From assembly GCA_963810755.1 (NCBI GenBank), contig CAWEOP010000001.1, positions 89,807 through 153,806 on the forward strand: a stretch of DNA of 64,000 bases, written 5' to 3'. This document shows positions 1 to 64,000 of this stretch, piece after piece; position 1 is the first letter of the stretch; the number at the start of each line of letters is the position of its first letter. This DNA comes from an uncultured Gammaproteobacteria bacterium (GTDB lineage Bacteria > Pseudomonadota > Gammaproteobacteria > Steroidobacterales > Rariloculaceae). The position numbers and the translations under genes are program-made. The notes below the pieces were generated by a model, which had not been told where the DNA came from, did no database searches, and saw nothing but the letters and a program-made list of their open reading frames with translations.

Positions 1-72
1 GCCGATCATCGACAGGAACAAGGCGGCGGCAGTCCGGGCGGCCGCGTGCCTCCGCAGCGACGAATGGTTCAT
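1..72 (-). CDS. 5' end of a gene running off the left edge (signal-peptide-like N-terminus MNHSSLRRHAAARTAAALFLSMIG...)
   Basis: Reverse-strand ATG at 72-70 followed by an Ala/Leu-rich hydrophobic stretch. Only 24 codons are visible, so the product is unknown. Confidence 0.25.
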   Translation of the reverse strand, partial: MNHSSLRRHAAARTAAALFLSMIG

Positions 73-338
73 TGGTTCCCCCTGAGCCGAAAGCCCGTTC
101 ACTTTACCACTGCGCCGCGCGGCGGGCGCCGTGCGGACACGACGGGCATCGTGCGGAACGCTGTAGTATCCTTTTCGCACACCGAATCGACCGCTTCGTA
201 AACCCTTCCGACACCGGTCCGGGCGCAGCAAAAAAAGACGCTTCGGGCGGCGAAGAGATCTGAACGACGGCCCGCGGCTTTGTCTAAGCCAATTGCCGCG
301 GTCGGTGCGGTGTGAGTCCAGGGGCTTCGGAGGATTGG

Positions 339-1142
339 ATGGCCGTCTATCAAAATTACTTGCGTGATCGAGCATCGAAGCTCGTCATCCTCGCGATCAT
401 CGCGCTCATCATTCAAGTCATCTACACCGCGTACGTGCGGCCGACCGCCGAAGCGTGGCGTTCCGAGCAACGTGCGATCGCGGCCCGGACGCCGGGCTAC
501 AGCCCGGCGCGCTCCATCTGGGTGATCATTCAGGATCCCGAGCAGGAAGCGACCATCATCGTCGCGATCTGGTCGATGATCCTGTCGGTCATGCGCTTCC
601 GCGAGCTCAAGGCACAACGCGCCCTGCTCAGCGAGGGCTACATGCAGCAGGCGCCGGGCGTCGTGATCTTGCCGAGCGACGCGCGCGAGTATCTGCGTAC
701 CTTCGAGAGTCTGCCGCCGGCGAAGCGCGATTCGGTGCTGCCGCGCGTGCTGGCAGCGGCGCTCAAACGCTTTAGCGCCACGGGCAACGTGCAGGATGCA
801 TCGCAAACCGTGCACAACGTCTGCGAGAGCGAGAACAACCGTTTGGACGCGGAGCTCGCGATCTTGCGCTTCAGCGTGTGGGTGACGCCCGCGCTCGGGT
901 TCGTCGGAACCGTCCGCGGTATCGGCTTGGCGCTGCAGGGCGCGGAGCTCGCCGTGAAGGGCGACACCGGTGCCGTCACGAGCGGCCTCGGCGTGTCGTT
1001 CAATTCGACGTTGGTCGCACTCACGCTGAGCATCTTGCTGATGTACACGCTGCACGAGATCCAGCTCGCTCAGGAGCGGCTCGTGCTCGACGCCGAGAAC
1101 TACGCCGACGAGGAGCTGATCAGCCGCTTGCACAGCGTTTGA
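339..1142 (+). CDS. MotA/TolQ/ExbB proton-channel family protein
   Basis: ORF 312..1142. The ATG at 339 follows GGAGGA (329-334). Four predicted TM helices with a ~100-aa loop between TM2 and TM3. The C-terminal core TPALGFVGTVRGIGLAL...FNSTLVALTLSILLMY resembles the MotA/ExbB channel helices. Confidence 0.7.
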   Translation: MAVYQNYLRDRASKLVILAIIALIIQVIYTAYVRPTAEAWRSEQRAIAARTPGYSPARSIWVIIQDPEQEATIIVAIWSMILSVMRFRELKAQRALLSEGYMQQAPGVVILPSDAREYLRTFESLPPAKRDSVLPRVLAAALKRFSATGNVQDASQTVHNVCESENNRLDAELAILRFSVWVTPALGFVGTVRGIGLALQGAELAVKGDTGAVTSGLGVSFNSTLVALTLSILLMYTLHEIQLAQERLVLDAENYADEELISRLHSV

Positions 1143-1183
1143 TTTCGAGCGGCGCGACGCCGCGTGTTTCTGAGGGGGAACAC

Positions 1184-1606
1184 ATGACCGTTTCACGGGC
1201 CGACCGGCTAGCGCTCGCGCTTCTCGCCGTTGCGGCGTTCGCGGCGTCGAGCGCCGTGAACGCGCACCACTCGTTCGCGATGTTCGACAACGAGAATCAG
1301 ATCAAGCTCAAGGGCACCGTCACGGACTTCCAATGGACCAACCCGCACGTCTACATCGAGGTCGACGCCTCGAACGTGTACGCGGACGACAAGGCCGTGA
1401 AGAATTGGACGATCGAGTGCGCGAACCCGGGAATCCTCAATCGCATCGGTTGGAAGTTCAACATGGTCAAGGCGGGTGACGAGGTCACTCTGATCGTCGC
1501 CCCGCTTCGCAGCGGCGAGCCCGGTGCGCTGCTGAAACAGATCACGTTGCCCGACGGCAAGGTGTTCGCGAACGGCGGTCCCGCCGGCCCCGCGAACATC
1601 CAGTAG
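1184..1606 (+). CDS. small secreted protein, DUF6152-like (copy 1)
   Basis: ATG at 1184. Signal peptide ends ...SSAVNA, then HHSFAMFD. FQWTNPH motif lies ~20 aa later. Three paralogs in the window share both motifs. The family name is from memory and needs an HMM check. Confidence 0.8.
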   Translation: MTVSRADRLALALLAVAAFAASSAVNAHHSFAMFDNENQIKLKGTVTDFQWTNPHVYIEVDASNVYADDKAVKNWTIECANPGILNRIGWKFNMVKAGDEVTLIVAPLRSGEPGALLKQITLPDGKVFANGGPAGPANIQ

Positions 1607-1684
1607 CGAGGTCGACGCCGATGCGACCGACGAATCCGACTGTGCCCGGGCCGAACCGCGGCACGCACGCGCCGGCCCCACGTC

Positions 1685-2473
1685 GTGGCGGCGGCGCTGC
1701 TCGCGCTCGTCGCGCTGCCGGCCGTGCACGCGCAATCACCCGACCGCAGCCGCTCGAGCGAATCCGCCGCCGGCCAGCCTGACTTCAGCGGCACATGGGA
1801 GCGCTGGACGCCGCCGCGCGACCCGAACGCGCCGCCGCGCGGCACGCCGGGCGCCGGGCTCGGGCCGACGTTCGGCGGTACGCCGCCGCCGCTCAAGCCC
1901 GAGTACGCCGCCGCGTACGAGGCCGAGGTCAAGACGCGTCAGGAAGCGGAGCGGCGTGGCGAGCCGATCCCGAGCGCGAACGCGCAGTGCATCCCCGAGG
2001 GAATGCCCGCGATGATGATCGCGTTGTTCCCAATGGAGGTGCTGCAGACGCGCGGCCAGCTCACGATCGTGCAGGAGGCTTTCAGTCAGATCCGCCGCAT
2101 CTACATCGGCGAGGACCCGCCCGCGATCGAGGATGCGGAGCCGTCGTTCTTCGGCCACTCCGGCGCGAAGTGGGACGGCGATACGCTCGTCGTCGAAACC
2201 GTCGGCATCAAGGAGAGCGTGCGCTATCGCAATGCGCCGCACTCGGACCAAATGCGCATCCGCGAGCGCATGCGCGCGCTCGACGCGAATCGCTTCGAGG
2301 ATCAGATCACGATCACGGATCCCGTGTATCTCGCGAGTCCGTGGTCTTGGACCTGGACGTATCAGCGAAAGCCCGGGTACAAGATGTACGAGTACGTCTG
2401 CGAGGACAATCGCGAGTTCGTCGATCCGAACACCGGGGCTCAACGGATGCGATTCAGGGACAAGGCGGAATAG
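1685..2473 (+). CDS. secreted protein of unknown function, partner of the DUF6152-like gene (copy 1)
   Basis: GTG at 1685 and signal peptide LLALVALPAVHA. Motifs QCIPEGMPAMM, KWDGDTLVVET, PHSDQM and YEYVCEDN are shared with four paralogs in the window. Confidence 0.8.
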   Translation: MAAALLALVALPAVHAQSPDRSRSSESAAGQPDFSGTWERWTPPRDPNAPPRGTPGAGLGPTFGGTPPPLKPEYAAAYEAEVKTRQEAERRGEPIPSANAQCIPEGMPAMMIALFPMEVLQTRGQLTIVQEAFSQIRRIYIGEDPPAIEDAEPSFFGHSGAKWDGDTLVVETVGIKESVRYRNAPHSDQMRIRERMRALDANRFEDQITITDPVYLASPWSWTWTYQRKPGYKMYEYVCEDNREFVDPNTGAQRMRFRDKAE

Positions 2474-2488
2474 GTTGGAGAGGTTCGC

Positions 2489-2935
2489 ATGCGAGAACGA
2501 ATAATTAGAACGTCGCTGGCCGTCATGCTGCTCGCGTGCGTCGCAGCGGGCGCGCACGCGCAAACGCTCACGCAGGCGAAGCTCGAGGCCTGGCTGTCCA
2601 GCTACGGCACCGCGTGGGAAATGCGCGACGCGGACCTCGCCGTGCGCATCTTCACCGAGAACGCGACCTATCGGGAGATGCCGTTCGAGGCGCCGAAAGC
2701 CGGGCGCGCGGGTATTCGCGAATACTGGGCAGGAGTGACGGCTGATCAGCGCGACGTGCAGTTCGACTCGAACGTGATCGCGGTGAACGGCAACACGGGC
2801 GTCGCGCACTGGTCCGCGAAGTTCAAGCTCGCGTCGAGCGGCGCGACGGTCGAGCTCGACGGCGTGTTCGTGCTCGAGTTCGACGCGAGCGGCCTCTGCT
2901 CGGGCTTGCGCGAATGGTGGCACGTGCGCGAGTGA
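2489..2935 (+). CDS. secreted SnoaL/NTF2-like fold protein
   Basis: Signal peptide (LAVMLLACVAAGAHA), ~125-aa mature protein. The pattern W..AW...D......F.E.A.Y...P...........YW is typical of NTF2-like/DUF4440 proteins. Confidence 0.6.
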   Translation: MRERIIRTSLAVMLLACVAAGAHAQTLTQAKLEAWLSSYGTAWEMRDADLAVRIFTENATYREMPFEAPKAGRAGIREYWAGVTADQRDVQFDSNVIAVNGNTGVAHWSAKFKLASSGATVELDGVFVLEFDASGLCSGLREWWHVRE

Positions 2936-3032
2936 GCGCGCGCGCCCAGTCGGCGGTATGACGGCCGCATGCACTTGGCGCGGAACTTGCTGATGTCCCC
3001 GTCGAGCTCCGCAAGCAACGACGAGGTCAATC

Positions 3033-3827
3033 GTGAGGAATGCCGCTTGGACCGTGATTCTGCTCGCCGCCGTGTGCGGATCGATTCTCCTCGAGATTCT
3101 CTCGGCGGGGTCCGGCCCGGTGGCCGCAACGTCCGGCTTTTTCTTGGTTTTTTGCGGAACACTGCTGATGGCGCGGCTCAGCCACTCGGCCGACGTGCTG
3201 CGCAGGCTCAAGGAAGCGCTGCTCGAACTGCGGCACGAGCGCGCGGCTGCGGCGGACGATGATCTGCGTCTGCAATCGTTCCTCAAAGCGGCAAGCTTTT
3301 TCCGCTACGGCAATATTCGGCCGGCCGAGGAGGCCGCGCGCAACATTTCGCGACCGGTTCTCCGGCGCGGCACGCAGCTCGTGCTCGACGGGTTCCAGCG
3401 GCCGCAGCTCGCGCTCGCGATGCAGCGACAAATCGCCGAGGAGCGCGAGCGCCTCGTGAGCCCGGTCGATCTGCTGCGCGCGATGTCGGGTTACGCGCCG
3501 ACGCTCGGCATGCTCGGCACGCTGCTCGGTCTCTCGCAGATGCTGTTCGGCGTCGGCACGGGCGACGTGGCGAGCATGGGAGCATCGATGGGCTTCGCGA
3601 TGACGACGACGGTCTACGGCCTCGTGCTCGCGAATTTGATCTTCAAGCCGCTCGCCTCGAAGATCGAGCAGCGCAACCGCCGTCAACTAGCGCAGAGCGT
3701 CGTCGATCTCCAGGCCGTGATGCTGCTCTTCGAGCGCCAGCACCCCGAGTACATCCGCGCAGTGATCAACGACACGCGCGAGCAGTACGTGCCGCCGCCC
3801 GCCGAGCTCGCGCGCGCGGTCGGCTGA
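3033..3827 (+). CDS. MotA-like stator/proton-channel protein
   Basis: GTG at 3033 with GAGG upstream. Two N-terminal TM helices, a cytoplasmic loop, then YAPTLGMLGTLLGL and MTTTVYGLVLANLIFKPLASKI, which match the MotA TM3/TM4 signatures. Confidence 0.8.
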   Translation: MRNAAWTVILLAAVCGSILLEILSAGSGPVAATSGFFLVFCGTLLMARLSHSADVLRRLKEALLELRHERAAAADDDLRLQSFLKAASFFRYGNIRPAEEAARNISRPVLRRGTQLVLDGFQRPQLALAMQRQIAEERERLVSPVDLLRAMSGYAPTLGMLGTLLGLSQMLFGVGTGDVASMGASMGFAMTTTVYGLVLANLIFKPLASKIEQRNRRQLAQSVVDLQAVMLLFERQHPEYIRAVINDTREQYVPPPAELARAVG

Positions 3828-3833
3828 GCCGCG

Positions 3834-4631
3834 ATGCGTTTTCGCAACCTCGCGCAAGGCGCTGACGACGGCGACGCCGAGTCGACCGCGTTGCTCGACG
3901 TCGGTTGGACCTCGGAGGATCGCGAGGACAACTGGCTGATCTCGTACGCCGACCTCTTGAGCGTGATCTTCGCGATGGTCGTGCTGCTCTTCGGGCGAAT
4001 GATGACGGTGAGCCCGCCGCTTGCCGAAGCCGACGAGCTCGACGCCGCCAGGTACGCCGAGCCGCCTAGCAGGATGATCACCGTGGACGGCCGTGCGGCC
4101 GCCGCGTCGACGCTTGCTGACGCGCCGACGCCTGCCGACGTGCCGACAGCTGCCGACGAGCCGACGCCCGAGGATCGGCTTGCGTCGCTCGTCGAGCAGC
4201 GCTTTCCCGGCCAGATCGAGACCCGGCGGCGCGAGCGTGGGCTCTCTCTCGCGATCCCGGCCGTCGCGTTGTTCGATTCCGCGCGGGCGCAGCTGCAGGA
4301 CTCCGCGGTTCCGCTGCTAGGCGACCTCGCGGCCACGTTGCGTGAGGTTGGCGACGCGCGGATCTCCGTCGAGGGGCATACCGACGACGTGCCCGTGCAG
4401 GGCGGCGTGTTCGACTCGAATTGGGATCTCGCCGCCGCGCGCGCCAATGCAGTGACGCGCTATTTACTGGCTCAGGGATTCACGCCGGCGCGACTGCAAT
4501 CGGTGAGCTACGCGGATACACGTCCCGTTGCGGACAACGCTACGGCCGAGGGCCGGGCCGCGAATCGCCGAGTCGAGCTGCAGATCGAGTTCGCGGCCGA
4601 CGCGCCGACGACGCTAGCCGCCGCGGACTAG
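3834..4631 (+). CDS. MotB/OmpA-family protein (stator peptidoglycan anchor)
   Basis: Starts 6 nt after the MotA-like gene. TM segment NWLISYADLLSVIFAMVVLLF carries the conserved Asp. OmpA-like C-terminus VEGHTDDVP...NWDLAAARANAV...NRRVELQI. Confidence 0.85.
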   Translation: MRFRNLAQGADDGDAESTALLDVGWTSEDREDNWLISYADLLSVIFAMVVLLFGRMMTVSPPLAEADELDAARYAEPPSRMITVDGRAAAASTLADAPTPADVPTAADEPTPEDRLASLVEQRFPGQIETRRRERGLSLAIPAVALFDSARAQLQDSAVPLLGDLAATLREVGDARISVEGHTDDVPVQGGVFDSNWDLAAARANAVTRYLLAQGFTPARLQSVSYADTRPVADNATAEGRAANRRVELQIEFAADAPTTLAAAD

Positions 4632-4677
4632 CTGCGCGAGCGGCCGCGGCCGCTGTGCGCGGGGCTGCGTTTGGCGC

Positions 4678-5460
4678 TCAGCGTGCGTCCGGTGTGACCG
4701 TGAGCTTGCCGTCGACGACGGGGTTGCGGTCGTTCTCGTGGCAGTCGCCGTGCACCATTCGATCGACTCCGGGCACGTGCTCGTACGGAATGGTCACCTT
4801 CCAGGGTTTCGCGAGCGCCGCCGGATCTTCCATCGTGAGCTCGTCTTCGATTCGCGAGGGGCTCACCATCCGGATTCGCTCTTTGTAGTGCGCGTTCTCG
4901 CTCAGCACGGGTAGAAAACGGCCGGCCTGCACCGCGATCGTGTCGACGACGAGCGTGTCGCCTTCCCAGTGTCCGACCGAGTCGCCCCACGGCGTGGCCC
5001 AGATGTCGTCCGGGCTCGGATGCGCGCGGCCGTCGGTGTAGATGTGCCGGACCTCGCGGCCGCCCGCGATCACGGCCGTCTCCTCGGGTGTGATCAGAAA
5101 CTGCAGCACCCAGGGCGACTCCATCATGTACGGGAACGGGAAACCGCATTCCTTGTCGTTCGCGCGCTCGGGGGCGTTGCGGACCGCGTTGACTCTAGCG
5201 GCCCACTCGGGCGTGTACGGCGCGCCGTTGAGCAGGTGCCGCGCGCGATCCGACGGATTCGGCGACCGGCCCGAAATGCTGAGCTCGTTCATGACGCCGT
5301 CGGCCGCGATCCAGATGCCCGTCCAGTTCGGCAACGCGGCGAAGGTCCGCGCGCGTGCGTCGCCGTTCGGCTGGGCGCCCGCCGCGCCGGCGAGCAGAAT
5401 CGCGGTCACGGCCGCTCGTGCGGCGATTCGCGCAGCGACTCGCGCGAAAACCGGGCTCAT
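4678..5460 (-). CDS. secreted partner protein of the DUF6152-like gene (copy 2)
   Basis: Start MSPVFARV... at 5460 overlaps the upstream stop as ATGA (5457-5460). Signal peptide present. Motifs ECGFPFPYMM, GHWEGDTLVVDT and HGDCHENDRN. Confidence 0.8.
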   Translation of the reverse strand: MSPVFARVAARIAARAAVTAILLAGAAGAQPNGDARARTFAALPNWTGIWIAADGVMNELSISGRSPNPSDRARHLLNGAPYTPEWAARVNAVRNAPERANDKECGFPFPYMMESPWVLQFLITPEETAVIAGGREVRHIYTDGRAHPSPDDIWATPWGDSVGHWEGDTLVVDTIAVQAGRFLPVLSENAHYKERIRMVSPSRIEDELTMEDPAALAKPWKVTIPYEHVPGVDRMVHGDCHENDRNPVVDGKLTVTPDAR

Positions 5461-5834
5461 GGTGTCTTCTCGAGCGACTTGCCGCCCGCTCCCGTCGCCG
5501 AGACGAACACGCCGGCCTTGAGCGTGGCGTCCCGCGTGGGATGAATGATCACCTCGATCGGGTCGCCGGGCTTCAACGTGCCGGGCCGCCAGCCGTGTTG
5601 GAACAGCTGCATCGGCGCGCCCATCTCGACGCTCCATTCTTCTTGGGCGCCGTCCGCGCCGGCCACGGTCATCTGAATCCAACAGTGCGGATTCGTCCAT
5701 TGATATTCTTTGACTGTGCCCTTGAGCGTGAGGGACTTGTCGCTATCGAACATCGCGCCCGAGTGGTGCGCGGCGGCGGGCGCCGCGATCAGCAACAGCG
5801 CAACGACGAAGCAGACTGTGCGGCCCGCCGGCAT
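5457..5834 (-). CDS. small secreted protein, DUF6152-like (copy 2)
   Basis: Signal peptide ...IAAPAAA, then HHSGAMFD, followed by YQWTNPH. 125 aa. Confidence 0.85.
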   Translation of the reverse strand: MPAGRTVCFVVALLLIAAPAAAHHSGAMFDSDKSLTLKGTVKEYQWTNPHCWIQMTVAGADGAQEEWSVEMGAPMQLFQHGWRPGTLKPGDPIEVIIHPTRDATLKAGVFVSATGAGGKSLEKTP

Positions 5835-5938
5835 GCCGATTCTCCTCGAACGAGATCCACCGAAGTCTCTGCGCGCAAGCTACCCCTTGCCGGCGCGGCT
5901 GCGCAAGGGAGGGGAGGAGCCGGTCAATGCGTCGCCGG

Positions 5939-7129
5939 TTAGCCGGTGCGACGCTTTGCGGCGGGAGCGGCAGCCAGCGCGGATATCGCGATCAGTAGTG
6001 TGTCGGTCACCGGCTCGCGCAGCTCGCGTGCGTGTACCGTGCAATCGACCGCGAGCGTCTTGCCGGCGGCTGCTTCGCGAACCCAGAATCGCGGCGGCTG
6101 TTTGAACGCGGGACTGGACTCGCCCGCCGCGAGTGAGCCGACTTCGGCTTGGACGCCGATCGTATGCCCCCGGACATTCACCAGCGGATACGCTTCGTCG
6201 TGAAGTTGCGCGCCGGGCGCCGCCACTAGGTGCTCCGTAACGCCGATTCCCGGAAGCCGCGGAATCGTCAATTCCACGAACACACCATGCAGCGCGCTCG
6301 CGCCGAGATTGCTGACGACGATGTTGAGCTTGTGCGTGCGGACCTCGAACTCATAGTGCTCGTCCGCCGCGCGATAGTCGTGCGGCGCCTTCCCGATGAG
6401 GAGCCGCAGCGATTCTTCGCTGTGCGGCTCGTAGGCGCCGTCCATTCCGAACTGCTGCGCGTACATCAAGCGCGCGAACTGCGTTTCCGTTCGGCCGAGG
6501 ATTTCTTTCGCGCTTTCTTTGGCGTCGAGCATCTTGCGGAGCTGCCGTGCCGCCTTGGCCGACGGTAGGCCTTCGAGCGGTAACACCGGCAAGCTGATCT
6601 CCGTCTCGATCCGCTCGCCCGCGAAGCCGACACGAACCGCGTTCGGCTCGCTTGCGACCGCGCTCTTCGCGGCGAACATTCGTTGCAAGTCGCCGCGCAG
6701 CAGAGGGAGATGTCGTGTTCCGCGCCGCACCCAACCGGTGCCCGCGGGCGATCCCGCAACGCTGCGCGCGAGTAGATACGGGGGGTCGTCGCACTCGGTC
6801 AAGCAGAGTAGCGCGACCAACTCATCGTGGACCTTGAGCGCACGCAACGTCATCTTGAGCTGCGGCTCGATAGAGTCTGCCAGCAACCGCGGTAGCGAGC
6901 CCTTGAGCTCGCTCACCGACGCGGCCGAGATGCCGGTCAGCACGCGAGGTGAACCGGGAACGTCGCGTACGCCGAAGCAGAGGAAACGCGGCCCGCCGAC
7001 GTCCGCATTCGCGAGCGCGAGCAGGTCTTGCAATAGTTGGACGTGGTCCTGCGGCGCGTAGACGTGCTCGCGAAACGCGAGTCCGGAATGCGCGCTTTCG
7101 CTCAGCACGAGGTCGTCGAGGCGGGCCAT
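5939..7129 (-). CDS. hypothetical protein with an N-terminal AlbA_2/Schlafen-like putative DNA-binding domain
   Basis: ATG at 7129 (MARLDDLVLSESAHSGLAFREHVY...). The stretch LLQDLLALANADVGGPRFLCFGVRD resembles the AlbA_2 core (..FANT.GG.l.iGV.D). The C-terminal ~270 aa are not recognisable. The listed 892-aa ORF upstream of 7129 is a high-GC run-on. Confidence 0.6.
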   Translation of the reverse strand: MARLDDLVLSESAHSGLAFREHVYAPQDHVQLLQDLLALANADVGGPRFLCFGVRDVPGSPRVLTGISAASVSELKGSLPRLLADSIEPQLKMTLRALKVHDELVALLCLTECDDPPYLLARSVAGSPAGTGWVRRGTRHLPLLRGDLQRMFAAKSAVASEPNAVRVGFAGERIETEISLPVLPLEGLPSAKAARQLRKMLDAKESAKEILGRTETQFARLMYAQQFGMDGAYEPHSEESLRLLIGKAPHDYRAADEHYEFEVRTHKLNIVVSNLGASALHGVFVELTIPRLPGIGVTEHLVAAPGAQLHDEAYPLVNVRGHTIGVQAEVGSLAAGESSPAFKQPPRFWVREAAAGKTLAVDCTVHARELREPVTDTLLIAISALAAAPAAKRRTG

Positions 7130-7210
7130 GGTCGACGGAAAGTTTAGCCGCGGTTGCGGCCTCGCGACTTCGACCAGTTCAAGGTTTCGCCGAGCTCGAT
7201 TGACGCGTCC

Positions 7211-7248
7211 CCCGGCGGCGTTCGCGGTCGTGACCGCTCGCCGCCGGG
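7211..7248 (-). terminator. GC-rich nested hairpin downstream of the MetE-like gene
   Basis: CCCGGCGGCG (7211-7220) pairs perfectly with CGCCGCCGGG (7239-7248), and there is an inner GCGGTC/GACCGC stem. No T-run follows, so it is not a canonical intrinsic terminator. Confidence 0.35.
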
Positions 7249-7272
7249 TTCGACGCGCAACCTGCCGCGGCG

Positions 7273-8553
7273 TTATTTCTTCGACTTCTTGGTGCTCGTC
7301 TTCTTCTTGCTCGCGGTCTTCGCGGCCTTGGCGGGCTTCGCGGCTGCCTTCGCAGCAGCTGCCGCGGGCGGGGCGCTCCGCACGTCGAGCAGCGTGAGCT
7401 TCGGATCGGCCGCGATGCATTCCGCGACCGGGATGCCGTGCTCCTTGCGCACGATGTTCGTGCCCTGCACGAGCGATACCATCTTGTAGAGCGCGTGCCG
7501 GCGCGCCATGCCCTCGCGGCCCATGCCGCAGTCGGACGACAGCACGAGCCGCTCGAGCGGGATGTGCTTGAGCGCGAGCCGGATGTGATCGGCGACCATG
7601 GCCGGGCTCTCGACTTGCAGCGAGTGGTGGTCGATCACGCCGATCGCGATCTTCATGTCCGTGATCTCTTTGCCGATCGCCGGGAGATCCATGCCGCCCG
7701 AGCTGCACGACTCGAACGTGATCACGTCCGCATCCACCTTGTTCAGAACTTTGAGCGCGGGCTTGTAGCTCTGCACTTCGGCGAACATGCGTTGCTGCGA
7801 CGGATTGCCCCAGCACGTGTGGCACCAGACTTCCGTTTTGGCGCGCAGCCCGCGCACGGTGTTGTTGAACACCTCGAGCATGAACTCGGGGTTGATCACC
7901 TTGTCGACGACGCCGCGCGCCGCGAGCAAGTGGATCTGCGGCTCTTCCATCTGGATGACCGGGCAGCCCGCGTCGGCGACCGCGTGGAGCTCTTCGTTGA
8001 ACGCGTTGCTGAGCGCCCAAATGCGCTCGCGCACGTCCTTGTAGTAGAAGTCCTGCACCGCGAACGCGACGAGCTCGGGCGTGACCGTGCCGAACTTGAG
8101 CGGCTTGTCGGTCATGCGCTGCGCCGCCTTGTACATCTGCGCGTATTGCATGTTGCCGCGGCCGACGGGGCCGACGATGCTCGGCATCAAGCGCGCTTCG
8201 ATGTAGTCGTGGAGGATGTGTCCGCGCGGGAAGCCGATGCCGCCGCCGCCGATCGGCGCCATCTTCGGAACGCCGTCGAAGCCTGCCATGTGGAACGGCG
8301 GATAGCTCGTCCAGCTCTGGCCGCCGATGTCCTGCGTGAAGCGCGCGTCGCCGTCGGTCACGATGTCGAGGCCGGCCATCGCCTGCTCGTTGAAATACAC
8401 GGCGAGCGCGTCCTCGTACTGCTCGCGGAAGCGCGTTTCGACCATCGCCTGCAGAAACGACTTCAGGCCGAGATTTTCCGTGTACCAGCTCGGCCGCGGC
8501 AGCGATCCGGTGATAGTCGTGGGCAGCAGTTGGGTCGCGGTAGCGCGTAGCAT
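7273..8553 (-). CDS. cobalamin-independent methionine synthase (MetE C-terminal domain)-like methyltransferase with a Lys/Ala-rich tail
   Basis: Start MLRATATQLLPTTITGSLPRP at 8553. Zn-ligand-like motifs HTCWGN and SSDCGMG. C-terminus AAAAAKAAAKPAKAAKTASKKKTSTKKSKK. Confidence 0.8.
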   Translation of the reverse strand: MLRATATQLLPTTITGSLPRPSWYTENLGLKSFLQAMVETRFREQYEDALAVYFNEQAMAGLDIVTDGDARFTQDIGGQSWTSYPPFHMAGFDGVPKMAPIGGGGIGFPRGHILHDYIEARLMPSIVGPVGRGNMQYAQMYKAAQRMTDKPLKFGTVTPELVAFAVQDFYYKDVRERIWALSNAFNEELHAVADAGCPVIQMEEPQIHLLAARGVVDKVINPEFMLEVFNNTVRGLRAKTEVWCHTCWGNPSQQRMFAEVQSYKPALKVLNKVDADVITFESCSSGGMDLPAIGKEITDMKIAIGVIDHHSLQVESPAMVADHIRLALKHIPLERLVLSSDCGMGREGMARRHALYKMVSLVQGTNIVRKEHGIPVAECIAADPKLTLLDVRSAPPAAAAAKAAAKPAKAAKTASKKKTSTKKSKK

Positions 8554-8589
8554 TGTGGGTACCTGTTTTGGGTTTATGCCGGCGTTGTG

Positions 8590-8618
8590 CCGACATTTTC
8601 TCTGAGGGCGGATACAAT
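8590..8618 (+). promoter_or_regulatory. candidate sigma70-type promoter for the EboE-like operon
   Basis: CCGACA (8590-8595), a 17-nt spacer, then TACAAT (8613-8618) in the divergent intergenic region. Pattern match only. Confidence 0.25.
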
Positions 8619-8756
8619 ATTGCAGAAGCCGCTCACCCACAACCCTGGACAACCCGCACTACTTCGCCCGCACGCAAGCGACGGAGCGATGAATGAAGAG
8701 CGGAAAACCAAGCGGCGAACAGAGTGGTTCGCCTGCGCAGACTGGAGGAAACACAT

Positions 8757-9959
8757 ATGGATTTGGGCAATGGCCTAGGTCATCTGACCTATTCGACTCT
8801 CGTGCATCCGGGCGACACCTGGGCCGAGATGTGGGACAGCTTGAACCGCTACGTGCCGCAGGTGAAAGCGCGCGTGTCGCCGCACAAGTCCTTCGGTGTG
8901 TCGCTGCGCTTGTCGGCTTCGTCGGCGAAAACGCTCACGGGCGACCCTGGCGAGCGCGAGCGCCTCAAGGACTTCCTCAAACAGCACGACATGTACCTGT
9001 ACACGGTGAACGCGTTCCCTTACGGGCCGTTCAAGAACCGCGTCGTGAAGAAGGACGTCTACGAGCCCGACTGGAGCACCGATCTGCGCTCGACGTACAC
9101 GATGCAGGTCGCGGACATTCTCGCGGATGTCGCCGCACCGCACGTGCAGCCGTCGATTCAGAGCCCGCCGCTCGGCTTCAAGCCGAAAGTCACCGGCCCC
9201 GAGTACGTCAACGAGTTCACGCGGCACGTCATCGCCACGGTCGCGCACCTCGTGCAGCTCGAGAAGCGCACCGGCCGAACGGTCACGCTGTGCCTCGAGC
9301 CCGAGCCCGCGTGCTTCCTCGAGACCACCGAGGAAGCCGTCGACTACTTCACGAACCACCTCTATGCGAGCGAAGCCGTGCGCATGCTCGTCACGGCCAC
9401 GGGCTTGAACAAGTCGCAGGCCGAAGGCGCGCTGCGCAAGCACCTCGGCATGGTCTACGACATCTGCCACCAAGCGGTCGAGTACGAAGACATCGGCGCC
9501 AGCTTGCGCAAGCTCGCGGACAACGGGATCCCGGTGTTCAAGCTCCAGGAAGCCGCTGCGCTGCGCGTGCCGAACGTGACGAAAGAGACCGTCGATGCGA
9601 TGAGGCCGTTCGCCGACACGGTCTATCTCACGCAGACGATCGAGAAGATCGACGGCAAGCTCAATCGGTACCTGAATCTCGAAGACGCGTTCGCCGCGTT
9701 CGAGAAGAACCCGAAGCTCAAGCGCGAGTGGCGTACGCACGTGCACGTGCCGGTGTTCCTGGACAAAATCGGCGAGCACTTCGAAACCACACGCTTCGCG
9801 ATCGAGGACGCGCTCAAGTTCCACAAGAAGTACAAGCTCTCGCCGCAGCTCGAGATCGAGACGTACACGTGGGACGTGTTGCCGGACTCGATGAAGACGG
9901 GCTCGATCGTCGACTACGTAGTGCGCGAGCTCGATTGGGTGAAAGGCCAGCTCGTCTGA
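8757..9959 (+). CDS. xylose-isomerase-like TIM-barrel protein, EboE-like
   Basis: ATG at 8757 after GGAGGA (8743-8748). N-terminal LTYSTLVHPGDTW, FGVSLRLS and NAFPYGPFKNRVVKKDVYEPDW resemble the EboE (metabolite traffic protein) family as I remember it. Confidence 0.6.
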   Translation: MDLGNGLGHLTYSTLVHPGDTWAEMWDSLNRYVPQVKARVSPHKSFGVSLRLSASSAKTLTGDPGERERLKDFLKQHDMYLYTVNAFPYGPFKNRVVKKDVYEPDWSTDLRSTYTMQVADILADVAAPHVQPSIQSPPLGFKPKVTGPEYVNEFTRHVIATVAHLVQLEKRTGRTVTLCLEPEPACFLETTEEAVDYFTNHLYASEAVRMLVTATGLNKSQAEGALRKHLGMVYDICHQAVEYEDIGASLRKLADNGIPVFKLQEAAALRVPNVTKETVDAMRPFADTVYLTQTIEKIDGKLNRYLNLEDAFAAFEKNPKLKREWRTHVHVPVFLDKIGEHFETTRFAIEDALKFHKKYKLSPQLEIETYTWDVLPDSMKTGSIVDYVVRELDWVKGQLV

Positions 9960-9989
9960 GCAGCAACTAATACCAACAAAGGATCGTCA

Positions 9990-10865
9990 ATGAAGGTAGG
10001 TTTCATCGGTCTCGGCCGAATGGGTCAAGCGATGGCCGCGCGCATCTTGGGCGGCGGTCACGAGCTCGTCGTCTACAACCGCACGCGCGCGAAGTGCGCC
10101 GACCTCGAGAAGGCCGGCGCGAAGGTCGCGGACTCGATGGCCGAGGCCTGCAAAGGCCGCGAGGTCGTGATCAGCATGGTCACGGACGACAAGGCGCTGC
10201 TCGAGGTCGTGAAAGAAGGCGTCGTGCCGGGGCTGCCGAAGGGCGCGATCCACGTCGCGATGGGCACGCACAGCGTCGCGGCGATTCGCGAGATCGGTCC
10301 GCTGCACGACAAGGCCGGGCAAGTGCTCGTCGGTGCGCCGGTGCTCGGCCGTCCCGAGGCAGCCGCCGCGGGCCAAGTCGGCGTGGTCGCGGCGGGGCCG
10401 AAAGACGCGGTCGCGAGGGTCGCGCCGCTGTTCCAGTTGATCGGCCGGCGCACGTTCGACGCGGGCGAGAAGCCCGAAGGCGCGTCGGTCGTGAAGCTCG
10501 CGAACAACATGATGATCGGCTGCGCGATCGAGGCGATGGGCGAGGGCTTCTCGCTCGTGCGCAAGTACGGTGTCGACCCCGCCACGTTCTACGACGTGAT
10601 GACCGACGGTCTGTTCTCGGCGCCCGCCTACAAGGTATACGGCAACATCATCGTGAAGCAGGCGTATGCGACGGCCGGGTTCACGACGACGCTCGGCTTG
10701 AAGGACGCGAATCTCGCGATGGCGGCCGCGCTCGCGGCGAGCGTGCCGCTGCCGAGCCTGAACGTTTATCGCGACCGCTTGCTCGGCGCGATCGCGCACG
10801 GCGAGGCGGAACAGGATTGGGCCGTGATGGCGCGTGATCAGGCGCGCGCGAGCGGGCTCGAATAG
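9990..10865 (+). CDS. NAD(P)-dependent beta-hydroxyacid dehydrogenase (3-hydroxyisobutyrate/6-phosphogluconate dehydrogenase-like)
   Basis: N-terminal MKVGFIGLGRMG Rossmann motif, then VKLANN and GLKDANL motifs. 291 aa. Confidence 0.85.
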   Translation: MKVGFIGLGRMGQAMAARILGGGHELVVYNRTRAKCADLEKAGAKVADSMAEACKGREVVISMVTDDKALLEVVKEGVVPGLPKGAIHVAMGTHSVAAIREIGPLHDKAGQVLVGAPVLGRPEAAAAGQVGVVAAGPKDAVARVAPLFQLIGRRTFDAGEKPEGASVVKLANNMMIGCAIEAMGEGFSLVRKYGVDPATFYDVMTDGLFSAPAYKVYGNIIVKQAYATAGFTTTLGLKDANLAMAAALAASVPLPSLNVYRDRLLGAIAHGEAEQDWAVMARDQARASGLE

Positions 10866-10885
10866 TTTGTTGGAGGGATCGCAGC

Positions 10886-11914
10886 GTGATCAATGCAGGT
10901 ATCGTCGGACTGGGTTGGTGGGGCAGGACGCTCGTCGAGGCGGTCTCGGGCGGGCAGAGCGATGAGATCAAGTTCGTCGCGGGCGCGGCGCGCACGCACA
11001 CGGACGATCTCAAGAAGTTCGCGTCGGATCAGAAGTTCGAGCTCTACGACAGCTACGAGAAGCTGCTGAAGCACCCGGGGCTCGACGCCGTCGTGCTCGC
11101 GACGCCGCACTCGCTGCACTCGGAGCAGGTGATCGCGGCCGCAAAGGCGAAGAAGCACGTGTTCTGCGAGAAACCCTTTGCGCTCACGAAAGAGGAGGCC
11201 AAAAAGGCCGTCGCGGCCGTGAAGCGGGCGAAGGTGACGCTCGGCCTCGGTTACAACCGGCGCTGGCATCCGGAGATGACGAAGCTCCGCAACCAGATCG
11301 ACTCGGGCGAGCTCGGCGTGATTCTGCACGTCGAGGCGACGATGACGTTCCCGAACGCGCTGACGCTCAAGGCCGACGCTTGGCGCGCGAGCAAGGAAGA
11401 GACGCCGTGCGGCGGCCTCACGCCGATGGGCGTGCACGCGGTCGACGGCATGATCGATCTCTGCGGCCCGATCAAAGAGGTCTACTGCCAGAGCTTTCGG
11501 CGCGTCGTGCAGATCGACTCGGACGACACCACGTCGATTCTGTTCCGCATGAAGGAGGGGATGTCGGGCTACCTCGGCACGATGACCGCCACCGGCGGCG
11601 GCTTCAGCTTCCAGGTGTACGGCTCGAAGGGTTACGTGCGGCTCGAAGGCATGACGCACGTCGCTGGCGCGCCGTCCGAGGAGCGCCGCACGCGGCTGTT
11701 CGGAAAGTGCGTCTTCAAGCCGATTGCAGGCCCGGCCGTGACCTGGGACGCGGAGCGGCTCGACGTGACGAAGGTGACGCTCGAGGCGTTCGCGCGCGCG
11801 TGCGCGGGCAAGGAAGAGTTTCTGATCCCGCTCGAAGAGATGGTGCACGGCGCGTCCGTGACCGAGGCGATCATCCGCTCCGCCAAGACGCACAAGCCGG
11901 AGAAGGTCGCCTGA
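10886..11914 (+). CDS. Gfo/Idh/MocA family oxidoreductase
   Basis: GTG start. GIVGLGWWG dinucleotide fold, EKP motif (VFCEKPFAL) and GYNRRW. Confidence 0.85.
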   Translation: MINAGIVGLGWWGRTLVEAVSGGQSDEIKFVAGAARTHTDDLKKFASDQKFELYDSYEKLLKHPGLDAVVLATPHSLHSEQVIAAAKAKKHVFCEKPFALTKEEAKKAVAAVKRAKVTLGLGYNRRWHPEMTKLRNQIDSGELGVILHVEATMTFPNALTLKADAWRASKEETPCGGLTPMGVHAVDGMIDLCGPIKEVYCQSFRRVVQIDSDDTTSILFRMKEGMSGYLGTMTATGGGFSFQVYGSKGYVRLEGMTHVAGAPSEERRTRLFGKCVFKPIAGPAVTWDAERLDVTKVTLEAFARACAGKEEFLIPLEEMVHGASVTEAIIRSAKTHKPEKVA

Positions 11915-11955
11915 TCGGCCTAGTCGAGCCGCACGGTCAGGGGTTCCGGGCGCAG

Positions 11956-12459
11956 CTACGCATTCGTTGCGCTGCGGACATCTAGAGGTAGGTGCCGGAA
12001 CGCCGAGATGGCGTCGAGCTCGAATCCCCAGCGCACCAGCCCGGCCGCGCTGAGCTCCTTCACGTCGGCGTAGTCCAGCCACGCACACGCGAGGATCTCG
12101 TCGGCTTGCAGCGAAACCTCGGTCGGCTCGATCGCGCAGCCGAAGACTCGTTGGTATTGATCGTCGTGCCACCAGTCGCCGACGTCCACGAGGTACGGGA
12201 CACGGAAGCCGAGCTCCTCGACGAGCTCGCGCCGCAATCCGGCTCGCGGTTGCTCGCGCGTTCTCAAGCGCCCGCCGGGCAGGCTCCATTTACCGTGGTT
12301 TTCCGGACGGCGTGCGTTGTTCTGCACGAGCAGGAAGCGCCGGCCATCGGACAGCACGCAGCGCACGCGATGCACACGAACGCCCGCGCGAAGCGAAACC
12401 CTCGCGGGGCGAGGAATTCGACTCCCGACTCCAGCGGCTTCAGAGACGTTGACGGTCAT
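11956..12459 (-). CDS. NUDIX hydrolase
   Basis: Nudix box GGRLRTREQPRAGLRRELVEELG. Confidence 0.8.
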   Translation of the reverse strand: MTVNVSEAAGVGSRIPRPARVSLRAGVRVHRVRCVLSDGRRFLLVQNNARRPENHGKWSLPGGRLRTREQPRAGLRRELVEELGFRVPYLVDVGDWWHDDQYQRVFGCAIEPTEVSLQADEILACAWLDYADVKELSAAGLVRWGFELDAISAFRHLPLDVRSATNA

Positions 12460-12702
12460 TACGTCAAATCACTTCAGAGATATCTCCTAAGTAACCTACG
12501 CCGCTTGTCTTTCAGGAATGTGACAGTGGGTTCTACCGGTTCCGGCTCGGCTTATCGCACCCCGTGCCCGAGCCCCGCGGTTGCAACTGAGCGTAGTCCG
12601 CGCCAGAGTCTGGCCCGGTCGCTCGCCCGGTAAAAAACGCAGCTGCGGAGCAACGTCGCATCCGCCTTTCGCGCGAGCTCGTGCCAATCCGAAGGGGGGT
12701 CT

Positions 12703-13155
12703 ATGCGTCCGATGATTCGATCGATTCTCGTGGTTCTCGGGCTCCTGGCCGCGATGTCCGCGGGCCGCGCGGATGTCGATCCGACAGCCGTCCAGGTGGT
12801 CCCGCCGGACCAAATCAAGTGGGTGAAGAACGCGGCGGGAACGAACGAAACCGCGGTGCTGTTCGGCGACCCGACCAAGCCGGGACCGTACGTCATGCGG
12901 ATCAAATGGCTGCCGGGCAACATGAGTCGGCCGCACACTCACACCACCGATCGTTTCTTCGTCGTCATCTCCGGAACTTGGTGGTGCGGCAGCGGCACGA
13001 AGTTCGATCCCGATAGCACGGTGCCGACGAAGCCCGGCAGCTACGTGATCCACCACGCGGGTCAGCCGCACTACGACGGCGCCAAGGGCGAGGAGACCGT
13101 GATCCAGGTGTTCGGCATCGGGCCGCTCGTGACCGAGGTCGTGGAGCAGAAGTAA
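12703..13155 (+). CDS. secreted cupin-domain protein (paralog of 35056..35505)
   Basis: Signal peptide present. Cupin-like motifs MSRPHTHTTDRFFVVISG and PGSYVIHHAGQPHYDG. Close paralog upstream of sorA. Confidence 0.7.
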   Translation: MRPMIRSILVVLGLLAAMSAGRADVDPTAVQVVPPDQIKWVKNAAGTNETAVLFGDPTKPGPYVMRIKWLPGNMSRPHTHTTDRFFVVISGTWWCGSGTKFDPDSTVPTKPGSYVIHHAGQPHYDGAKGEETVIQVFGIGPLVTEVVEQK

Positions 13156-13198
13156 CGCCGAATCTAGCGATCGGCGCGTCCAGCAAAAGGGGGATCTC

Positions 13199-14002
13199 AT
13201 GGCCATGAGAATCGCGCTCGTCGCCGCGACGCTCGTGCTTTGGACGTCAGCCGCCTCCGCGCAGCCGCGCGCGCCCGCGGGCGCGGCGCCGTCGTTGCCG
13301 CCGTTGTTCCTGAAAGAGGAATGGCGGCAGCGCGCGCGTCCGGCCGATGCGCCTCCCGACTTCGTGCCCGAGGGCGGCGTCACGGCGGCAGCCGTCGCGA
13401 ATCCCGCGCTCGAGCTCAAGCTCTACGATCCGAACGCGCGGAGCATCCCCGCGTATCTCGCGAACCCTCCGCCGCGCACGGTCGCGCGCGACTGGGGCGG
13501 GCCGTCGTGCGTGCAGCTCGCGGGCTACAACCAGAATCCGCCGCCCGAGCGCGTCGCCGCCGGGCAGCGGACCGATCCGCCGAACCTCTGGACGGGCGTC
13601 TGTCAAACGCCGATCGCGGTCACGCTCCGCGATCGAAACAGCTTCGTCGATCTCACGGGCCTCGCGCGCGTCAAATGGGTGACGCGCGTCTCCGGCTTCC
13701 ACGAGGTCCGACCCGTCGTGAAGCTCGCCGACGGCAACTGGTTCGTCGGCGACTACGGCGAGGGCGCGCCGTCGGCCAACTCGACGCTGTTCCTCGAATC
13801 GGAGTTCGCGGTGTCGTCCGTGCGCTGGCTGCCGCTCGACATCTCGCGCATCGTGACGACCGGACAGGCGTGGGTCACGCCCGACCTCGGCAAGGTCGAC
13901 GAGATCGGCTTCGCGGATCTCTTACCCGGCAGCGGCCACGGCTGGGGCGGGTTCGTGAACGTGGGCCGCATCGAGGTCTACGGCAGCCCGGTGGCTCGCT
14001 AA
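13199..14002 (+). CDS. secreted hypothetical protein
   Basis: Signal peptide VAATLVLWTSAASA. Coding-like GC3 bias. No family recognised. Confidence 0.55.
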   Translation: MAMRIALVAATLVLWTSAASAQPRAPAGAAPSLPPLFLKEEWRQRARPADAPPDFVPEGGVTAAAVANPALELKLYDPNARSIPAYLANPPPRTVARDWGGPSCVQLAGYNQNPPPERVAAGQRTDPPNLWTGVCQTPIAVTLRDRNSFVDLTGLARVKWVTRVSGFHEVRPVVKLADGNWFVGDYGEGAPSANSTLFLESEFAVSSVRWLPLDISRIVTTGQAWVTPDLGKVDEIGFADLLPGSGHGWGGFVNVGRIEVYGSPVAR

Positions 14003-14067
14003 CTGCTACGCGGGGCGCGCGCAGCGCTCCGTGTCGCGCGCGGTGCGCTCAGCGTCGCGCGCAGCAC

Positions 14068-15336
14068 TCAGTCGATGATCGCCTGTCGGATCGCGTTCTC
14101 GAACGCGCGCCGCAGATCCGCGCCGCTGCCGCCCTGGATCATGTAGATGCTCACTAGCTCTTCCTTCGGCTCGACCCAGAACGCGACGCCGCTGCCGCCG
14201 GGCCAGCTGAACGCGCCTTGCGATACCGCGAGATCGGCCGCGACCGGATCGAGCACCATCTGCATACCGAGGCCGAAGCCCATGCCGCGCGCGGGCCGGC
14301 CGAACTGGCCGTTCACCATGTCGCCCGTGTGATTCGACACCATGAGGTCGACGGTGCGTGGTCCGAGCAGCCGCTTGCCGCCGAGCTCGCCGCCGTTCAA
14401 TAGCATCTGCGCGAACTGCAGGTAGTCCTCGGGCGACGTCGCGAGGCCGCCCGCGCCCGAGAAATACACCGAGCTCAGCGCTTGGTTCGGCTGTGGTTGC
14501 AGCGTTTCGCCCGGGCGGCGCGTGTAGATCGTCGCGACGCGCTCGGCTTGCCGGCCGGTGAAGTAGAAGCCGCTGTCCGGCATCCCGAGCGGCGTGAAGA
14601 TGTGCTCCTTGAGCCACTGATCGTACGGCTGGCCCGACACGACTTCGACGACGCGGCTCAGCACATCGAAGCCGGCGAGCCCGCTGTAGCGCCACAGCGT
14701 GCCGGGCTGAAAATCGAGCGGCACCGAGCCGAGCTTCGGGATGTAGGTCGCGAGCGTGTCCTCGGGCGTGCGCTGCAGGTTGCCCGCCGCGCGCTGGCCG
14801 AGCCCGCCGCTCATGAGCCCGGAGCCGTGGGTGAGCAAGTCGCGGATCGTGATCGGCCGGCTCACGTCGACCAGGTCGTAGGCGCCTTCGGCGCCGCCGG
14901 GCTTCGGTACTGCGACCTTCGTGAGGCCTTTGAGCTCCGGGATGTACTGCGAGACGGGATCGGTCAAGCGGATCTTGCCTTCCTCCACGAGCATCATGAT
15001 CGCGACCGCGGTGACTGGCTTGCCCATCGACGCGAGCCTAAAGATGTTGTCGGTGCGCATCGGCTTTTTCGACGCGATGTCCGCGTAGCCTTGCGCTTCG
15101 AAGTGCACGACCTTGCCGCGCCGTGCGACGAGCGTGACGACGCCTGCGACTTCGCCTGCGTCGATCGCCTTCTTCACGACGTCGTTCACGCGTGCGAGCC
15201 GCTCGCTCGCCATGCCGACGTCCTCGGGCTTGGCGTGGGGCAGCGTGCCGGCGGCGAGCGGGAGCGCGGCCGTGGCCAGCCACAAGGCGGCGAGCGCGCT
15301 GCAAGTCGTGCGAGAGGACGGGATCGCGACGGTCAT
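14068..15336 (-). CDS. serine hydrolase, beta-lactamase/PBP4*-like family
   Basis: Signal peptide, SxxK motif (LASMGKP), 422 aa. AAGGAA lies upstream of the ATG at 15336. Confidence 0.8.
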   Translation of the reverse strand: MTVAIPSSRTTCSALAALWLATAALPLAAGTLPHAKPEDVGMASERLARVNDVVKKAIDAGEVAGVVTLVARRGKVVHFEAQGYADIASKKPMRTDNIFRLASMGKPVTAVAIMMLVEEGKIRLTDPVSQYIPELKGLTKVAVPKPGGAEGAYDLVDVSRPITIRDLLTHGSGLMSGGLGQRAAGNLQRTPEDTLATYIPKLGSVPLDFQPGTLWRYSGLAGFDVLSRVVEVVSGQPYDQWLKEHIFTPLGMPDSGFYFTGRQAERVATIYTRRPGETLQPQPNQALSSVYFSGAGGLATSPEDYLQFAQMLLNGGELGGKRLLGPRTVDLMVSNHTGDMVNGQFGRPARGMGFGLGMQMVLDPVAADLAVSQGAFSWPGGSGVAFWVEPKEELVSIYMIQGGSGADLRRAFENAIRQAIID

Positions 15337-16180
15337 CGTGGTTCCTTGGGTCGTGGGCGGCGAAAGGGCGAAACGGAATGCCGTTCGTCGTCGGTGTCGT
15401 TAGGCACGAGCCGCGCGGCGCGATGTGCTCGGCCAGCGTATCCGGGATGCTGACCTGCGGAAAATGACGGCACATTAGCAGGCCGATCGGAATGCCCGCG
15501 CTATTCGCCAGCATCACGTTGTCGAAAAATGCCGCTGCCGGAGTCAAGCCGCCGATGGTCCACGTCACCGTGCGCCGCTGCAGCTCCTCGGTGGAGAACT
15601 CCCGCATCCCCTTGCTCGCAATGTAGCGGCGCACCCACGTCACGTAGTTGCGCTTCAAGCGATGATGGTAGTCGTCCCCGAGCGCGTCCCACGCAGCAGC
15701 GTTCTCATTCATCAAATTGCGAAATATATCTGCGCAGACGCGAGCCGCCACCTCGTCGCTGAGTTTCACGAGATCGGCGATTGGCCCGCCCGGCACCTTC
15801 GGAGGCAGCGCGACCTCGTGGACGACAATGTTCCGCACGAGGTGCGGATAGTCGGCGGCGAGGCCCAATGCGACCTGACCCCCGGAGCTGCAGCCATAGA
15901 ACGTCGCGGGTGCGATACCCAGTGCCTCTATCAATGTAGCCACTTCACTCGCAGCGCGGGCCAGCGAATAGGTTCCGAAGTCCGGCGGATCGCTCGAGCG
16001 TGAGAAGCCCGGCATGTCGAACGTCAGAACGGAGAACTCGCGTGCAAGCGAATCCGCAGTCTTCTCGAAAGAGCCGCAATCTCCTTCGCCGGACGGGATG
16101 AGAACGATGGGAGACCCGGTGCCTCGTGACTCGCAGTACCAGTCGATCGCTGCAGCCTGACGATGAAAAGTAGTCTTCAT
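15038..16180 (-). CDS. alpha/beta hydrolase (3' end uncertain)
   Basis: ATG at 16180 (MKTTFHRQ...). Nucleophile elbow GCSSGG. The homology-like part ends near 15400, but the frame stays open to 15038 and so overlaps the next gene by ~300 nt. Confidence 0.6.
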   Translation of the reverse strand: MKTTFHRQAAAIDWYCESRGTGSPIVLIPSGEGDCGSFEKTADSLAREFSVLTFDMPGFSRSSDPPDFGTYSLARAASEVATLIEALGIAPATFYGCSSGGQVALGLAADYPHLVRNIVVHEVALPPKVPGGPIADLVKLSDEVAARVCADIFRNLMNENAAAWDALGDDYHHRLKRNYVTWVRRYIASKGMREFSTEELQRRTVTWTIGGLTPAAAFFDNVMLANSAGIPIGLLMCRHFPQVSIPDTLAEHIAPRGSCLTTPTTNGIPFRPFAAHDPRNHDDRRDPVLSHDLQRARRLVAGHGRAPARRRHAAPRQARGRRHGERAARTRERRREEGDRRRRSRRRRHARRTARQGRALRSARLRGHRVEKADAHRQHL

Positions 16181-16259
16181 ACGCTTCCGGGTGACTCCAG
16201 CCGGTAAACTGCTCGCTGCCAAGCATACCGCGAGCCCGAGCGATACCCGATGGAACAAT

Positions 16260-16607
16260 ATGAAAGACGCAGCCAGCACCGATCCGGCCAAGCAAGCTCG
16301 CGACGCGCTCGCAGCCGCGTATGCCGATCTCACGGTGGCGTCGAAGCGTGGGATAGCCGAGGACGGCAAGATCTTGTTCGGCGCGGCGGCGGCGATCGAC
16401 GTGGCAGTGGAGCTCCTGATGCCGCCCAACGTAGACCGAGAGTCGGCGGCGCAGAGCTGTCACGAGGCGCTGAAGCTCGTCAAGTTGACGCGGGCGTACG
16501 CGCAGCGCGACGCGGGCGGAAGCGTCGCGCAGCTGCTGGACGAGGCAATGAAACGAATTGCGGACGCGCTGAAGCTGCTGAAGTTGCTCAAACTCGAAGC
16601 GTCGTGA
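16260..16607 (+). CDS. hypothetical small helical protein
   Basis: ATG at 16260 and a coding-like codon pattern. No family recognised. Confidence 0.35.
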   Translation: MKDAASTDPAKQARDALAAAYADLTVASKRGIAEDGKILFGAAAAIDVAVELLMPPNVDRESAAQSCHEALKLVKLTRAYAQRDAGGSVAQLLDEAMKRIADALKLLKLLKLEAS

Positions 16608-16637
16608 CGTGCGGCGCCGGGTTCGGTAACGCTCTTC

Positions 16638-19174
16638 ATGCGCTCCGGTCTTCCGATCGACGAGGCGCTCGCGCCGCTGTGCGCGGCGCTCGAGCGCGGC
16701 CGCAACGCGGTGCTCGCGGCGCCGCCGGGCGCAGGCAAGAGCACCGTCGTCCCGCTCGCTCTGCTCGACGAGCCGTGGGCGCGCGGCAAGCGCCTCGTGA
16801 TGCTCGAGCCGCGCCGGCTCGCGGCGCGCGCGGTCGCGGTGCGGATGGCAACGACGCTCGGCGAGAGCGCGGGCGACACCGTCGGCTACCGCATGCGGCT
16901 CGAGACGCGCGTGGGCAAGCGCACGCGGATCGAGGTCGTCACGGAAGGCGTGTTCACGCGCATGCTGCAGAGCGATCCGGCGCTCGAGGGCATCGCCGCG
17001 GTTCTGTTCGACGAGTTCCACGAGCGCAATCTCAACGCCGACGTCGGCCTCGCGCTCGCGCTCGACGCGCAGCGCCACGTCGCCCCGGAGCTCCGCTTGC
17101 TCGCGATGTCCGCGACGCTCGACGGTGCGAGAGTCGCAGAGCTGCTCGGCAACGCGCCCGTGATCGCATCGACCGGCCGTGCGTTTCCCGTCGAAGTGCA
17201 CCACACGGGCAAAGGCCTTCCCGCGCTTCCAGGTCCCGGGATCGAGCCTATCGACGCCGCCGCGGCGCGCGCCGCCCAGCAAGCGCTCCGCGAGGCGCCC
17301 GGCGATTTGCTGCTGTTCCTGCCGGGCGCGGGCGAGATTCGCCGCACCCAGGCTCGCCTGCTCGAGGCCGACCTCGGCAGCGGCGTCGACGTCTTGCCGC
17401 TGTACGGCGAGCTCGCGCCCGGCGAGCAGGACGCGGCGCTCGCGCCGGCGCGCGCGGGACGCCGCAAGTGCGTGCTCGCGACCAACATTGCGGAGACGAG
17501 CCTCACGATCGACGGCGTGCGCATCGTCGTCGACGTCGGACTCGAACGGCGCAGCGTGTTCGATCCCGCGAGCGGCATGAGCCGGCTCGAGACGCAGCGC
17601 ATCTCGCGCGCGTCGGCCGAGCAGCGTGCGGGACGCGCGGGCCGGACCGCCCCCGGCGTGTGCTACCGCCTCTGGGGCGCGAGCGCGGAGCGCACGCTCG
17701 CGGCATACGCGCCCGCGGAGATCCTGAACGCCGACCTCGCGCCGCTCGCGCTCGATCTCGCCGTCTGGGGCACGGACGCCGCGAGCTTGAGCTGGCTCGA
17801 CGCGCCGCCGTCCGCGACGCTCGCGAGCGCGCGCGATCTCCTGCGGCGCCTCGACGCGCTCGGCGAGCACGACCGCGTGACGCCGCACGGCCGCGCGATG
17901 CACGAGCTCGGCGCGCATCCGCGGCTCGCGCACATGCTGCTCGCGGCGCGCGCAGCAGAACGCCGGGGCGGCCGCGGCGGAGCTCGCGGCGCTGCTTTCG
18001 GAGCGCGACTTGCTGCGCGGTGCGTCCCGAGCCGGTGCGAGAGACAGCGACGTGCGAAGCCGCATCGATGCGCTGCGCCGCGGGCACGGCGGCGAGCACG
18101 CGATCGATCGCGGCGCGCTCGAGCGCGTGCGCCGCGCGGAGCGCGCGTTCCTGAAGGATGCGGGTGCGAGCGGCAGCCGCGCGGTGGACTCGCCGCTCGC
18201 GCCGGGACTGCTGCTCGCGTTCGCGTATCCCGACCGCATCGCGAAGCGCCGGCCCGGCGGCGACGCGCGCTATCAGCTCGCGAACGGCCGCGGCGCGTCG
18301 TTCGCCGAGCCCGAGTCGATCGCGCGCGCGGACCTCATCGTGGCCGTCGACCTCGACGACCGCGGGCGCGACGCGCGCATTCTGCTCGCGGCGCCGCTCG
18401 ATCTCGACGACGTGCTCGAGCACTTCGCGCCCCAGCTCGTGCGCGACGACGAGGTCGCGTGGGACGCGCGAACGGAAGCCGTCGTCGCACGCCGCACGGT
18501 ACGCCTCGGCGAGCTCGTGCTCGAAGAGAAGCCGCTGCGTGACGTGCCGCCGGGCGCCGCCGCGGCGGCGATGGCCGAAGGCTTGCGCTCGCTCGGGTCC
18601 GACGCGCTGCCGTGGGACGACGCGAGCCGCGACTTCGCCGCGCGCAGCGAGTTCGTGCGCGCGCTCGGCCGCGGCGACGTAGGCGATTGGCCCGACCTGT
18701 CGGAGGACGGCGCTGCTGCGCGACTTCCGCTGGCTCGAGCCGTTCCTCGAGGGCGTGACCCGGCGCTCGCAGCTCGAGCGCGTGCCGCTCGCGGCGGCGC
18801 TGCGCTCGCGTCTCACGCACGAGCAGCAACGCAAGCTCGACGAGCTCGCGCCGACGCATGTCGCGCTGCCGACCGGCACGCGCGCGCCGATCGACTACCG
18901 CGACGACAACGCGCCGTGCGCGTCGATGCGGATGCAGGAGGTGTTCGGTTTGGCGGCGACGCCGCGGATCGCGGGCGGCGCCGTGCCCCTCACGTTCAAG
19001 CTGCTGTCGCCCGCGCACCGGCCGCTCCAGGTGACGCGCGATCTCGCGAGCTTCTGGCGCAACGCGTACGCCGACGTGCGCAAGGACATGCGCGGCCGCT
19101 ATCCGCGCCACTACTGGCCGGAGAATCCGCTCGAAGCGGAGCCGACCAAACGCGCGAAGCCGCGGCCGCGTTGA
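16638..19174 (+). pseudogene. hrpB: ATP-dependent RNA helicase HrpB, split over three reading frames
   Basis: Walker A APPGAGKST, DEFHER box, and C-terminal HrpB-type region ...RYPRHYWPENP. The frame changes near 17950-17965 and near 18700-18715. Confidence 0.8.
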
Positions 19175-19228
19175 CCTACGCCGCGGTTCCGCCGCGCCGA
19201 GCACGGTGCGTGCGCGGCGGTACGTTCG

Positions 19229-20449
19229 CTACTGCGGCCAGGCCGGCCCCTGTGCGCCGGCCGGAATGGGAGCAAGCCCGCGATAGACGAACTTCTGCAC
19301 GCGTTTACCTTCGTAGGTCTCCGTCGTGTAGAGGTTGCCCTTCGAGTCGGTCGCGATGCTGTGCACGCCGAAGAACTGGCCCGGTTGGCGGCCGCCGTCG
19401 CCGAAGCTCGTGAGGATCTGCATCTTCGCGCGGTCGATGATCCAGATCTTCTCGTTCATGCCGTCGGCAAGATAGATGTATGTCTGCTGCGGGTCCTTCG
19501 AGAACGCGATGTCCCACACAGCGCCGGCGCCGAGCGTCATCGGCGACACCTTGAGCTCGCTCACGAACGTGCCGTCCTTGCGGAACACCTGGATCCGATC
19601 GTTCACGCGGTCGCACGCGTAGACGAATCCGTCGTTCGACGGCTCGGCGCAGTGCACCGGATTGCGGAACTGCTGGGCGGGCGGCGCGGCCGGGTCGTAC
19701 GGGCCGAGATCGGTGTCGTCGGGCCGGTTGCCATACGCGCCCCAGTAGCGCTTGCGATCGCCCGTGTTCACGTCGAGCACGACCACGCGCTTGTTGCCGT
19801 AGCCGTCCGCGACGTACGCCTCGTTCGCCATCGGGTCGATCGAGATTTTCGCGACGCGCCAGAAGTTCACGGGGTCGTTGCTGCCCTTGTTCTCCATCGG
19901 CTTGCCGAGCTGCAGCAGGAATTTGCCGCCGCGCGTGAACTTCAAGATGTGCGCGTCCATCGGATCGTTGCCGCCGATCCAGATGTTGTCCATGTGATCG
20001 ACGGTGATGCCGTGATTCGACGTGGGCCAGTCGTAGCCATCGCCGGGGCCGCCGAACGAGCTCACGACGTTGCCGTCCGCGTCGAACTCGATGACGGGCG
20101 GGGCGATCATGCAGCATTCGCCTTGCGGGTTGTTCTTGCCCGCGCTCGCCTCCGTTTCGAGGTTCAGCGACTGGTGACGGTGAATGATCCAGACGTGGTC
20201 GCGCGAGTCGACGGACACGCCGATCGTCGAGCCGAGCAACCAGTGATTGGGCAGCGGCTTCGGCCAGAACGGGTCCACCTCGAACCGCGGAGCGACGGGA
20301 CCGGTCGGTGACGCGGCGGCGGGTGGCGGCGCCGCGTTCGCGGCCGGCGGGCTCGATTGCGGCCCGCACGCTGCGAGCAGAGCGGCGGCGGGAACGAGGC
20401 ACAAAGGCGCGAGGAGACGACGAATCGGACGACTCACTGGACGTGTCAT
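19229..20449 (-). CDS. NHL-repeat/beta-propeller lipoprotein
   Basis: Lipobox LLAAC. Repeated ...D..G.vyv.D..n.ri.vf... blades. 406 aa. Confidence 0.7.
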   Translation of the reverse strand: MTRPVSRPIRRLLAPLCLVPAAALLAACGPQSSPPAANAAPPPAAASPTGPVAPRFEVDPFWPKPLPNHWLLGSTIGVSVDSRDHVWIIHRHQSLNLETEASAGKNNPQGECCMIAPPVIEFDADGNVVSSFGGPGDGYDWPTSNHGITVDHMDNIWIGGNDPMDAHILKFTRGGKFLLQLGKPMENKGSNDPVNFWRVAKISIDPMANEAYVADGYGNKRVVVLDVNTGDRKRYWGAYGNRPDDTDLGPYDPAAPPAQQFRNPVHCAEPSNDGFVYACDRVNDRIQVFRKDGTFVSELKVSPMTLGAGAVWDIAFSKDPQQTYIYLADGMNEKIWIIDRAKMQILTSFGDGGRQPGQFFGVHSIATDSKGNLYTTETYEGKRVQKFVYRGLAPIPAGAQGPAWPQ

Positions 20450-20556
20450 GGCTTACCCCCCCAAGGTTGGCCCGCATCCGTGCGTTCGGTTTCCAAAGTC
20501 TAGCGGAAAATGTAGGCTCGGAGCGCTCCGATTTTCCCAGCAGGAACCTCCGTCTA

Positions 20557-21771
20557 GTGCCGAGCGCCCGACCTCGCGTGTTTCTCGTGTGGCTCGCCTT
20601 GGTGCTCGGGGCCGCGCGGGCGGTGCTCGGGCACGAAATTCCGAGCGACGTGACCGTGCAGATCATCGTCGCGCCGGCCGGCGAGCGCGTGCGGGTGCTC
20701 GTCCGCGCGCCGCTCGAGGCGATGCAGGACATCGAGTTCCCGACGTTCGGCCCTGGGTATCTCGATCTCGCCCGCGCCGATCAGGCATTGCGCTCGGCGG
20801 CGCAGGTCTGGCTGTCGCGCGACGTCGGCATCTACGAGAACGGCCGGCGGCTCCCGAGCCTCGAGCTCGCGGCGCTCCGCGTCTCGATCCCGAGCGACCG
20901 CTCGTTCGCAGAGTTCGACACCGCACTCGCACACTTACGCGGGCCACCGCTTCCTAATGACACTCAGCTCGTGTGGCAGCAGGCGCTGCTCGACGTGCTG
21001 TTCGAGGCGCCGATCGCGTCCGCGACCTCGGCGTTCGCGCTCGACGCTCGGCTCGACCGGCTCGGGGCGCGCGTCGTGACCGCGGTGCAGTTCGTCGCGG
21101 CGAACGGCACGGTGCGGATCTTCGAGGCGGAAGGCAACGCCGGACTCGTGCAACTCGATCCGCGCTGGCATCAGTCGTTGCTGCGTTTCTTGCGGCTCGG
21201 TTTCGGGCACATCCTCGGCGGCGTCGACCATCTCTTGTTCTTGCTGTGCCTCGTCGTGCCGTTCCGCCGCGAGCTGCGCTCGCTCGTTTGGATCGTCACG
21301 GCGTTTACCGTAGGCCACTCGGTGACGCTGATCGCCTCCGCGTACGGGCTCGCTCCCGACGCGCTGTGGTTCCCGCCGCTCGTCGAAACGCTGATCGCCG
21401 CGTCGATCCTTTATATGGCCGTCGAGAACGTCGTCGCGGCAGACGCGAAGGCGCGGTTGATCAAGACGCGCTGGGCCGTCGCGCTCGGCTTCGGTCTCAT
21501 CCACGGCTTCGGTTTCTCGTTCGGACTGCGCAACACGCTGCAGTTCGCGGGCGACTACGTGTTGACTGCGCTCTTGTCGTTCAACGTCGGCATCGAGCTC
21601 GGCCAACTGCTCGTGCTCGTTGTGCTCGTGCCCGTGCTCAACGTAGTGTTTCGCTACGTGGTCGCCGAGCGCGTCGGCGTGATCGTGCTTTCCGTGATCG
21701 TGGGCCACACGGCGTGGCACTGGATGGCGGAGCGCTTCGCGGCGCTGCGCCAGTTCGATTTGTTCGGCTGA
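20557..21771 (+). CDS. HupE/UreJ_2-family membrane protein with an N-terminal periplasmic domain
   Basis: GTG at 20557 gives signal peptide FLVWLALVLGAARAVLG. The C-terminal half has FGHILGGVDHLLFLLCL and multiple TM helices. Confidence 0.7.
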   Translation: MPSARPRVFLVWLALVLGAARAVLGHEIPSDVTVQIIVAPAGERVRVLVRAPLEAMQDIEFPTFGPGYLDLARADQALRSAAQVWLSRDVGIYENGRRLPSLELAALRVSIPSDRSFAEFDTALAHLRGPPLPNDTQLVWQQALLDVLFEAPIASATSAFALDARLDRLGARVVTAVQFVAANGTVRIFEAEGNAGLVQLDPRWHQSLLRFLRLGFGHILGGVDHLLFLLCLVVPFRRELRSLVWIVTAFTVGHSVTLIASAYGLAPDALWFPPLVETLIAASILYMAVENVVAADAKARLIKTRWAVALGFGLIHGFGFSFGLRNTLQFAGDYVLTALLSFNVGIELGQLLVLVVLVPVLNVVFRYVVAERVGVIVLSVIVGHTAWHWMAERFAALRQFDLFG

Positions 21772-21840
21772 GCGTCATCGCCTATCTTGCGGTCTCGACC
21801 AGCGTCGCGACGAAGAAGAACCAAAACTAAGGAGCAACGC

Positions 21841-22524
21841 ATGTCTTTGCAGATCATCGGCGCCGGCCTCGGCCGGACTGGAACCTTATCGCTCAAAGTC
21901 GCGCTCGAGAAGCTCGGCTTCAGCCCTTGCTACCACATGGTCGAGGTTTGGGCGAACTTTCCGAGCATCGCCGGTTGGCTCGAAGCCGCGAACGGGCGGC
22001 CGGACTGGGAGCGCATCTTCGCGGGCTACCCAGCGACGGTCGACTATCCGGGCTGTCACTTCTGGCGCGAGCTCACGGCCGCCTACCCGAAGGCGAAGGT
22101 GCTGCTCACCGTCCGCGACCCCGAGGACTGGTTCGAGTCGGCCCACGCCACGGTTTTTTCGCCGCAGATGCGCGCACGGGCCGGCGGATCGCCAGCCAAG
22201 GAGTTCCTCGAGAAGACCGTCTGGGGCGATTTCGGCAGCGGTATCGACGATCGCGACTACATGGTGGCGGCGTTCGAGCGACACACCGCGGAAGTACGGC
22301 GCGCCATTCCGAAGGATCGGTTGCTCGTGTTCGAGGTAGCTCAGGGTTGGAAGCCGCTCTGCGAATTCCTCGACGTACCGGTTCCGAGCGTACCGTTCCC
22401 GCGGCTGAACTCGCGCGAAGAGATGGCGGCGATGTTGGCCGCGGCCGGCTCGGGGCCTGCGGCCGCGCCGGAAGACATCGCGGCGCACGCGAAGGAGTTC
22501 ATCGCGCAATCTCGCAAGCTCTGA
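21841..22524 (+). CDS. sulfotransferase family protein
   Basis: AAGGAG upstream of the ATG at 21841. N-terminal IIGAGLGRTGTLSLKVALEKLGF..CYHM is typical of the Sulfotransfer_4-type family. Confidence 0.7.
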   Translation: MSLQIIGAGLGRTGTLSLKVALEKLGFSPCYHMVEVWANFPSIAGWLEAANGRPDWERIFAGYPATVDYPGCHFWRELTAAYPKAKVLLTVRDPEDWFESAHATVFSPQMRARAGGSPAKEFLEKTVWGDFGSGIDDRDYMVAAFERHTAEVRRAIPKDRLLVFEVAQGWKPLCEFLDVPVPSVPFPRLNSREEMAAMLAAAGSGPAAAPEDIAAHAKEFIAQSRKL

Positions 22525-22664
22525 CTCGCCGCGGGTTGCATGGCCGAGTCTGTGTCATTTCGTGACGCGAACGGCACTACCGCACCGGAGTCGTTCTCGC
22601 CAGCCGCCGCGTTTGAAACTACTATCGCCGTTCGCTGGCGCGTAGCCGCAAAGGCAGGGTCGAT

Positions 22665-23544
22665 ATGAAAGTAGGTTTCGTCGGTTTGGGCCGGATGGGG
22701 CAGGGCATGGCGCGGCGCCTCATGGGCGCCGGTCACGATCTGTGCGTGTTCGACGTGGTCGCCGCCGCCACCGCGCCTTTCGCGGAAGCGGGCGCACGGG
22801 TCTCTCGCTCGGTTCGCGATCTTGCGGGCAGCGAGGTGGTCGTCTCGATGCTCGTCGAGGACGCGATCATCCGCGACGTCGCGCTCGGCGCGGGCGGCTT
22901 GTGCGAGTCGCTCGGCAAGGGCGCGATCCACGTCGTGATGGGCACGCACGGCGTCGCGATGGTGCGCGAGCTCGAGGCGCGGCACGCGGCGGCCGGGCAG
23001 ACGCTGGTCGCGGCGCCGGTGCTCGGCCGTCCGGACCTCGCGGCGAGCGGGCAGCTCGGCATCGTCGTCGGCGGTCCGCCGGCGGCTGTCGCGCGCGTCA
23101 ACGATCTCTTGAGCGCGATGGGCCGGCGTACGTTCGTCGCGGGTGTTAAGACCTGAGTCCGCGACCGCGATCAAGCTCGCGAACAACGCGGTGCTCGGCT
23201 GCGCGATGGTCGCGATGGCCGAGGGCTTCTCGCTCGTGCGCAAGTACGACGTGCCGCCGCAGGTCTTTCAAGACGTGATGACCGAAGGGCTGTTCGCGGC
23301 GCCCGCCTACAAGATCTACGGCCAGAAGATGGTGGACGAGAGCTTCGATCAGGTCGGCTCGCCGATCACGGTCGGGCTCAAGGACGCGAACTTGATCGCG
23401 GCCGCGGCGGATATCGCGCGCGTGCCGATGCCGAGCCACAACGTCTATCTCGAGCGCCTCATCGGCGCGGTCGCGCATGGCGACGGCAACCGCGACCAGG
23501 CCGTGCTCGGGCGCGAGCAGGCGCGCGCGGCCGGCTTGGAATAG
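22665..23544 (+). pseudogene. beta-hydroxyacid dehydrogenase paralog with one frameshift
   Basis: MKVGFVGLGRMG... reads to a stop at 23156. The remainder (..SATAIKLANN...GLKDANL...) continues in the +1 frame from ~23143 and aligns with the intact paralog at 9990. Confidence 0.75.
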
Positions 23545-23567
23545 ACGGCCGCCGCGCGCTCGCCGCC

Positions 23568-23891
23568 ATGTTCGTGATCGAGCTCGTCTACAAAGCGGAT
23601 CTCGGCGAGATCGATGCACACATGCGCGCGCACATGGCTTGGCTCAACAAGCACTACGCCGCCGGGACGTTCCTCGTGTCCGGACGCAAGGTGCCGCGCG
23701 ACGGCGGCATCATCCTGGCTGTCGGCAAGAACCGCGCGGAGATCGAGGCGATCGCGAAGGAGGATCCGTTCTGCAAGAACGGCCTCGCGGAGTTTCGAGT
23801 AGTCGAGTTTCGCGCGAGCCAGCGCGCGGACGACATTCAAGCGCGGATCGCGAGCGGCGATCCGCCGGCTCGCGGGTCGCGGCCGCGGTAG
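23568..23891 (+). CDS. YciI-family protein
   Basis: 107 aa. HMAWL...G.FLVSGR...G.IIL and DPF motifs. Confidence 0.7.
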   Translation: MFVIELVYKADLGEIDAHMRAHMAWLNKHYAAGTFLVSGRKVPRDGGIILAVGKNRAEIEAIAKEDPFCKNGLAEFRVVEFRASQRADDIQARIASGDPPARGSRPR

Positions 23892-23955
23892 CGCCGCCCC
23901 GCCAGGCTGATCGATGCGTGCCGCTTGTCGCGGTCCAACGACCGCAGCGTGATCG

Positions 23956-24375
23956 TCAGCGGACGCGATCGACGATCACGACGCCGAATTCGGTGTTCGC
24001 GGCGAACCCCTTGACGACACCGTCTTCGACCCGAAACTTCACGTCGACGTCGATGCCTTTCAGGAAAAACTCCGTCTCCGACGTCGCAAGCATCTCGAAC
24101 GGCACCATGACTCCAGGGCTCTGCGCGAACAGCCGGCCCTTCTCCAACGTCAACTCGACCGTGAAGTTCGCTCGGCCTTCGTACTTTCCGACGTAGCGCT
24201 CGAGCGTGGCAGCGTCGAGAGTGATCGACGAGCGCTCGACTGGTGCTGGCCGCGTGGCGCCGTTCGCGGTGCGCGTCGTCCCCGCCGGCGGCAACGGGGG
24301 CCGCAGCCCGAGCCAGACGGAGCAGAGCAGAATGGCTCCGCCGAGAAACACGGACGGATGTATGGCGAGTCTCAT
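23956..24375 (-). CDS. membrane-anchored DUF3471-like domain protein
   Basis: N-terminal TM helix. LERYVGKYEG...VELTLEKGRLFAQ...FFLKGIDVDVKF resembles the C-terminal domain found on some serine hydrolases. Confidence 0.5.
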   Translation of the reverse strand: MRLAIHPSVFLGGAILLCSVWLGLRPPLPPAGTTRTANGATRPAPVERSSITLDAATLERYVGKYEGRANFTVELTLEKGRLFAQSPGVMVPFEMLATSETEFFLKGIDVDVKFRVEDGVVKGFAANTEFGVVIVDRVR

Positions 24376-24417
24376 CCGATCTTCCCTATTCGATCACTCG
24401 GGCTCGATGGCGTGGGC

Positions 24418-25784
24418 TCACGTCGATGCCCGCACGCGGGCGTCGGCGCGGCAGAGCATCCAGTCGAGATTTTGCCAACGGCGTTGGGCGACGCCACGAA
24501 ACACCAATGCGGCGGCGGCGAGCGCCGCCTCGAGCGCGACGACCTTCGCGGTCGGAGTGCCCGGTGCCGACGTGTAGACCGCAACGATCATCAACGCGAG
24601 CATCGTCGCGACCGCGAGCGTTGCGTCGATCCAGCCGATCCGCGCTGTGATCATGAGGCCGAGGTAGGTGCTGAGCGCCGTGCCGAGCATCAGCAAGCCC
24701 ATGCCGAATGCGAGCGTTCCCGTCGGCAAATAGAAATAGGTGCCGACCGCCACGAGCATCACCAGCAGCACGCCGAGCGAGTAGCTGTTGTGGCGCCAGA
24801 ACGCGTCCTCGACGCGCCGGAAAAGCTCCGCTCGCGTCCAATGCGCGCGCAGCCACAAGCCGCGGCTACGGGTGGCGGCGACACTCGCGACGGCGCCAGA
24901 GAGGATGCTCAGTATCGTGAGGAAGAACAGCCACGGGCTCGGCGCCGACGGCGCCATTTCTCGCTGGAAGCCGTTGAGGAAATACGTCGCGATCAGGATC
25001 GGGACGACTTGGCCGATCGCGAGACCCCACGGCCGCGCCGTGCCGATCAGAAAGTCGATCTCGCCGCCGCCGTCGTACGAAGCGCCCGCGAGCCGGCCGG
25101 TCAGCGTTTGTTTGAGCCGGCTGAGCGCGCCCTTGAGCCTGGGCGCCAGCAGAAAGCCCGCGGCGAACAGGCCCCAGAGCAGCGCGCAGGCGATCCAATA
25201 CGGCGCGAGCGACCTCGACGGCCAGCCGATGAACCGAATCGGCAACACCAGCGTCGCGATCGTCACGAGCGCGCCGACCAGAAGGCCCGTTGCAGAACCG
25301 GCACCGAGTCGTCCGGTGAGCCACAGCACGACATACATCAGGCTGCAGGTCAGCAGCGAAACCACGAAGGCGCGCTCGAACACGAGGTCGAGCGCCATTG
25401 GCGATCGAACGTAATAGACGGTGATCGTGGATGCCGCGACGAGAGCGACGAGCGTGAGCGTAGCGAACGCGCTCGTGAGGAGCTTGGCGCGGCCGTGCGG
25501 CAGCACGTACACGTAGTGGCTCGACGCGAGCCGCGCGAACAGTGCGGGCAAGCAGCGACGCCCCGAACGTGACGCACAGCAGTCCCGCGATGGGCAGCAG
25601 CGTGAGGAAGCTCTCCTGCGCTAGCGAGAAACGCGACTGCCCGCCTTGCGAGCCGATCAACGGCGGCAGATAGAGAAACGCGGCGGAGCCGCCGATCACG
25701 CCGATCGACGCCGAGCACCGTGATGCCGCGCAGCAGCAGCGTGCCGGTGAAATAGGCGACGATGAGTCGCAGCACGGCTTTCAC
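24418..25784 (-). pseudogene. multi-pass membrane protein (putative permease of the YtrA-type ABC system), frameshifted
   Basis: GTG at 25784 overlaps the ATPase stop (GTGA). The reading frame changes near 25700-25715 and near 25555-25565. The longest piece, 24418..25551, has about 10 hydrophobic helices. Confidence 0.6.
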
Positions 25785-26683
25785 TCGGGCAGCTCCCGAG
25801 GCAGCTCGCGGTGCAGCTCGAGGAAGATGTCCTCGAGCGTGAGCTGCTCGACCTCGACGTCGGCACCGAGTTCCCGCGCCAGAGTCTCGCGCTGTTCCAC
25901 GCGCCAGTCCTGCACGACGGCCGTCGCCGTCGTACCGTTGCGCTGCAGGCGGAGCGCGTTCGGAATCGCGAGCGAGGCGGGCAGCGGGCGCGTCGCGCGC
26001 ACGTGCAGGCGCACGATCGATTCCTTCAAGGAATCGAAGTCGCCCTGCCAGTACATCCGCTGGTCCTTGAGGATCCAGATCCGGTTCGCGAGCCGCTCGA
26101 CGTCCGAGACGATGTGCGACGAGAACACGACGGAGCGGCGGCCGTCGGCTGCGACTTCGATGATCTGCTCGAGGAACTGGCGGCGCGCGATAGGATCGAG
26201 GCTCGCGACCGGCTCGTCGAGGATCAGAACGTCGGGCTTGTGCCCGAGCCCGAGGAGAATCGAAAGCTTTTGCCGCTGGCCGACGGACATGCTCTTGACG
26301 CGTTGCCGGAGATCCACTTCCCATTCGCGGCTGAGGCGCACGACGAGCTCATCGTCCCAGCGCGGATAGAACGACGCGATCACGCCGATCTGATCCGCCG
26401 CCGTCAGCTGATTGATGAGCTCGTCCTGCTGCGGCACGAAGCCGACGCGCGCTTTCGCCGCCCCGGGCAAGCGATAGCTCTCATAGCCGAACAGTTGCGC
26501 GGTGCCCGCCGTGGCCGGCGTAAAGCCGAGCAGCAGCTCGAGCAGCGTCGTCTTGCCGGCGCCGTTCTTGCCGAGCACGCCGACGATGTCGCCCGGCGCC
26601 ACCGCAATGGAGACGTCTGCGAGAACCTGTTTGCCGCTGAACGACTTACCGAGCGCGTTCGCGACGATGTACGGGGCGGTCAT
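25781..26683 (-). CDS. ABC transporter ATP-binding protein
   Basis: Walker A GKNGAGKTT, signature SVGQRQK, Walker B VLILDEP. Start MTAPYIV at 26683. Confidence 0.9.
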   Translation of the reverse strand: MTAPYIVANALGKSFSGKQVLADVSIAVAPGDIVGVLGKNGAGKTTLLELLLGFTPATAGTAQLFGYESYRLPGAAKARVGFVPQQDELINQLTAADQIGVIASFYPRWDDELVVRLSREWEVDLRQRVKSMSVGQRQKLSILLGLGHKPDVLILDEPVASLDPIARRQFLEQIIEVAADGRRSVVFSSHIVSDVERLANRIWILKDQRMYWQGDFDSLKESIVRLHVRATRPLPASLAIPNALRLQRNGTTATAVVQDWRVEQRETLARELGADVEVEQLTLEDIFLELHRELPRELPE

Positions 26684-26687
26684 CGGT

Positions 26688-27056
26688 CTACTCCCAAGCG
26701 TTGTGCAAGGCCTTGACCACGTCGTTCTCGCCGAGCTCGAGCTGGCGGGCCGCGAGCACGAGGTGCTCGACATGCGGCTCGATCTGCTCCATGCGCTTCG
26801 CAAGGGGCGACTGCGTGCGAGTGGGCTTCGCAACCGTCATCGGCTTGCCGCGGTGGCGCTCGAGCACGCCCTCCGTTTCGAGCAGGCTATACACCTTCGA
26901 TACCGTCATCGGATTGATCGCGTGCTGCAGCGCCAGGGCGCGAATGGACGGGAGCTCAGTACCCGGCGGAAGCTGCCCGCTCGCGGCCATTCGGCGGATC
27001 TGCTCCGAGAGCTGCCGGTAAATCGGCACGCCCGAGTGGGGCTTCAGTATGAACAC
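26688..27056 (-). CDS. GntR-family (YtrA-like) transcriptional regulator
   Basis: PIYRQLSEQIRRMAASGQL.PGTELPSIRALA.....NPMTVSKVY..LE..G wHTH. Short C-terminus, as in the YtrA subfamily. Confidence 0.85.
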   Translation of the reverse strand: MFILKPHSGVPIYRQLSEQIRRMAASGQLPPGTELPSIRALALQHAINPMTVSKVYSLLETEGVLERHRGKPMTVAKPTRTQSPLAKRMEQIEPHVEHLVLAARQLELGENDVVKALHNAWE

Positions 27057-27239
27057 GGCGTCCCCCGCCTAAGTGCACTAGTACAATAATGCACTTATGC
27101 CGCTCGGTCAATTGGAAGAGCTGGGCGGCGCTCGAATTTGCGACGCGTATCACGCGACGCCGGCGCAAAGCGTCCGATCGATGCGTCAAATGCGCGCCGC
27201 CGTCGCAGCGCAACAACGCGCGGAACCCGGAGTGGCGAG

Positions 27240-28395
27240 CTAGAACCCTTCCGGCCAGAGCTTCTTGTAGGCCGCATTCGCGGCCCAGCGCTGCGTCACA
27301 CTCGGGTGAAACACGTCGCCGGCTTTCGGCGTCCGCGCCTTCGCGCCGAGATTGAACGGCGGTTTCTTCCAAGGCGCGTGGAAGTCCTGTCCGTAGCGCG
27401 TGAGGTCGAGCACGCGCACCGGCGGCGTCGCGAACAGCACGCCGACGCCCGCGAGCTTCTGCATCATCCAGTCGAGTGCGATGTCGGAGAGGCCGGACTC
27501 GCGCGCGGCGTAGCCGCCGCCGACGTCCGAGTGCGCGCCGATGAACCACACTTGCTCGACGCGCTTGTCCTTGTCCCAGCGCGTCACGGGGAAGTCGCGG
27601 CGGCGCTCGTCGAGCGCCATCGCGTGAAAGCCGCGCTCGACGGCCGGGCTCAACTTCGTGTCGACGAAGCTGAAGAAGTCCTTGCGCGAGCCGCGCACGT
27701 AGTTCGGCACGCCCATGGACCCGACCGTGTCCCAAACGGCGACGGACTTGATCGGCACGTTCGCTATCGAGATCCGTCTTGCGCAGCGCGACGGCCGCGA
27801 TCGCCTCGCCCGCGAAATCCGCGATCGCGTTCAGCAGCGAGCTCAGCTTCCTGTCGCCCTGAAAGACGAGGCCCTTGCACTTGAACCAGGCTGCGAGACC
27901 GCGCAGGTACGCCTCCGACTTGTCGTCCGGGTCGTACTTACGCGGGTTCAGCAGGCCGACGCCGGAAATCAATCCCGCGAGCGCCCGCGCGGTGTACGCG
28001 CCGCGGCTGAAGCCTACGATGTGGATCGAGTCGCCGGGTGCGTAGTTGCGCGAGACGAACGTGTAGCCGCGGATGATCCGGGCGATCACGCCCGCGCCGA
28101 ACACGCCGCCGAGCACCTTCATCACGGCGTTCTTCGAGTCGCCGACGCCGTGGATGTACTTCGAGACTTGCGCGAGCCCCGCCGCTGCGCCGTACAGCAT
28201 CTCGGTTTCGTTGCGCAGCGCCTGGGTCTCGGCGGTCGCTTGGCCGCGCAAGCTCGCGAACAGCTTGACGACGTTGGTCACGCCGTCGTCGAGCTCGGCG
28301 TCGGTCTGCGCGGCGCCATCGATGTCGGAGGTGCTCGGAGCATCCGCCGGGCCGTTCCAGGTTCCGTCTGCGCAAAAGACGATTTGCTTCGGCAT
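27240..28395 (-). pseudogene. DUF2235 (Tle1-like alpha/beta hydrolase) domain protein, frameshifted
   Basis: MPKQIVFCADGTWNG..., GFSRGAYTARALAG, then after a frame change near 27765-27775, VWDTVGSMG and GAHSDVGGGY. Confidence 0.7.
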
Positions 28396-28557
28396 CGCGG
28401 GCTCCCGGACGCGCTGTGGGATGGCTCGTACACTAGCACGCGATCGCGCGACGCAGCGTGCAGCACTCACGCTTTAGCCGCGCATCGATTGCCGCTACGC
28501 TATTGCGTAGGCTGAGCACTCGTGACCGTGACTTCCCTGATTCTCTCGGAGCATAGA

Positions 28558-29316
28558 ATGAAGAGGACCTTTCTCGGGGCGGCCGCTACGGCGGCGATCC
28601 TGGCCGCGGGATGTGGGCCGTCGCAGCCCCCGCCCGTCGACGCACCCGTCGATTCCGCGGCGCAGGCCTGGACGGCGCTCGCGAAGCTCCCGAACTGGAG
28701 CGGTGTGTGGGAGGTCGACTGGCGCAACGCGCGCAAAGCGGCGCCGCGCCCGATGATGAAGCTCACGCCCGAATGGCAAGCGAAGGCCGACGCGTATCGG
28801 GCGGCGCAGGCCAAGGGCGAGAACCTGCAGAGCGAGGCAGCTAACTGCGTGCCGCCGGGCCTGCCGGGGATCATGAGCCAACCGTATCCGATTCAGTTTC
28901 TCTACCAGCCGGACAAGATCGTGATGCTGATCGAGACGTTCATGCAGTTCCGGCAGATCTGGATGGACGGCCGTCCCCATCCCGACGACCCGGACCTCAC
29001 GTTCTACGGCGACTCGATCGGCCATTGGGAAGGGGATACGCTCGTCATCGACACTGTCGGATTGAGCCCGCAGAACCGAATCGCGCCCGGCATTGGGCAC
29101 GGCGATCAGTTGCACGTCGTCGAGCGGATCCGCCGCGTCGACGCTGACTGGCTCGAGATCGAGACCACGCTCACCGATCCCGAGGTGCTCGCGGAGCCAT
29201 ACACGAGCACGGCCTCCTTCAAGCATCTCGACGACGAGATTCGCGAATACATTTGCCTCGAGAACAACCGCGACAGCGCCGACGAGAACGGCCGTCCCGG
29301 CATCGAGTTGGAGTGA
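28558..29316 (+). CDS. lipoprotein partner of the DUF6152-like gene (copy 3)
   Basis: ATG at 28558 and lipobox ILAAGC. Motifs NCVPPGLPGIM, GHWEGDTLVIDT, GHGDQL and EYICLENNRD. Confidence 0.85.
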   Translation: MKRTFLGAAATAAILAAGCGPSQPPPVDAPVDSAAQAWTALAKLPNWSGVWEVDWRNARKAAPRPMMKLTPEWQAKADAYRAAQAKGENLQSEAANCVPPGLPGIMSQPYPIQFLYQPDKIVMLIETFMQFRQIWMDGRPHPDDPDLTFYGDSIGHWEGDTLVIDTVGLSPQNRIAPGIGHGDQLHVVERIRRVDADWLEIETTLTDPEVLAEPYTSTASFKHLDDEIREYICLENNRDSADENGRPGIELE

Positions 29317-29318
29317 TC

Positions 29319-29726
29319 ATGAGCACGCATCGATTCCTCGCGCTCGCGGCCTCGGCCGCGCTCGTCGCCGCCGCCGCACCGGCGCTCGCGCACCATTCCA
29401 CGGCGATGTTCGACTTCGCTAAGACCATCGAGATCACGGGCACCGTGCAGGACTTTCAATGGACGAACCCCCACACGTGGACGAACGTCGCGGTCGAGGG
29501 CGGAGACTCCGCCGGCGTCTACGGTCTCGAGGGCATGAGCCCGAGCTACCTCGCGCGCAACGGTTGGACCAAGCGCACGCTGAATCCCGGCGACAAGCTC
29601 ACGTTCGCAGTGCATCCGCTCAAGGACGGACGCAAGGGCGGCTTCATGGTCAGCGCGACGCTCGCGGACGGCACGGTGCTCTACAACTTGCCGCGCCGTG
29701 CGGAGCCGTCGGACGAATTGCGCTAA
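29319..29726 (+). CDS. small secreted protein, DUF6152-like (copy 3)
   Basis: ATG lies 2 nt after the upstream stop. Signal peptide ...AAPALA, then HHSTAMFD and FQWTNPH. Confidence 0.85.
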   Translation: MSTHRFLALAASAALVAAAAPALAHHSTAMFDFAKTIEITGTVQDFQWTNPHTWTNVAVEGGDSAGVYGLEGMSPSYLARNGWTKRTLNPGDKLTFAVHPLKDGRKGGFMVSATLADGTVLYNLPRRAEPSDELR

Positions 29727-29763
29727 CAAGGTCCCGCGGTAGCGGGCGACGGCGACGGGCGCG

Positions 29764-30753
29764 CTAGCGCGCTGCGCCGGTTCCCTTGAGCCGCGCGAGG
29801 TAGTCCTTGCGAAAGCGCAGCGTGAGCGCGTCCGTGCGCACGGACTTCTCGTCGCGCGCGTCCGCGATCTCGATGGGCGAAGATGATTCGACGATCGCCT
29901 GATCTTCTTTCGCGATCCGCCGATTGGAGTAGTTGAACAGCCCGTCGAGGAGCCGCGACGTCAGGAAGGGGCGTACGGCGGACAGCAGCATGTGCGTGCG
30001 CTGCGAGTCGATCGGCACGCAAGCGACGGTCAGCAGCATCTTCCGGCCGAGCAGCGTGATGTGCAGGTTCATCTGATTCGGCCAACGATAGTCCAGCATT
30101 CCAGGCTGCGCCGCGCCGTCGAGGGTGATGCGCGAGCGCACGCCCCAAGGCTGCTCCTCGCGCTCGACGTCCATTCGCCCGGCGAGGGATTTCGCGAGCT
30201 TACGGCCGATGGTCGCGCGGTGGACGAACGGCAGGTGCGGCCAGTCGAGCATGTTCTCCATCGCGCGCGTCCAATGCGCCCGCCACTCGACGGCCGTGCC
30301 GCAGACGCGCACTCCGGGTGCGGTGAAGTACTCGTTCACCGCGGGCTCGCCGTCGGCAACTGCGTTGACGGCCGTGTAGATCCAGATCTGCGCGCCGAGC
30401 TCGCGCGCCGGCACGACGTCGGCATGCAGCTGCGCGAGCTTCGCGTCCGGGTTCCAAGGCACGTGCACGACGCGCCCCTGCGCGTCGAAGCGCCAGCCGT
30501 GGAACGGACACTCGAGGCAGCCGTCCACGACGTGGCCGAGCGACAGCGCCGCGCCGCGGTGCGGGCAGCGGTCGAGCAGCGCGCGCGGCGTGCCGTCGGC
30601 GGCGCGAAAGAGCGCGAGCCGGGTGCCGGCAATGGTCACCGCGAGCGGACGCTGCGTGCCGAGGTCGGCCGCGAAGGCAGCAGGGGTCCAGACGTTGGCG
30701 AAATCTTGGAACAAGCCGCTCCTCCGCAAATACGCACTAACCGCGTGAGACAT
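29764..30753 (-). CDS. Rieske [2Fe-2S] domain oxygenase (PaO/VanA-like)
   Basis: CPHRG...CPFHGW Rieske motif plus a C-terminal catalytic-like domain. 329 aa. Confidence 0.8.
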   Translation of the reverse strand: MSHAVSAYLRRSGLFQDFANVWTPAAFAADLGTQRPLAVTIAGTRLALFRAADGTPRALLDRCPHRGAALSLGHVVDGCLECPFHGWRFDAQGRVVHVPWNPDAKLAQLHADVVPARELGAQIWIYTAVNAVADGEPAVNEYFTAPGVRVCGTAVEWRAHWTRAMENMLDWPHLPFVHRATIGRKLAKSLAGRMDVEREEQPWGVRSRITLDGAAQPGMLDYRWPNQMNLHITLLGRKMLLTVACVPIDSQRTHMLLSAVRPFLTSRLLDGLFNYSNRRIAKEDQAIVESSSPIEIADARDEKSVRTDALTLRFRKDYLARLKGTGAAR

Positions 30754-30880
30754 TCAGCGCGCAATCCCGAACGGATACAACTCGGAGAAGTCAGCTGACT
30801 GACGGAAACGCACGTTGCGCGAAAGTCGGGTAGAGTCCGTTGCAAGAAACAACGCTAACGTTCGAACAAGGGAGAGCTCG

Positions 30881-31804
30881 ATGTATTCCGCCACGGTGTC
30901 GCCGATCCGAATCTTGATCGCATCGGCCGTGCTCGCCGCCGCTCTCCCGGCCGGCGCGCAGCTGCAGAGTCTCGACGAGCAGCTCAAGACCACGCAGATT
31001 CGGCCCGAGAAGATCGCGGACAATTTCTACGTGCTGTTCGGTGTCGGCGGCAACATCGTGGTCTCGATCGGCGACACCGGCACGCTGATCGTCGACGCGC
31101 AATTCCCCGAGATGGTGCCGAGGTACAAGGCGAAGATCGGCGAGCTCGGCGGCGGCAAGATCGATTTCCTCATCAACACGCACGGGCATTTCGATCACGC
31201 CGACGGCAACAAGGTGCTCGGCCCCGAGGGCACGTGGATCGTCGCGCACGAGAACGCGCGGCAAATGATGATGAAGCACGTCACGGTCAATCTCGTGAGC
31301 ACGCAGCGCGATCAACCCGCCTACGCGAAGGAAGCGTGGCCCGTCGAAACCTACGACCGCTCGATGCGGCTCTATTTCAACGGCGAGCGCATCGATCTCA
31401 TGAACTTCGGTCCCGCGCACACGATGGGCGACACGGCCGTGCTGTTCCGCACCCACAACCTCGTGCACATGGGCGACGTCTACAACAACGCCGGGTACCC
31501 GTTCATCGACGTCGACAACGGCGGGAGCTTGAACGGCGTGATCGAGTTCTGCTCGAACGTGCTCAAGGAGCTCGACGCGCAGTCGATCGTCGTGCCGGGC
31601 CACGGGCCGGTCGCGAAATACCAGGATCTCGTCGACTTCGTCGCGATGCTCACGACGATCCGCGATCGTATGTCGGCGCTGATCAAGACCGGGGCGACGC
31701 TCGACCAGGTCACCGCCGCGAAGCTCACGGCCGAGTGGGACGCGAAGAAGGGCGACCCGGCGAGCTTCCTCAATCGGGCCTACACGAGCCTGTCGAAGAA
31801 GTGA
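30881..31804 (+). CDS. secreted MBL-fold metallo-hydrolase
   Basis: GGGAGA upstream of the ATG at 30881, signal peptide, INTHGHFDHADG motif. Confidence 0.8.
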   Translation: MYSATVSPIRILIASAVLAAALPAGAQLQSLDEQLKTTQIRPEKIADNFYVLFGVGGNIVVSIGDTGTLIVDAQFPEMVPRYKAKIGELGGGKIDFLINTHGHFDHADGNKVLGPEGTWIVAHENARQMMMKHVTVNLVSTQRDQPAYAKEAWPVETYDRSMRLYFNGERIDLMNFGPAHTMGDTAVLFRTHNLVHMGDVYNNAGYPFIDVDNGGSLNGVIEFCSNVLKELDAQSIVVPGHGPVAKYQDLVDFVAMLTTIRDRMSALIKTGATLDQVTAAKLTAEWDAKKGDPASFLNRAYTSLSKK

Positions 31805-31807
31805 TGC

Positions 31808-32220
31808 TCACTTCGGTTGGCTAGACCCCAATGGCCGCGGCGGCGGCGCGTCGCCGGGGCCGAGCACCGTGCCGTCGGCGAGCGTGATCGTCACGAGCGA
31901 GCCGTTCGGCCGGCCGTCGAGCAGCGGGTTCACGATGACGACCACGCTGTCGCCGGGCTGCGAGCGACGTCTTCTTCCAGCCGGTGCGCGCCATCATGTT
32001 GGGGCTGCCGCACTCGACGCCCCAATCGGTCGCCTGACCCTTTTCGTCGGACACCGTCACCTGGATCCACGCGTGCGGGTTCGTCCACTGAAAATCCTTG
32101 ACGGTCCCCGTGAGAGTCACTTTCTTCGTGCGGTCGAAGCTCGCGAACGAATGATGCGCGAACGCGGGTCGACGCGCCCGCGGCGACGGCGGCGGCGATC
32201 AAGATGGCCGTGATTCTCAT
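31808..32220 (-). pseudogene. DUF6152-like gene (copy 4), two frameshifts
   Basis: My translation gives MRITAILIAAAVAAGA.. then, in another frame, ..AFAHHSFASFDRTKKVTLTGTVKDFQWTNPH.., and a third frame for ..QPGDSVVVIVNPLLDGRPNGSLVTITLADGTVL. Confidence 0.7.
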
Positions 32221-32261
32221 GCGTAGTCCTCGCGGCGCCACTGCGACGCTTCCGGGGGCGC

Positions 32262-33087
32262 TCACTCGCGACGCGGATTGTCGCCGCAAAAGTACTCGAG
32301 CATGTCGATGTCGGGGCGGCGCTGGAAGTAGTGTTTGAGCACGACCTTCTCAGTGTAGTACTTCGGGTCGTCGATCGTGAGCTCGTCCTCGAGCAGCTCG
32401 CCGTTCGCGACGAGCCGGAAGCGTTCGACGAGATGCAGCTGCGTCGCTGAGCGGAAAGCGCGGGTCGTCGTCGATGCTGCTGACTTTCGCGTTCGAGCCG
32501 ACGCCGTTCGCCGCGCGAGCCTTGCCGTTCGTGCCGACGGTATCGACGACGAGCACGTCGCCGTCCCAGGTCCCGATCGAATGGCCGTTCCACGTCGCGA
32601 CGATCTCGTCTTCGGGCGGGTGGCCGCGGCCGTCGGTGTAGATCCGCCGCGGGATGCCGCTCGCTTCGCGCACGATCACGATCTGGTCCGGCGCCTCGAG
32701 CAGCTGGAGCGGGAAGATGCCGATCTCCCACATGTGAAACACGGGGCCGCCGGGCGTGCATGCCGTGAAGTTGCTGTGATCGTTCAAACGCTGCGATTCG
32801 GCCGCGCCGGCCGCGGTGAACGGCGGATTTCTGCGGCCACGGCGTGTTCGACCACGGCGCGGGCCCGGCTGGGTCCTCGAAACGTGCCGAGTGGAACCCA
32901 CACGCCCGTGAACCCGCGTTCGGACGCGGTGAGCTTGGACGCGGCCGCAGGCGAAGGCGCGCTGCCGGCACCGTGTCGCCCGCGCCGCGCGGGCCGCCGC
33001 AGCCCGCGACCGCCAGCGCCGCCGCAACGAGCAGCGCTTGGCCGTATGCGCGAGGCCGCCGCGTCCGCGACGTCGTGCGGCCGCTAC
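32262..33087 (-). pseudogene. partner gene (copy 4), multiply frameshifted, start codon not identifiable
   Basis: Fragments in different frames: lipobox-like ALLVAAALAVAGC, ..ACTPGGPVFHM.., GTWDGDVLVVDT, then QLHLVERF...MLEYFCGDNPRRE with the stop at 32264-32262. Confidence 0.6.
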
Positions 33088-33837
33088 CTAATGGCAGTAG
33101 CGATGATGCCGACACTCGACCGACCGCAGCGTGAGGTGCGTTTCGAGCGTTACGAAATCGCCCAGTCGGCTCGCCTGTGAACGGATCGAGGTTCGGGACT
33201 TTCGCGCGCATCACGACGGAGTGCGTCCCCGGCGGGAGCCGGTCGAGCATCAACCAATAGCCGCCCTGGAGCGCGGACAGGAGTCCGCCGTAGCCGTCGT
33301 TCTGAATCGGGCCGGCGTCGACGATGAACTCTTGCGGATGCGGTCGACTTTGACCACGTGCGACGCCCAGTTCCCGACGGGCCTGCCGTCGAGCCAGACG
33401 AACACGCTCTTGATGCCCTTGATGAAGTTCTCGTTGATGAGTTGCCGCGCGCAGCGAACCTCGGCGCACGGATCGAAGAGGGTCCAGAGATACGTCGCGA
33501 CCGGCAGCAGCACGTACTCGCCGCGCGGAACGTTGGCGCTGCCCACGAACGGATCGAGCCCGGACCCCTCGGCGAAGAATACCGGGCCGCGCACGTCGCC
33601 CAGATCCGCGAACTCCCCGGTCGTGTCGCTGAGAATCTCGGGATGGTCGAACGCCCACTGCCACCAGCGAGTTCCCCCACTCGGTGATCGAGCGCCCGGT
33701 CGCGGCGAGGATCTCGTCGTTCGAGAGCTCGCGCAAGCGGCTCCCGAGTGGTCCGCGTTGGCGGCGAAGCCGAGCAGAGAGCAGGCGAGGAGAAGAAGGA
33801 TCGAGCAGAAACGGCTACGGAAACCGAGCGCGCTCAT
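33088..33837 (-). pseudogene. secreted hypothetical protein, frameshifted
   Basis: MSALGFRSRFCSILLLLACSLLGFAANA signal peptide from the ATG at 33837. Coding-like pieces lie in three frames. Probable stop (TAG) at 33090-33088. Confidence 0.45.
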
Positions 33838-33938
33838 GGGTGTCCCCCTGTTGTTGTTCTGAGGGCCACGATAGTCGCACCGCGGCGCGCAAATCAATGT
33901 CCCGGAGCACAGAATCGTGCCGCTGCCGGAACCGAAAT

Positions 33939-34838
33939 TTACGGCGCGATCTCCGCGCCGCCTTCGCGCTCGACGTGCCGCACGAGCTCGCTCACGCTCG
34001 CGCCGCGGGCGGCAGCCGTGTCAGCGGCTTGCCAGATCTGCTGGCCGAGCGACCACATCGGCACCTTCGCTACCTTGCGCCGCGCGAGCTCGAGCGCGAT
34101 GCCGATGTCCTTCACCATGAGCTCGAGCTTGAACGGATCGTCGAACGCGCGGTTCGTGATGCGCTGTTTGATGTGCGTCTGCGTGATCCACGACATACCG
34201 GTCGACACGTTCAGCACGTCCGTCATCACGTTCGGATCGAGACCGAGCTTCTTGCCGAGCACGAGGCCTTCCGCCGTCGCGGCGAGCGTCATCGCGGTGA
34301 TGGTGTTGTTGATCGATTTCATCGCGTGGCCTGCGCCGATCGGCCCGAGATGGAACAGGTGCTTGCCCATGATCTCGAGCACCGGGCGCGCGCGCTCGAC
34401 CGAAGGTTTCGTGCCGCCGAGCATGAACACGAGCGTCGCGGCCTTCGCACCCATCTCGGCGCCCGAGGTCGCGGAGTCGACCATGTCGATGCCTTTCGCA
34501 GCGAGGCCTTTCGCCGTTTCGACGGTGAGCCACGGCTCGCACGACGACGTGTCGATCACGAGCTCGCCGCCGTCGAAGCCCTCGACGAGGCCGTCTTTTC
34601 CGAGCGCGACCTCGCGCACGTATTCGCCGGACGGCAGCATCGTGACGACGATCTCGGAGCGTTCGGCGACCTCGCGCGGCGTTGCGGCGACCTGCATCGT
34701 GCCGAAGCCTGCGGCTAGGCGCTCCGCTTTCTTGCGGTCGACGTCGAGCACCGTGAGCAAGTGCCCGGCTTTCGCGAGATGTCCGGCCATCGGTGTGCCC
34801 ATCACGCCGAGCCCAATGAAACCGATGCGCATTGCCAT
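33939..34838 (-). CDS. NAD(P)-dependent beta-hydroxyacid dehydrogenase (third paralog)
   Basis: MAMRIGFIGLGVMG at 34838, plus AMKSINN and KDIGIA motifs. 299 aa. Confidence 0.85.
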   Translation of the reverse strand: MAMRIGFIGLGVMGTPMAGHLAKAGHLLTVLDVDRKKAERLAAGFGTMQVAATPREVAERSEIVVTMLPSGEYVREVALGKDGLVEGFDGGELVIDTSSCEPWLTVETAKGLAAKGIDMVDSATSGAEMGAKAATLVFMLGGTKPSVERARPVLEIMGKHLFHLGPIGAGHAMKSINNTITAMTLAATAEGLVLGKKLGLDPNVMTDVLNVSTGMSWITQTHIKQRITNRAFDDPFKLELMVKDIGIALELARRKVAKVPMWSLGQQIWQAADTAAARGASVSELVRHVEREGGAEIAP

Positions 34839-35055
34839 GTGTAATCCACGCCCGCTGCGGGCTCCGCAAGAGTGAGCCGGCATGATAGACGATCGCGCCT
34901 CGTAGGCGCCCGATGGTACGGGGAGCGGGGTCGGCTCCCGTCGCTTGCCATGGCAGGATTCCGCGAGTAGCGTGCGGATCGATGCCGTTATGCGGTATCG
35001 CGAGTCGAGCGCAAGCATCGATCTCGTCCGAAGAATCAAGAATGGGGGATCCGCC

Positions 35056-35505
35056 ATGACTCGGCCGCGTTTCGGAATCTTGTTCGCCGTCGTCGCGGGC
35101 GTTGCGCTCGCATCGTTGCCCAGCGTGTTCGCCGCGGACTTCGTGATCATGAAGCCCGACCAAATCAAGTACGTGCCGAACGAGAATGGCACGGGACCCG
35201 ATATCGCCGTGATCTACGGCGACCCGACCAAGGCTGGCTTCTACATCATTCGCGCGCGCTTCAAACCCGGCGTCATGTCACGGCCGCACACGCATCCGAC
35301 CGACCGGCACGTGACCGTGATCTCCGGGACGTGGTGGGCCGGCACGGGCAAGACGTTCGACCCAAACAAGACGACGCCGCTCGGGGCCGGCAGCTACATG
35401 ATGCATCCCGCGAACGAGCCGCACTACGACGGCGCGAAAGACGTCGAGGCGATCGTCGAGATCAAGGGCATCGGCCCCGCGCCGAACGTGCCGGTAACGC
35501 AGTGA
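35056..35505 (+). CDS. secreted cupin-domain protein
   Basis: ATG at 35056 and a signal peptide. MSRPHTHPTDRHVTVISG and GSYMMHPANEPHYDG. Paralog of 12703..13155. Confidence 0.7.
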   Translation: MTRPRFGILFAVVAGVALASLPSVFAADFVIMKPDQIKYVPNENGTGPDIAVIYGDPTKAGFYIIRARFKPGVMSRPHTHPTDRHVTVISGTWWAGTGKTFDPNKTTPLGAGSYMMHPANEPHYDGAKDVEAIVEIKGIGPAPNVPVTQ

Positions 35506-35519
35506 GATTGGAGCCTTCG

Positions 35520-36791
35520 ATGACGAAAGACCTGAGCCAGGATTCGCTCGAGCCGGTCGCGGGCAACGGCCTGCTGCACCGGCGGATGTTTCTCACGCAC
35601 GGCGCCGCCGCCGGAGCCGCGTTGCTGACGGCCGGCGCCGCAAGCGCCGCACCGCTCGACGTGCCGCCGTCCATGAAGACCCCGGGCGTGCCTCCGAGCG
35701 CGTACGGCGAACGCTCGCCGCACGAGTCGAAGGTGGTGCGGATACCGAACGGCGCGGCGCCCTCGGCCGGCACGGGCGGCTCGCGAACGCCGCTCGAGAG
35801 CCTCGAAGGCATCATCACGCCGAGCTCGCTGCACTTCGAGCGGCATCACAACGGCATTCCCGATCTCGATCCCGAGACGCATCAGGTTTTGATCCACGGT
35901 CTCATCGAGCGGCCGTTGCTGTTCAGCATCGAGGCGCTGTCACGCTATCCGCTCGTGTCGCGGATCCAGTTCCTCGAATGCTCGGGCAATAGCGCGGGCA
36001 ACAACGCGGCGGACGCGCCGCAGCAGTCGGCGGGTGGCCTTCACGGCCTCGTCTCGTGCAGCGATTGGACCGGCGTGCCTCTCGCGATTCTGCTCGAGGA
36101 AGCCGGCGTGAAACCCGAGGGTAAGTGGTTGCTCGCCGAAGGCGCCGACGCGGCCGGAATGAGCCGCAGCGTGCCGATGGCGAAGGCAATGGACGACGCG
36201 ATCCTCGCGCTGTACCAGAACGGCGAGCGTCTCCGCCCGTCGAACGGATATCCGGTGCGGCTGTTCTTGCCGGGCTTCGAAGGCAACATGAACGTGAAGT
36301 GGCTGCGGCGAATCAAGGTGACGGCCGAGCCGACGATGACCAAGGACGAGACGTCGAAATACTCGGACTTGGGACTCGACGGCCGTTCGAAGCTGTTTAC
36401 GTTCCCGATGGAAGTGAAGTCGGTGATCACCTCGCCTTCGGGCGGACAGAAGATGAAAGGCTCGGGGCTCTACCAGGTGTCGGGTCTCGCGTGGTCGGGG
36501 TTCGGCAAGATCCGTCGCGTGGACGTGTCCGCGGATGGCGGCAAGAGTTGGGCGCAGGCAGCTCTGACCGAACCCGTGTTGTCGAAGGCGCTCGTGCGCT
36601 TCCGGATGCCGTGGCGTTGGGACGGCAGCCCGAGCACGCTGATGAGCCGTGCGGTGGACGAGACGGGCGCAGTGCAGCCGACGCGCGCGGCGTTGATCGG
36701 CACGCGCGGCGCGAACTACCGCTACCACTACAACGCGATTCAGAGCTGGAACGTCACGCCCGCGGGAGAGATCGGCAATGTCTACGTCTAA
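35520..36791 (+). CDS. sorA: sulfite dehydrogenase molybdopterin subunit SorA (copy 1)
   Basis: Tat-type signal (HRRMFLTHGAAAGAALL). ITPSSLHFERHHNG, FLECSGN and LPGFEGNMNVKWLRRI match the sulfite oxidase family. Followed by a cytochrome c gene. Confidence 0.85.
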   Translation: MTKDLSQDSLEPVAGNGLLHRRMFLTHGAAAGAALLTAGAASAAPLDVPPSMKTPGVPPSAYGERSPHESKVVRIPNGAAPSAGTGGSRTPLESLEGIITPSSLHFERHHNGIPDLDPETHQVLIHGLIERPLLFSIEALSRYPLVSRIQFLECSGNSAGNNAADAPQQSAGGLHGLVSCSDWTGVPLAILLEEAGVKPEGKWLLAEGADAAGMSRSVPMAKAMDDAILALYQNGERLRPSNGYPVRLFLPGFEGNMNVKWLRRIKVTAEPTMTKDETSKYSDLGLDGRSKLFTFPMEVKSVITSPSGGQKMKGSGLYQVSGLAWSGFGKIRRVDVSADGGKSWAQAALTEPVLSKALVRFRMPWRWDGSPSTLMSRAVDETGAVQPTRAALIGTRGANYRYHYNAIQSWNVTPAGEIGNVYV

Positions 36792-37323
36792 GGGAATCGC
36801 AATCGCCGCGGGCATTCTCGCTCTTGCGGGGCTGTCTCTCGCGGCAGCGCAGGAAGGACCCAAGCTCGGCGTGCCCGTCACGCAGGAGCAAATCGCGAGC
36901 TGGGACATCAGCGTCGGACCGGACGGGGCGGGTTTACCTCCGGGCAAGGGCAACGCCGTCACGGGCGCAGCGGTGTACCAGGCGAAATGCCTCGCGTGCC
37001 ACGGTGAGAAGGGCGCGGGCAAGCCGAGCGATCAGCTCGTGGGCGGGCAAGGCACACTGCGCGACGCAGCCGCCGTGCGAACGGTCGGCAGCTACTGGCC
37101 GTATGCGACGACGTTGTTCGACTACATCCGCCGCGCCATGCCGTACGTTCAGCCGCAGTCGCTCTCGCCGGACGAGATCTACGGCTTGTCGGCTTATCTG
37201 TTGTTCTTGAACGGCGTGATCGGCGAGAACGACGAGATGAACGCAACGTCGCTGCCGAACGTGAAGATGCCGAACCGCGATAGCTTCTTTTCCGTCTACA
37301 CGGAGCCGAAACACCGCCGCTAG
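36778..37323 (+). CDS. sorB: sulfite dehydrogenase cytochrome c subunit SorB (copy 1)
   Basis: Overlaps the sorA end by 14 nt. Signal peptide and heme motif CLACH. Confidence 0.8.
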   Translation: MSTSKGIAIAAGILALAGLSLAAAQEGPKLGVPVTQEQIASWDISVGPDGAGLPPGKGNAVTGAAVYQAKCLACHGEKGAGKPSDQLVGGQGTLRDAAAVRTVGSYWPYATTLFDYIRRAMPYVQPQSLSPDEIYGLSAYLLFLNGVIGENDEMNATSLPNVKMPNRDSFFSVYTEPKHRR

Positions 37324-37357
37324 CGGCGTCGAATCGCCGCCGTTGGGGCGACGGCGT
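37324..37357. terminator. overlapping GC hairpins between convergent sorB and the DMT gene
   Basis: GCGGCG-tcgaat-CGCCGC (37324-37341) and CGCCGCCG-ttgggg-CGACGGCG (37336-37357, one mismatch). No T-run. Confidence 0.3.
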
Positions 37358-37713
37358 TAGGCGCCCGTGATCTTGGCGCGGAACACGAAGTACACGGCGC
37401 CGAGCACGCAGAGGGCGGCCCAGAGGTAGTCGAGCTTCAGCGGCTCTTTCAAATAGAAGACGGCGAACGGCACGAACACGCTGAGCGTGATCACTTCCTG
37501 GAGCAGCTTCAGCTGCCCCACCGACAACACCGTAAACCCGATCCGGTTGCCGGGCACCTGGAGCAAGTACTCGAAGAACGCGATGCCCCAGCTCACGAGC
37601 GCCGCGACGATCCACGGGCTACCCCTAAGCTCCTTCAGGTGCGCGTACCAAGCGAACGTCATGAAGACGTTGCTCAAGCTCAACAACAGAATCGTGAGTG
37701 CGATATTGCTCAT
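37357..37713 (-). CDS. DMT-superfamily small membrane protein (DUF486-like)
   Basis: 118 aa, four hydrophobic helices. FMTFAWYAHLK and FEYLLQVPANR-like motifs. Confidence 0.7.
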   Translation of the reverse strand: MSNIALTILLLSLSNVFMTFAWYAHLKELRGSPWIVAALVSWGIAFFEYLLQVPGNRIGFTVLSVGQLKLLQEVITLSVFVPFAVFYLKEPLKLDYLWAALCVLGAVYFVFRAKITGA

Positions 37714-37854
37714 GGCTCAAGATCCCGTAGGCCGCGAGTCGGCCGCGCGCGAGTATCGCATGAGCATGCGGGCGCCGGGCTGAGGAGCGACGCGCGAAGC
37801 CGCAGTGTGGCGCGAGCGCCGAGAGGACGCTCGTAGCCGAGAGAGAACGCGGAA

Positions 37855-37876
37855 GCGACGGCCGCCTGGCCGTCGC
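37855..37876 (-). terminator. hairpin downstream of the RRM-protein gene
   Basis: GCGACGGCC-gcct-GGCCGTCGC, a perfect 9-bp stem, 25 nt past the stop. On the coding strand it is followed by a pyrimidine-rich TTCCGCGTTCTCTC. Confidence 0.5.
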
Positions 37877-37900
37877 CCCCGTTTAGTCGCGTGAAACGGT

Positions 37901-38170
37901 CTAGTAGCGTGGGCGCTGAGGACGATCCTCGCGCGGCTTCGCTTCGTTGACCTTCACGTTGCGGCCCCCGATCGGCGTGCCGTTGAGCGACTGAATCGCT
38001 TTCTGCGCAGCGCCGTTATCCGGCATCTCGACGAAGCCGAATCCCTTGGACTGGCCCGAGAACTTATCCGAGATTACGGTCGCCGACGTCACTTCACCAA
38101 ACGCCCCGAAGGCGGTTTGGAGCTGATCGTCCGTCACGCTGTAGGCCAGATTTCCAACATAGATCTTCAT
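37901..38170 (-). CDS. RNA-binding protein (single RRM domain)
   Basis: RNP2 IYVGNL and RNP1 KGFGFVEM. 89 aa. Confidence 0.9.
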   Translation of the reverse strand: MKIYVGNLAYSVTDDQLQTAFGAFGEVTSATVISDKFSGQSKGFGFVEMPDNGAAQKAIQSLNGTPIGGRNVKVNEAKPREDRPQRPRY

Positions 38171-38530
38171 ACGTACTTAGTCCTTAACGATCGGATCGAT
38201 TGAAAAAAGGTTCGCCGAGCAGCTCGATCCACGGACTGCTCCACGACATTGCCCTCAAGGGCAAATGCCAATTCGATGCCCTCTCGGGCAAGCCCAATGA
38301 TTGCTCTGAAGATGAAATGCTTCGTTGGTGCAACATGCCGCGCCTGGGTCCGTCTCGAATTCGGTCGGAGACGGCTGAGGTAATTCTTTTTCGGAAAGAG
38401 TGCCTAGCGCTGCGTTTGTGGGGGATTTGGCGTCTTAATGACGCTTGAAGGGATGGGAAGATAACAGAACGTTCCGGGAATTACCAACCACTATTCTTCA
38501 CCTCGGTGTTTACCGCTACGCTGCGAACCC

Positions 38531-40345
38531 ATGACTACCACCACCGAAGAGCGACCCAAGGCCAAGTCTCTGCAGCCCTTGCGAGCACTCGTGCCGTATC
38601 TGCGCCCCCATTGGCGCGTGCTCGCCGCCGCGCTCGGTGCCTTGCTCGTCGCGGCCGCGGCACAGCTCGCGCTGCCCATTGCGGTGCGGTTCCTGATCGA
38701 CCAGGGCCTCGCGGTGCGCGACGCGGCGACGATCAACCGCTATTTCATCGCCTTCCTCGCTGCGGCCCTCATTTTCGGCGCGTTCGCGGCGTTGCGTTTC
38801 TATTTGGTTTCGTGGCTCGGCGAGCGGGTCGTGGCCGACATACGCAATGCGGTCTACGCGAATGTCATTCGCATGGACCCGACGTTCTTCGAGGTCACGC
38901 GCACGGGCGAGGTGCTGTCGCGGCTCACGGCCGACACGACGCTCGTGCAGTCGATCTCCGGAGTCGGTATCTCGATCTCGCTGCGCTCGGCACTCACGCT
39001 GCTCGGCTCGCTCGTGCTGCTCGTTGCGACGAGCCCGACGCTCACTCTGATGATCGTGCTCGCGATGCCGCTGATCGTGGGGCCGCTCCTGATGCTCGGC
39101 CGGCGCGTGCGGCGCCTGTCGCGCGACTCGCAGGACCGCGTCGCGGATGCGAGCGCGCTGGCGCAAGAGACCATCAACGCCGTCCAGACGGTGCAGGCCT
39201 TCACGCTCGAGGAGCTTCACACCCTGCGTTTCCGCGACGCGGTCGCGCAGTCGTTCCGCGTGGCGGTTCGGCGGACCAAGATCCGCGGCGCCCTCACGGC
39301 GCTCGCCACGATGCTCGTGTTCGGAGCGATCACCCTGGTGCTCTGGGTCGGCGCGCATCAAGTGCTCGCGGGCACGATGACGTTCGGGCAGCTGAGCCAG
39401 TTCTTGCTGTACGCGGGTTACATGGGCGTCGCGGCGGCGAGCCTGAGCGAGATGTGGGGCGAGGTGCAGCGCGCGGCCGGCGCGATGGAGCGGCTCGTGG
39501 AGCTCGAGCAGGCTGTCCCCACCATCAAGGCGCCGACGTTGCCGGTCGAGCTGCCGCGGCCGCACAAGGGCCGGATCCACTTCGACGCCGTGCGTTTCCG
39601 CTATCCGTCGCGACCCGAAACCGCGGCGCTCGACGACTTCACGGTCACGATCGAGCCCGGCGAGACGGTCGCGTTCGTCGGGCCATCCGGCGCGGGTAAG
39701 AGCACTACGTTCCAGCTGCTGCTGCGGTTCTACGATCCCGCCGACGGGCGCGTGCTGATCGACGGCGTCGACGTCGCGCGCGCGCGGCCGCAAGACGTAC
39801 GAGCGATGATCGGGCTCGTGCCGCAGGACACGGTGCTGTTCGGCGCGAGCGCGCGCGAGAACATCCGCTACGGCCGTCCGAACGCAAGCGACGCGGACAT
39901 CGAGGCGGCTGCTCGTGCCGCAGGGGCCGACGAGTTCATCCGTGTGTTGCCGCAAGGTTACGACACCTTTCTCGGCGAACGCGGCACGCGGCTTTCGGGC
40001 GGGCAGAGGCAACGCATCGCGATCGCGCGCGCGATCCTCAAGGACCCGCCGATTCTGCTGCTCGACGAGGCCACGAGCTCGCTCGACGCGCACAACGAGC
40101 TGCTCGTGCAGCAGGCCCTCGAGCGGCTCATGGAGCACCGCACCACGATCATCATCGCGCACCGGCTCGCGACCGTGCTGAAAGCCGACCGTATCGTCGT
40201 AATGAATCACGGCCGCATCGTCGCGAGCGGCAGTCATCAGCAGCTGCTGCAGAGCAGCCCGCTGTATGCGCGGCTCGCGGAGCTGCAGTTCGGCGCAGCG
40301 AGCGGCGCCGCCGAGGAGCGAGCGGGTGCGACTCTCGTCGGTTGA
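38531..40345 (+). CDS. ABC transporter, fused permease/ATP-binding (ABCB/MsbA-like exporter)
   Basis: Six N-terminal TM helices. Walker [10 protein letters not shown], signature LSGGQRQR, Walker [10 protein letters not shown]. Confidence 0.9.
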
Positions 40346-41189
40346 GGGCAATCGCCAACGCCTCGACGGCGGAGCGATGTACGGCAACGTGCCGCGCGCG
40401 CTTTGGGAGCGCTGGTCGCCGCCCGATGCGGAAAATCGCATCGAGTTCTCGTGCCGCGGAATGCTCGCGCAGGACCTCGACGGCATGACGGTGCTGTTCG
40501 AGACGGGCATCGGCGTGTTCTTCGAGCCGCGGCTGCGTGCACGCTACGGCGTCCTCGAGGACGAGCACGTGCTGCTGCGCTCGCTGCAGGCGCTCGGCGT
40601 CGGGCACGAGGAGGTGGACGCCGTGGTGCTGAGCCACTTGCATTTCGACCACGCGGGCGGGCTGCTCGGTGCGTATCGCGCGGACAGGGCTCCAGAGCTC
40701 CTGTTCCCGAACGCACGATTCTTCGTGAGCCGGAGGGCGTGGGAGAGGGCGCGGGCGCCGCACGCGCGCGACCGAGCGTCGTTCATCCCGGGGCTCACCG
40801 ACCTGCTCGAGCGAAGCGGCCGACTCGAGATCGTGGATGGCGAGCGCGGCGCACTCCTCGGCGACCTCGTGCGCTTCGAGCTCACCGAGGGGCATACGCC
40901 GGGACTGATGCATGCCGAGATCGGCGGCGATGGCGGCGTCGTGTTCTGCTCCGATCTGATTCCGGCGCGGCCGTGGGTGCATCTGCCCGTGACGATGGGC
41001 TACGACCGCTACCCCGAGCGCCTGATCGACGAGAAACAGCGGTTCCTGACGGACAAGATCGCGCGCGGAGTGCGATTGTTCTTCACGCATGACCTCGAAT
41101 GCGCGCTCGCGCGCCCCACGCTGGACGCGGCCGGTAAGTTCGGGGTGGTCGAGGAGTGCGCGGCGGTCGAAGCGCTCGCGCTGGACTAA
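40326..41189 (+). CDS. MBL-fold metallo-hydrolase
   Basis: GTG at 40326 gives ..[25 protein letters not shown] motif. Confidence 0.75.
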
Positions 41190-42541
41190 CGGCGCGCGCC
41201 GCCCGCGGCGTTCGCGGTTTCCGCGCTGATACGCACGCCGACGCGCTGGTTCGCGGCGGCCACCGCGTTCCATGCTCCGGCCGTGAGCTCGTAGTCCGCG
41301 AGCGGATAGTCGACGGCTGGCTCGGCGCTGCCGTGCGAGACGCTCTCGACCCGCAGCCGCGGATTGCGCGCGGTCGCCGAAGCCACGGCGTTCGCGTACG
41401 CGACGGACTGCCGAGACCCGAGCGCGACGGCCTCGATCTCCGGCCAGCCCATCTGCTCGCAGGTCGCCGCGGGTTGCTGAGGCGGTGCGAGCTCGAGCAT
41501 GCCGTCGGGCCGGTAGTTCATGCAGAACCGGCCGACGTGGACATCGATCGCCACCGTGCCCGCGAAGCCGAGCTCCTCGAGCTGCGCGAACAGCGCCGTG
41601 AGGACGGCCGCGCGGCCGTCGTCGAGGGGCGTTGCGCCGAACGCGTAGCGGCCCCCCTGGTTGATTCCCCACTCGAGCACGTCGATGACGTTGCTGCCGG
41701 CGGCGCGAGGCTGCGAGGCCGCGACCGCCGACGTGCGCGCGTCGCTGATCGCGGCCGTGTCGTTCGCGAGCCGGTGCGTGAGCTCGGTCGCTTCGTCGAG
41801 CGACGAGCGCGTCGCGAAGTAGAGGTAGCCGAGCACCACGCTGACGACGACCAATAGGAAGCTCGCGATCCGCACGGCGCGATCGAGCCGCAGCGCAGGA
41901 GCGCGCTCGGTCATCGCAGCCGGGGCCGTGGGCGGTAACGAAGACACTGTCGCCGTGGCCGCGGGCGCCGACACGGGCGCCGCTATCGGCGCCGACGCAG
42001 AGGCTGCGAAGCGTTGCAGCTCGCGGCGCATCTCTTCGCGTAGCGAGGACACCTGCTCGGAGAACAACCCTTCGAGCAGCTCGCGGAGGCCCTCGGCATC
42101 GAGCGGCCGGCCGCGGGGTTCGGCGGCGCCGGACGGAGCCGGCGCGGCCGCCGCTGCGCTCGGCTCGACGGGTCCCGGGATCAGGTGCAGCGTGCGCAGA
42201 ACCGTCGCCACCTCGACCGGCTGGAGCGTCTTCGGCAGCACGCCGAGCGCGCCGAGCGCTCGCGCCTGCCCGACGTAGAGCTCGCCTTCCTGTGAGGTGT
42301 ACATCATCACCGGGATCGTCGCGGTGGCCGGGTTCTTCTTGATCGCCTCGAGCGCTTCGAAGCCGTCGATGCCCGGCATGTTGTGGTCGAGAAAGACCAC
42401 GTCGGGGCGGCTGTGCTTCAGGTAATCGAGCGCGACCTCGGCGGATTCGGCCATATCCGCGGCCACGCCGTGGTCCGTGAGGAGCCGGCTCAGGACGGCC
42501 CTCGCGAGACGCGAGTCGTCGACGATCAGCGCTCTCTTCAT
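41186..42541 (-). CDS. response-regulator receiver domain fused through one TM helix to a ~200-aa periplasmic domain of unknown function
   Basis: REC: [10 protein letters not shown]...[13 protein letters not shown]...PVMMYTS. Ala/Pro linker. [21 protein letters not shown]. The C-terminal domain matches no family I recognise. Confidence 0.8.
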
Positions 42542-42669
42542 CAGCTTCCTGCCGCGTTGAGGGGCGGTGGCCGGTGCCCGCCGGTTGGACCGGGCCCCCA
42601 GCGATTATCGAAAGGAGCGTGCGTTCCGAATGTGCGGGGAGTCGCAATATCTGTCAATGGCAGGCCCCG

Positions 42670-44706
42670 TCAGGAACGCGCACGCGACCTGGGGCGAGCC
42701 GTGCTGAGCAGGTTGTCGATGGTCTCCAGCAGGCCTTGGACGATCACCGGTTTGACGAGGTGCGCGTCGAACCCGGCTTGGCGCGAGCGCTTGCGGTCCT
42801 CGTCGCGGCCGTAGCCCGTGAGCGCAATCAAGCGGATACCGGCGTTGATGGACCGGATGCGGCGAGCGACCTCGCAGCCGTCGATCCTGGGCAGCCCGAT
42901 GTCGATCACCACGACGTTCGGCTCGCGCTCGAGCGCGTACTCGATACCGGTCTCGCCGTCCGCCGCCTCGAGGACCTGGTGCCCCGCGCTTTCGAGGATC
43001 ATTCGCAACGACTCGCGGGCGTCCGCGTTGTCCTCGACGATCAGAATTCGATACGCCCGTTCCCTGCTCGGCGCGGCGGGGCCGGAGTCGCTCGACGCAT
43101 CGGCGGCCGCCGGTGCGGCCGTGCGCGGGAGCCGGACGACGAATGTGCTGCCCGTGCCGGGCCCATCGCTGTGCGCGGAGACCGAGCCCGAGTGCAGCTC
43201 CGCGAGGCGCTGCACGAGCGCGAGCCCGACTCCGAGGCCGCCCTGGGCGCGGTCGGGACCTTGCTCGCCCTGCGCGAACAAGTCGAAGACGCGCGGCAAG
43301 AGCTCTGCGGCGATGCCGCTGCCCGAATCGGTGACCCGGAGCTCGGCGTGCGCGTCGTCCGCGTCGGTCTCGATACGGATCGTTCCGTCGGGCGCGGTGT
43401 ACTTGATCGCGTTGTGCAGCAGGTTCGTGATGATCTGATTCAGGCGATCGGGGTCCGCGTCGACCCATGCCGCCCGAAGCTCGAGTTGCACCCGCGGCAG
43501 ATCGCGATGACCGGTCGCCGCCGAGGACTGGATCGCCGCCGAGACCGCGTCCGCGAGATTCACGCGCTTGCGCTGCAGCGTCATCTTCCCGACGGTGACG
43601 CGTGCCACGTCGAGCAGGTCATCGATGAGCCGCGTGAAATGCGCGGTCTGGCGCTTGATGATACGGCTCGCGCGGGTTGCAGCGTCCGGCGAGACTCCCG
43701 GGTGGTCGAACACCGCCGAGGCCGCCGCGATTGCGCTCAGCGGGTTGCGAAGCTCGTGGCTCAGCATCGCGAGGAAAGCGTCGTTCGCGCGCAGCGCATT
43801 CTCGGCCTCCTTGAGCGCCGCGTGCTCGCGGCGCGACAGTGCGACGCGCTCCTGTACGAGCGCGGACATCACGAGCGTCGTCATCGCGATCATCGCGGTG
43901 AACGCTTGCAGCACGAGCAGCGATTCGTTGGGCGACGCCATCACGAACGGCCCGTTGCCCGTCGCGGTAGCCCAGGTCGCGATTACGGACATGACCGCCA
44001 CGGTGGTCGCGACGGCGCGCTGCCGGAAGCGAAAGGCGGCCCAGACGAGCGGCGGCAGGCACAGGAACGCGAGTGGATAGCGTGCGAGCAGCGGCTGGAA
44101 GAACACGGCGGACGTGAGGGCGGCTACCGTCGCGAGCAGCAAGGACGCCTCGAGCGCGCGGTTCGCCGTGCCGCGCAGGCCCGGCTCGCGATACCAGAGC
44201 ACGAGCAGCGGGGTCACGAGAATCGCGCCCGCGACGTCGCCGAGCCACCAGGTGAGCCAGATCGCGCCGAGCTGCCCAGCGGGGGCGAGGCCGGCGAGGG
44301 TGAGAATGCTCACGCCGATCGTCGCGCTGACCGTCGTGCTCGCGAGGGCGGCAAGCCCCGCGAACTTGAAGATGTCGAGCGCGTGATCGAACACGTTGCG
44401 GCCGTTCGCGAATCGCGCGACGAGGTAGGCTGCGGCGAGCCCCTCCAGAGTGTTGCCCGCGGCAATGCCGATCGAGGTGACGACGGTGCCCGCGGTCGTG
44501 AGGTTCACGAGAAACGCGCCCGCGAACACCGCAGGCGTCGCGCGATAGCCGAAAACGAGCAGCGCCGCAATCGCGACGCCCGTCGGCGGCCAAACGGCCG
44601 ACGCGCTCGGGTTCAGCAGACCGAAGAACTCGAGCCCGACTCGACCGGCGAGGAAGTAAACGCCCGTCAGGCAGGCGAGTAAGGCGAACCAACGCAGCCG
44701 TGGCAT
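42670..44706 (-). CDS. hybrid sensor histidine kinase/response regulator with a MASE1-like membrane sensor
   Basis: Start MPRLRWF at 44706. MASE1-like AVWPPTGVAIAALLVFG. HisKA LAMLSHELRNPL, HATPase (DSGSGI, GGLGVGL) and a C-terminal REC (ILIVEDNADARE...VVVIDIGLPRIDG). Confidence 0.85.
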   Translation of the reverse strand: MPRLRWFALLACLTGVYFLAGRVGLEFFGLLNPSASAVWPPTGVAIAALLVFGYRATPAVFAGAFLVNLTTAGTVVTSIGIAAGNTLEGLAAAYLVARFANGRNVFDHALDIFKFAGLAALASTTVSATIGVSILTLAGLAPAGQLGAIWLTWWLGDVAGAILVTPLLVLWYREPGLRGTANRALEASLLLATVAALTSAVFFQPLLARYPLAFLCLPPLVWAAFRFRQRAVATTVAVMSVIATWATATGNGPFVMASPNESLLVLQAFTAMIAMTTLVMSALVQERVALSRREHAALKEAENALRANDAFLAMLSHELRNPLSAIAAASAVFDHPGVSPDAATRASRIIKRQTAHFTRLIDDLLDVARVTVGKMTLQRKRVNLADAVSAAIQSSAATGHRDLPRVQLELRAAWVDADPDRLNQIITNLLHNAIKYTAPDGTIRIETDADDAHAELRVTDSGSGIAAELLPRVFDLFAQGEQGPDRAQGGLGVGLALVQRLAELHSGSVSAHSDGPGTGSTFVVRLPRTAAPAAADASSDSGPAAPSRERAYRILIVEDNADARESLRMILESAGHQVLEAADGETGIEYALEREPNVVVIDIGLPRIDGCEVARRIRSINAGIRLIALTGYGRDEDRKRSRQAGFDAHLVKPVIVQGLLETIDNLLSTARPRSRARS

Positions 44707-44805
44707 TCGAACCCCGTGCTCGGCACATCCGGTCCAGGAGCTCACGATTCTACTATCGTGGCCGTGGCCGCGTCCGGGCGTCCGTGTGAAGTGCGGCGCG
44801 CGCGT

Positions 44806-45567
44806 TTAGAAGCTCAGGTCTGGGACTCTCTTCAGTATTCGCTGCTCGAGCTGCGAGATCAGGCCTGCGCCCTTCGTGAGGAACGCGGCGGTTCCTTGCG
44901 GTCCGAGCGTCTTCGCGATCGGCGGTGGTCCGTCGAGAGGCGAGAAATCCGGATAGTACATATTGAGTGTGATTATGCCGGGCTCGCCGCCCTGCACCGA
45001 CGTCGTGACCTCGAGCCCCGAGAACGTGCCGTTCTCCTTCGCTTGCTTCATCACGGGATACATCTCCGTGCGAACGAAGCTCATGTAGTCGCGGGCCTTG
45101 CCCGGCATCGCGCGGTAACGGCTCACGAACAGCGTCTGCGCGGAGCCCGGATCGAGAAAGAATTCGTCGTGGCGATTCTCGATCGAGCGGTGCATCGACA
45201 CCGTGCAGTCGCGCAGCTTCTCGACGAGCGCCGCCGCCTTGTCCTTCCCGAGCGCGCGCTCGAGCGCATCGGGGCCGTTGAACTCCGCGAACGAAGGCAG
45301 CGGCCGCACGATCACGTAGTCCGTGGCCTCGCCGATCACCGTTTGAAAGACAGTGTATTGCTTGATGCCGGCTTTCTTGAGCGCGGGCACGACTTCCGTG
45401 CGCTCGAGCGCGAGCCATTCGGCGACCATCTCGGGCTTCACGTGGACCTCGGTCACGAGCAGCCGCGTGTTGCCCGGGCCTCCCTCCTGCGCGTAGCCCG
45501 CGGCCGACACGCACAGCATCAGCAGCGCGGCCGCGGCGTGCGCCGCCGCCTTCGTTTGGACGTTCAT
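44806..45567 (-). CDS. secreted protein with two tandem ferredoxin-like (Dabb/ABM-like) repeats
   Basis: Signal peptide present. Internal repeat visible: VHVKPEMVAEWLALERTEVVPALKKAG.. versus YRAMPGKARDYMSFVRTEMYPVMKQAK.. Confidence 0.55.
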   Translation of the reverse strand: MNVQTKAAAHAAAALLMLCVSAAGYAQEGGPGNTRLLVTEVHVKPEMVAEWLALERTEVVPALKKAGIKQYTVFQTVIGEATDYVIVRPLPSFAEFNGPDALERALGKDKAAALVEKLRDCTVSMHRSIENRHDEFFLDPGSAQTLFVSRYRAMPGKARDYMSFVRTEMYPVMKQAKENGTFSGLEVTTSVQGGEPGIITLNMYYPDFSPLDGPPPIAKTLGPQGTAAFLTKGAGLISQLEQRILKRVPDLSF

Positions 45568-45854
45568 GAGCTCCCCCTCGGTCGTTGTCGCAGTCGCCGG
45601 CGGGCGCTTCTACGGCCGCCGTCCCGGGCTTCACTCTAGTCCGGCAGCCGGTATTGCGCCATCGCGTGGCTGATGGTGTCGGCCCGGCTCTGCGACTATT
45701 CTCGGTCGAAATCATGGCGCGTGCGCGCCGCAGACGACGAGCAACAACGCGCCGGCCGCGCGCTAGCCGAGGACGCGACTACGCTAAGCGCAGCGCCGGA
45801 ACGCGCGGGTCGCTATTCGCAACTGCGATTGCGACTGCGACCGCGGCCGATCGA

Positions 45855-46679
45855 TTACTTCTTCTCGGTAGCGGGCTCGACCGCGGTCTTCTCGAGCTGC
45901 TCCATCCAGATGCCTTCGGAGCAGTTGTCCTCGAGCATCACGTTCTCGATCTTGCGGTAGAGCGTCGTGACCCGGTAGTCCTTGTCGACGTACATTCCGG
46001 GGTCGGTGATGTACATCTCGTTGACGAGCAGGGTGCCCTCGACCTTCGGCGGCCGATCGGGGCGAAGCCCCGTGATCTTGAACGCGCTCGCGTCCTTCAG
46101 ATACCAGCGCTCGACGATCTTCATCTGATCGCTGTGCGGCCAGCGCGGCGCGTACCACTCGGTGATCTTCGTGGTCTCGATCACGAGCGTGTCGCCTTCC
46201 CAGCGGCCGACGGAGTAGCCGACGCGTTGGCTCGGGAAGTCGTCGGGCGGCTTGCGCCCGTCGAGGTAGATACGCCGCGACTGCTTCGCGAGCTCCGACA
46301 GCAGCGTGATCCGGTTCGGCTGCTGCACGATCTCCATCGCGGCGCCGCCGATGCCCCACATCACGGTGGGCATCCCGGGCTCGACGCAGCTGCCGTTCGC
46401 CTCGAGATTCTCGACGTCGTACTTCGCGATGAACTCGTCGGTGATCTTCTTGCCTTCCGCCGTGCGCGTCGGCTCGATCGGAATGAAGAACGGCGCGCCG
46501 AGGCGGTCGTGCTGCACCATGCCCCAGACGCCTTCGAGATTCGGCGGGTCGGCCGCGTACGCGTTACCGAGCACCAGCAGCAGGGTCGGCGTCGAGATGA
46601 GTAAGCGCTCCGTAAGAGCGCGACAAACACCGCGCGTCTCGCGCCGGCGAGCTCCGGGATGCATGCCCGTCCCCCTCAT
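45855..46679 (-). CDS. secreted partner-family protein (copy 5, no adjacent DUF6152-like gene)
   Basis: Motifs SCVEPGMPTVM, GRWEGDTLVIET, PHSDQMKIVERW and EDNCSEG. The start is uncertain (M1 or M6). Confidence 0.75.
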   Translation of the reverse strand: MRGTGMHPGARRRETRGVCRALTERLLISTPTLLLVLGNAYAADPPNLEGVWGMVQHDRLGAPFFIPIEPTRTAEGKKITDEFIAKYDVENLEANGSCVEPGMPTVMWGIGGAAMEIVQQPNRITLLSELAKQSRRIYLDGRKPPDDFPSQRVGYSVGRWEGDTLVIETTKITEWYAPRWPHSDQMKIVERWYLKDASAFKITGLRPDRPPKVEGTLLVNEMYITDPGMYVDKDYRVTTLYRKIENVMLEDNCSEGIWMEQLEKTAVEPATEKK

Positions 46680-46789
46680 GCTTTGCGCCGCGTTCGCGAG
46701 CGGCTGTCGTTGTGGAATGATGTTGAGCGCCCGAAGAAGTGTAGCAGCGCCTGGGCGGGACTCGCTCGTGCGTTCGTTTCGGCGGCCGG

Positions 46790-47356
46790 TTAGAGTCTGA
46801 ACAGCACGGTGAATGTGAGGTCCCGCGCGTCGACACTGCTGTCCGTGTCGAACGCCTGGTATTCGGCGCGAATGGTGACGCTCTTCTGGTCGGCCTGAAT
46901 GCCGCCTACGAGTGTCACTCCGCTGTCGGCGCGCTCGGTGTCGACGAATTGGTCGAGACCATCGAAATCGGCCGAGAGCTTGCGCTCGGAGTTGTAGAAT
47001 CCAACTCCACCCAACACGCTGATCCTTTTGAGGGGCAGCATGCCAAGCGCTCTTGCGGTGACGACGTCGTAGTGAGCGTGAACGGCGAAAGGATCCGCGC
47101 CCGGTAGATTGAAGTTCTCCTTCAAGCCAGAGGTCTCGCCCACGGCCCCCTCGAACGCGAAGTTCTGGCTGAAGCGATAACCGCCGATGAGTCGGTACGT
47201 GCCGCCTTCGTCCGATAGCACTAGGCCAGTGTTCGGCTCGATCTCTTCATAGTCGATCGCGCCGAAGGAAAAACCCAGATACGCCGGGAGGATTTCCTGC
47301 GCGCTCGCCGTACTCGTACCCGCTATGAGCAGTGCAAGACATGCCAGCCATCTCAT
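46790..47356 (-). CDS. small outer-membrane beta-barrel protein
   Basis: ATG at 47356 and signal peptide CLALLIAGTSTASA. Alternating hydrophobic pattern and aromatic-rich strands. 188 aa. Confidence 0.6.
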   Translation of the reverse strand: MRWLACLALLIAGTSTASAQEILPAYLGFSFGAIDYEEIEPNTGLVLSDEGGTYRLIGGYRFSQNFAFEGAVGETSGLKENFNLPGADPFAVHAHYDVVTARALGMLPLKRISVLGGVGFYNSERKLSADFDGLDQFVDTERADSGVTLVGGIQADQKSVTIRAEYQAFDTDSSVDARDLTFTVLFRL

Positions 47357-47521
47357 ACGATGCTCCACTTCGAACGCGGAGCGACCATAGCCTGAAGGCG
47401 CGGATCGAGGCGTGATGATCCCCACAACGAGGCTATTTCGGTGTGGCGTTAGCGCGCCGAATGACGGGGGGCTCGCTCGCGCGATTCTGCGGCAAACGCG
47501 TTGAACTGAGCTCGCGAAAAA

Positions 47522-47598
47522 TGGTGGTGATGGGTGGAGTTGAACCACCGACCTGCGGGTTATGAATCCGCCGCTCTAACCAACTGAGCTACATCACC
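47522..47598 (-). tRNA. tRNA with anticodon CAT (Met; a lysidine-modified Ile2 cannot be excluded)
   Basis: I folded it by hand. Acceptor GGTGATG/CATCACC, D arm GCTC..GAGC, anticodon loop TTCATAA, T arm GGTGG-TTCAACT-CCACC, encoded CCA. One A-C mismatch closes the anticodon stem. Confidence 0.85.
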
Positions 47599-48073
47599 AG
47601 GTGAAAACCGATTAGAAATAGGAAGGTGACGCCTGTTTCCGTCCGCCTCATTTAGGGCGCTTCCGATAAAACGACATCCTTCCAATAAACCGCCGCTCCA
47701 ATTCAATCGGAGCGGACGCGTATTCTAGCTTCTACCGGAGGGGTTTGGCGCGCTCCGCCTAATGGCGGTGGACACGCTCGGTGATGTTCGGGTCGGCACT
47801 ATTCGCTCCGCGAGCCGTGCCGCTACTCGCGTCACGGGTCATGCGGTAACGATCCCTCGTGCGTATATAGAATGAGCCGAGCAACGAATGCCGGTCTTGC
47901 CGCGGAGCCGGTGCTCCGACGCAAGCAAGCCGAATGTCTTTGGCGTGTGGATCGGCACGAACGGGTCCGACGCCGATCCACGCTATCGGAATACACCGTG
48001 GCCACTTGACCTACGCAAGATAGAATCTTCGAAACGCGCGAGCCGCGCGCTGCCATCTTCGAGGAGACTCACA

Positions 48074-48540
48074 ATGGCCATCAGCCTGAAGGTCAACGGG
48101 GCGACCCGCTCGGTCGATGCCGCGCCGGACACGCCGCTGCTCTACGTGCTGCGCAACGATCTCGAGCTCAATGGCGCCAAATACGGCTGCGCCATGACCC
48201 AATGCGGCGCCTGCACGGTGCTGGTCAACGGCGCGGCGACACGGTCCTGCGTGACGCCGGTCGGCTCGATCGAGGGAAACGAGGTGACCACGCTCGAAGG
48301 GCTCGGCACGCTCGACAAGCCGCACCCGCTGCAGAAGGCCTTCATCGATGAACAGGCGGCTCAGTGCGGCTATTGCGCGAGCGGCATGATCATGACGGCG
48401 GCCGACCTGCTCAACCGCAATCCGCAACCGCAGGAGGCGGACGTGCGGGCAGCGCTCGCCGACAATCTCTGCCGCTGCGGCACCCACAACCGGATCATCC
48501 GCGCGGTGCTACGCGCAGCAAAGGGGGCGGCAACGCCTGA
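48074..48540 (+). pseudogene. (2Fe-2S)-binding small subunit of a molybdopterin oxidoreductase (IorA-like), 3' end frame-disturbed
   Basis: GAGGAG upstream of the ATG at 48074. GCAMTQCGACTV, CGYCASGM and LCRCGTH motifs. The in-frame ORF runs on to 48853. A stop at 48538-48540 is reached only if one base is removed near the AAGGGGG run (48521-48527). Confidence 0.7.
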
Positions 48541-50746
48541 ATACCAAACGCCGCGACTTTCTCAAGTCCGCCGGCGGCATCGCCGTCGCCTTCAGCTGGA
48601 GCGTGCCGACAGTGCTCGCCCAGCAGGCGGCGCGTCCCGCTCTTCCCGGCAGCCTCGGCACCAACCGCATGCTGGACGGCTGGATCCGCATCAACCCGGC
48701 CGGCACGGTCACGGTGTTCACCGGCAAATGCGAGCTGGGCCAGGGCATCCTGACCGCGCTTGCGCAGATAGCGGCCGAGGAGCTGGACGTCGCGTACGAG
48801 CGCGTCGAGATGGTCTCGGCCGATACGGCGCGCACGCCCAACGAGGGGCATGACCGCCGGCAGCCTGTCGGTCGAGAACAGCGGCACGGCGCTGCGCTTC
48901 GCCTGCGCCGAGGCGCGCCAGATCCTGTTGCGAGCTGGCCGCCGCGAAGCTCGGCGTCGCCGTCGCCAACCTGTCCGTGTCGGACGGAACGGTGACCGGC
49001 TCCGGGAAGGTCACCTACTGGGAGCTCGCGCGCGAAGCGAACCTGAAGCGCGAGGCCTCGGCCCAGGCGAAGCCGAAACCGCCCGCGCAGCACAGGATAG
49101 TCGGCCGCAGCATCCCGCGCCGCGACATCCCGGCCAAGGTGACGGGCGGCGCCGCCTTCGTGCAGGACGTGCGGCTTCCCGGCATGGTGCATGGCCGCGT
49201 GGTGCGGCCGCCACGCTATGGCGCGCAGGCTCGAGTAGCTTCGACGAGGCCAGAGGTCAAGGCCATGCCGGGAGTCATCGCGGTGGTGCGTGACGGCAGC
49301 TTTCTCGGCGTGGTGGCACGAGCGCGAGGAGCAGGCGATCAATGCGCGGCTTGTGCTGATCGCGCTCGCCAAGTGGTCGGGCGGCTCCGAGCTGCCCGAT
49401 CCGGCGAAGCTGTACGAGCAGCTCATGTCCCTGCGCAGCGAGGACAGGGTGATCGGCGAGAAGGACGCGCCCGTGCCGGCCGGCGCGACGGTGATCGAGG
49501 CGACGTACCATCGGCCCTATCAGGCGCATGCCGCGATCGCGCCCTCCTGCGCGCGTGGCCGAGTTCAAGGACGGCAAGCTCACGGTCTGGACCCACAGCC
49601 AGGGCGTCTTCCCGCTGCGCGGCCACCCTCGCCAGGGCGCTCGGTCTGCAGCCGAGCGACGTCCGCTGCATCCACGCCGAAGGCGCCGGCTGCTACGGTC
49701 ACAACGGCGCCGACGACGTCGCCTTCGACGCCGCCATGCTGGCGCGCGCGGTCAATGGGCGGCCGGTACGGCTGCAATGGATGCGTGACGACGAGTTCAA
49801 GTGGGAGCCCTACGGCCCTGCCATGACCATGAAGGTCAAGGGCGCCGTCGCCGGCGGCCGCGTCGTCGACTGGGCCTTCGACGTCTGGAGCCAGAGCCAC
49901 AACATGCGGCCGGGCGATCCCGACGGTATCAACCTGCTCGGGAGCTGGTACCTCGCCGATGCGAAGCGGCCCGGGCCGGCGCGCCATGCCGCACAGCCGA
50001 ACGGCGCGGGCGACCGCAACGCGATCACGCTCTACGATTTCCCGCGCCAGCGCACCACGCACCACCTGATCATGGACAATCCGGTGCGCACCTCGGCGCT
50101 GCGCACGCTCGGCGCCTATGCCAACGTATTCGCGATCGAGTCCTTCATGGACGAGCTCGCGGCCGCCGCCGGCATCGACCCCGTGGCGTTCCGCCTCGCG
50201 CACATCAAGGACGAGCGCGAGCGCGCCGTGATCGAGGCCGTGGCCAGGGCCGCCGCCTGGAAACCGGGCGAGAAGGGCGACGGCCGGCGCGGCCGCGGTA
50301 TCGGCTATGCGCGCTACAAGACCGTGGCCACCTACGTTGCGGTGATAGCCGAGGTTGAAGTGAATCGCACCACCGGCGTCGTCAAGGTGCCGCGCATCTG
50401 GACCGCGGCCGATGCCGGGCAGATCATCAATCCCGACGGCCTGACCAACCAGATCGAAGGCGGCGTCATCCAGTCGACGAGCTGGACCCTGCACGAGCAC
50501 GTGCGATTCGACCGCAACGGGATTCTGTCGCAGGACTGGATGAACTATCCGATCCTGACCATGCCGGACGTGCCCAGGGTCGAGACCGTGCTCATCGACC
50601 GGCCGAACGAACGTGCGCTCGGTGCCGGCGAAGCCGCGCAAGGGCCGACGGCGGCCGCCATCGCCAATGCGTTCGCAGCGGCGACCGGCAGGCGCATCCG
50701 CGAGCTGCCGTTGACGCCCGAGCGGGTGAAGGCGGCCCTGGCGTAG
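48537..50746 (+). pseudogene. molybdopterin-binding large subunit (IorB/aldehyde oxidase-like), about 7 frame changes in the first half
   Basis: Tat-like ..KRRDFLKSAGGIAVAFSW has no usable ATG. Homology-like text hops between frames near 48850, 48940, 49215, 49245, 49310, 49555 and 49620, then is continuous to the stop at 50746. Confidence 0.7.
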
Positions 50747-50852
50747 CGATTGATCGGAGGCTGGCACTGGGCAGACTAAATACGGCCGCATATAGTGCGT
50801 GGGGATGTGATTCCGTCGTTTATTAGCAATGTCACTGCGAAGGGGGTACCCA

Positions 50853-52130
50853 ATGGATTCGAAACGAAACAGCCGTAGAGAGCTCCTCAAGTTCGGCGCC
50901 GCGTTAGCGGGTGGAGTCACGGTGGCCCTACGGGGTACGGCCCAAGCCCAAGAGCACAACCATCCGGCGACCCCAGGTAGCGAGAACGCCTCGCCGATGA
51001 TTCACGGCAGCAAGGAGCAGATCGAATACGGCCAGCGTTCCAAATACGTGACCTCCGTGCGCATGGCGCACCCCATGGGCGGCAGGCCGTCACCCGACGT
51101 GTTCGGCAAGGTGTTCCACGTGGCCACGCCGTTGCAGGATTCCGTTGGCGTGATCACGCCATCGTCGTTGCACTATGTCGCGACGACCCGCGGCTCCTAC
51201 CTGCCGGACATCGACCCGCAGCAGCACACGCTGACGTTACACGGCCTGGTGGATCGGCCGCTGACGCTCACCGTGGACGATTTGAAGCGCTTCCCGTCGG
51301 TCACCCGGCTGCACTTCATCGAGTGTGCGGGCAACCGGCACAATGGGGAGCAAAAGACCGTGCAGGAGACGCACGGCATGACGAGCTGCTCCGAATGGAC
51401 CGGCGTGCTGCTGTCCACGCTGCTCAAGGAATGCGGCCTGAAAGGCAGCGCGAAATGGTTCGTCGCTGAAGGCGCCGAGGAAGTAAAGGGCGCCTCGAGC
51501 ATTCCCATCGCCAAAGGGATGGACGACTGCCTCATCGCCTACGGCCAGAACGGCGAGCCCTTGCGGCCACAGCAAGGGTTTCCAGTGCGCATCATGGTCC
51601 CCGGATTCGAGGGCATCTACCACACCAAGTTTCTGCGGCGCATCAAGGTCGTCGACCGGTTCTACATGAACTACAACGAGTTCGGGCATCTGCGTCCGGA
51701 GGACAAAGAGCTTGCGCTCGGCGAACAGATCGGGCCCAAGTCGGTCATCACGTACCCGTCGGGCTCACAGCAGCTGCCCGGCCCCGGATTCTATGAGATC
51801 AGCGGGCTCGCCTGGTCCGGCGGCGGCGCCGTCAAGACCGTGGAAGTCTCCACCGATGGCGGGAAGAAGTGGAACCGCGCCGAGTTCAAGAACACTCCGC
51901 AACGCATGGCGCACGTGCGATTCGCCTACGAGTGGAGATGGGATGGAACCGAGACCGAGATTCTGTCGCGCTGCACCGACGAGATCGGGCAGAGGCAGCC
52001 AATGCGGGAGGAGATCGCCAATTGGTGGAAAGTACCCTTCGACCGGAACTACCGGGTGCCCGGGCTGGATAACAGCGTCATGCCCTGGAAAATCGCGACG
52101 GACGGGAGCGTGACCAATGGGCTCGCGTAA
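50853..52130 (+). CDS. sorA: sulfite dehydrogenase molybdopterin subunit SorA (copy 2)
   Basis: Tat signal SRRELLKFGAALAGG. ITPSSLHYV, FIECAGN and VPGFEGIYHTKFLRRI. Visibly lower GC than copy 1. Confidence 0.85.
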   Translation: MDSKRNSRRELLKFGAALAGGVTVALRGTAQAQEHNHPATPGSENASPMIHGSKEQIEYGQRSKYVTSVRMAHPMGGRPSPDVFGKVFHVATPLQDSVGVITPSSLHYVATTRGSYLPDIDPQQHTLTLHGLVDRPLTLTVDDLKRFPSVTRLHFIECAGNRHNGEQKTVQETHGMTSCSEWTGVLLSTLLKECGLKGSAKWFVAEGAEEVKGASSIPIAKGMDDCLIAYGQNGEPLRPQQGFPVRIMVPGFEGIYHTKFLRRIKVVDRFYMNYNEFGHLRPEDKELALGEQIGPKSVITYPSGSQQLPGPGFYEISGLAWSGGGAVKTVEVSTDGGKKWNRAEFKNTPQRMAHVRFAYEWRWDGTETEILSRCTDEIGQRQPMREEIANWWKVPFDRNYRVPGLDNSVMPWKIATDGSVTNGLA

Positions 52131-52713
52131 GACACTCAAGACGAGCGCGCTCAAGGTCGTCACGCTTCCGCTACTGCTGGGGAGCCTCATGGGGAGCCCC
52201 GCGATCGCGCAGTCACCCACCTATGGCGTAGGACGCACGCCGACCGCGGAAGAGCTCCGCCGCATGGACATCTCGATTGGGCCTACAGGAGAGGAACTCC
52301 CGCCCGGTCGCGGCACCGCCAAGGAAGGGGCACAGGTCTACGTGCAGAAGGCGTGCGTCGGCTGCCATGGCGTAGCGGGCCTTGGGGGATTGGCGCCCCC
52401 GTTGCAGTCGAAACAGGGCGCGGATGTTCCCGTCTGGAAAAAGGAGCGCATCCTGCCACTGCGCTCGCCGTATGCGACGACGGTGTGGGATTTCATCAAT
52501 CGCGGCATGCCACTCGGGCTGGAGGGGATTCTGACTCCCGACGAGGTCTACTCGTTGACGGCCTACCTGCTCTTCCTCAATAACGTGATTCCGGAGGATC
52601 AGGTACTAGACAAGCAGAGTCTGGCGGAGATCCGGATGCCGATTGGCGACGAATTCGGCAAACCGCATGAGTTCAAGCTCAACGCGCCAAGGCTCAAGGG
52701 TTACCCCTACTAG
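52117..52713 (+). CDS. sorB: sulfite dehydrogenase cytochrome c subunit SorB (copy 2)
   Basis: Overlaps the sorA copy-2 end by 14 nt. Signal peptide and heme motif CVGCH. Confidence 0.8.
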   Translation: MGSRKTLKTSALKVVTLPLLLGSLMGSPAIAQSPTYGVGRTPTAEELRRMDISIGPTGEELPPGRGTAKEGAQVYVQKACVGCHGVAGLGGLAPPLQSKQGADVPVWKKERILPLRSPYATTVWDFINRGMPLGLEGILTPDEVYSLTAYLLFLNNVIPEDQVLDKQSLAEIRMPIGDEFGKPHEFKLNAPRLKGYPY

Positions 52714-52952
52714 CCGGTTGGGGGTTACGTTGGCTTCGGCTGGTTGATGCTCAATCTTTCGTTTGAGATCGCCGGGCGCGTGATGTGGCGGCATTGTTGT
52801 TCGATGCAATTAGCCCCGAGCGCCGTCAAAACTCTTCCAATATTTTTTCCGGGCAACGCCGGAAAACAGCGCATTGCGCGCAAATCGGCGGAAGTTTAGA
52901 CGCGACGTCCCCTTCGCTGCAAACAAGCCTGGAAGGCATGCGGTAGTGACTG

Positions 52953-53357
52953 GTGACTGAACAGGACGACCGAGCCGATTTATTTACGGATGCCTTCTGC
53001 GCGTTCTTGCAGTCGTGCGTGATATCCGTCGACGCAGCGGAAGTGCTGCTCGTGCTGTGGCGAAAACCGACGTCAAACTGGTCCGTTAACGAGCTGGCTA
53101 CGTATCTTATTCCGATGGGGAGTGTCTCCGAACAGGAGGTGGCGCGGTGTATCGAAGTATTTCGAGAGCGAGGGTTGATCTTACGCACGGATGACGCACG
53201 CGTCAGTTATAAGTCCACTCCCGATTTCGACGTGCACGTCGAAAACCTTGCGCGACTCTACGTCGAACGCCCGGTCACGTTGGTTCGTATGATCTATGCC
53301 CTCCGGGATACGAAGATCAAAACCTTGGCTGATGCTTTCCGGATCTGGAGGAAGTGA
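52953..53357 (+). CDS. hypothetical soluble protein (possible winged-helix)
   Basis: GTG start, 134 aa. The AEVLLVLWRKP..WSVNELA......S...V..CIEVFRERGLI pattern suggests a wHTH. Its stop overlaps the next start (GTGA at 53354-53357). Confidence 0.5.
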   Translation: MTEQDDRADLFTDAFCAFLQSCVISVDAAEVLLVLWRKPTSNWSVNELATYLIPMGSVSEQEVARCIEVFRERGLILRTDDARVSYKSTPDFDVHVENLARLYVERPVTLVRMIYALRDTKIKTLADAFRIWRK

Positions 53358-53632
53358 CGGCGATGGAAGCATTCCGGTTTGCTCTTTTCGGGTTAGCTGC
53401 GCTCACCAGCATCGGCTGCATGTGGCTCCTTTTCCGTGGGTACTTTCGCAGCTCCGTGCGCCTGCTCTTTTGGGTTGCCCTGTGTTTCGTCTTCCTCTCG
53501 ATCAATAACGTCGTTCTTTTCGTAGATACGATTGTGCTTCCGACCCAAGTCGATCTGCGCATCGTGCGCCTTACTGCCGCAATCGCGGGCATTGCGTGCC
53601 TGCTCTATGCCTTCATCTGGGAATCGGATTGA
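53354..53632 (+). CDS. small three-helix membrane protein (possibly DUF5985-like)
   Basis: 92 aa with three hydrophobic helices. An alternative ATG lies at 53363. The stop shares one base with the next ATG (TGATG at 53630-53634). Confidence 0.5.
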   Translation: MTAMEAFRFALFGLAALTSIGCMWLLFRGYFRSSVRLLFWVALCFVFLSINNVVLFVDTIVLPTQVDLRIVRLTAAIAGIACLLYAFIWESD

Positions 53633-53901
53633 TGGACGTTCTGGTTAACTATCTCGCCGGTGCGGTGACTCTGGGTTATCTGGTGGCAAGTATGTTTTTT
53701 CTGCGGTTCTGGCGCAGAACAGGTGATCGTTTGTTTTTAGCGTTCGCGTTCGCGTTCGCGTTACTAGCGCTCAATCAGATTTTCGCGACGTTCATCGGAG
53801 CAGGCGACGAGAATGTCGTGTACGCGTATGTCCTGCGGGTCCTCGGATTCATGCTTATTCTCGCCGCCATCGTCGACAAGAATCTGTCGACGCGCCGATA
53901 G
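53632..53901 (+). CDS. small three-helix membrane protein, distant paralog of the preceding gene
   Basis: 89 aa. Helix spacing and the charged motif after TM1 (FLRFWRRTGD versus LLFRGYFRSS) resemble the previous gene. Confidence 0.5.
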   Translation: MDVLVNYLAGAVTLGYLVASMFFLRFWRRTGDRLFLAFAFAFALLALNQIFATFIGAGDENVVYAYVLRVLGFMLILAAIVDKNLSTRR

Positions 53902-54101
53902 GGGGGCGTGGCATGACTGCCAGGACCAGTCGCAAGTCGACGAAAGAGGCGGCGAAGCGAGCGCGGAGACTTTGAAGGCCTATTCGGCGAAGCTCGAGTC
54001 GCGTCGGGGTGAATATCGTCTCCGCAGCTCAGAACGAGCGAGGTGGTTGGCGCGTCGGCGGCGCCGCCGTGACGTCGAAGTGATTAACCGGAGGAGCGTA
54101 C

Positions 54102-54494
54102 ATGAGCTACTACATTGCCACGACGGTCGACGGCGCGTTCGATGACGTCGTCTCTCGAGTCATCGAAAGCCTCAAGACTCAGAACTTCGGCGTGCTCACT
54201 GACATTGACGTACAGGCGACGCTGAAATCCAAGATCGGCGCCGCTATCCCGCGCTACCGCATTCTCGGGGCCTGCAATCCCTCGTTCGCGCACGAAGCCT
54301 TAAAGCGCGAGGACAAGTTGGGTGTGCTGCTGCCGTGCAATGTGATCGTTCTGGAGACGGCAGATGGACGCGTCGAAGTGGCGAGTGTCGATCCAGTCGT
54401 CGCCATGGAGCGCACGGGCAATCGCGAGCTCGAAAGCACGGCGCGCGAAGTGCGCAAGCGCCTCGCGACGGTGATCGAGAGCATCGCACCGTAA
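54102..54494 (+). CDS. DUF302 domain protein
   Basis: 130 aa. ILGACNPSFAHEAL and LLPCNVIVLE motifs. Confidence 0.8.
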   Translation: MSYYIATTVDGAFDDVVSRVIESLKTQNFGVLTDIDVQATLKSKIGAAIPRYRILGACNPSFAHEALKREDKLGVLLPCNVIVLETADGRVEVASVDPVVAMERTGNRELESTAREVRKRLATVIESIAP

Positions 54495-54698
54495 CTGCAT
54501 CGTATTCCGCCAACGAACGCCGCCGCCGAGGAGCTTGCCTCTCTTTGGGCGAGCAGCGAGTCGGGACTGCGACAGCTCCAAGTCTGGTCGCGAAGGCGAT
54601 CGCTATCGATATCCCGAGTTCCGCGCACTTCGAAAGTACGGCTATCGGTGACCCTTGCAGTTCGACGCCGGTAGGGCGCTTGCGATCACCTCTCAGCC

Positions 54699-55457
54699 TC
54701 AAACGACGCGCAACGTCTCGAAGGCGGTGAAGGCCGTGACGCAGAGCAGGAACGTACCGAAAACTCTGCGCAATCCGGTCGTCGGGACGCGGATGGCGAC
54801 CCACTGCCCGCCGGCACTTGCCGCGATTCCGACCACGACAAACACGCCGATCACCGACCAATCGACCGACATTGCGGATAGTGCAAGCAGGTGCAGATGC
54901 TTGGCGAAACCTACGGCAGAGCTGAATGCGATCACCACCAGGCTCGTGCCCATCGCCAGCCTCAAAGACAAGCCACTCAGTAGAACAAGGGCTGGGACCG
55001 CGAGAAATCCGCCACCGACGCCGACCATGCCGCTGAGCGTACCGATACCTATACCCGCAACTATCAGGCAACCGGGACGGCAGATGCGCGGCTGGAACTC
55101 GGTCTTGGTCAACATTTGATAGGAAGCAGGAATCAGCAGAGCCGCGAAGATCAAGAGTTGCACCGCCCCAGGGATCCACTGCGAGACCCAGGCGCCCAGA
55201 TAGGATCCTCCCATGGCCGACAACCCGAACCAGAGGACGATGCGCCAATCGACTTGCTTCATGACCGCACTCGAAACACCGCCCACAGCTGCGATCGCCC
55301 CGACTATCGCCAAGGACTCGGGGATCGCCACCTTCTCTGGATGACCCAATACAAAGACTAAGATCGGTACGGTGAGAATCGACCCGCCCGAGCCGAGCAA
55401 TCCCAGACTCGTACCGACGAGTAGCGCGCCGAGCGTCGGTGCGAGTAGGGCGATCAT
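54699..55457 (-). CDS. sulfite exporter TauE/SafE family membrane protein
   Basis: 252 aa with duplicated GxGGG motifs (LGSGGSILTVP and VGVGGGFLAVP) in a 7-8 TM protein. Confidence 0.85.
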   Translation of the reverse strand: MIALLAPTLGALLVGTSLGLLGSGGSILTVPILVFVLGHPEKVAIPESLAIVGAIAAVGGVSSAVMKQVDWRIVLWFGLSAMGGSYLGAWVSQWIPGAVQLLIFAALLIPASYQMLTKTEFQPRICRPGCLIVAGIGIGTLSGMVGVGGGFLAVPALVLLSGLSLRLAMGTSLVVIAFSSAVGFAKHLHLLALSAMSVDWSVIGVFVVVGIAASAGGQWVAIRVPTTGLRRVFGTFLLCVTAFTAFETLRVV

Positions 55458-55772
55458 CCGCGCGTCCTTCGCCGGTTGGCCCGGCGCGCCCTGTCGCTAC
55501 AGAAGATGTCGTGCAGGACCGACAGCACACGGCGCACGTCACCTTCCGGTATCGGAGTATCTGATCGTTTGCCCTTGACGCTCAGCGTCGACTAACCCGC
55601 CGTCGCGCAACACGCTCAGGTGTTGCGACAGTGCCGACTGACTCAGCTTCACCTTGCCGTTGAGCTCACCTACGGCAAGGGGCCTCTCGAGCAGGCTGCA
55701 CAGAATGCAGAGGCGTTGCTCATTCGCCAGCGCCTTGAGAAAGACCGTGGCTTCGCCAGCGTGCTCGAGCAT
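55454..55772 (-). pseudogene. ArsR-family persulfide-sensing repressor of the BigR/SqrR type, one frameshift
   Basis: FLKALANEQRLCILCSL...LSQSALSQHLSVLRDGGLV..RQGQTIRYS reads to a stop at 55539. In the +1 frame it continues PEGDVRRVLSVLHDIFCSD... to a TGA that overlaps the TauE ATG (ATGA). Confidence 0.7.
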
Positions 55773-55871
55773 TGTCCGCGGATTCGCGCGCGCCGAGCAG
55801 CACGGGAGGTCTTGCGGCTACGGGACGGCGGAGTGGTCGAGTAGTCTATAGTTTTCATGGCTCCATGATAC

Positions 55872-55902
55872 ATTAGGCTGTACTAAATTAGAAGAAACTA
55901 AT
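55872..55902. promoter_or_regulatory. two abutting inverted repeats, a candidate ArsR/BigR operator
   Basis: ATTAG-gctgta-CTAAA (55872-55887) and ATTAG-aagaaa-CTAAT (55887-55902) lie in a 37%-GC stretch of the divergent intergenic region. Confidence 0.4.
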
Positions 55903-56226
55903 ATTATCTAGCCGCGATCCTGGATCCCGTTCCTAGAAACCCTGTGGCACGAGTGCGCTGGTCGATTGGAGAGCGACATGAAATCGATACGGCCAATGAT
56001 CTACATCATGGTGTTTACGCTACTTCTCGGCGGGTGGCGCCACGTTGTACGCGCTCGCCTCCTCACGCTTTGATGAGCGCCCATTCGGGACGTTCGAGCG
56101 ACGACCAGAAAACAGCGTAGGCGTTGCGCAAGCGTTCTGCGTGGCAGGCAGTACGTACTTGTTCTTATCGACCGAGGCGAGCTACTCGATCGATCCTGAC
56201 CACCCAGTCGATCGCGGAGAATCTAT

Positions 56227-56427
56227 ATGACTATCGATCGCGCCGTTCTCGCCTTTGCCGGCACGGTAGTGCTGATCAGCCTCGTCCTAGGCATTTACGT
56301 CCACTACAACTGGTTCTGGTTGACCGCTTTCGTCGGTGCAAACCTGCTGCAGTCGTCGTTCACGGGTTTCTGCCCGCTGGCAATCATCCTGAAGAAGCTG
56401 GGCGTCCGTCAGGGCGCCGCATTCTGA
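56227..56427 (+). CDS. DUF2892 (YgaP-like) small membrane protein
   Basis: 66 aa with two TM helices. R..L..AG..V.....L.........W.....F.G.NL.QS.FTGFCP pattern. Confidence 0.8.
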
Positions 56428-56458
56428 TGACTTCGGACGCGCGACCACGTCGATCTTC

Positions 56459-57526
56459 GTGAGCCGCGAGCGAACTCGCTATTCGCGTCGTATCGCCGCC
56501 TCGTTAACGGTGCTCTCTGTGGCGCTTGGCGCAAAGCTGCTCCATGCCGCCGAGCCGCTGCCGACGCTAGTCGTCGAGCGCGTGCTGGCACCGCTCGAGC
56601 GCCGCGTCGACGGCACCATCGAGGCCGTCAACCAGGGAACGGTATCCGCTCAGACTTCGGGGCGAGTGATCGAAGTGCTATACGACGTGAACGACTTTGT
56701 GCCGGCGGGCGCCGTGATTATCCGGCTCGGCAGCGCTGAGCAAAAGGCCGGGCTCGACGAGGCGCAGGCCGGGCTGACGGAAGCGACGGCGCGTGACGCC
56801 GAGGCAAGAGCCCGTTTCGATCGCGTCGCCGGGCTGTTCGAAGATCGCGCGGTATCGCGCCAACAATACGATCAGGCGCTGGCCGACCGGGACGCCGCGG
56901 GTGCGAGACTCGTCGCCGCCCGTGCCGCGCTCACGAGCGCTCGCGAAGGCGTGAGCTACACGGAGATTCGGGCGCCCTACGCGGGCGTCGTCACGCGTCG
57001 TCACGTGGAAGCGGGCGAGGCGGTGCGGCCCGGAACGCCGCTCATGAGCGGACTCTCTCTGCAGTATTTGCGGGTTGCCGCCGAGTTGCCACAAAGCGTC
57101 GTCGAGCGCGTGCGCGAGATACGCAAAGCCGCCGTCTATGTCGACGGCCGCCGCGTGGAGGCCAAGAGCTTGACGCTCTCGCCGCAGGCCTCTCCTGAAT
57201 CGAGCAGCTTCCTCGTGCGGCTCGAGTTGCCGGAGAACGCCGCAGCGCTCTATCCCGGCATGTTCGTCAAGGTGGCATTCGTGGTCGGCGAGGCGGAGCG
57301 TTTGCTGATTCCCGCGGACGCCCTCGTCGAGCGCAGCGAGATGACCGCCGTCTACGTCCAAGGCGCCGACGGCGAGGTCGCTCTGCGGCAGTTGCGCCTC
57401 GGCCATCGATTCGAGGACAAAGTCGAAGTGCTTGCGGGACTCGAGTCCGGAGAAACAATCGTCACCGATCCGCTCGCAGCGCTCGAGCACCTGCGCAGTC
57501 CCAACGCGCGTAGCGAACCGAACTGA
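56459..57526 (+). CDS. efflux RND transporter periplasmic adaptor subunit
   Basis: GTG start and signal/anchor. Lipoyl and hairpin pattern (..V..G..V..G..L..ld......l..A.A.l..A.a.....) followed by beta-barrel regions. Confidence 0.85.
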   Translation: MSRERTRYSRRIAASLTVLSVALGAKLLHAAEPLPTLVVERVLAPLERRVDGTIEAVNQGTVSAQTSGRVIEVLYDVNDFVPAGAVIIRLGSAEQKAGLDEAQAGLTEATARDAEARARFDRVAGLFEDRAVSRQQYDQALADRDAAGARLVAARAALTSAREGVSYTEIRAPYAGVVTRRHVEAGEAVRPGTPLMSGLSLQYLRVAAELPQSVVERVREIRKAAVYVDGRRVEAKSLTLSPQASPESSSFLVRLELPENAAALYPGMFVKVAFVVGEAERLLIPADALVERSEMTAVYVQGADGEVALRQLRLGHRFEDKVEVLAGLESGETIVTDPLAALEHLRSPNARSEPN

Positions 57527-57528
57527 CC

Positions 57529-60500
57529 ATGGACGCGTCGCCGCTAGGCACGAGCGGACGAATCGCGCGCCTTTTCCTCACTAACGAGCTCACGCCGTTA
57601 CTAGCGGTCGCTGCGATGTTGCTCGGCGTCTTCGCTGTCCTCGTGACGCCGCGCGAAGAAGAGCCTCAGATCGACGTCACGATGGCGAACATCGTCGTGC
57701 CGTTCCCGGGTGCTAGCGCGCCGCAGGTCGAGAGTCTCGTCGCCTCGCCGATGGAGCAGGTGCTCGGCGAGATCGACGGCGTCAAGCACGTGTACTCCGT
57801 ATCCCGCCCGGGCGCCGCCGTCCTCACGGTTCAGTTCGAGGTGGGCGAGGCCCGCAACGAAGCCATCGTTCGCTTGTACAACGCCGTGTACTCGAATCGC
57901 GATTGGCGCCCCGCGGGCCTCGGCGTCCTCGAACCCATCATCAAGCCCAAGGGTATCGACGACGTTCCGGTGTTGTCGCTGACCTTGTGGACGCGCGACG
58001 CGGACCGCGGCGCGCATGAGTTGCGTCAGGTCGCGCACGCGATCGAGGCCGAGATCAAACGCGTTCCCGGAACACGCAACGTGTACACGATCGGCGGACC
58101 GGACGACACCGTGCACGTGTCGCTGGACCCGCAGCGGCTGGCGGGCCATGGTCTGACGGCGCTCGCCCTCGTGCAGTCGCTGCAAGCCGCCAATGTCGTG
58201 TTGCAGGCCGGGGATCTCGTCGGCGTCAAGGGTGTCGCGCCGGTTCAGGCGGGGGAATTCCTAGCGCACCGCGACGACGTGGCGGAAGTCGTCGTCGGCC
58301 TGAAGAACGGCCGGCCCGTGTACTTGGAAGACGTCGCCGACGTTCGCGCCGGACCCGACCAACCCGAGCAATACGTGAAATTCGGCGCCGGCGCGGCGGC
58401 GCTGAGCCGCGGCATCGAATTGGCCGGGGATGCGCCCGCGGTGACCATCGCCGTGTCGAAGCAGCCGGGACGCAGCGCCATCGATGTCACCGATCAGGTG
58501 ATTGCGCGAATTGCGGCGCTTCGGGGCACCTACATTCCCGAAGGCGTCGAGATGACGGTGACCCGCAATTATGGCGACACCGCGAACGACAAGGCGCAAA
58601 AGCTGATTCAGAAGCTGCTGTTTGCCACGGCCTCCGTGATCGTGCTCGTGATCGTTGCGGTGGGCTGGCGCGAGGCGATCGTCGTCGGGACGGCCGTCAT
58701 CGTGACGCTGGCAGCCACGCTGTTCGCCTCTTGGGCATGGGGCTTCACGATCAATCGTGTGTCGCTATTCGCGCTGATCTTCTCGATCGGCATTCTCGTC
58801 GACGACGCCATCGTGGTCGTCGAGAACATTCATCGCCGCCTGCGGCTCGGCGGCGGATCGCCCGACGAGATCGTGCCGCGCGCCGTCGACGAGGTCGGCG
58901 GTCCGACCATCCTCGCGACCTTCACCGTGATCGCCGCGCTTCTCCCGATGGCGTTCGTGAGCGGGCTCATGGGTCCGTACATGGCTCCGATCCCGATCAA
59001 CGCGAGCATGGGGATGCTGATCTCGTTGGCCGTCGCGATCGTGTTTACGCCGTGGTTGTCGCGTCGGCTGCTCGGCGGGCTGCGGCCTGCACCGGGCGGG
59101 CATGATGCCGGGCAAGCGCGGCTCGACCGGCTCGCGGCAACCGTGCTCGGCAAGTTTCTGCGCGGCGCCGCGAGCCGCAAATACCGCCATCGCCTATATG
59201 CGGGAATCGGCATCGCGATCCTCCTCGCGATCTCGCTCGCCGGCGTGCAGTGGGTCGTCATGAAGATGCTGCCGTTCGACAACAAGTCCGAGTTCCAGAT
59301 CGTCGTCGACATGCCGGAGGGCACCGCGCTCGAGAGCACGGCGCGCGTGCTGGACGAGCTCGCCGCGGCCGTCGCGGCCGTTCCGGAAGTGACCGATTAC
59401 CAGATCTACGCCGGCACGGCCGCACCGATCAACTTCAACGGTCTCGTGCGCCAGTACTACCTGCGTACCGGCCCGACGGTCGGCGACATCCAGGTGAACC
59501 TGACCGACAAGCATGAGCGGGACCGGCAGAGTCACGACATCGCGATCGCCGCCCGGCCGATGCTCGCCGAAATCGGGCGACGCTACGGCGCGACGGTACA
59601 GGTAGTCGAGGTGCCGCCGGGTCCTCCGGTGCAGGCGCCGATCGTCGCCGAGATCTATGGCCCGTTCTACGAAGCGACGCGCACAGTCGCCTTGAAGGTC
59701 CGTGACGTGTTCACGGCGACACCGGACATCGTCGACGTCGATTCGAGCATCGAAGCTCCTGCGAGGCGCTTCGTCGTTGCGGTGGACCGCGGCAAAGCCG
59801 CGGTGCTCGGAGTGAGTCAGGAAAGCGCGGCGAGAACGCTCGCGCTCGCGCTGTCGGGTGGGGACGTCACCTACCTTCGCGCGGGTCGGGAGCGCTATCC
59901 AGTGCCGGTGCGCCTCGAGCTGCCGGTCGCCGAGAAAGGCGACCTCGGCGACGTGCTCGCCCTGGAAGTACCGTCCACTCGCGGCATCGGAATCCCGCTC
60001 TCGGAAATCGTCACCGTTCGCGAAGCGGTTTGGGAAGCCGCGATTTACCACAAGGATCTGCTCCCCGTTGCGTACGTCACAGGCGACATGGCGGGCGACA
60101 TCGACAGCCCGCTCTACGGAATGTTCAGGATCATCGGCCGGCTCGGGGAGAGCGGCGAGGCGATCGAGCAGCGTTTCATTACGCAGCCCACCGACCCGCA
60201 AGGTTTCTCGATCAAGTGGGACGGCGAATGGCAGATCACCTACGAGACGTTTCGCGACATGGGGCTCGCGTATTCGGTAGGCCTCATCCTCATCTACTTG
60301 TTGGTAGTGGCGCAGTTCAAGTCGTACGCCGTGCCGCTTGTGATCATGGCGCCGATCCCGCTCACCATCATCGGAGTGATGCCGGGTCACGCATTGCTCG
60401 GTGCCCAGTTCACGGCGACTTCGATGATCGGCATGATCGCGCTCGCGGGCATCATCGTGCGCAATTCGATATTGCTCGTCGACTTCATCAATCTCGAGGT

Positions 60501-60738
60501 CGCCGCGGGGCGCGAGCTGACCGATGCCGTCATTCGTGCGGCCGCGGTGCGGGCTAAGCCGATCGTTCTCACGGGGTTGGCGGCCATGGTCGGCGCCTTC
60601 TTCATTCTCGATGATCCGATCTTCAACGGACTCGCGGTGTCGCTGATCTTCGGCATTCTCGTTTCCACCGCGCTCACGCTCATCGTCATTCCGATCCTCT
60701 ACGCGAGCTATTTGCGCAGGTTCGGAGTCGCCCCATAA
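57529..60738 (+). CDS. efflux RND transporter permease (AcrB/CzcA superfamily)
   Basis: 1069 aa. Two repeats of 1+5 TM helices with large periplasmic loops. FSIGILVDDAIVVVENI motif. Confidence 0.9.
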   Translation: MDASPLGTSGRIARLFLTNELTPLLAVAAMLLGVFAVLVTPREEEPQIDVTMANIVVPFPGASAPQVESLVASPMEQVLGEIDGVKHVYSVSRPGAAVLTVQFEVGEARNEAIVRLYNAVYSNRDWRPAGLGVLEPIIKPKGIDDVPVLSLTLWTRDADRGAHELRQVAHAIEAEIKRVPGTRNVYTIGGPDDTVHVSLDPQRLAGHGLTALALVQSLQAANVVLQAGDLVGVKGVAPVQAGEFLAHRDDVAEVVVGLKNGRPVYLEDVADVRAGPDQPEQYVKFGAGAAALSRGIELAGDAPAVTIAVSKQPGRSAIDVTDQVIARIAALRGTYIPEGVEMTVTRNYGDTANDKAQKLIQKLLFATASVIVLVIVAVGWREAIVVGTAVIVTLAATLFASWAWGFTINRVSLFALIFSIGILVDDAIVVVENIHRRLRLGGGSPDEIVPRAVDEVGGPTILATFTVIAALLPMAFVSGLMGPYMAPIPINASMGMLISLAVAIVFTPWLSRRLLGGLRPAPGGHDAGQARLDRLAATVLGKFLRGAASRKYRHRLYAGIGIAILLAISLAGVQWVVMKMLPFDNKSEFQIVVDMPEGTALESTARVLDELAAAVAAVPEVTDYQIYAGTAAPINFNGLVRQYYLRTGPTVGDIQVNLTDKHERDRQSHDIAIAARPMLAEIGRRYGATVQVVEVPPGPPVQAPIVAEIYGPFYEATRTVALKVRDVFTATPDIVDVDSSIEAPARRFVVAVDRGKAAVLGVSQESAARTLALALSGGDVTYLRAGRERYPVPVRLELPVAEKGDLGDVLALEVPSTRGIGIPLSEIVTVREAVWEAAIYHKDLLPVAYVTGDMAGDIDSPLYGMFRIIGRLGESGEAIEQRFITQPTDPQGFSIKWDGEWQITYETFRDMGLAYSVGLILIYLLVVAQFKSYAVPLVIMAPIPLTIIGVMPGHALLGAQFTATSMIGMIALAGIIVRNSILLVDFINLEVAAGRELTDAVIRAAAVRAKPIVLTGLAAMVGAFFILDDPIFNGLAVSLIFGILVSTALTLIVIPILYASYLRRFGVAP

Positions 60739-60749
60739 GGAGGCTCGTC

Positions 60750-62018
60750 ATGGCGCACATCATCGTTTTGGGAGCAGGAATCGGCGGCGTTCCGAGCGTT
60801 TACGAGTTGCGAAAGCGTCTCGGAAAAGCGCACCGGATCACCTTGATAGGCTCGAGCCCGTTCTTCGAGTTCACGCCGTCGAATCCGTGGATCGCCGTCG
60901 GCTGGCGGACGCGCGAAAAGACCCGCGTGGAGATGGCGGGACCGCTCGCGAAGCACGACATCGACTGGATCCCGCAGCTCGCTACCGCGATCGATGCCCA
61001 GCAATCGACTGTCGCCCTCGCCGACGGACGCGTCCTCAGGTACGACTACCTCGTGATCGCAACGGGTCCGAAGCTCGCATTCGACGAGGTGCCGGGGCTC
61101 GGGCCGGCTGCGCATACGCAGTCCGTCTGCACGCATACCCATGCCGCCGACGCTTGGGAGCGCTATGAGGAGTTTCTGAAGAATCCGGGACCGATCGTCG
61201 TGGGTGCGGCGGCCGGCGCCAGCTGCTTCGGCCCCGCCTACGAATTCGCGATGATCCTCGATACGGATCTGCGCAAACGCAAGCTACGCGACCGCGTTCC
61301 AATGACGTTCGTCACGAGCGAGCCGTATGTCGGCCACATGGGCTTAGGGGGAGTCGGCGACAGCAAAGGGCTCATGGAGGGCGAGTTTCGGCAGCGGCAC
61401 ATCAAGTGGATCACGAACGCGAAGATTCTCGGCGTCACGGCCGGGCAGCTGCAGGCGGCCGAGTACGGCGAGGACGGCGTGATCAAGAAGCAACACGAGC
61501 TGCCTTTTGCGTACAGCATGGTCATACCGGCTTTTCGGGGAGTAGACGCGGTGGCCGCTGTGCCGGGGCTGTGCAATCAACGCGGCTTCGTGATCATCGA
61601 CGCGCACCAACGCAGCCCGAAGTACCGGAACATATTCTCGGCCGGTGTGTGCGTTGCGATCCCGCCGGTCGAATCGACCATCGTGCCCACCGGAGCTCCG
61701 AAGACCGGCTACATGATCGAATCGATGGTAAGCGCGGTCTGTAGCAACATCGCCGCCGAAATCGAGGGTAAGCCCGCAGAGGCTCGCGCCACCTGGAACG
61801 CGATCTGTCTCGCCGACTTCGGCGATACGGGCGCCGCATTCGTCGCCTTGCCGCAAATTCCGCCGCGCAACGTGACTTGGGCAAAGGTCGGCAAGTGGGT
61901 GCACCTCGGTAAAGTCGCCTTCGAGAAGTATTTCCTGCGCAAGGTTCGCACCGGCAACGTCGTGCCGGTCTACGAGAAATACGTTCTCAAGGCGCTCGGC
62001 ATCGAGCCGCTGAAATGA
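60750..62018 (+). CDS. sqr: sulfide:quinone oxidoreductase (type I-like)
   Basis: AAGGAGG (60737-60743) upstream. N-terminal IIVLGAGIGG FAD fold. The three cysteines SVCTHTH, GASCFGPAYEF and NAICLADFG align with my memory of the Acidithiobacillus ferrooxidans SQR, and similarity is near full length. Confidence 0.85.
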   Translation: MAHIIVLGAGIGGVPSVYELRKRLGKAHRITLIGSSPFFEFTPSNPWIAVGWRTREKTRVEMAGPLAKHDIDWIPQLATAIDAQQSTVALADGRVLRYDYLVIATGPKLAFDEVPGLGPAAHTQSVCTHTHAADAWERYEEFLKNPGPIVVGAAAGASCFGPAYEFAMILDTDLRKRKLRDRVPMTFVTSEPYVGHMGLGGVGDSKGLMEGEFRQRHIKWITNAKILGVTAGQLQAAEYGEDGVIKKQHELPFAYSMVIPAFRGVDAVAAVPGLCNQRGFVIIDAHQRSPKYRNIFSAGVCVAIPPVESTIVPTGAPKTGYMIESMVSAVCSNIAAEIEGKPAEARATWNAICLADFGDTGAAFVALPQIPPRNVTWAKVGKWVHLGKVAFEKYFLRKVRTGNVVPVYEKYVLKALGIEPLK

Positions 62019-63321
62019 ACCCGGGCATCGTGAGGCGAGCGGCGTCGCGTCTGGTGGTGTGGCTCGGCGCGGTGACGGCGGTTGCCGCGCGCGGGCGCCG
62101 AGACGCTCGACGACGGGTGGGCTCTCGCCGAGGCGAATGATCTCGGACTCGCGGCTGCGCGAACCGAGGCGGACGCGGCGGAGCTTGATGTGCAGGCGGC
62201 GCGCGGCGAGCGACGCCCCGTGCTGATGGCGACCGGGAGCTTCACTCAGCTGGCGGACGCGCCGGCGTTCAGCTTCGGGGCGATCGCTCTGCCGGAGATC
62301 TTCGACCACGATAACTACGTGCTCGCTGGGCTGAATGTGAACTTGCCTCTCTACACGGGCGGGCGCATTGCAAGCCGGATAGGAGCCGCGGAAGCGGGAG
62401 GCTCGGCACGCAATGCCGCCGCCGAAGCAGCAAAGATGGATTTGCGGCTGGCGGTGGCTGAGAGCTATGTCGCGGTGTTGCGGGCCCAGCGCGCGCTGGC
62501 CGTGGCGCAGAGCAATGTCGCGAGTCTCACGGACTACCTGCGCGATGTGCAATCGATGTTCAATCGCGAGGTCGTGCCGCGCAATGACCTGTTGTCCGCC
62601 CAGGTTGCGTTGGCGAATGCGGAGCAGGGTCGGCTGCAATCGGCCAACGGCCTCGAGCTCGCACGGGCGGCCTACAACCGGCGCATCGGTCAGCCGCTGG
62701 ATCGAGCGTTCGAGCTGAGCCCGATTACGTCGGTGGCCGGGCCGGATCTCGCGGGCGCTGCCGCTCGCGGAGCTTGAAGCCAAAGCGCAGGCAGCGCGTG
62801 CCGAAATCGCCGTGCTCGATGCTCAGGGACAGGCTCTGGGTTACGCAGCGGAGGCGGAGCGCTCCCGCCGGCTTCCGCAAGTCAGTCTGTCAGGTGGGTA
62901 TCAGTATCTCGAGAATGAAGCGCTGGATCGGCAAGAGTTCGCGATGGTGGCCGTCGACTTGAAGTGGGCTGTGTTTGACGGCGGGCAGACACGTAATCGC
63001 AGCGACAGCCTTCGTCTCAGTCAGCGCGCTAACGAGCGGAGGCTTGCGGATTTGCGTTCGATGCTAGCGCTGGAAGTGCGCCAAGCCTGGTACAGCTTGC
63101 AGGAGTCCCGAGCCCGCATCGACGTTGCGCGCGACGCCGTCGAGCAGTCGGAGGAGAGCCTGCGCATCGCGACTCAGCAATACGGAGCGGGCCTCGTCAA
63201 CAGCACGCGCGTGCTCGAAGCGGAGGCCTCGCGCACGTTGAGCCGCAGCAACCGTGAGAATGCGTTGCTCGATGCTGAGGTGGCCCGCATGCGGCTGGCT
63301 CGAGCTGTCGGGGGCCTCTAG
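62015..63321 (+). pseudogene. TolC-family outer-membrane efflux factor, at least 2 frameshifts
   Basis: The ATG overlaps the sqr stop (ATGA 62015-62018). Signal peptide MNPGIVRRAASRLVVWLGAVTAVAA. The frame changes near 62085-62095 and near 62755-62775. Two TolC-like repeats are recognisable (..LRLAVAESYVAVLRAQ.. and ..LALEVRQAWYSLQESR..). Confidence 0.75.
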
Positions 63322-63420
63322 TTTTCGGCATGAAGCCGCCCGTTTTTGGGCAGACTGCGGAGATTGCCGCGTCGGCGGTTGTTGGAAGAGCGGGAGCGGT
63401 TTGCTCACGAAGGAGTTGTC

Positions 63421-63954
63421 ATGATTAGAGGTTCTCAGATACGCAAGCTCGGCTACGCATCCCAGGTCGCGATGGGACTTCTGGTTGCATCGTTCGGGAT
63501 GGGGCTAGCGCTTGCCCAATCGACGGATTTACCGAACCGCAAAGATCCTCTCGAGGGGATTACGACTGCCGGGCAGCCTAGTGGCCAACAGTTCGCGGCG
63601 GCTGCGGCATCCGGCTTCAAATCAGTTATCGATTTGCGCGGACCACAAGAGGATCGCGGCATGGATGAGAAGGCCGCGGTCGAGGCGCTCGGCATGAGCT
63701 ACATTAGTTTGCCCGTCGAAGGCGCCGGCGGCGTTACCTACGGCAACGCGGCTGCGCTGGACAAGCTGCTCGCTGATCTACCGCGTCCGGTATTGATTCA
63801 TTGCAGTACGGGCAACCGCGCTGGCGCGCTCTTGGCTTTGCGAGCGAAGCTCAATGGCGCCGATAGCGAATCGGCGCTCGCCCTCGGGTTGGCAGGAGGC
63901 GTTACAGCCTTGAAGCCAACCGTGGAGCAAAAGCTCGCGCAAGGGCACGATTGA
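63421..63954 (+). CDS. secreted DUF442/TIGR01244-type phosphatase-like (sulfur-transferase-like) protein
   Basis: AAGGAG upstream of the ATG at 63421, signal peptide LLVASFGMGLALA, and CX5R loop IHCSTGNRAG. Confidence 0.75.
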   Translation: MIRGSQIRKLGYASQVAMGLLVASFGMGLALAQSTDLPNRKDPLEGITTAGQPSGQQFAAAAASGFKSVIDLRGPQEDRGMDEKAAVEALGMSYISLPVEGAGGVTYGNAAALDKLLADLPRPVLIHCSTGNRAGALLALRAKLNGADSESALALGLAGGVTALKPTVEQKLAQGHD

Positions 63955-64000
63955 TCGCGCGTAACAGTTCGCCGATCGAACGTCCTGCATTGTCGACACG

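Follow-up and report, generated by a model that had tools for sequence, protein, structure and literature searches.

A six-gene array with MotAB-type, TolQ-like and DUF6152 genes in an uncultured gammaproteobacterium: a probable juxtaposition of independent modules

Stator genes of Vibrio and Pseudomonas lie apart from flagellar clusters, and a non-flagellar role is known in outline for MotAB-like pairs that occur as orphans in relatives without flagella. The closest described systems for the locus considered here are the MotAB/PomAB stators (FIT clade, TGI4 type; PMC12505986), ExbBD-TonB and TolQRA-Pal, the anti-phage Zorya system with its ZorAB pair, and a TolQ-like/TPH-vWA motor family. The last is known from a computational description of 2025 (PMC12204202), in the part of which used here TPH-vWA genes occur in heterologous pairs beside a tolQ-like gene, with no tolR, and the function is given as unknown.

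A six-gene array (g1 to g6) with relatives in these systems is found in the window, i.e., the whole stretch of 64,000 nucleotides that was analysed. The first-pass annotation had tentatively read it as one envelope machine, drawing its power from proton motive force (PMF) and acting on co-encoded periplasmic clients. Its gene content, domains and local absences have stood, but the single machine is not supported: the six genes are probably three modules, independent in function and juxtaposed in a lineage-specific way. The accompanying remark, that no described system of this composition was known to the annotator, is true only because the composition is such a juxtaposition; the parts are a MotAB/PomAB-type stator (described), a TolQ-like partner of TPH-vWA proteins (recently described in the part of PMC12204202 used here) and an autonomous DUF module.

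Layout and synteny of the array

Six plus-strand open reading frames (ORFs) occupy 339-4631 with intergenic gaps of 41, 78, 15, 97 and 6 nt, as first annotated, and Pfam bears out the domains then assigned (MotA_ExbB, DUF6152, a partner without Pfam family, SnoaL_2, MotA_ExbB, and a MotB-type TM Asp with OmpA). The features of the region are as follows.

1..72 (-): 5′ end of a divergent g3-like gene, starting MNHSSLRRHAAARTAAALFLSMIG..., partner-family N-terminus
73..338 (no strand): divergent intergenic region upstream of g1, 266 nt, likely promoter region
312/339..1142 (+): g1, divergent A subunit of the MotA/TolQ/ExbB superfamily, 267 aa, 4 TM (Pfam MotA_ExbB, 44 bits)
1149..1163 (+): GC-rich hairpin GCGGCG-CGA-CGCCGC, then GTGTTTCTGA, 7 nt past the g1 stop
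1184..1606 (+): g2, secreted DUF6152 protein (Pfam DUF6152, E 1.4e-28)
1685..2473 (+): g3, secreted partner of DUF6152, 262 aa (no Pfam family)
2489..2935 (+): g4, secreted SnoaL_2/NTF2-like protein (Pfam SnoaL_2, E 7.6e-14)
3033..3827 (+): g5, A subunit of a MotA/PomA-type stator, with 4 TM and a full-length cytoplasmic domain (Pfam MotA_ExbB, 79 bits)
3834..4631 (+): g6, MotB-type stator B subunit (Pfam OmpA, E 1.7e-19)
4678..5440 (-): g7, second g3-like gene of the partner family, convergent with g6 (tblastn with g3, 31% identity)
5457..5834 (-): g8, second DUF6152 gene, mature N-terminus HHSGAMFD (Pfam DUF6152, E 1e-33)
5939..7183 (-): Schlafen/AlbA_2-like gene of lower GC3 (Pfam SLFN_AlbA_2, E 4.7e-4, below cut-off)
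7273..8652 (-): MetE-like gene (Pfam Meth_synt_2, E 5e-23)

The likely start of g1 is the ATG at 339, because homologues measure 267 aa, and g1 is the first gene of any transcription unit, because the divergent minus-strand gene starts at ~72. No plus-strand ORF enters from the left of g1, and a consensus sigma-70 site was not found in 73..338. The hairpin at 1149-1163 may act weakly as a terminator or attenuator in the gap from g1 to g2; it is just a hint, because the terminator-like sites across the region (4, with 4.6 expected by shuffling) are not above chance. Co-transcription of the six genes within this genus is conceivable, because they are co-directional with short gaps, and their order is kept in three contigs whose proteins are only 77-99% identical.

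A single PMF-powered machine, in which g5-g6 and/or g1 would energise or move g2-g4, fits the shared strand and the gaps of 6-97 nt, the signal peptides on all three unknowns (g2, g3 and g4) and the order kept in L007 and L026. It also fits the lack of nearby flagellar, Ton or Tol genes, which was reported at first and holds for the ~57 predicted proteins of the window scanned with Pfam. However, this model is already weakened by synteny and appears very unlikely. Outside the window, the full g1-g6 order, which the first reading had proposed to look for in related genomes, is largely unconserved, being confined to these two close relatives. The six genes lie inside a variable interval bounded by g1 and the MetE-like gene, the latter being the right-hand frame anchor common to L005, L007, L022, L023 and L026 (blastn collinearity; L005 gene table), and within this frame modules are missing independently of each other. 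For L005, blastn blocks cover 328-1142, 2973-4605 and 7268-11910 of the window; this contig therefore keeps g1-g5-g6 and lacks g2-g4 as well as g7-g8 (g7 lies within the missing 4606-7267 segment). For L022 and L023, g1-g3 are aligned and alignment resumes at ~7380, so that both keep g1-g2-g3 and lack g4-g6 of the array and g7-g8 beyond it, all replaced by a TAT-signal protein. Comparison with related genomes shows the module boundaries and the independence of each module, and the three modules stand side by side in this genus only.

With regard to the single genes, g4 occupies this position in the window, in L007 (the sole tblastn match) and in L026 (a Pfam-annotated gene) alone, and would be a local add-on. 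The Schlafen/AlbA_2-like gene is an insertion specific to the source genome, missing from L007 (which lacks window 5813-7269 by blastn) and L005, and its stretch contains no high-GC3 ORF. On the other hand, g1-g2-g3 adjacency is seen in seven contigs (the window, L006, L007, L022, L023, L026 and L032), across which g3 identity falls to ~59%; it exceeds a very recent accident, though the whole frame is syntenic in those contigs.

The g5-g6 stator pair

As in MotAB/PomAB, g5 has four TM helices, the TM3/TM4 prolines and the rotor-contact Arg/Glu, while g6 combines an Asp-bearing TM helix and a long linker with an OmpA-type peptidoglycan-binding domain; the genes lie next to each other and almost overlap. 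In the PDB, g5 matches MotA (8ucs/6ysf, E 2.5e-22, residues 16-239) and PomA (8bri, E 1e-18, 80-245). Its R91 and E99 (PomA R88/E96), together with the prolines, do not vary among 27 family members, whose identity goes down to 50%, and the TM3/TM4 signatures noted at first pass (YAPTLGMLGT and FKPL) are retained. The TM Asp and OmpA-type end then ascribed to g6 are likewise present (NWLISYADLL and GHTDDVP...NRRVELQI), and its match to MotB (6ysl, E 1.8e-22) aligns the Asp with that of B. subtilis MotB. The 6-nt gap suggests translational coupling of the pair, and a g5 homologue is followed by an OmpA gene in all contexts examined.

Unlike MotAB/PomAB, however, g5-g6 are just ~25-30% identical to these proteins and fall under all NCBIfam equivalog cut-offs: the top models of g5 are PomA/MotP/MotA, all with scores far too low, and g6 reaches 148 bits for MotD (cut-off 283) and a weak 20.3 bits for MotB_plug (cut-off 24). 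Their neighbourhoods also differ in having no flagellar genes. A MotAB-like pair outside flagellar context is shared with Zorya, and g6 matches ZorB models via its OmpA domain; but the match of g5 to ZorA reaches just E 2e-3 and is confined to the pore, a long tail like that of ZorA is missing, and so are ZorC/D/E. Against PADLOC, g1 to g4 gave no match.

The pair is most likely a flagellar-type stator, because g5 aligns with MotA/PomA over its full length and keeps the rotor-contact Arg/Glu. It would be a bicistronic MotA5:MotB2-type stator of the flagellar (PomAB/TGI4-like) kind, ion-driven and peptidoglycan-anchored, and the rotor that it drives is most likely a flagellar one with its genes elsewhere. 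A non-flagellar role, in which the same kind of stator would serve another envelope process, is possible, because equivalog scores are low and flagellar or chemotaxis genes adjoin g5-g6 in none of six contexts; nor did flagellar genes turn up in the 64 kb of the window or, for L007 and L026, within ~10 kb to the left of g1. It is nevertheless considered unlikely, since the MotA/PomA architecture is complete with its Arg/Glu invariant in the family, and the Vibrio and Pseudomonas stator genes mentioned above are also distant from flagellar clusters. In addition, the pair matches the FIT criteria of PMC12505986, which lists a long linker plus OmpA-type domain in the B subunit as flagellar-specific, and the family is present in Thiodiazotropha, whose genomes carry fliP (PMC12278820). 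The pair also occurs without the other array genes in four other contexts, namely L027, L028 (Ca. Thiodiazotropha), L111 and a JGI contig, which again argues against one six-gene machine.

g1, a divergent TolQ-like subunit

g1 shares the PF01618 superfamily and the 5:2 logic with ExbBD-TonB and TolQRA-Pal. Unlike these systems, it has four TM helices rather than three, and the window has no gene for ExbD/TolR, TonB/TolA, TolB or Pal. It scores 18-19 bits with TIGR02796 tolQ (cut-off 221) and has no sequence match in the PDB, where its family profile gives TolQ as the sole weak match (E 0.13). The first reading had presumed that g1 lies outside the ordinary TolQ/ExbB clusters, and g1 is indeed not an ordinary TolQ/ExbB. 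The best 120 of 2430 homologues are 73-99% identical, and homologues all share the pore motif PALGFVGTVRGIG and NST in TM4, the pore region being invariant across contexts. Only a single g1 copy was found per genome.

In 12 of 19 loci from related GTDB species, g1 orthologues (69-87% identical to g1) follow two vWA genes in the order Pkinase-TPR-PEGA/FGE-FHA-vWA-vWA-g1-GlyZip/OmpA, and both vWA N-termini contain ...F[ST]MSFLDA[IV]..GFG...LLF, an ExbD-like TM helix with Asp. The TolQ-like gene behind the TPH-vWA pair in most related species is thus the orthologue of g1, which is detached from that pair here. The arrangement in relatives matches the motor family in the part of PMC12204202 considered: the gene directly follows two vWA genes with conserved-Asp ExbD/TolR-like helices, a tolR/exbD gene is absent and the pore Thr/Ser is conserved. 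The window differs in lacking the two vWA genes along with the kinase/FHA/PEGA-FGE/OmpA genes, with DUF6152 pairs flanking g1 instead, and these soil Gammaproteobacteria differ from that part of the description in showing a wider cluster (STK, FHA, FGE-sulfatase, OmpA lipoprotein). g1 would supply the pentamer of A subunits to a TolQ-like 5:2 motor, whose usual B subunits would be the two vWA proteins with their ExbD/TolR-like, Asp-bearing transpore helix. This motor would be set in a Ser/Thr-kinase/TPR/PEGA-FGE-sulfatase/FHA cluster with an OmpA lipoprotein at its end; we infer that g1, separated from the vWA genes in this genus, continues to pair with their products, encoded at another site of the genome.

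Such conserved partners speak against the six-gene machine, and also against a three-gene motor of g1, g5 and g6, in which two A-type paralogues would share or compete for one MotB-type B subunit, g2-g4 having been inserted later. That motor would agree with L005, where g1-g5-g6 are contiguous (gaps of 104 and 9 nt) and where by blastn the segment with g2-g4 (1143-2972) falls exactly in the space from the g1 stop to the region upstream of g5, and with the lack of a B-type gene of g1's own nearby in this lineage. However, in the 12 of 19 species g1 orthologues, 82-85% identical and with the pore invariant, have TPH-vWA proteins as partners, g5-g6 occur without g1 in the four contexts named above, g1 occurs without g5-g6 in L006, L018-L023 and every arrangement-A g1 locus, and similarity between g1 and g5 is detectable only in TM3-TM4. 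We regard it as highly improbable compared with independent modules.

DUF6152/partner pairs in the window

The mature N-terminus of g2 is HHSFAMFD, and its FQWTNPH motif is invariant in a paralogue alignment. An OB-fold is predicted from an AF2 model built on a 4-sequence alignment (mature domain pLDDT 85-93), for which Foldseek weakly matched SSB/PriB/LysRS-anticodon OB-folds (E 4e-4). g3 has no match in Pfam or NCBIfam, and every one of its 2500 homologues is annotated 'hypothetical'. It comprises an N-terminal helix and a beta-barrel, with two invariant Cys and a C-x-P-x-GMPxMM motif; its model (pLDDT 79.5) gives weak matches to FABP/CRBP calycins (E 3e-3, TM up to 0.59), and a calycin-like barrel is predicted. 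CusF-type metallochaperones, which are small periplasmic OB-folds, offer an analogy: DUF6152 is likewise a small secreted predicted OB-fold with conserved His and Trp, and the partner has a Met-rich motif. The likeness is one of analogy, with no sequence similarity shown; CusF is not within the best 50 Foldseek matches of g2, and metal binding is putative.

Among 80 metagenome DUF6152-partner loci (42 with at least 1.7 kb upstream, 38 with at least 1.5 kb downstream), DUF6152 and partner occur together in 73, which upholds the pairing first proposed, whereas g1 is found in one and g4, g5 and g6 each in none. g3 relatives at 81-82% identity lie in DUF6152 pairs with unrelated neighbours and no motor gene. 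The window itself holds five partner-family and four DUF6152 genes beside unrelated metabolic genes; at about one pair per 13 kb, chance is expected to bring one next to any given gene. All this disfavours one machine. The copies beyond g2-g3 and g7-g8 are listed below.

28522..29726 (+): third window pair, partner then DUF6152 (tblastn, Pfam of neighbours)
31821..33027 (-): fourth partner + DUF6152 pair, reading frames broken (pseudogenes or assembly frameshifts)
45855..46679 (-): fifth partner-family gene, adjoining an OMP beta-barrel gene, with no DUF6152 match beside it

The pair at 28522-29726 neighbours a Rieske/VanA oxygenase and a metallo-beta-lactamase-fold gene, with no motor gene near. 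DUF6152 and partner thus form an autonomous two-gene module, multi-copy in the window. g2-g3, g7-g8 and the three further copies would represent a periplasmic pair of a DUF6152 OB-fold with N-terminal His-His and a calycin-like barrel with Met-rich motif and disulfide, which may bind a small ligand or metal. This uncharacterised module, plus the displaced g1, is what is still novel in the array.

Directly 3′ of the array, g7-g8 form an inverted DUF6152 + partner pair, 4678-5834 (-), which went unmentioned in the first-pass annotation; the listed g7 ORF extends to 5700, but its true start probably lies shortly below the stop of g8. The gene at 1..72 belongs to a third DUF6152 pair, located left of the window. 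Its L007 orthologue, 8945-9844(-), starts MNHSSLRRHAGLRTAAAVLLSMIG, is matched by g3/g7 in tblastn and has a DUF6152 gene behind it, and the layout in L026 is identical.

The six genes and their order among relatives

The six plus-strand ORFs described in the first-pass annotation were confirmed, with gaps from g1 to g6 of 41, 78, 15, 97, and 6 nt (ORF listing), and a Pfam run returned the domain assignments it had proposed. These features are as follows.

The six genes of the window (ORF listing, Pfam)
312/339-1142, +: g1, MotA/TolQ/ExbB-like protein; MotA_ExbB, 44 bits
1184-1606, +: g2, DUF6152 protein; DUF6152, E 1.4e-28
1685-2473, +: g3, secreted partner of g2, about 260 aa; no Pfam match
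2489-2935, +: g4, SnoaL-like protein; SnoaL_2, E 7.6e-14
3033-3827, +: g5, MotA-type protein; MotA_ExbB, 79 bits
3834-4631, +: g6, MotB-type protein; OmpA, E 1.7e-19, with a sub-threshold MotB_plug match

Since the homologues of g1 are 267 aa long, the ATG at 339 fits as its start. A divergent minus-strand gene starts at approximately position 72 and is followed by a 266-nt intergenic region, which makes g1 the first gene of any unit present. The promoter and terminator scan gave site counts no higher than chance. The g1-g2 gap has a perfect 6-bp GC hairpin at 1149-1163, 7 nt beyond the stop codon of g1 and immediately ahead of the g2 ribosome-binding site, where it could dampen read-through into g2. 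It also holds that no flagellar, Ton, or Tol protein is found among the approximately 57 predicted window proteins (Pfam scan); the absence of ExbD, TolR, TonB, and Pal from the proteins scanned distinguishes the locus from ExbBD-TonB and Tol-Pal systems.

ORF boundaries in the window should be treated with caution, because several genes appear split across frames (16250-19174, 22617-23544, 26956-28470, 62082-63321, and 31821-33027), including those for HrpB helicase (HrpB_C alone intact), NAD_binding_2/NAD_binding_11, a Tle1-like phospholipase, and an OEP outer-membrane factor. This pattern suggests frameshift errors of long-read MAG assembly or pseudogenes. The phospholipase (26956-28470, minus strand) has a type VI secretion system (T6SS) Tle1-like effector domain, and no further T6SS gene was detected among the window proteins scanned.

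A g1 alignment, run against a single genome from each GTDB species, retrieved 19 loci (18 labelled as uncultured Gammaproteobacteria MAGs and one as Rhodospirillaceae), in which gene order was compared. Arrangements come from a tblastn comparison of every window protein with these loci and with contigs retrieved by exact-protein look-up; L007 and L026 served as proxies for the DNA left of the window.

Arrangements around g1 in the window and in related loci
Six-gene order: window; L007 (identity g1 99%, g5 92%, g6 77%); L026 (g5 81%)
g1-g5-g6-MetE(-), without g2-g4 and g7-g8: L005 (g1 91%)
g1-g2-g3, TAT-signal protein, ... MetE(-), without g4-g6: L022 and L023 (g1 69% and 85%)
g1-g2-g3 only: L006
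g1, all other window genes missing: L018-L021; OmpA-domain gene upstream of g1 in L019 and L020
Different conserved cluster around g1: 12 of the 19 species

The first-pass annotation had suggested that the six genes may be one new proton-motive force (PMF)-driven machine. This reading finds no support, as no locus beyond the window, L007, and L026 keeps the order, which is broken in L005, L006, L022, and L023 as well as in all wider samples. One syntenic frame, which extends from g1 to the MetE-like gene (7273-8652, minus strand) and beyond, is common to these loci (blastn). Relative to L005, the window has two extra segments, 1143-2972 (g2-g4) and 4606-7267 (g7 and g8, an inverted pair of a g3-like and a DUF6152 gene, plus an AlbA_2-like gene). 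Compared with L022, the extra segment is 2465-7383. Differing segments within a shared frame indicate that the g1-MetE interval is a variable slot, in which cargo modules are gained and lost independently. The gene at 5939-7183 (minus strand), which is Schlafen/AlbA_2-like and lower in third-position GC, is missing in L005 and in the sister locus L007, the latter having 140 bp there, and looks like a recent strain-specific insertion.

The six genes are thus probably a genus-specific juxtaposition, although they may be co-transcribed in this genus. The first component, g1, would be a TolQ-like A subunit of the motor family of von Willebrand factor A (vWA) proteins whose transpore helix is ExbD-like and bears an Asp (TPH-vWA), displaced from its partners. 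The second would comprise copies of the DUF6152/partner pair, itself an autonomous periplasmic module, with the SnoaL-like g4 added on, and the third, g5-g6, would be a stand-alone MotAB pair of flagellar type. A true operon has also been considered, in which g1, having lost its vWA partners, would be rewired with the DUF6152, calycin, and SnoaL proteins and the MotAB-like pair into a lineage-specific PMF-driven periplasmic system, g6 possibly serving as B subunit for both A-type proteins; such rewiring is very improbable. Had the six genes encoded a new PMF-driven envelope machine together with its clients, the 5:2 rotary-motor family would have gained a new branch. With juxtaposition found instead, the main value of the case is negative: tight same-strand spacing in a single genome was misleading.

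The TolQ-like protein g1 and its usual neighbours

The g1 protein is very divergent from the A subunits that have been characterised. Ordinary TolQ/ExbB membership was not indicated by HMM comparison, the tolQ model TIGR02796 giving 18.3 and 19.4 bits (18 for g1) against a cut-off of 221. In BLASTP, the similarity between g1 and g5 is confined to TM3-TM4. A PDB sequence search with g1 alone returned no match, and the g1 family profile matched TolQ at a non-significant E of 0.13. It belongs to PF01618 with the conserved pore Thr/Ser of a TolQ-like A subunit. Conservation inside the g1 family is extreme: the pore motifs (G190-T191 and N222-S223-T224) are invariant, and the best 120 homologues show 73-99% identity.

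In 12 of the 19 species, the g1 orthologue is the eighth gene of a cluster comprising, in order, genes for a Ser/Thr protein kinase, a TPR protein, a PEGA/FGE-sulfatase protein of approximately 813 aa, a small secreted protein, an FHA protein, a vWA protein, a vWA-like protein, g1, and a glycine-zipper/OmpA lipoprotein, after which bioD-bioF-Lon follow. Both vWA proteins open with an ExbD/TolR-like helix bearing a conserved Asp, e.g., MRRRSREINVFTMSFLDAITAGFGCVVLLF. This nine-gene cluster was located, outside the window, at 1327-11722 in L001 and also in L002, L008-L017, L024, and L025.

A 2025 computational study describes TMH-tethered vWA proteins that occur mostly as heterologous pairs, closely linked to a tolQ-like gene where tolR/exbD is missing, and proposes that they act as the motor's dimeric B subunits (PMC12204202). 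The vWA-vWA-g1 arrangement in the 12 species matches the TPH-vWA/TolQ-like motor as set out there, and the cluster would add signalling (STK/FHA) and OmpA components to it.

None of the cluster genes (kinase, FHA, vWA, GlyZip/OmpA, bioDF, and Lon) was found in the window, and no vWA gene with an ExbD-like Asp helix adjoins g1 in the window, L005, L007, L022, L023, or L026. Because each genome yielded a single g1 copy, the window gene is an orthologue unlinked from its usual partners; and because the vWA pair stands beside the orthologues in 12 of the 19 species and is missing here, g1 is orthologous to members of that family, but the locus does not encode the system itself. Together with its relatives, the window offers a clean natural experiment, in which a TolQ-like A subunit unlinked from the paired TPH-vWA genes is still under very strong purifying selection.

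In some lineages, the transpore-helix Asp has been lost from the second vWA paralogue, which carries FLSAIT or FLAAIT in place of FLDAIC; a B-subunit heterodimer in these lineages would have a single proton-binding Asp.

Positions for the second vWA paralogue without the Asp
L002, 7179-7343
L003, 1322-1486
L004, 3593-3757
L017, 2660-2839

The MotAB-type pair g5-g6

Residues 16-239 of g5 align with residues 17-238 of MotA (8ucs/6ysf; E 2.5e-22), which is nearly full length, and PomA (8bri) is matched at E 1e-18. R91 and E99/E100 of g5 are aligned to R88 and E96/E97 of PomA; PomA R88/E96 and E. coli MotA R90/E98 are the charged residues contacting the rotor protein FliG. Across 27 family members, with identities as low as 50%, R91, E99, and the TM3/TM4 prolines do not vary. 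The motifs that the first-pass annotation had quoted from g6 are present, and its TM Asp is aligned to that of Bacillus subtilis MotB; a long linker (some 60-90 residues) and the OmpA-type domain come after this Asp, and the match to MotB_plug is weak (20.3 bits, cut-off 24).

A non-flagellar role for the pair would be in keeping with the curated NCBIfam equivalog models for MotA/PomA/MotP and MotB/PomB/MotS, none of which was passed: the best scores, 87 bits for g5 (cut-off 341) and 148 bits for g6 (cut-off 283), are far under all cut-offs. In addition, no flagellar gene was seen in any g5-g6 neighbourhood examined. However, in Vibrio and Pseudomonas it is normal for stator genes to lie away from the flagellar clusters, so the missing context is weak evidence against a flagellar role. 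According to a 2025 survey, the flagellar stator clade (FIT) differs from generic ExbB/TolQ-like transporters in having an A subunit with an expanded cytoplasmic domain and a B subunit with a plug/linker and an OmpA-homologous domain (PMC12505986). A four-TM A subunit with the expanded torque-generating domain is seen in the g5 alignment, and together with the invariant rotor-contact residues and the TM Asp, long linker, and OmpA-type domain of g6, this argues against a non-flagellar role, as does the occurrence of a relative in Candidatus Thiodiazotropha, whose genomes contain fliP (PMC12278820). A non-flagellar role is accordingly considered unlikely.

The pair recurs as a stable bicistronic unit among unrelated neighbours in L027 (68%), L028 (Ca. 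Thiodiazotropha, 55%), a JGI contig (63%), and L111 (55%), and represents a well-conserved stand-alone MotAB clade of soil and symbiotic Gammaproteobacteria. Zorya or another defence motor was rejected, as the PADLOC matches are marginal or OmpA-driven: g5 (264 aa) matches ZorA at E 2e-3, whereas Zorya ZorA has a long C-terminal tail, the ZorB matches arise through the OmpA domain, and ZorC/D or ZorE were not found.

The DUF6152 and partner module

The module is locally expanded in the window, with five genes of the g3 family and four for DUF6152; either gene order and either strand is represented. The first-pass annotation was silent on the inverted pair directly downstream of g6.

DUF6152 and g3-family genes in the window
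1184-2473, +: DUF6152 and partner
4678-5834, -: DUF6152 and partner
28522-29726: DUF6152 and partner
31821-33027, -: DUF6152 and partner, broken frames
45855-46679, -: g3-family gene with no DUF6152 match beside it

The gathering threshold of PF19649 (27) is passed by g2 (99 bits) and g8 (116 bits). Neighbours of the other copies include a Rieske/VanA oxygenase, a metallo-beta-lactamase-fold gene, dehydrogenases, and an OMP barrel. One more pair lies just left of g1 in L007 and L026.

A metagenome scan with the g3 alignment yielded 80 loci, in 73 of which a DUF6152 gene adjoins the g3 homologue, usually directly upstream. In the same loci, with at least 1.7 kb of upstream flank available in 42 and at least 1.5 kb of downstream flank in 38, g1 occurs once and g4, g5, and g6 never. 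Even relatives of g3 at 81-82% identity stand in DUF6152 pairs with unrelated neighbours. The frequent pairing and the unrelated surroundings identify DUF6152 and its partner as an autonomous, often duplicated two-gene module, and at a density of approximately one pair per 13 kb of the window, its adjoining any particular gene is unremarkable.

The mature domain of g2, modelled from four window paralogues only, is predicted as an OB-fold (pLDDT 85-93) and matches SSB/PriB-type OB-folds at E 4e-4. The g3 model (pLDDT 79.5) has an N-terminal helix and a beta-barrel with weak calycin/FABP matches (E 3e-3), and its Foldseek comparison with viral structures was uninformative. In the g3 family, two Cys are invariant and a GMPxMM motif is present. 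In all DUF6152 copies, QWTNPH is invariant and the mature chain is predicted to begin with His-His-Ser, signal-peptide cleavage leaving His-His-Ser-x-Ala-Met-Phe-Asp (window 1265-1290, 5745-5768 on the minus strand, and 29391-29420). These residues suggest a putative N-terminal metal site on the OB-fold, and from motifs and models a periplasmic ligand- or metal-binding role of the pair may reasonably be proposed.

More probable than the rewiring of g1 into a new operon is that DUF6152 and its partner form an unrecognised periplasmic module for handling a ligand or metal, widespread and heavily duplicated and made up of an OB-fold with an N-terminal His-His and a Met-rich calycin-like barrel. 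It is robust, very abundant, and wholly uncharacterised: the partner family has no Pfam model, and a literature search found no paper mentioning DUF6152.

The in-frame stretch 5′ of the GTG start of g3 (1607-1684) encodes an Arg-rich segment (…RTAARTRRPHV), which looks like the n-region of the longer signal peptides carried by g3 homologues (271-286 aa). It contains no canonical start codon, and the 5′ end of g3 reflects either an unusual start or a sequence error.

NicO-type Ni/Co transporter genes and an RcnR/CsoR-type metal repressor gene sit a few kb upstream of the g1-flanking DUF6152 pair in three loci (L006 4031-5300, L022 3157-4354, and L023 4051-5256); their proximity may be coincidence or a hint of a metal link. 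Together with the His-His N-terminus and the Met-rich partner, they raise the idea, by analogy, that DUF6152 might have a copper or CusF-like role.

What the first reader, a model, noticed from the sequence alone, without database searches (positions are those of the whole stretch)
29319..29726. DUF6152-like proteins would mature to an N-terminal His-His next to an invariant W-T-N-P-H: a candidate histidine-brace-type metal site
Seen in the sequence:
- All four copies have an AxA-type signal-peptidase site immediately followed by HHS: VNA|HHSFAMFD, AAA|HHSGAMFD, ALA|HHSTAMFD and AFA|HHSFASFD.
- An invariant (F/Y)QWTNPH lies about 20 residues later.

Established knowledge: proteins whose mature residue 1 is His, such as LPMOs, CopC and X325-type proteins, use the free amino group plus His side chains to bind copper.

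Inference: these ~110-aa periplasmic proteins may be metal-binding, copper or otherwise, and possibly redox-active. The conserved-Cys partner protein could be their substrate-binding or electron-transfer subunit.
Basis: partly seen in the sequence, partly recalled or inferred. Interest (0 to 1): 0.65.

Follow-up and report, generated by a model that had tools for sequence, protein, structure and literature searches.

The report
Secreted His-His-tipped OB-fold protein pair
This gene belongs to a very large, unstudied family of small exported bacterial proteins that almost certainly begin with two histidines once their export signal is removed; this looks like a new kind of metal-binding site, and the protein works with an equally unstudied barrel-shaped partner.

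Summary
Window 29319-29726 (+) encodes a 135-aa DUF6152 protein (Pfam E 9e-30). The window has three more copies, one of them frameshifted. All carry AxA|HHS and (F/Y)QWTNPH.

- **Conservation.** In 489 distinct family sequences His1, His2, Pro27 and His28 (mature numbering) are 100% conserved and Glu47 is 99%. In all 149 diverse representatives the HH follows a signal-peptide h-region directly, with Ala at -1 in 141.
- **Fold.** AlphaFold (pLDDT 89.7) gives an OB-fold, not the beta-sandwich or cupredoxin fold of LPMO, CopC or YcnI. No solved relative exists and no paper mentions the family.
- **Geometry.** Model coordinates were not retrievable, so convergence of the histidines is supported only indirectly, by coevolution: residues 4-8 contact 26-30, and His28 lies opposite Glu47.
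- **Partner.** The neighbour is a large family with no Pfam model, a calycin/FABP-like barrel with two invariant Cys. It lies beside about 90% of DUF6152 genes, is translationally coupled to them here, and is naturally fused in one representative.
- **Context.** Neighbours are TonB-dependent receptors, catabolic regulators and enzymes, not copper-homeostasis genes.

Best reading: an N-terminal-amine metal site, probably Cu(II), on a new scaffold, working with a ligand-binding partner. Metal binding is untested.

The parts
29319..29726 (+). DUF6152 gene, copy 3 (the finding). 135-aa precursor and 111-aa mature OB-fold protein.
   Evidence: ORF and translation. Pfam PF19649 E 9e-30. AF2 pLDDT 89.7, pTM 0.82, strand-strand-strand-helix-strand-strand order. 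Only weak OB-fold matches in the PDB.
29319..29390 (+). Sec-type signal peptide (M1-A24) ending in A-L-A. No twin-arginine and no lipobox.
   Evidence: Read from the sequence. Family-wide, -1 is Ala in 141/149 and -3 is Ala in 103 or Val in 21. An h-region is present in 147/149. The median HH offset is 26.
29391..29399 (+). His25-His26-Ser27 of the precursor, predicted to be residues 1-3 of the mature protein.
   Evidence: H1 489/489, H2 489/489, S3 485/489.
29460..29474 (+). W48-T-N-P-H52 (mature W24-H28), in the loop between strands 1 and 2.
   Evidence: P27 and H28 489/489, N26 467/489, W24 465/489. The loop position comes from the AF2 secondary structure.
29529..29531 (+). Glu71 (mature Glu47), at the end of strand 3, cross-strand from His28.
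   Evidence: E47 485/489. The coevolution ladder 30-45, 32-43, 34-41 gives the register i+j=75, which places 28 opposite 47.
28558..29316 (+). Partner gene p3, a 252-aa lipoprotein (lipobox LAAG|C) with a calycin/FABP-like beta-barrel and two invariant Cys. Its stop lies 2 nt before the DUF6152 ATG.
   Evidence: No Pfam, NCBIfam or PDB sequence match. At least 6,806 homologues, none with a Pfam domain. AF2 pLDDT 80.9. Foldseek finds CRABP/FABP at E 2e-4 and TMt 0.5-0.6. Invariant C79 and C215.
1184..1606 (+). DUF6152 copy 1 (VNA|HHSFAMFD).
   Evidence: E 1.4e-28.
1685..2473 (+). Partner p1, downstream of copy 1, with a type I signal peptide.
   Evidence: partner HMM E 4e-112.
5457..5834 (-). 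DUF6152 copy 2 (AAA|HHSGAMFD).
   Evidence: E 1e-33.
4678..5460 (-). Partner p2, downstream of copy 2. Its ATG overlaps the stop of copy 2 (ATGA).
31808..32220 (-). DUF6152 copy 4 (AFA|HHSFASFD), interrupted by two frameshifts.
   Evidence: HMM hits in two frames, with the signal peptide in a third.
32262..33090 (-). Partner p4, upstream of copy 4, also frameshifted. The start is approximate.

Best explanation
The gene encodes a Sec-exported OB-fold protein of 111 residues. Signal-peptidase I cleavage after A-x-A leaves His-His-Ser as its free N-terminus.

His1, His2 and His28 (the H of WTNPH), backed by Glu47 and Asp8, form one mononuclear metal site that uses the free alpha-amino group. The most likely metal is Cu(II). 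The site would be of the histidine-brace, CopC or YcnI type, but built on an OB-fold instead of a beta-sandwich or cupredoxin.

The protein works in the periplasm as a unit with the adjacent calycin-like barrel protein, which holds a small, probably hydrophobic ligand. The two-gene module is often placed beside TonB-dependent receptors and catabolic genes. It therefore probably binds or chemically modifies a compound taken up across the outer membrane, rather than serving copper homeostasis.

Shown here:
- family membership
- invariance of the residues
- a conserved signal-peptide context
- the OB-fold
- gene pairing and a natural fusion
- the calycin-like fold of the partner

Inferred:
- cleavage at exactly that bond
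- convergence of the histidines
- metal binding and which metal
- physical complex formation
- the ligand
For: 1. The exposed His-His is a family rule. In 149 representatives that are less than 50% identical to each other, HH sits directly after a hydrophobic h-region. Ala is at -1 in 141, a small residue is at -3, and the median offset is 26. In longer members the DUF6152 domain is always first after the signal peptide, and any extra domain or membrane anchor is C-terminal.
2. H1, H2, P27 and H28 are conserved in 489/489 sequences, E47 in 485, S3 in 485 and D8 in 462. The rest of the protein averages about 48% column identity.
3. The AF2 model is confident (pLDDT 89.7). The N-terminal ten residues are ordered but less certain (mean 75), and residue 7 forms a beta-bridge.
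4. mfDCA on 472 sequences reproduces the OB-fold strand ladders. It places N-terminal residues 4-8 against residues 26-30 and 85, and H28 opposite E47.
5. From established chemistry, stated from knowledge: a free N-terminal His chelates Cu(II) through NH2 and N-delta (the histidine brace, as defined in the PMC10952591 abstract). An NH2-Xaa-His sequence is itself a strong Cu(II) motif. YcnI shows that a DUF with an N-terminal His can turn out to be a Cu(II) site (PMC8424229).
6. Partner linkage. 98 of 127 DUF6152 genes in 86 loci have a partner within 300 nt, and most of the rest within 650 nt, in several gene orders. Here the stop and start are 2 nt apart or overlap as ATGA. P0332 is a signal peptide-DUF6152-linker-partner fusion with no internal signal peptide.
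7. The partner has a calycin/FABP-like barrel.
Against: - No metal, cleavage site or complex has been measured.
- The His-His-His geometry could not be read from the model.
- The DCA support is indirect and weak (ranks 23-57), and the invariant histidines carry no covariation signal.
- The fold is unrelated to every known histidine-brace protein.
- No copper-homeostasis family (CopC, CopD, PCuAC, multicopper oxidase, CusRS or CueR types) is among the 25 commonest flanking families. TBDR (15/174), cytochrome c (7), DUF6644 (6), MarR (5), IclR and MBL-fold proteins are. DUF1775/YcnI, by contrast, does neighbour copper genes.
- No Fur box was found.
- Invariant His and Glu residues could equally be a non-metal ligand-binding or acid-base site.
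- The 80 anchor loci were retrieved with an AHHS-containing pattern, which inflates the conservation count. The 150 representatives were not retrieved that way.
Confidence: 0.45

Rival explanations
1. There is no metal. The invariant His1, His2, His28, Glu47 and Asp8 cluster is an organic-ligand-binding or acid-base site, or the docking surface for the calycin partner. The pair would act as a periplasmic carrier or processing module for compounds imported by TonB-dependent receptors.
For: The neighbours are TBDRs, MarR/IclR/GntR/TetR regulators, and MBL-fold, Rieske/VanA-like, SnoaL, tannase and SDR genes. These are typical of organic-compound catabolism rather than metal handling. The partner has a fold used for hydrophobic small molecules. 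OB-folds are classic ligand-binding scaffolds.
Against: Absolute conservation of two consecutive histidines exactly at the predicted mature N-terminus, with the domain never placed internally, is hard to explain unless the free amine matters. That pattern is the hallmark of N-terminal metal sites.
Confidence: 0.3
2. It is a non-redox periplasmic metallochaperone or metal-buffering protein for Zn, Ni, Co or Cu. It would be functionally like CusF or ZinT, passing a metal or metal chelate between a TonB-dependent receptor and an inner-membrane importer.
For: It is a small periplasmic OB-fold like CusF. It has an N-terminal His-rich end. TBDRs are the commonest flanking family. JGI labelled one member 'CusF'.
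Against: - hhalign to E. coli CusF gives 3% probability, and the CusF Met/Met/Trp site is absent.
- No metal-responsive regulators, ABC or ZIP/CopD-type importers or efflux genes recur nearby.
- The adjacent TBDRs match no metal-specific NCBIfam subfamily above its cutoff.
- A calycin partner is not expected for metal relay.
Confidence: 0.15
3. The protein is not cleaved before His-His, because the signal is uncleaved or cut elsewhere. The histidines would then be internal and the N-terminal-amine idea would fail.
For: No SignalP run and no experimental N-terminus was available. One representative has Pro and one has Val at -1.
Against: The A-x-A|HH context is conserved in about 95% of representatives while the upstream sequences are otherwise unconserved. 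There is no lipobox Cys. The h-region length and offset are typical of signal peptidase I substrates.
Confidence: 0.03

Closest known systems
CopC (Cu(II)-site type) and YcnI/DUF1775 ('monohistidine brace') periplasmic or extracytoplasmic copper proteins
   Same: Both are small exported proteins in which signal-peptide cleavage creates an N-terminal His. The amine and imidazole of that His, with one further His or a carboxylate, bind Cu(II). Like DUF1775, this family was a DUF with a conserved N-terminal His (PMC8424229). Here His1, His28, Glu47 and Asp8 offer the same ligand types.
   Different: - The fold is OB, not cupredoxin or Ig-like.
- There is no sequence or profile similarity.
- A second invariant His sits at position 2.
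- There are no copper-homeostasis neighbours.
- There is an obligatory calycin-like partner.
Lytic polysaccharide monooxygenases and X325/Bim1 (canonical histidine brace)
   Same: An N-terminal His is exposed by signal cleavage. A distant second His is a candidate for the T-shaped brace as defined in PMC10952591.
   Different: - No FnIII/Ig-like sandwich and no flat substrate-binding face.
- No carbohydrate-active gene context.
- No structural match in the PDB.
- About 110 aa against about 170-250 aa.
CusF (periplasmic OB-fold Cu(I)/Ag(I) metallochaperone)
   Same: It has the same compartment, size and general OB-fold topology. Its mature N-terminal region is also His-rich.
   Different: hhalign probability is 3%. 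The CusF His/Met/Met/Trp Cu(I) site is absent. CusF is encoded with the CusCBA efflux genes, whereas DUF6152 is encoded with a calycin-like partner.
NH2-Xaa-His (XH) and ATCUN (NH2-Xaa-Xaa-His) N-terminal Cu(II)/Ni(II) peptide motifs
   Same: A free amine with His at position 2 satisfies the XH motif. This is general knowledge and was not tested here.
   Different: ATCUN needs His at position 3, and position 3 here is an invariant Ser. The conserved distal His28 and Glu47 imply a folded-protein site, not just a peptide motif.
Calycins (FABP/CRABP, lipocalins, YceI-like), as a comparison for the partner protein
   Same: An antiparallel beta-barrel with N-terminal helices. Foldseek gives E 2e-4 to 1e-3 and TM 0.5-0.6 on the target.
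   Different: - About 100 residues larger.
- No sequence or Pfam match.
- Two invariant Cys lie in low-confidence loops.
- Exported or lipidated.

Membership tests
Pfam DUF6152 (PF19649) | Score above the Pfam gathering threshold (27 bits). | tested here: met
   103.1, 99.3 and 115.7 bits for the three intact copies. The frameshifted copy 4 matches my family HMM in two pieces.
Histidine-brace copper proteins (LPMO AA9-AA17, X325, CopC, PmoB, YcnI) | His is residue 1 of the mature protein, after signal-peptide removal. | tested here: met
   This is predicted, not measured. A-x-A|HH is conserved with an h-region in 147/149 representatives. No SignalP run or mass spectrometry was available.
Histidine-brace copper proteins | A second His whose N-tau, with the NH2 and N-pi of His1, gives a T-shaped three-nitrogen site. 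| not testable with these tools
   Candidates His28 and His2 are invariant. Model coordinates are not returned by the tool. DCA gives only indirect proximity: 4-30, 8-26, and 28 opposite 47.
Histidine-brace copper proteins | A beta-sandwich (FnIII/Ig-like) or cupredoxin-like fold, or detectable homology to a known member. | tested here: not met
   AF2 gives an OB-fold. Foldseek finds only weak matches to OB-fold domains, mainly lysyl-tRNA synthetases (listed best E 4e-3, none at or below 1e-3). phmmer against the PDB finds no relevant hit.
Histidine-brace copper proteins | Binds one Cu ion, with type-2 EPR. | not testable with these tools
   This needs purified protein with a native N-terminus.
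CusF family | Sequence or profile similarity, and the His-Met-Met(-Trp) Cu(I) site. | tested here: not met
   No CusF Pfam hit at E<=0.01. hhalign probability 3%. No conserved Met pair.
ATCUN motif | His at position 3 of the mature chain. | tested here: not met
   Position 3 is Ser in 485/489 sequences.
NH2-Xaa-His Cu(II) motif | His at position 2 with a free alpha-amine. | tested here: met
   His2 is present in 489/489 sequences. The free amine depends on the predicted cleavage.
Calycin superfamily (partner protein) | An 8-10-stranded up-and-down barrel enclosing a ligand cavity. | tested here: inconclusive
   AF2 pLDDT is 80.9 with about 10 strands. Foldseek to CRABP/FABP gives E 2e-4, TMq 0.35 and TMt 0.5-0.6. 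There is no sequence-level support.

The most novel reading that the evidence does not exclude
DUF6152 and its calycin-like partner form a previously unrecognised two-subunit periplasmic copper enzyme. An OB-fold subunit would carry a histidine-brace-type Cu centre made from the processed N-terminus (His1/His2) and His28. It would oxidise a hydrophobic small molecule presented by the barrel subunit. That would make it a soluble, small-molecule counterpart of LPMO or pMMO chemistry, widespread in soil and freshwater Gram-negative bacteria.
Probability: 0.12. Interest if true: 0.9.

Novelty: new variant of a known kind. Interest (0 to 1): 0.6.

Why it matters
N-terminal-histidine copper sites underlie LPMOs, particulate methane monooxygenase, CopC and YcnI. 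All known examples sit on sandwich or cupredoxin folds.

DUF6152 would put such a site on an OB-fold. The family is very large: 13,974 clusters at 50% identity in Steroidobacteraceae, Sphingomonadaceae, Caulobacteraceae, Acidobacteriota and Verrucomicrobiota. It has no paper, no structure and no annotation.

It comes with an equally large partner family that has no Pfam model at all. Cultured hosts exist (Novosphingobium humi, Croceibacterium atlanticum), so the hypothesis can be tested directly.

Even if no metal is bound, the pair is an uncharacterised, very common periplasmic module linked to TonB-dependent uptake.

Tried and rejected
- **Homology to LPMO, CopC, X325 or YcnI.** Rejected. 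There is no PDB sequence hit, the model is an OB-fold, and Foldseek finds only weak OB-fold matches, mainly to lysyl-tRNA synthetases.
- **CusF membership.** Rejected. hhalign probability is 3%.
- **Literature.** The terms 'DUF6152', 'PF19649' and 'WTNPH' each returned zero papers.
- **Reading His-His distances from the AF2 model.** Not possible. The tool returns no coordinates and none appear in /data. I substituted mfDCA. Its couplings for H1, H2, P27 and H28 are identical artefacts of invariance and were discarded.
- **Exact-sequence lookup of the window's own protein.** Not on record.
- **A fixed third gene.** Rejected. No family exceeds about 9% of flanking genes. The ExbB/MotA-MotB-SnoaL arrangement in the window recurs only in a close relative, L005.
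- **Specific TBDR subtype.** All NCBIfam hits are far below their cutoffs.
- **Fur box.** None in the window at up to 3 mismatches.
- **Partner as an electron-transfer subunit.** No haem, Fe-S or cupredoxin motif and no Pfam hit.

Full report
**What is there.** Window 29319-29726 (+) is an intact 135-codon ORF. It has a GGAG 5 nt upstream of its ATG, inside the last codons of the preceding gene. It reads MSTHRFLALAASAALVAAAAPALA|HHSTAMFDFAKTIEITGTVQDFQWTNPH... and matches Pfam DUF6152 (PF19649) at E 9e-30. NCBIfam has no model for it.

- 1184-1606 (+), VNA|HHSFAMFD
- 5457-5834 (-), AAA|HHSGAMFD
- 31808-32220 (-), AFA|HHSFASFD

The three intact copies are only about 44% identical to each other. 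The fourth is split over three reading frames, and so is its neighbour. A Tle1-like gene at 26956-28470 is also frameshifted. I cannot say whether copy 4 is a pseudogene or a victim of assembly indels.

**Is the His-His really the mature N-terminus?** No SignalP and no experiment were available, so I used family statistics.

A profile search of 1.84 billion representatives found 13,974 clusters at E<=1e-3. I looked at the 149 best representatives of normal size, which are mutually less than 50% identical:
- The residue before HH is Ala in 141, Gly in 4 and Ser in 2.
- Position -3 is Ala, Val or Ser in 133.
- 147 have a strongly hydrophobic 10-mer just upstream.
- The median offset of HH from the annotated start is 26.
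- The 23 longer offsets are explained by over-extended start calls.

There is no twin-arginine and no lipobox. In longer family members the DUF6152 domain is always the first thing after the signal peptide. Extra material, whether a membrane anchor in P0313 and P0357, an extra domain in P0317 or the partner domain in P0332, is always C-terminal. This is the pattern expected if a free alpha-amine is required.

**Conservation.** I pooled 489 distinct sequences: the homologue searches, the 150 representatives, and 127 genes in 86 genomic loci.

| Residue (mature numbering) | Conserved in |
|---|---|
| His1, His2, Pro27, His28 | 489/489 |
| Ser3, Glu47 | 485 |
| Gly58 | 487 |
| Gly67 | 486 |
| Asn26 | 467 |
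| Trp24 | 465 |
| Asp8 | 462 |

One caveat applies. The 80 anchor loci were retrieved with patterns containing AHHS and QWTN, so they are biased. The representatives and the extra paralogues found by HMM are not.

**Fold.** AlphaFold2 on the mature sequence with a 141-sequence alignment gives pLDDT 89.7 and pTM 0.82. The element order is five core strands (13-23, 30-35, 42-47, 69-77, 83-90) with a helix (51-56) between strands 3 and 4, plus a short sixth strand (96-98). That order is an OB-fold.

The first ten residues average pLDDT 75, and residue 7 makes a beta-bridge. Foldseek against the PDB finds nothing at E<=1e-3. The best hits (E about 4e-3, TMq about 0.5) are mainly lysyl-tRNA synthetases, with IF1 and a few others, i.e. 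proteins with OB-fold domains. phmmer against all PDB sequences finds nothing relevant. The protein is therefore not a relative of LPMO, X325, CopC, PmoB or YcnI, which are sandwich or cupredoxin folds. A profile comparison with E. coli CusF, the known periplasmic OB-fold copper chaperone, gives 3% probability.

**Do the histidines converge?** The structure tool returns no coordinates, so this key test could not be done directly.

As a substitute I ran mean-field DCA on 472 sequences (Meff 242). Its top pairs reproduce the OB-fold ladders:
- strands 2/3: 32-43, 30-45, 34-41
- strands 4/5: 77-83, 74-84, 75-87
- strands 1/2: 17-35
- strands 1/4: 19-70

The signal is therefore real. The strand 2/3 register (i+j=75) puts invariant His28 opposite invariant Glu47. 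For the N-terminal segment the best couplings are 12-87, 4-85, 7-77, 6-54, 10-81, 4-30 and 8-26. Residues 4-8 therefore pack against the WTNPH loop, the start of strand 2 and strand 5. That leaves His1 and His2 within a few residues of His28. The evidence is suggestive, not conclusive. The apparent H1/H2-P27/H28 couplings are artefacts of invariance and were ignored.

**The partner.** Every copy in the window has a neighbour of about 255 aa:
- p1, 1685-2473 (+)
- p2, 4678-5460 (-)
- p3, 28558-29316 (+)
- p4, about 32262-33090 (-)

The stop of p3 is 2 nt before the ATG of copy 3. The ATG of p2 overlaps the stop of copy 2. The partners have signal peptides, or a lipobox in the p3 lineage. They have no Pfam, NCBIfam or PDB sequence match. 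At least 6,806 homologues exist, none carrying a Pfam domain. Two Cys (C79 and C215 of mature p3) are invariant, along with W33, R114, D126, W139, E171, D189 and E217.

AF2 (pLDDT 80.9) gives N-terminal helices and a barrel of about 10 strands. Both Cys lie in low-confidence loops. Foldseek's best matches are CRABP, CRBP and FABP (E 2e-4 to 2e-3, TM 0.5-0.6 on the target). That is a calycin-like small-ligand barrel, though the match is weak.

**Linkage.** Of 127 DUF6152 genes in 86 loci, 98 have a partner within 300 nt. In 53 the order is partner then DUF6152, in 30 it is DUF6152 then partner, and 15 are on opposite strands. Most of the remainder lie within 650 nt, and about a dozen have no partner at all. 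The loci come from Steroidobacteraceae, Sphingomonadaceae, Caulobacteraceae, Acidobacteriota, Verrucomicrobiia and others. Annotated contexts agree.

P0332 (385 aa) is a fusion of signal peptide, DUF6152, a hydrophilic linker and the partner. It has no second signal peptide, so it looks like a genuine fusion and argues for physical cooperation.

**Wider context.** Among 174 genes flanking the pairs, the commonest Pfam families are:
- TonB-dependent receptor, 15
- cytochrome c, 7
- DUF6644 (a 4-TM membrane protein), 6
- MarR, 5
- IclR and MBL-fold

No copper-homeostasis family appears among the 25 commonest. The TBDRs next to copy-3 orthologues match no specific NCBIfam subtype.

In the window, copies 1 and 2 sit in an ExbB-like, DUF6152, partner, SnoaL, MotA/ExbB, MotB/OmpA block. 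A relative, L005, conserves that block. Copy 3 is followed by a convergent Rieske/VanA-like oxygenase and an MBL-fold gene. There is no Fur box. The context therefore points to uptake and catabolism of organic compounds rather than metal homeostasis. YcnI/DUF1775, by contrast, neighbours copper genes (PMC8424229).

**Interpretation.** The sequence facts are two invariant histidines exactly at a conserved cleavage site, a domain that is never internal, and an invariant distal His paired with an invariant Glu. They are best explained by a metal site that uses the free amine.

From general knowledge, NH2-His (a brace through the amine and N-delta) and NH2-Xaa-His are both strong Cu(II) binders. 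The histidine brace is defined that way in the PMC10952591 abstract.

I therefore favour a Cu(II) site of the CopC or YcnI type on a new scaffold, acting with a ligand-binding partner (confidence 0.45). The rivals are:
- a non-metal ligand or acid-base site (0.30)
- a non-redox metallochaperone (0.15)
- a wrong cleavage site (0.03)

**Novelty.** The family itself is catalogued as a DUF, but nothing is published on it. The proposed site, the OB scaffold and the obligatory calycin-like partner appear to be undescribed. I rate it a new variant of a known kind (N-terminal-His metal sites), with interest 0.6.

The boldest reading still open is a two-subunit periplasmic copper oxidase for hydrophobic small molecules. 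I give it about 0.12 probability, and it would be of high interest if true.

Noticed in passing
window 31808-33090 (-): The fourth DUF6152/partner pair is broken by at least three frameshifts in about 1.3 kb: two in copy 4 and one or more in p4. It could be a decaying duplicate or the result of assembly indel errors.
   Followed up: partly
window 26956-28470 (-): A T6SS Tle1-like phospholipase (DUF2235) gene is also split by a frameshift near 27760. This suggests the assembly carries indel errors. Related contigs come from long-read soil MAGs.
   Followed up: partly
window 45861-46583 (-): A fifth, divergent member of the partner family (25-32% identity; partner HMM E 9e-35; it keeps the C..PGMP, GRWEGDTLV and NC motifs). 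No DUF6152 gene lies next to it. It sits upstream of a weak-NIPSNAP protein and a MASE1 hybrid histidine kinase, so the partner family can occur alone.
   Followed up: partly
window 28558-29316 and its homologues P0365-P0484: The partner family has at least 6,806 clusters at 90% identity, none with a Pfam domain and no NCBIfam model. It is a large family that the domain databases have missed.
   Followed up: partly
protein P0332 (385 aa, from the representative search): A natural fusion of signal peptide, DUF6152, a hydrophilic linker and the partner domain. P0313 and P0357 carry C-terminal membrane anchors, and P0317 carries an unknown C-terminal domain of about 140 aa.
   Followed up: partly
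protein P0219 (4,832 aa): A giant protein matches only the C-terminal third of the DUF6152 profile (positions 83-124), 28 times. It is probably an unrelated repeated beta-hairpin or Ig-like module rather than a true family member.
   Followed up: no
window 312-4628 (+) and L005 9198-13530: Two MotA/ExbB-family genes, a MotB/OmpA-like gene and a SnoaL-like gene are interleaved with DUF6152/partner pairs 1 and 2. A related genome conserves the arrangement, but it is not seen family-wide.
   Followed up: partly
L087 5328-6303 (Novosphingobium humi plasmid) and 6 of the 115 flanking genes scanned: DUF6644, an uncharacterised protein of about 165 aa with four transmembrane helices, recurs next to the pairs. 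It may be a membrane component of the system.
   Followed up: partly
window 29727-29763: A short GC-rich inverted repeat (CCCGCGGTAGCGGG) lies right after the stop of copy 3, between it and the convergent Rieske oxygenase gene. It may be a shared terminator. No T-run follows.
   Followed up: no

Follow-up and report, generated by a model that had tools for sequence, protein, structure and literature searches.

Within the window, the whole 64,000-nucleotide stretch of DNA analysed here, a series of plus-strand genes encodes, in order, a DUF2892 (YgaP-like) membrane protein, an RND periplasmic adaptor (membrane fusion protein, MFP), an RND permease, a type I sulfide:quinone oxidoreductase (SQR) and a TolC-like outer membrane factor (OMF). 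These gene identities were backed by Pfam, NCBIfam and PDB searches. The junctions between the genes are narrow, with a gap of 2 nt between adaptor and permease and one of 11 nt between the permease stop codon (TAA, 60736-60738) and the sqr ATG at 60750. Read directly from the sequence, the Shine-Dalgarno motif of sqr (AAGGAGG, 60737-60743, plus strand) overlaps the permease stop codon, and the stop of sqr overlaps the start of the OMF gene in an ATGA at 62015-62018. An earlier note on this DNA had described both junctions, namely an sqr start 11 nt past the permease stop with its own AAGGAGG, and an sqr stop sharing the ATGA with the TolC-like gene, and its coordinates proved correct throughout. 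The genes for DUF2892, adaptor, HAE1-like permease, SQR and TolC-like channel form one tightly packed transcription unit, which perhaps also includes a periplasmic DUF442 sulfurtransferase. A scan for consensus promoters and terminators over 55400-64000 gave nothing above shuffled sequence, and an Rfam search of the long leader (55400-56600) returned no RNA family.

The product of sqr (60750-62018, plus strand; 422 aa) aligns over residues 2-422 with the enzyme of A. ferrooxidans (3SZ0, E=2.9e-154) and also matches that of A. aeolicus (3HYV, 2.5e-115). This type I similarity is stronger than that to the human type II enzyme (about 1e-11) or to 3H8I (1e-19), and it is full-length. Cys127, Cys159 and Cys353 align with the catalytic Cys128, Cys160 and Cys356 (A. 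ferrooxidans numbering), and the FAD-binding GxGxxG motif appears near the N-terminus as VLGAGIGG (residues 6-13). Judged by similarity, redox cysteines and FAD motif, the enzyme is a type I SQR. The type I SQR of R. capsulatus has been reported as periplasmic, according to work cited in PMC9995734. Another 422-aa ORF in the window (14068-15336), suspected of being a second SQR, is a serine beta-lactamase-family protein.

The adaptor gene (56459-57526, plus strand) is intact, and its product matches TIGR01730 RND_mfp at 205 bits (cutoff 94.9) as well as Pfam HlyD_D23. The permease (57529-60738, plus strand) matches ACR_tran (PF00873, E=7e-151) over residues 22-1059. Its best NCBIfam hit is RND_permease_2, at 455 bits where the cutoff is 1250, and no cutoff of a named multidrug RND family is reached; among solved structures TriC, OqxB, MexK and MdtB come closest (about 1e-70). 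Among 47 orthologues, 208 of 1069 positions are at least 98% conserved, and the TM4 motif GILVDDAIVVVEN, which holds an Asp-Asp proton relay, is invariant. The TM4 residues VDDAIVVVEN are of the HAE1 type and do not follow the HME pattern, which argues for an amphiphile or hydrophobe as cargo and not a metal cation. We also sought a conserved cysteine in the 47 orthologues as a possible persulfide relay and found none; the permease therefore offers no covalent sulfur relay. The system shares an adaptor, a 12-TM permease and a TolC-like channel with HAE1 pumps such as AcrAB-TolC, MexAB-OprM, TriABC-OpmH, MdtABC and OqxAB, along with their TM4 proton relay. It differs from them in its limited similarity to the named families (only about E-70, far under NCBIfam cutoffs), in its probable regulation by a sulfur sensor and not by TetR or MarR types, in the enzyme gene inside the operon, and in its constant DUF2892 partner. 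From its sequence, then, the permease is an HAE1 pump in behavior but a member of a separate, unnamed subfamily.

The first gene of the operon (56227-56427, plus strand) encodes the two-helix DUF2892 protein (Pfam YgaP-like_TM, E=3e-13), which carries an invariant Cys in a GFCP motif and matches the transmembrane domain of E. coli YgaP (2MPN, E=2.5e-7). The E. coli ygaVP operon likewise pairs a two-Cys ArsR-type regulator, YgaV, with a DUF2892 membrane domain. In YgaP that domain is fused to a rhodanese, whereas in the window it is a free-standing protein of 66 aa without a rhodanese domain and is followed by an RND pump and SQR. At the other end of the operon, about 100 nt 3' of the OMF gene and possibly co-transcribed with it, lies a DUF442/TIGR01244-family sulfurtransferase-like gene (63422-63954, plus strand) whose product has an N-terminal signal peptide and an HCSTGNRAG motif (Pfam BLH_phosphatase, 1.8e-9; TIGR01244, 2.4e-12, the latter under its cutoff). 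Homologues with signal or lipoprotein sequences are found downstream of the RND gene in three related loci, L041 among them.

Divergent from the operon, on the minus strand, an ArsR-TauE gene pair spans 54699-55772. The stop codon of the arsR-type gene (55454-55772) overlaps, at 55454-55456, the start of the downstream gene for a TauE/SafE membrane protein of the sulfite-exporter family (54699-55457; Pfam TauE, E=4e-43). The regulator belongs to the two-cysteine SqrR/BigR/HlyU/YgaV clade of the ArsR family. In the window its gene has a 1-nt frame break near 55550 that divides it into frame A (M..RLCILC..TIRYS) and frame B (PEGDVRRVLSVLHDIFC), with the second Cys falling after the break. The same pair occurs in a related locus, L082, whose intact ArsR orthologue (82% identical) is a winged-helix protein matching the structures of HlyU (4e-24), YgaV (9e-17), BigR (1e-16) and SqrR (6e-15), with both Cys aligned. 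This Cys pair, in helix 2 and the C-terminal helix, is conserved across gammaproteobacterial loci. Betaproteobacterial versions of the operon carry a CstR-like repressor instead, which in Comamonadaceae is a CsoR-family protein with two Cys and no His at C-4. Both of these likely regulators fall into persulfide-sensing types.

A putative promoter (55878-55912, plus strand) comprises the palindrome TACTAAATTAGAA at 55881-55893 followed by a -10-like TAATATTAT. The palindrome (family consensus TGCTAA-N-TTAGCA) is conserved in 11 of 11 aligned ArsR|DUF2892 intergenic regions, and in about 20 loci it stands 50-160 nt ahead of whichever gene opens the operon, DUF2892 in some arrangements and SQR in others. 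We regard it as a putative operator. Counted across all loci, the motif has about as many sites as shuffled sequence, and only its position at promoters is informative. The locus contains no SqrR-type operator (ATTC-N8-GAAT). The earlier note had overlooked this operator, the divergent ArsR-TauE pair, the DUF2892 gene and the downstream DUF442 gene.

A genome search for pump-sqr synteny, suggested in the earlier note, was carried out on the 80 closest SQR loci in public genomes (SQR-picked loci), with an orthologous RND gene counted if it lay within 8 kb. Such a gene (57-88% identity) was present in 52 of the 80, and in 27 of the 34 loci flanked by at least 7 kb on both sides; DUF2892 was present in 47 of 80. 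The pairing is not unique to this genome. Across Gamma- and Betaproteobacteria, pump and SQR stay linked in at least six different arrangements of the genes, one of which puts sqr between adaptor and permease. The gap from RND to sqr is 1-36 nt in 27 of 32 related loci, and stop/start overlaps of the form ATGA, GTGA or TGATG recur at the sqr-OMF junction. Many relatives lack an OMF gene within the operon. Given the tight gaps, the recurring overlaps and the extent of synteny, the arrangement exceeds chance, and the same observations bear out the view that sqr is embedded in the pump operon and translationally coupled to it. Exact look-ups of the window SQR and of the 100%-identical RND protein P0001 found no contig on record.

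The absence of a persulfide dioxygenase (PDO) had been taken to fit export instead of oxidation. None was found among the ORFs scanned in the 64 kb, and the sole MBL-fold protein in that scan (30815-31804), a suspected PDO, is SoxH-related. Export in place of oxidation does not hold as a general strategy, because Lysobacterales relatives carry a Blh-type PDO and a rhodanese divergently adjacent to sqr-DUF2892-MFP-RND. A Blh-type PDO adjoins sqr in 11 related loci, and that of L041 matches the dioxygenase part of Blh at E=5e-87. Near the window operon itself lie the TauE sulfite exporter and two genes for SoxC-type sulfite dehydrogenases, with the DUF442 sulfurtransferase-like gene directly downstream. 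With these genes present, oxidation and export look complementary.

Canonical sqr-pdo(-rhodanese) loci under SqrR, BigR, CstR or FisR (Xylella bigR-blh, the S. aureus cst operon, the R. capsulatus SqrR regulon) share with the window operon an SQR and a repressor that senses persulfide and comes from the same clades of ArsR or CsoR proteins, and the Lysobacterales relatives resemble them further in their adjacent PDO and rhodanese. The window differs in having a complete RND system and DUF2892 in the operon and no PDO within 64 kb. TauE/SafE sulfite exporters and PmpAB/YeeE-YedE thiosulfate-type transporters occur in the same regulons as the pump, TauE adjoining ArsR in the window and YeeE/DUF6691 standing in the P. 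denitrificans locus. These transporters serve passage across the inner membrane only, whereas cargo taken up by an RND system from the periplasm or membrane would be carried through the outer membrane.

The closest described case is Dsui_3440-3443 of Azospira suillum PS, annotated as hypothetical protein, RND pump, SQR and MFP (Mehta-Kolte et al., mBio 2017, PMC5358917). Judged by annotation and gene order only, it appears to comprise the same four gene families as the window. Its order, MFP-SQR-RND-small protein, is that of five of our related loci and differs from the DUF2892-MFP-RND-SQR-OMF of the window, which also has its own OMF gene. With H2S, log2 expression of the Azospira genes rose from about 1-4 to about 9-10.5, and the operon is reported to be fitness-relevant and was the only one flagged by Bar-seq under sulfide (PMC5358917). 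Its deletion left the sulfide oxidation rate unchanged, and the authors read the pump as serving general or metal-sulfide stress and gave no substrate (PMC5358917). RND pumps adjoining two-Cys ArsR regulators were also noted in passing in 2025 (PMC12423496). The suggestion that this route had not been described accordingly needs qualification: the operon type and the RND/ArsR adjacency are both on record, while our literature searches turned up no study dedicated to the export of S0, polysulfide or sulfane sulfur by RND pumps.

It seems to us highly probable that the pump is under RSS regulation and acts as a partner of sulfide oxidation. The chances appear evenly balanced that the locus is a sulfide or reactive-sulfur detoxification operon in which a dedicated tripartite RND efflux system would be co-expressed with type I SQR. 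Because SQR lies inside the pump operon, and because the two are paired in many proteobacteria under sulfur-sensing repressors, the pump is a good, unproven candidate for exporting SQR-made sulfur. SQR would oxidise H2S at the inner membrane, yielding quinol and zero-valent sulfur (polysulfide or S8), and persulfides from this reaction would release the repressor from the operon. The pump would then pick up a sulfide-oxidation product situated in the membrane or periplasm and expel it via the outer-membrane channel, the most likely cargo being S8, polysulfide or a small organic per- or polysulfide. Zero-valent sulfur may well be this cargo, at a probability that we place just short of even. 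Export would limit sulfane-sulfur build-up alongside PDO, rhodanese and sulfite oxidation and not in their place. A bolder proposal, possible though on the unlikely side, is that DUF2892-adaptor-RND(-TolC) would be the missing outer-membrane route, a dedicated elemental-sulfur/polysulfide exporter for zero-valent sulfur made at the inner membrane by SQR (or FCSD-type enzymes). In that proposal the cysteine of DUF2892 might serve to accept sulfur within the membrane.

Were the pump such an exporter, it would account for the way in which many non-sulfur proteobacteria deposit sulfur outside the cell and keep sulfane sulfur in balance. The origin of extracellular S0 in R. capsulatus was stated as unknown in 2023 (PMC9995734). 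For the exit of zero-valent sulfur from Gram-negative cells, the conserved pump family, co-regulated with sulfide oxidation, offers a concrete and testable candidate, with members in the tractable organisms Aeromonas caviae, Paracoccus denitrificans PD1222, Azospirillum and Azospira suillum; the first three show the same theme of pump plus sulfur genes. A likely physiological role would also be gained for an unnamed RND subfamily and for free-standing DUF2892 proteins, and an envelope-level step would be added to models of sulfide detoxification, which so far end at the inner membrane.

Among loci picked by the RND protein, the reverse linkage is looser. Type I SQR is found in only 12 of these 80 loci, so the pump does not serve an adjacent SQR exclusively. 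What stays constant in them is DUF2892-adaptor-RND (DUF2892 in 34 of 80), accompanied by rhodanese, PDO, thioredoxin or SQRs of other types. This scarcity of type I SQR would suit an alternative that we consider unlikely, in which the core acts as a general pump against thiol, electrophile or organic-peroxide stress, exporting a toxic lipophilic by-product (oxidised lipids, quinone-thiol adducts or organic polysulfides, for example), and shares a regulon with SQR because one sensor governs both, with the SQR product not being its cargo. The frequent neighbors OsmC, AhpD-like CMD and TrxC fit a broader thiol or peroxide stress role, 4 of the 20 well-flanked RND-picked loci have no sulfur or redox marker whatever, and several other Azospira RND pumps and an alkylhydroperoxidase are likewise sulfide-induced (PMC5358917). 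Against this, sulfur genes are enriched in the RND-picked loci, in that 12 of the same 20 loci contain SQR (type I or type III-like), rhodanese, PDO, SorAB, DUF442 or YeeE; sqr is inserted inside the pump operon, even into the adaptor/permease interval, and is translationally coupled; and the sqr-pump linkage survives repeated rearrangement.

Export of metal sulfides, or of chalcophile metal ions mobilised by sulfide, was suggested by the Azospira authors for sulfide-induced pumps (PMC5358917). Many metal sensors belong to the ArsR and CsoR families, and the adaptor matches CzcB/NccB below threshold (151 bits, cutoff 319). We nevertheless find this improbable for the present pump, since the permease scores only 226.6 bits on the CusA/CzcA model TIGR00914 (cutoff 701), outside HME membership, against 455 on the multidrug RND model, and its TM4 is of the HAE1 type. 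Moreover, the ArsR protein carries the Cys pair of SqrR/BigR, the His that serves as a Cu ligand is missing from the CsoR-like protein, and no metal-resistance genes recur in the SQR- or RND-picked neighborhoods.

The OMF gene (62015-63321, plus strand; signal peptide, no lipobox) lies in three frames (from 62015, 62082-62777 and 62812-63321), and the "at least two" frame breaks noted previously were located as two single-base shifts, near 62085-62095 and 62750-62760. Both halves match Pfam OEP (1e-28 and 2.5e-29). These breaks, with that in the ArsR gene, could suggest an accidental or decaying arrangement in which the OMF is a pseudogene and the operon no longer a functional tripartite pump, a reading that we hold very improbable: apart from the shifts the frames have no internal stops, and together they run colinear with the 438-aa OMF of the close relative L082, whose gene is intact and shows this ATGA overlap as well. 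The breaks are most likely assembly errors and not gene decay, as the ArsR gene and an unrelated 3-hydroxyisobutyrate-dehydrogenase gene (22665-23544) are split in the same manner, breaks of a similar kind occur in sqr and COX1 of the sister contigs L081 and L082, both of which derive from one metagenome assembly, and the remaining operon genes are all intact and highly conserved.

Sulfide oxidation and a specific RND efflux system are joined in a conserved, co-regulated genetic coupling. Genes on the forward strand of the window encode, in order, a 66-aa DUF2892 protein (YgaP-like, two helices; 56227-56427), the adaptor (MFP, 56459-57526; TIGR01730, 205 bits, NCBIfam), the RND permease (57529-60738, TAA stop at 60736-60738; ACR_tran full-length, E = 7e-151, Pfam), a sulfide:quinone oxidoreductase (sqr, 60750-62018), a TolC-like outer membrane factor (OMF) and a DUF442/TIGR01244-type sulfurtransferase-like protein with a signal peptide (63422-63954). 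An AAGGAGG upstream of sqr (60737-60743) overlaps the permease stop codon, and the sqr stop is joined to the OMF start in an ATGA (62015-62018); on re-reading the sequence, the gene ends and junctions of the earlier note were all correct. Judged by its sequence, the flavoprotein belongs to the type I SQRs, matching the A. ferrooxidans enzyme over its whole length (E = 2.9e-154) and that of A. aeolicus (2.5e-115), with the three catalytic cysteines aligned to Cys127, Cys159 and Cys353. Across related loci, DUF2892 has a single invariant cysteine, within GFCP.

The caveat that the TolC-like gene carries at least two frame breaks holds: it is spread over three frames (from 62015, 62082-62777 and 62812-63321), with two OEP halves (Pfam). 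Jointly, these frames align colinearly with the OMF of L082, a close relative from a metagenome assembly, in which the gene is intact (438 aa), the permease is 88% identical and the ATGA overlap is also present. Each shift is a single-base event within a G+C-rich run, one near 62085-62095 and the other near 62750-62760. Another single-base break near 55550 in the ArsR gene severs the C-terminal helix and second sensing cysteine, an unrelated 3-hydroxyisobutyrate-dehydrogenase gene is split likewise (22665-23156 and 23143-23544), and sqr and COX1 are split in sister contigs of one metagenome assembly. Given this colinearity and the similar breaks elsewhere, we attribute the window's frame breaks to indel errors rather than gene decay; the window appears to be the product of an indel-prone assembly.

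The pairing of sqr with the pump genes, on which the earlier note centred, recurs across genomes in varying gene order. The 80 closest SQR loci (61-81% identity) were taken from public data holding one genome per species. Within 8 kb of sqr, 52 of them carry an adaptor and an orthologous RND (57-88% identity), as do 27 of the 34 that are flanked by 7 kb or more on each side. The window's order, DUF2892-MFP-RND-SQR-OMF, is found in Steroidobacteraceae-like genomes. Others are ArsR / SQR-DUF2892-MFP-RND (Lysobacterales), MFP-RND-SQR-DUF2892 (Comamonadaceae), MFP-SQR-RND-DUF2892 (Polaromonas and Burkholderiaceae), SQR-OMF-MFP-RND (Woeseiaceae-like) and, in Aeromonas caviae (L166), SQR-DUF2892 divergent from ArsR..MFP-RND. 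RND-to-sqr gaps are mostly 1-36 nt in related loci, and stop/start overlaps of sqr and OMF are recurrent. Pump-linked enzymes form large clades in the SQR tree, and most of the unlinked ones are from specialised sulfur oxidisers (Thiobacillus, Chromatiaceae and Sedimenticola among them). Five betaproteobacterial loci (L064, L071, L083, L093, L097) are unusual in that sqr splits the usually adjacent adaptor-permease pair; from its published description, the Azospira suillum operon has the same MFP-SQR-RND order. The Aeromonas record (NZ_AP026896.1, 4.9 Mb), a PLSDB plasmid entry that is almost unannotated, is evidently a chromosome.

We also examined the pairing from the side of the pump, in 80 metagenome loci picked with the RND of one of these betaproteobacterial loci (L071) as query. 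Type I SQR was near the pump in only 12 of them, with a distant SQR-like flavoprotein in five more; the stable features were the adaptor (66 loci) and DUF2892 (34). Other neighbours were ArsR-type regulators (24), OMF (14), TrxC (9), rhodanese (9), AhpD-like CMD (8), OsmC (6), CsoR-family regulators with two cysteines and no histidine at C-4 (CstR-like; 5) and SorAB (2). The weak reverse linkage to SQR, together with OsmC, CMD and TrxC among the neighbours, supports the main rival explanation, that the pump serves thiol or peroxide stress more broadly and has only its regulon in common with SQR. Sulfur-specific markers, one or more per locus, were present in 12 of the 20 well-flanked loci, and cultured examples agree with this sulfur theme. 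Plasmid 1 of P. denitrificans PD1222 (L164; record 181960-199109) carries PDO-DUF2892-YeeE-DUF6691-DUF442 / ArsR / cyt c-cyt b-DUF2892-MFP-RND, adjoined by a TAT-signal flavoprotein whose best match is a type III SQR model, while Azospirillum has DUF2892 / MFP-RND-rhodanese / ArsR with TrxC close by. These counts and examples point to DUF2892-MFP-RND under a sulfur-type sensor as the core unit, of which SQR is a frequent, not obligate, partner. In PD1222, a model organism, this one sulfur locus holds two DUF2892 genes, the first within the PDO-YeeE-DUF6691-DUF442 operon and the second among the cyt c-to-RND genes, which are convergent with those for the type III-like SQR and a DUF5368 protein.

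The minus strand of the window encodes an ArsR regulator with two cysteines (55454-55772) and a protein of the TauE family (54699-55457). An intact orthologue of this ArsR matches the structures of HlyU, YgaV, BigR and SqrR with both cysteines aligned, a clade of persulfide sensors (PMC12423496). The spacer between ArsR and DUF2892 contains a palindrome (consensus TGCTAA-N-TTAGCA; TACTAAATTAGAA at 55881-55893 in the window) followed by a -10-like box. It is present in all 11 aligned spacers of this kind and, in about 20 loci, lies 50-160 nt 5' of the first operon gene, whichever gene that is. From the conserved putative promoter/operator to the DUF2892 start, the window has a leader (55913-56226) of ~330 nt versus ~60-160 nt in relatives; it matched no Rfam family and holds a 31-codon ORF (55979-56074) beginning MKSIRPMIYIMVFTLLLGG. 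A second pump-adjoining ArsR subgroup (L044, L057, L042, L100-L103, L107, L109, L113-L115, L121, L129 and L140) is without the helix-2 cysteine and has a C-terminal LCDLVCG (CxxxC) motif.

Among solved structures, the permease is closest to TriC, OqxB, MexK and MdtB (~1e-70). It reaches 455 bits with the multidrug RND model versus 227 with CusA/CzcA, and retains the TM4 Asp-Asp motif, and we therefore place it in a separate HAE1-like subfamily rather than among heavy-metal pumps. No conserved cysteine was found in it. In Azospira suillum, Dsui_3440-3443 (hypothetical protein, RND pump, SQR, MFP) was strongly induced by H2S, and Bar-seq under H2S flagged no other operon; its deletion left the rate of perchlorate-linked sulfide oxidation unaltered, and metal-sulfide or general stress efflux was suggested (Mehta-Kolte et al., PMC5358917). 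A metal-sulfide role is unlikely here, since pump type and sensor type both speak against it. A 2025 survey remarked in passing that RND pumps adjoin ArsR regulators of the two-Cys type, and called the pumps "likely" sulfur transporters (PMC12423496). The earlier note had seen no description of the proposed route, which holds in part only: these two reports exist, and our literature search found no paper testing the substrate of this RND type. The locus probably encodes a dedicated RND efflux system for the sulfide/reactive-sulfur response, of which the literature already offers glimpses. Its pump would take a sulfide-oxidation product out of the membrane or periplasm and pass it through the outer membrane; we infer that S8, polysulfide or an organic per-/polysulfide is the most likely cargo. 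For the extracellular sulfur of R. capsulatus, the origin is stated to be unknown in PMC9995734, which cites a periplasmic SQR.

The observation behind the export proposal is confirmed, and its interpretation is supported in part only. The scanned ORFs of the window yielded no persulfide dioxygenase (PDO); the earlier note, seeing none in the locus, took this to fit an export-instead-of-oxidise strategy. The strategy does not follow: in Lysobacterales, rhodanese (18 loci) and Blh-type PDO (11 loci) are divergent beside sqr-DUF2892-MFP-RND, so oxidation and the proposed export would coexist, and the absence of PDO from the window gives no support to an alternative strategy. For one such enzyme (L041), the match to Blh, in its dioxygenase part, has E = 5e-87. 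The sole MBL-fold ORF of the window is SoxH-related and was ruled out as a PDO.

The window also encodes two SoxC-type sulfite dehydrogenases, at 35331-36791 (559 bits, over the NCBIfam equivalog cutoff) and 50829-52130 (394 bits, just under it); no other sox genes were seen among the ORFs scanned. The ORF after the first (36778-37323) has no NCBIfam match, and a cytochrome c gene (52117-52713) directly follows the second. Between the latter dehydrogenase and the TauE gene is a small cluster of uncharacterised genes (52953-54494), including an unassigned 134-aa ORF, two tandem DUF5985 membrane proteins (53354-53632 and 53596-53901) and a DUF302 protein (54102-54494). Genes at 47888-50746 encode [2Fe-2S] and molybdopterin-binding subunits of the xanthine-dehydrogenase/aldehyde-oxidase family; the large-subunit ORF (589 aa) appears N-terminally short and may conceal a further frame break. 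Unrelated to the pump operon, a minus-strand ORF (26956-28470) carries a T6SS Tle1-like phospholipase effector domain (E = 2e-31).
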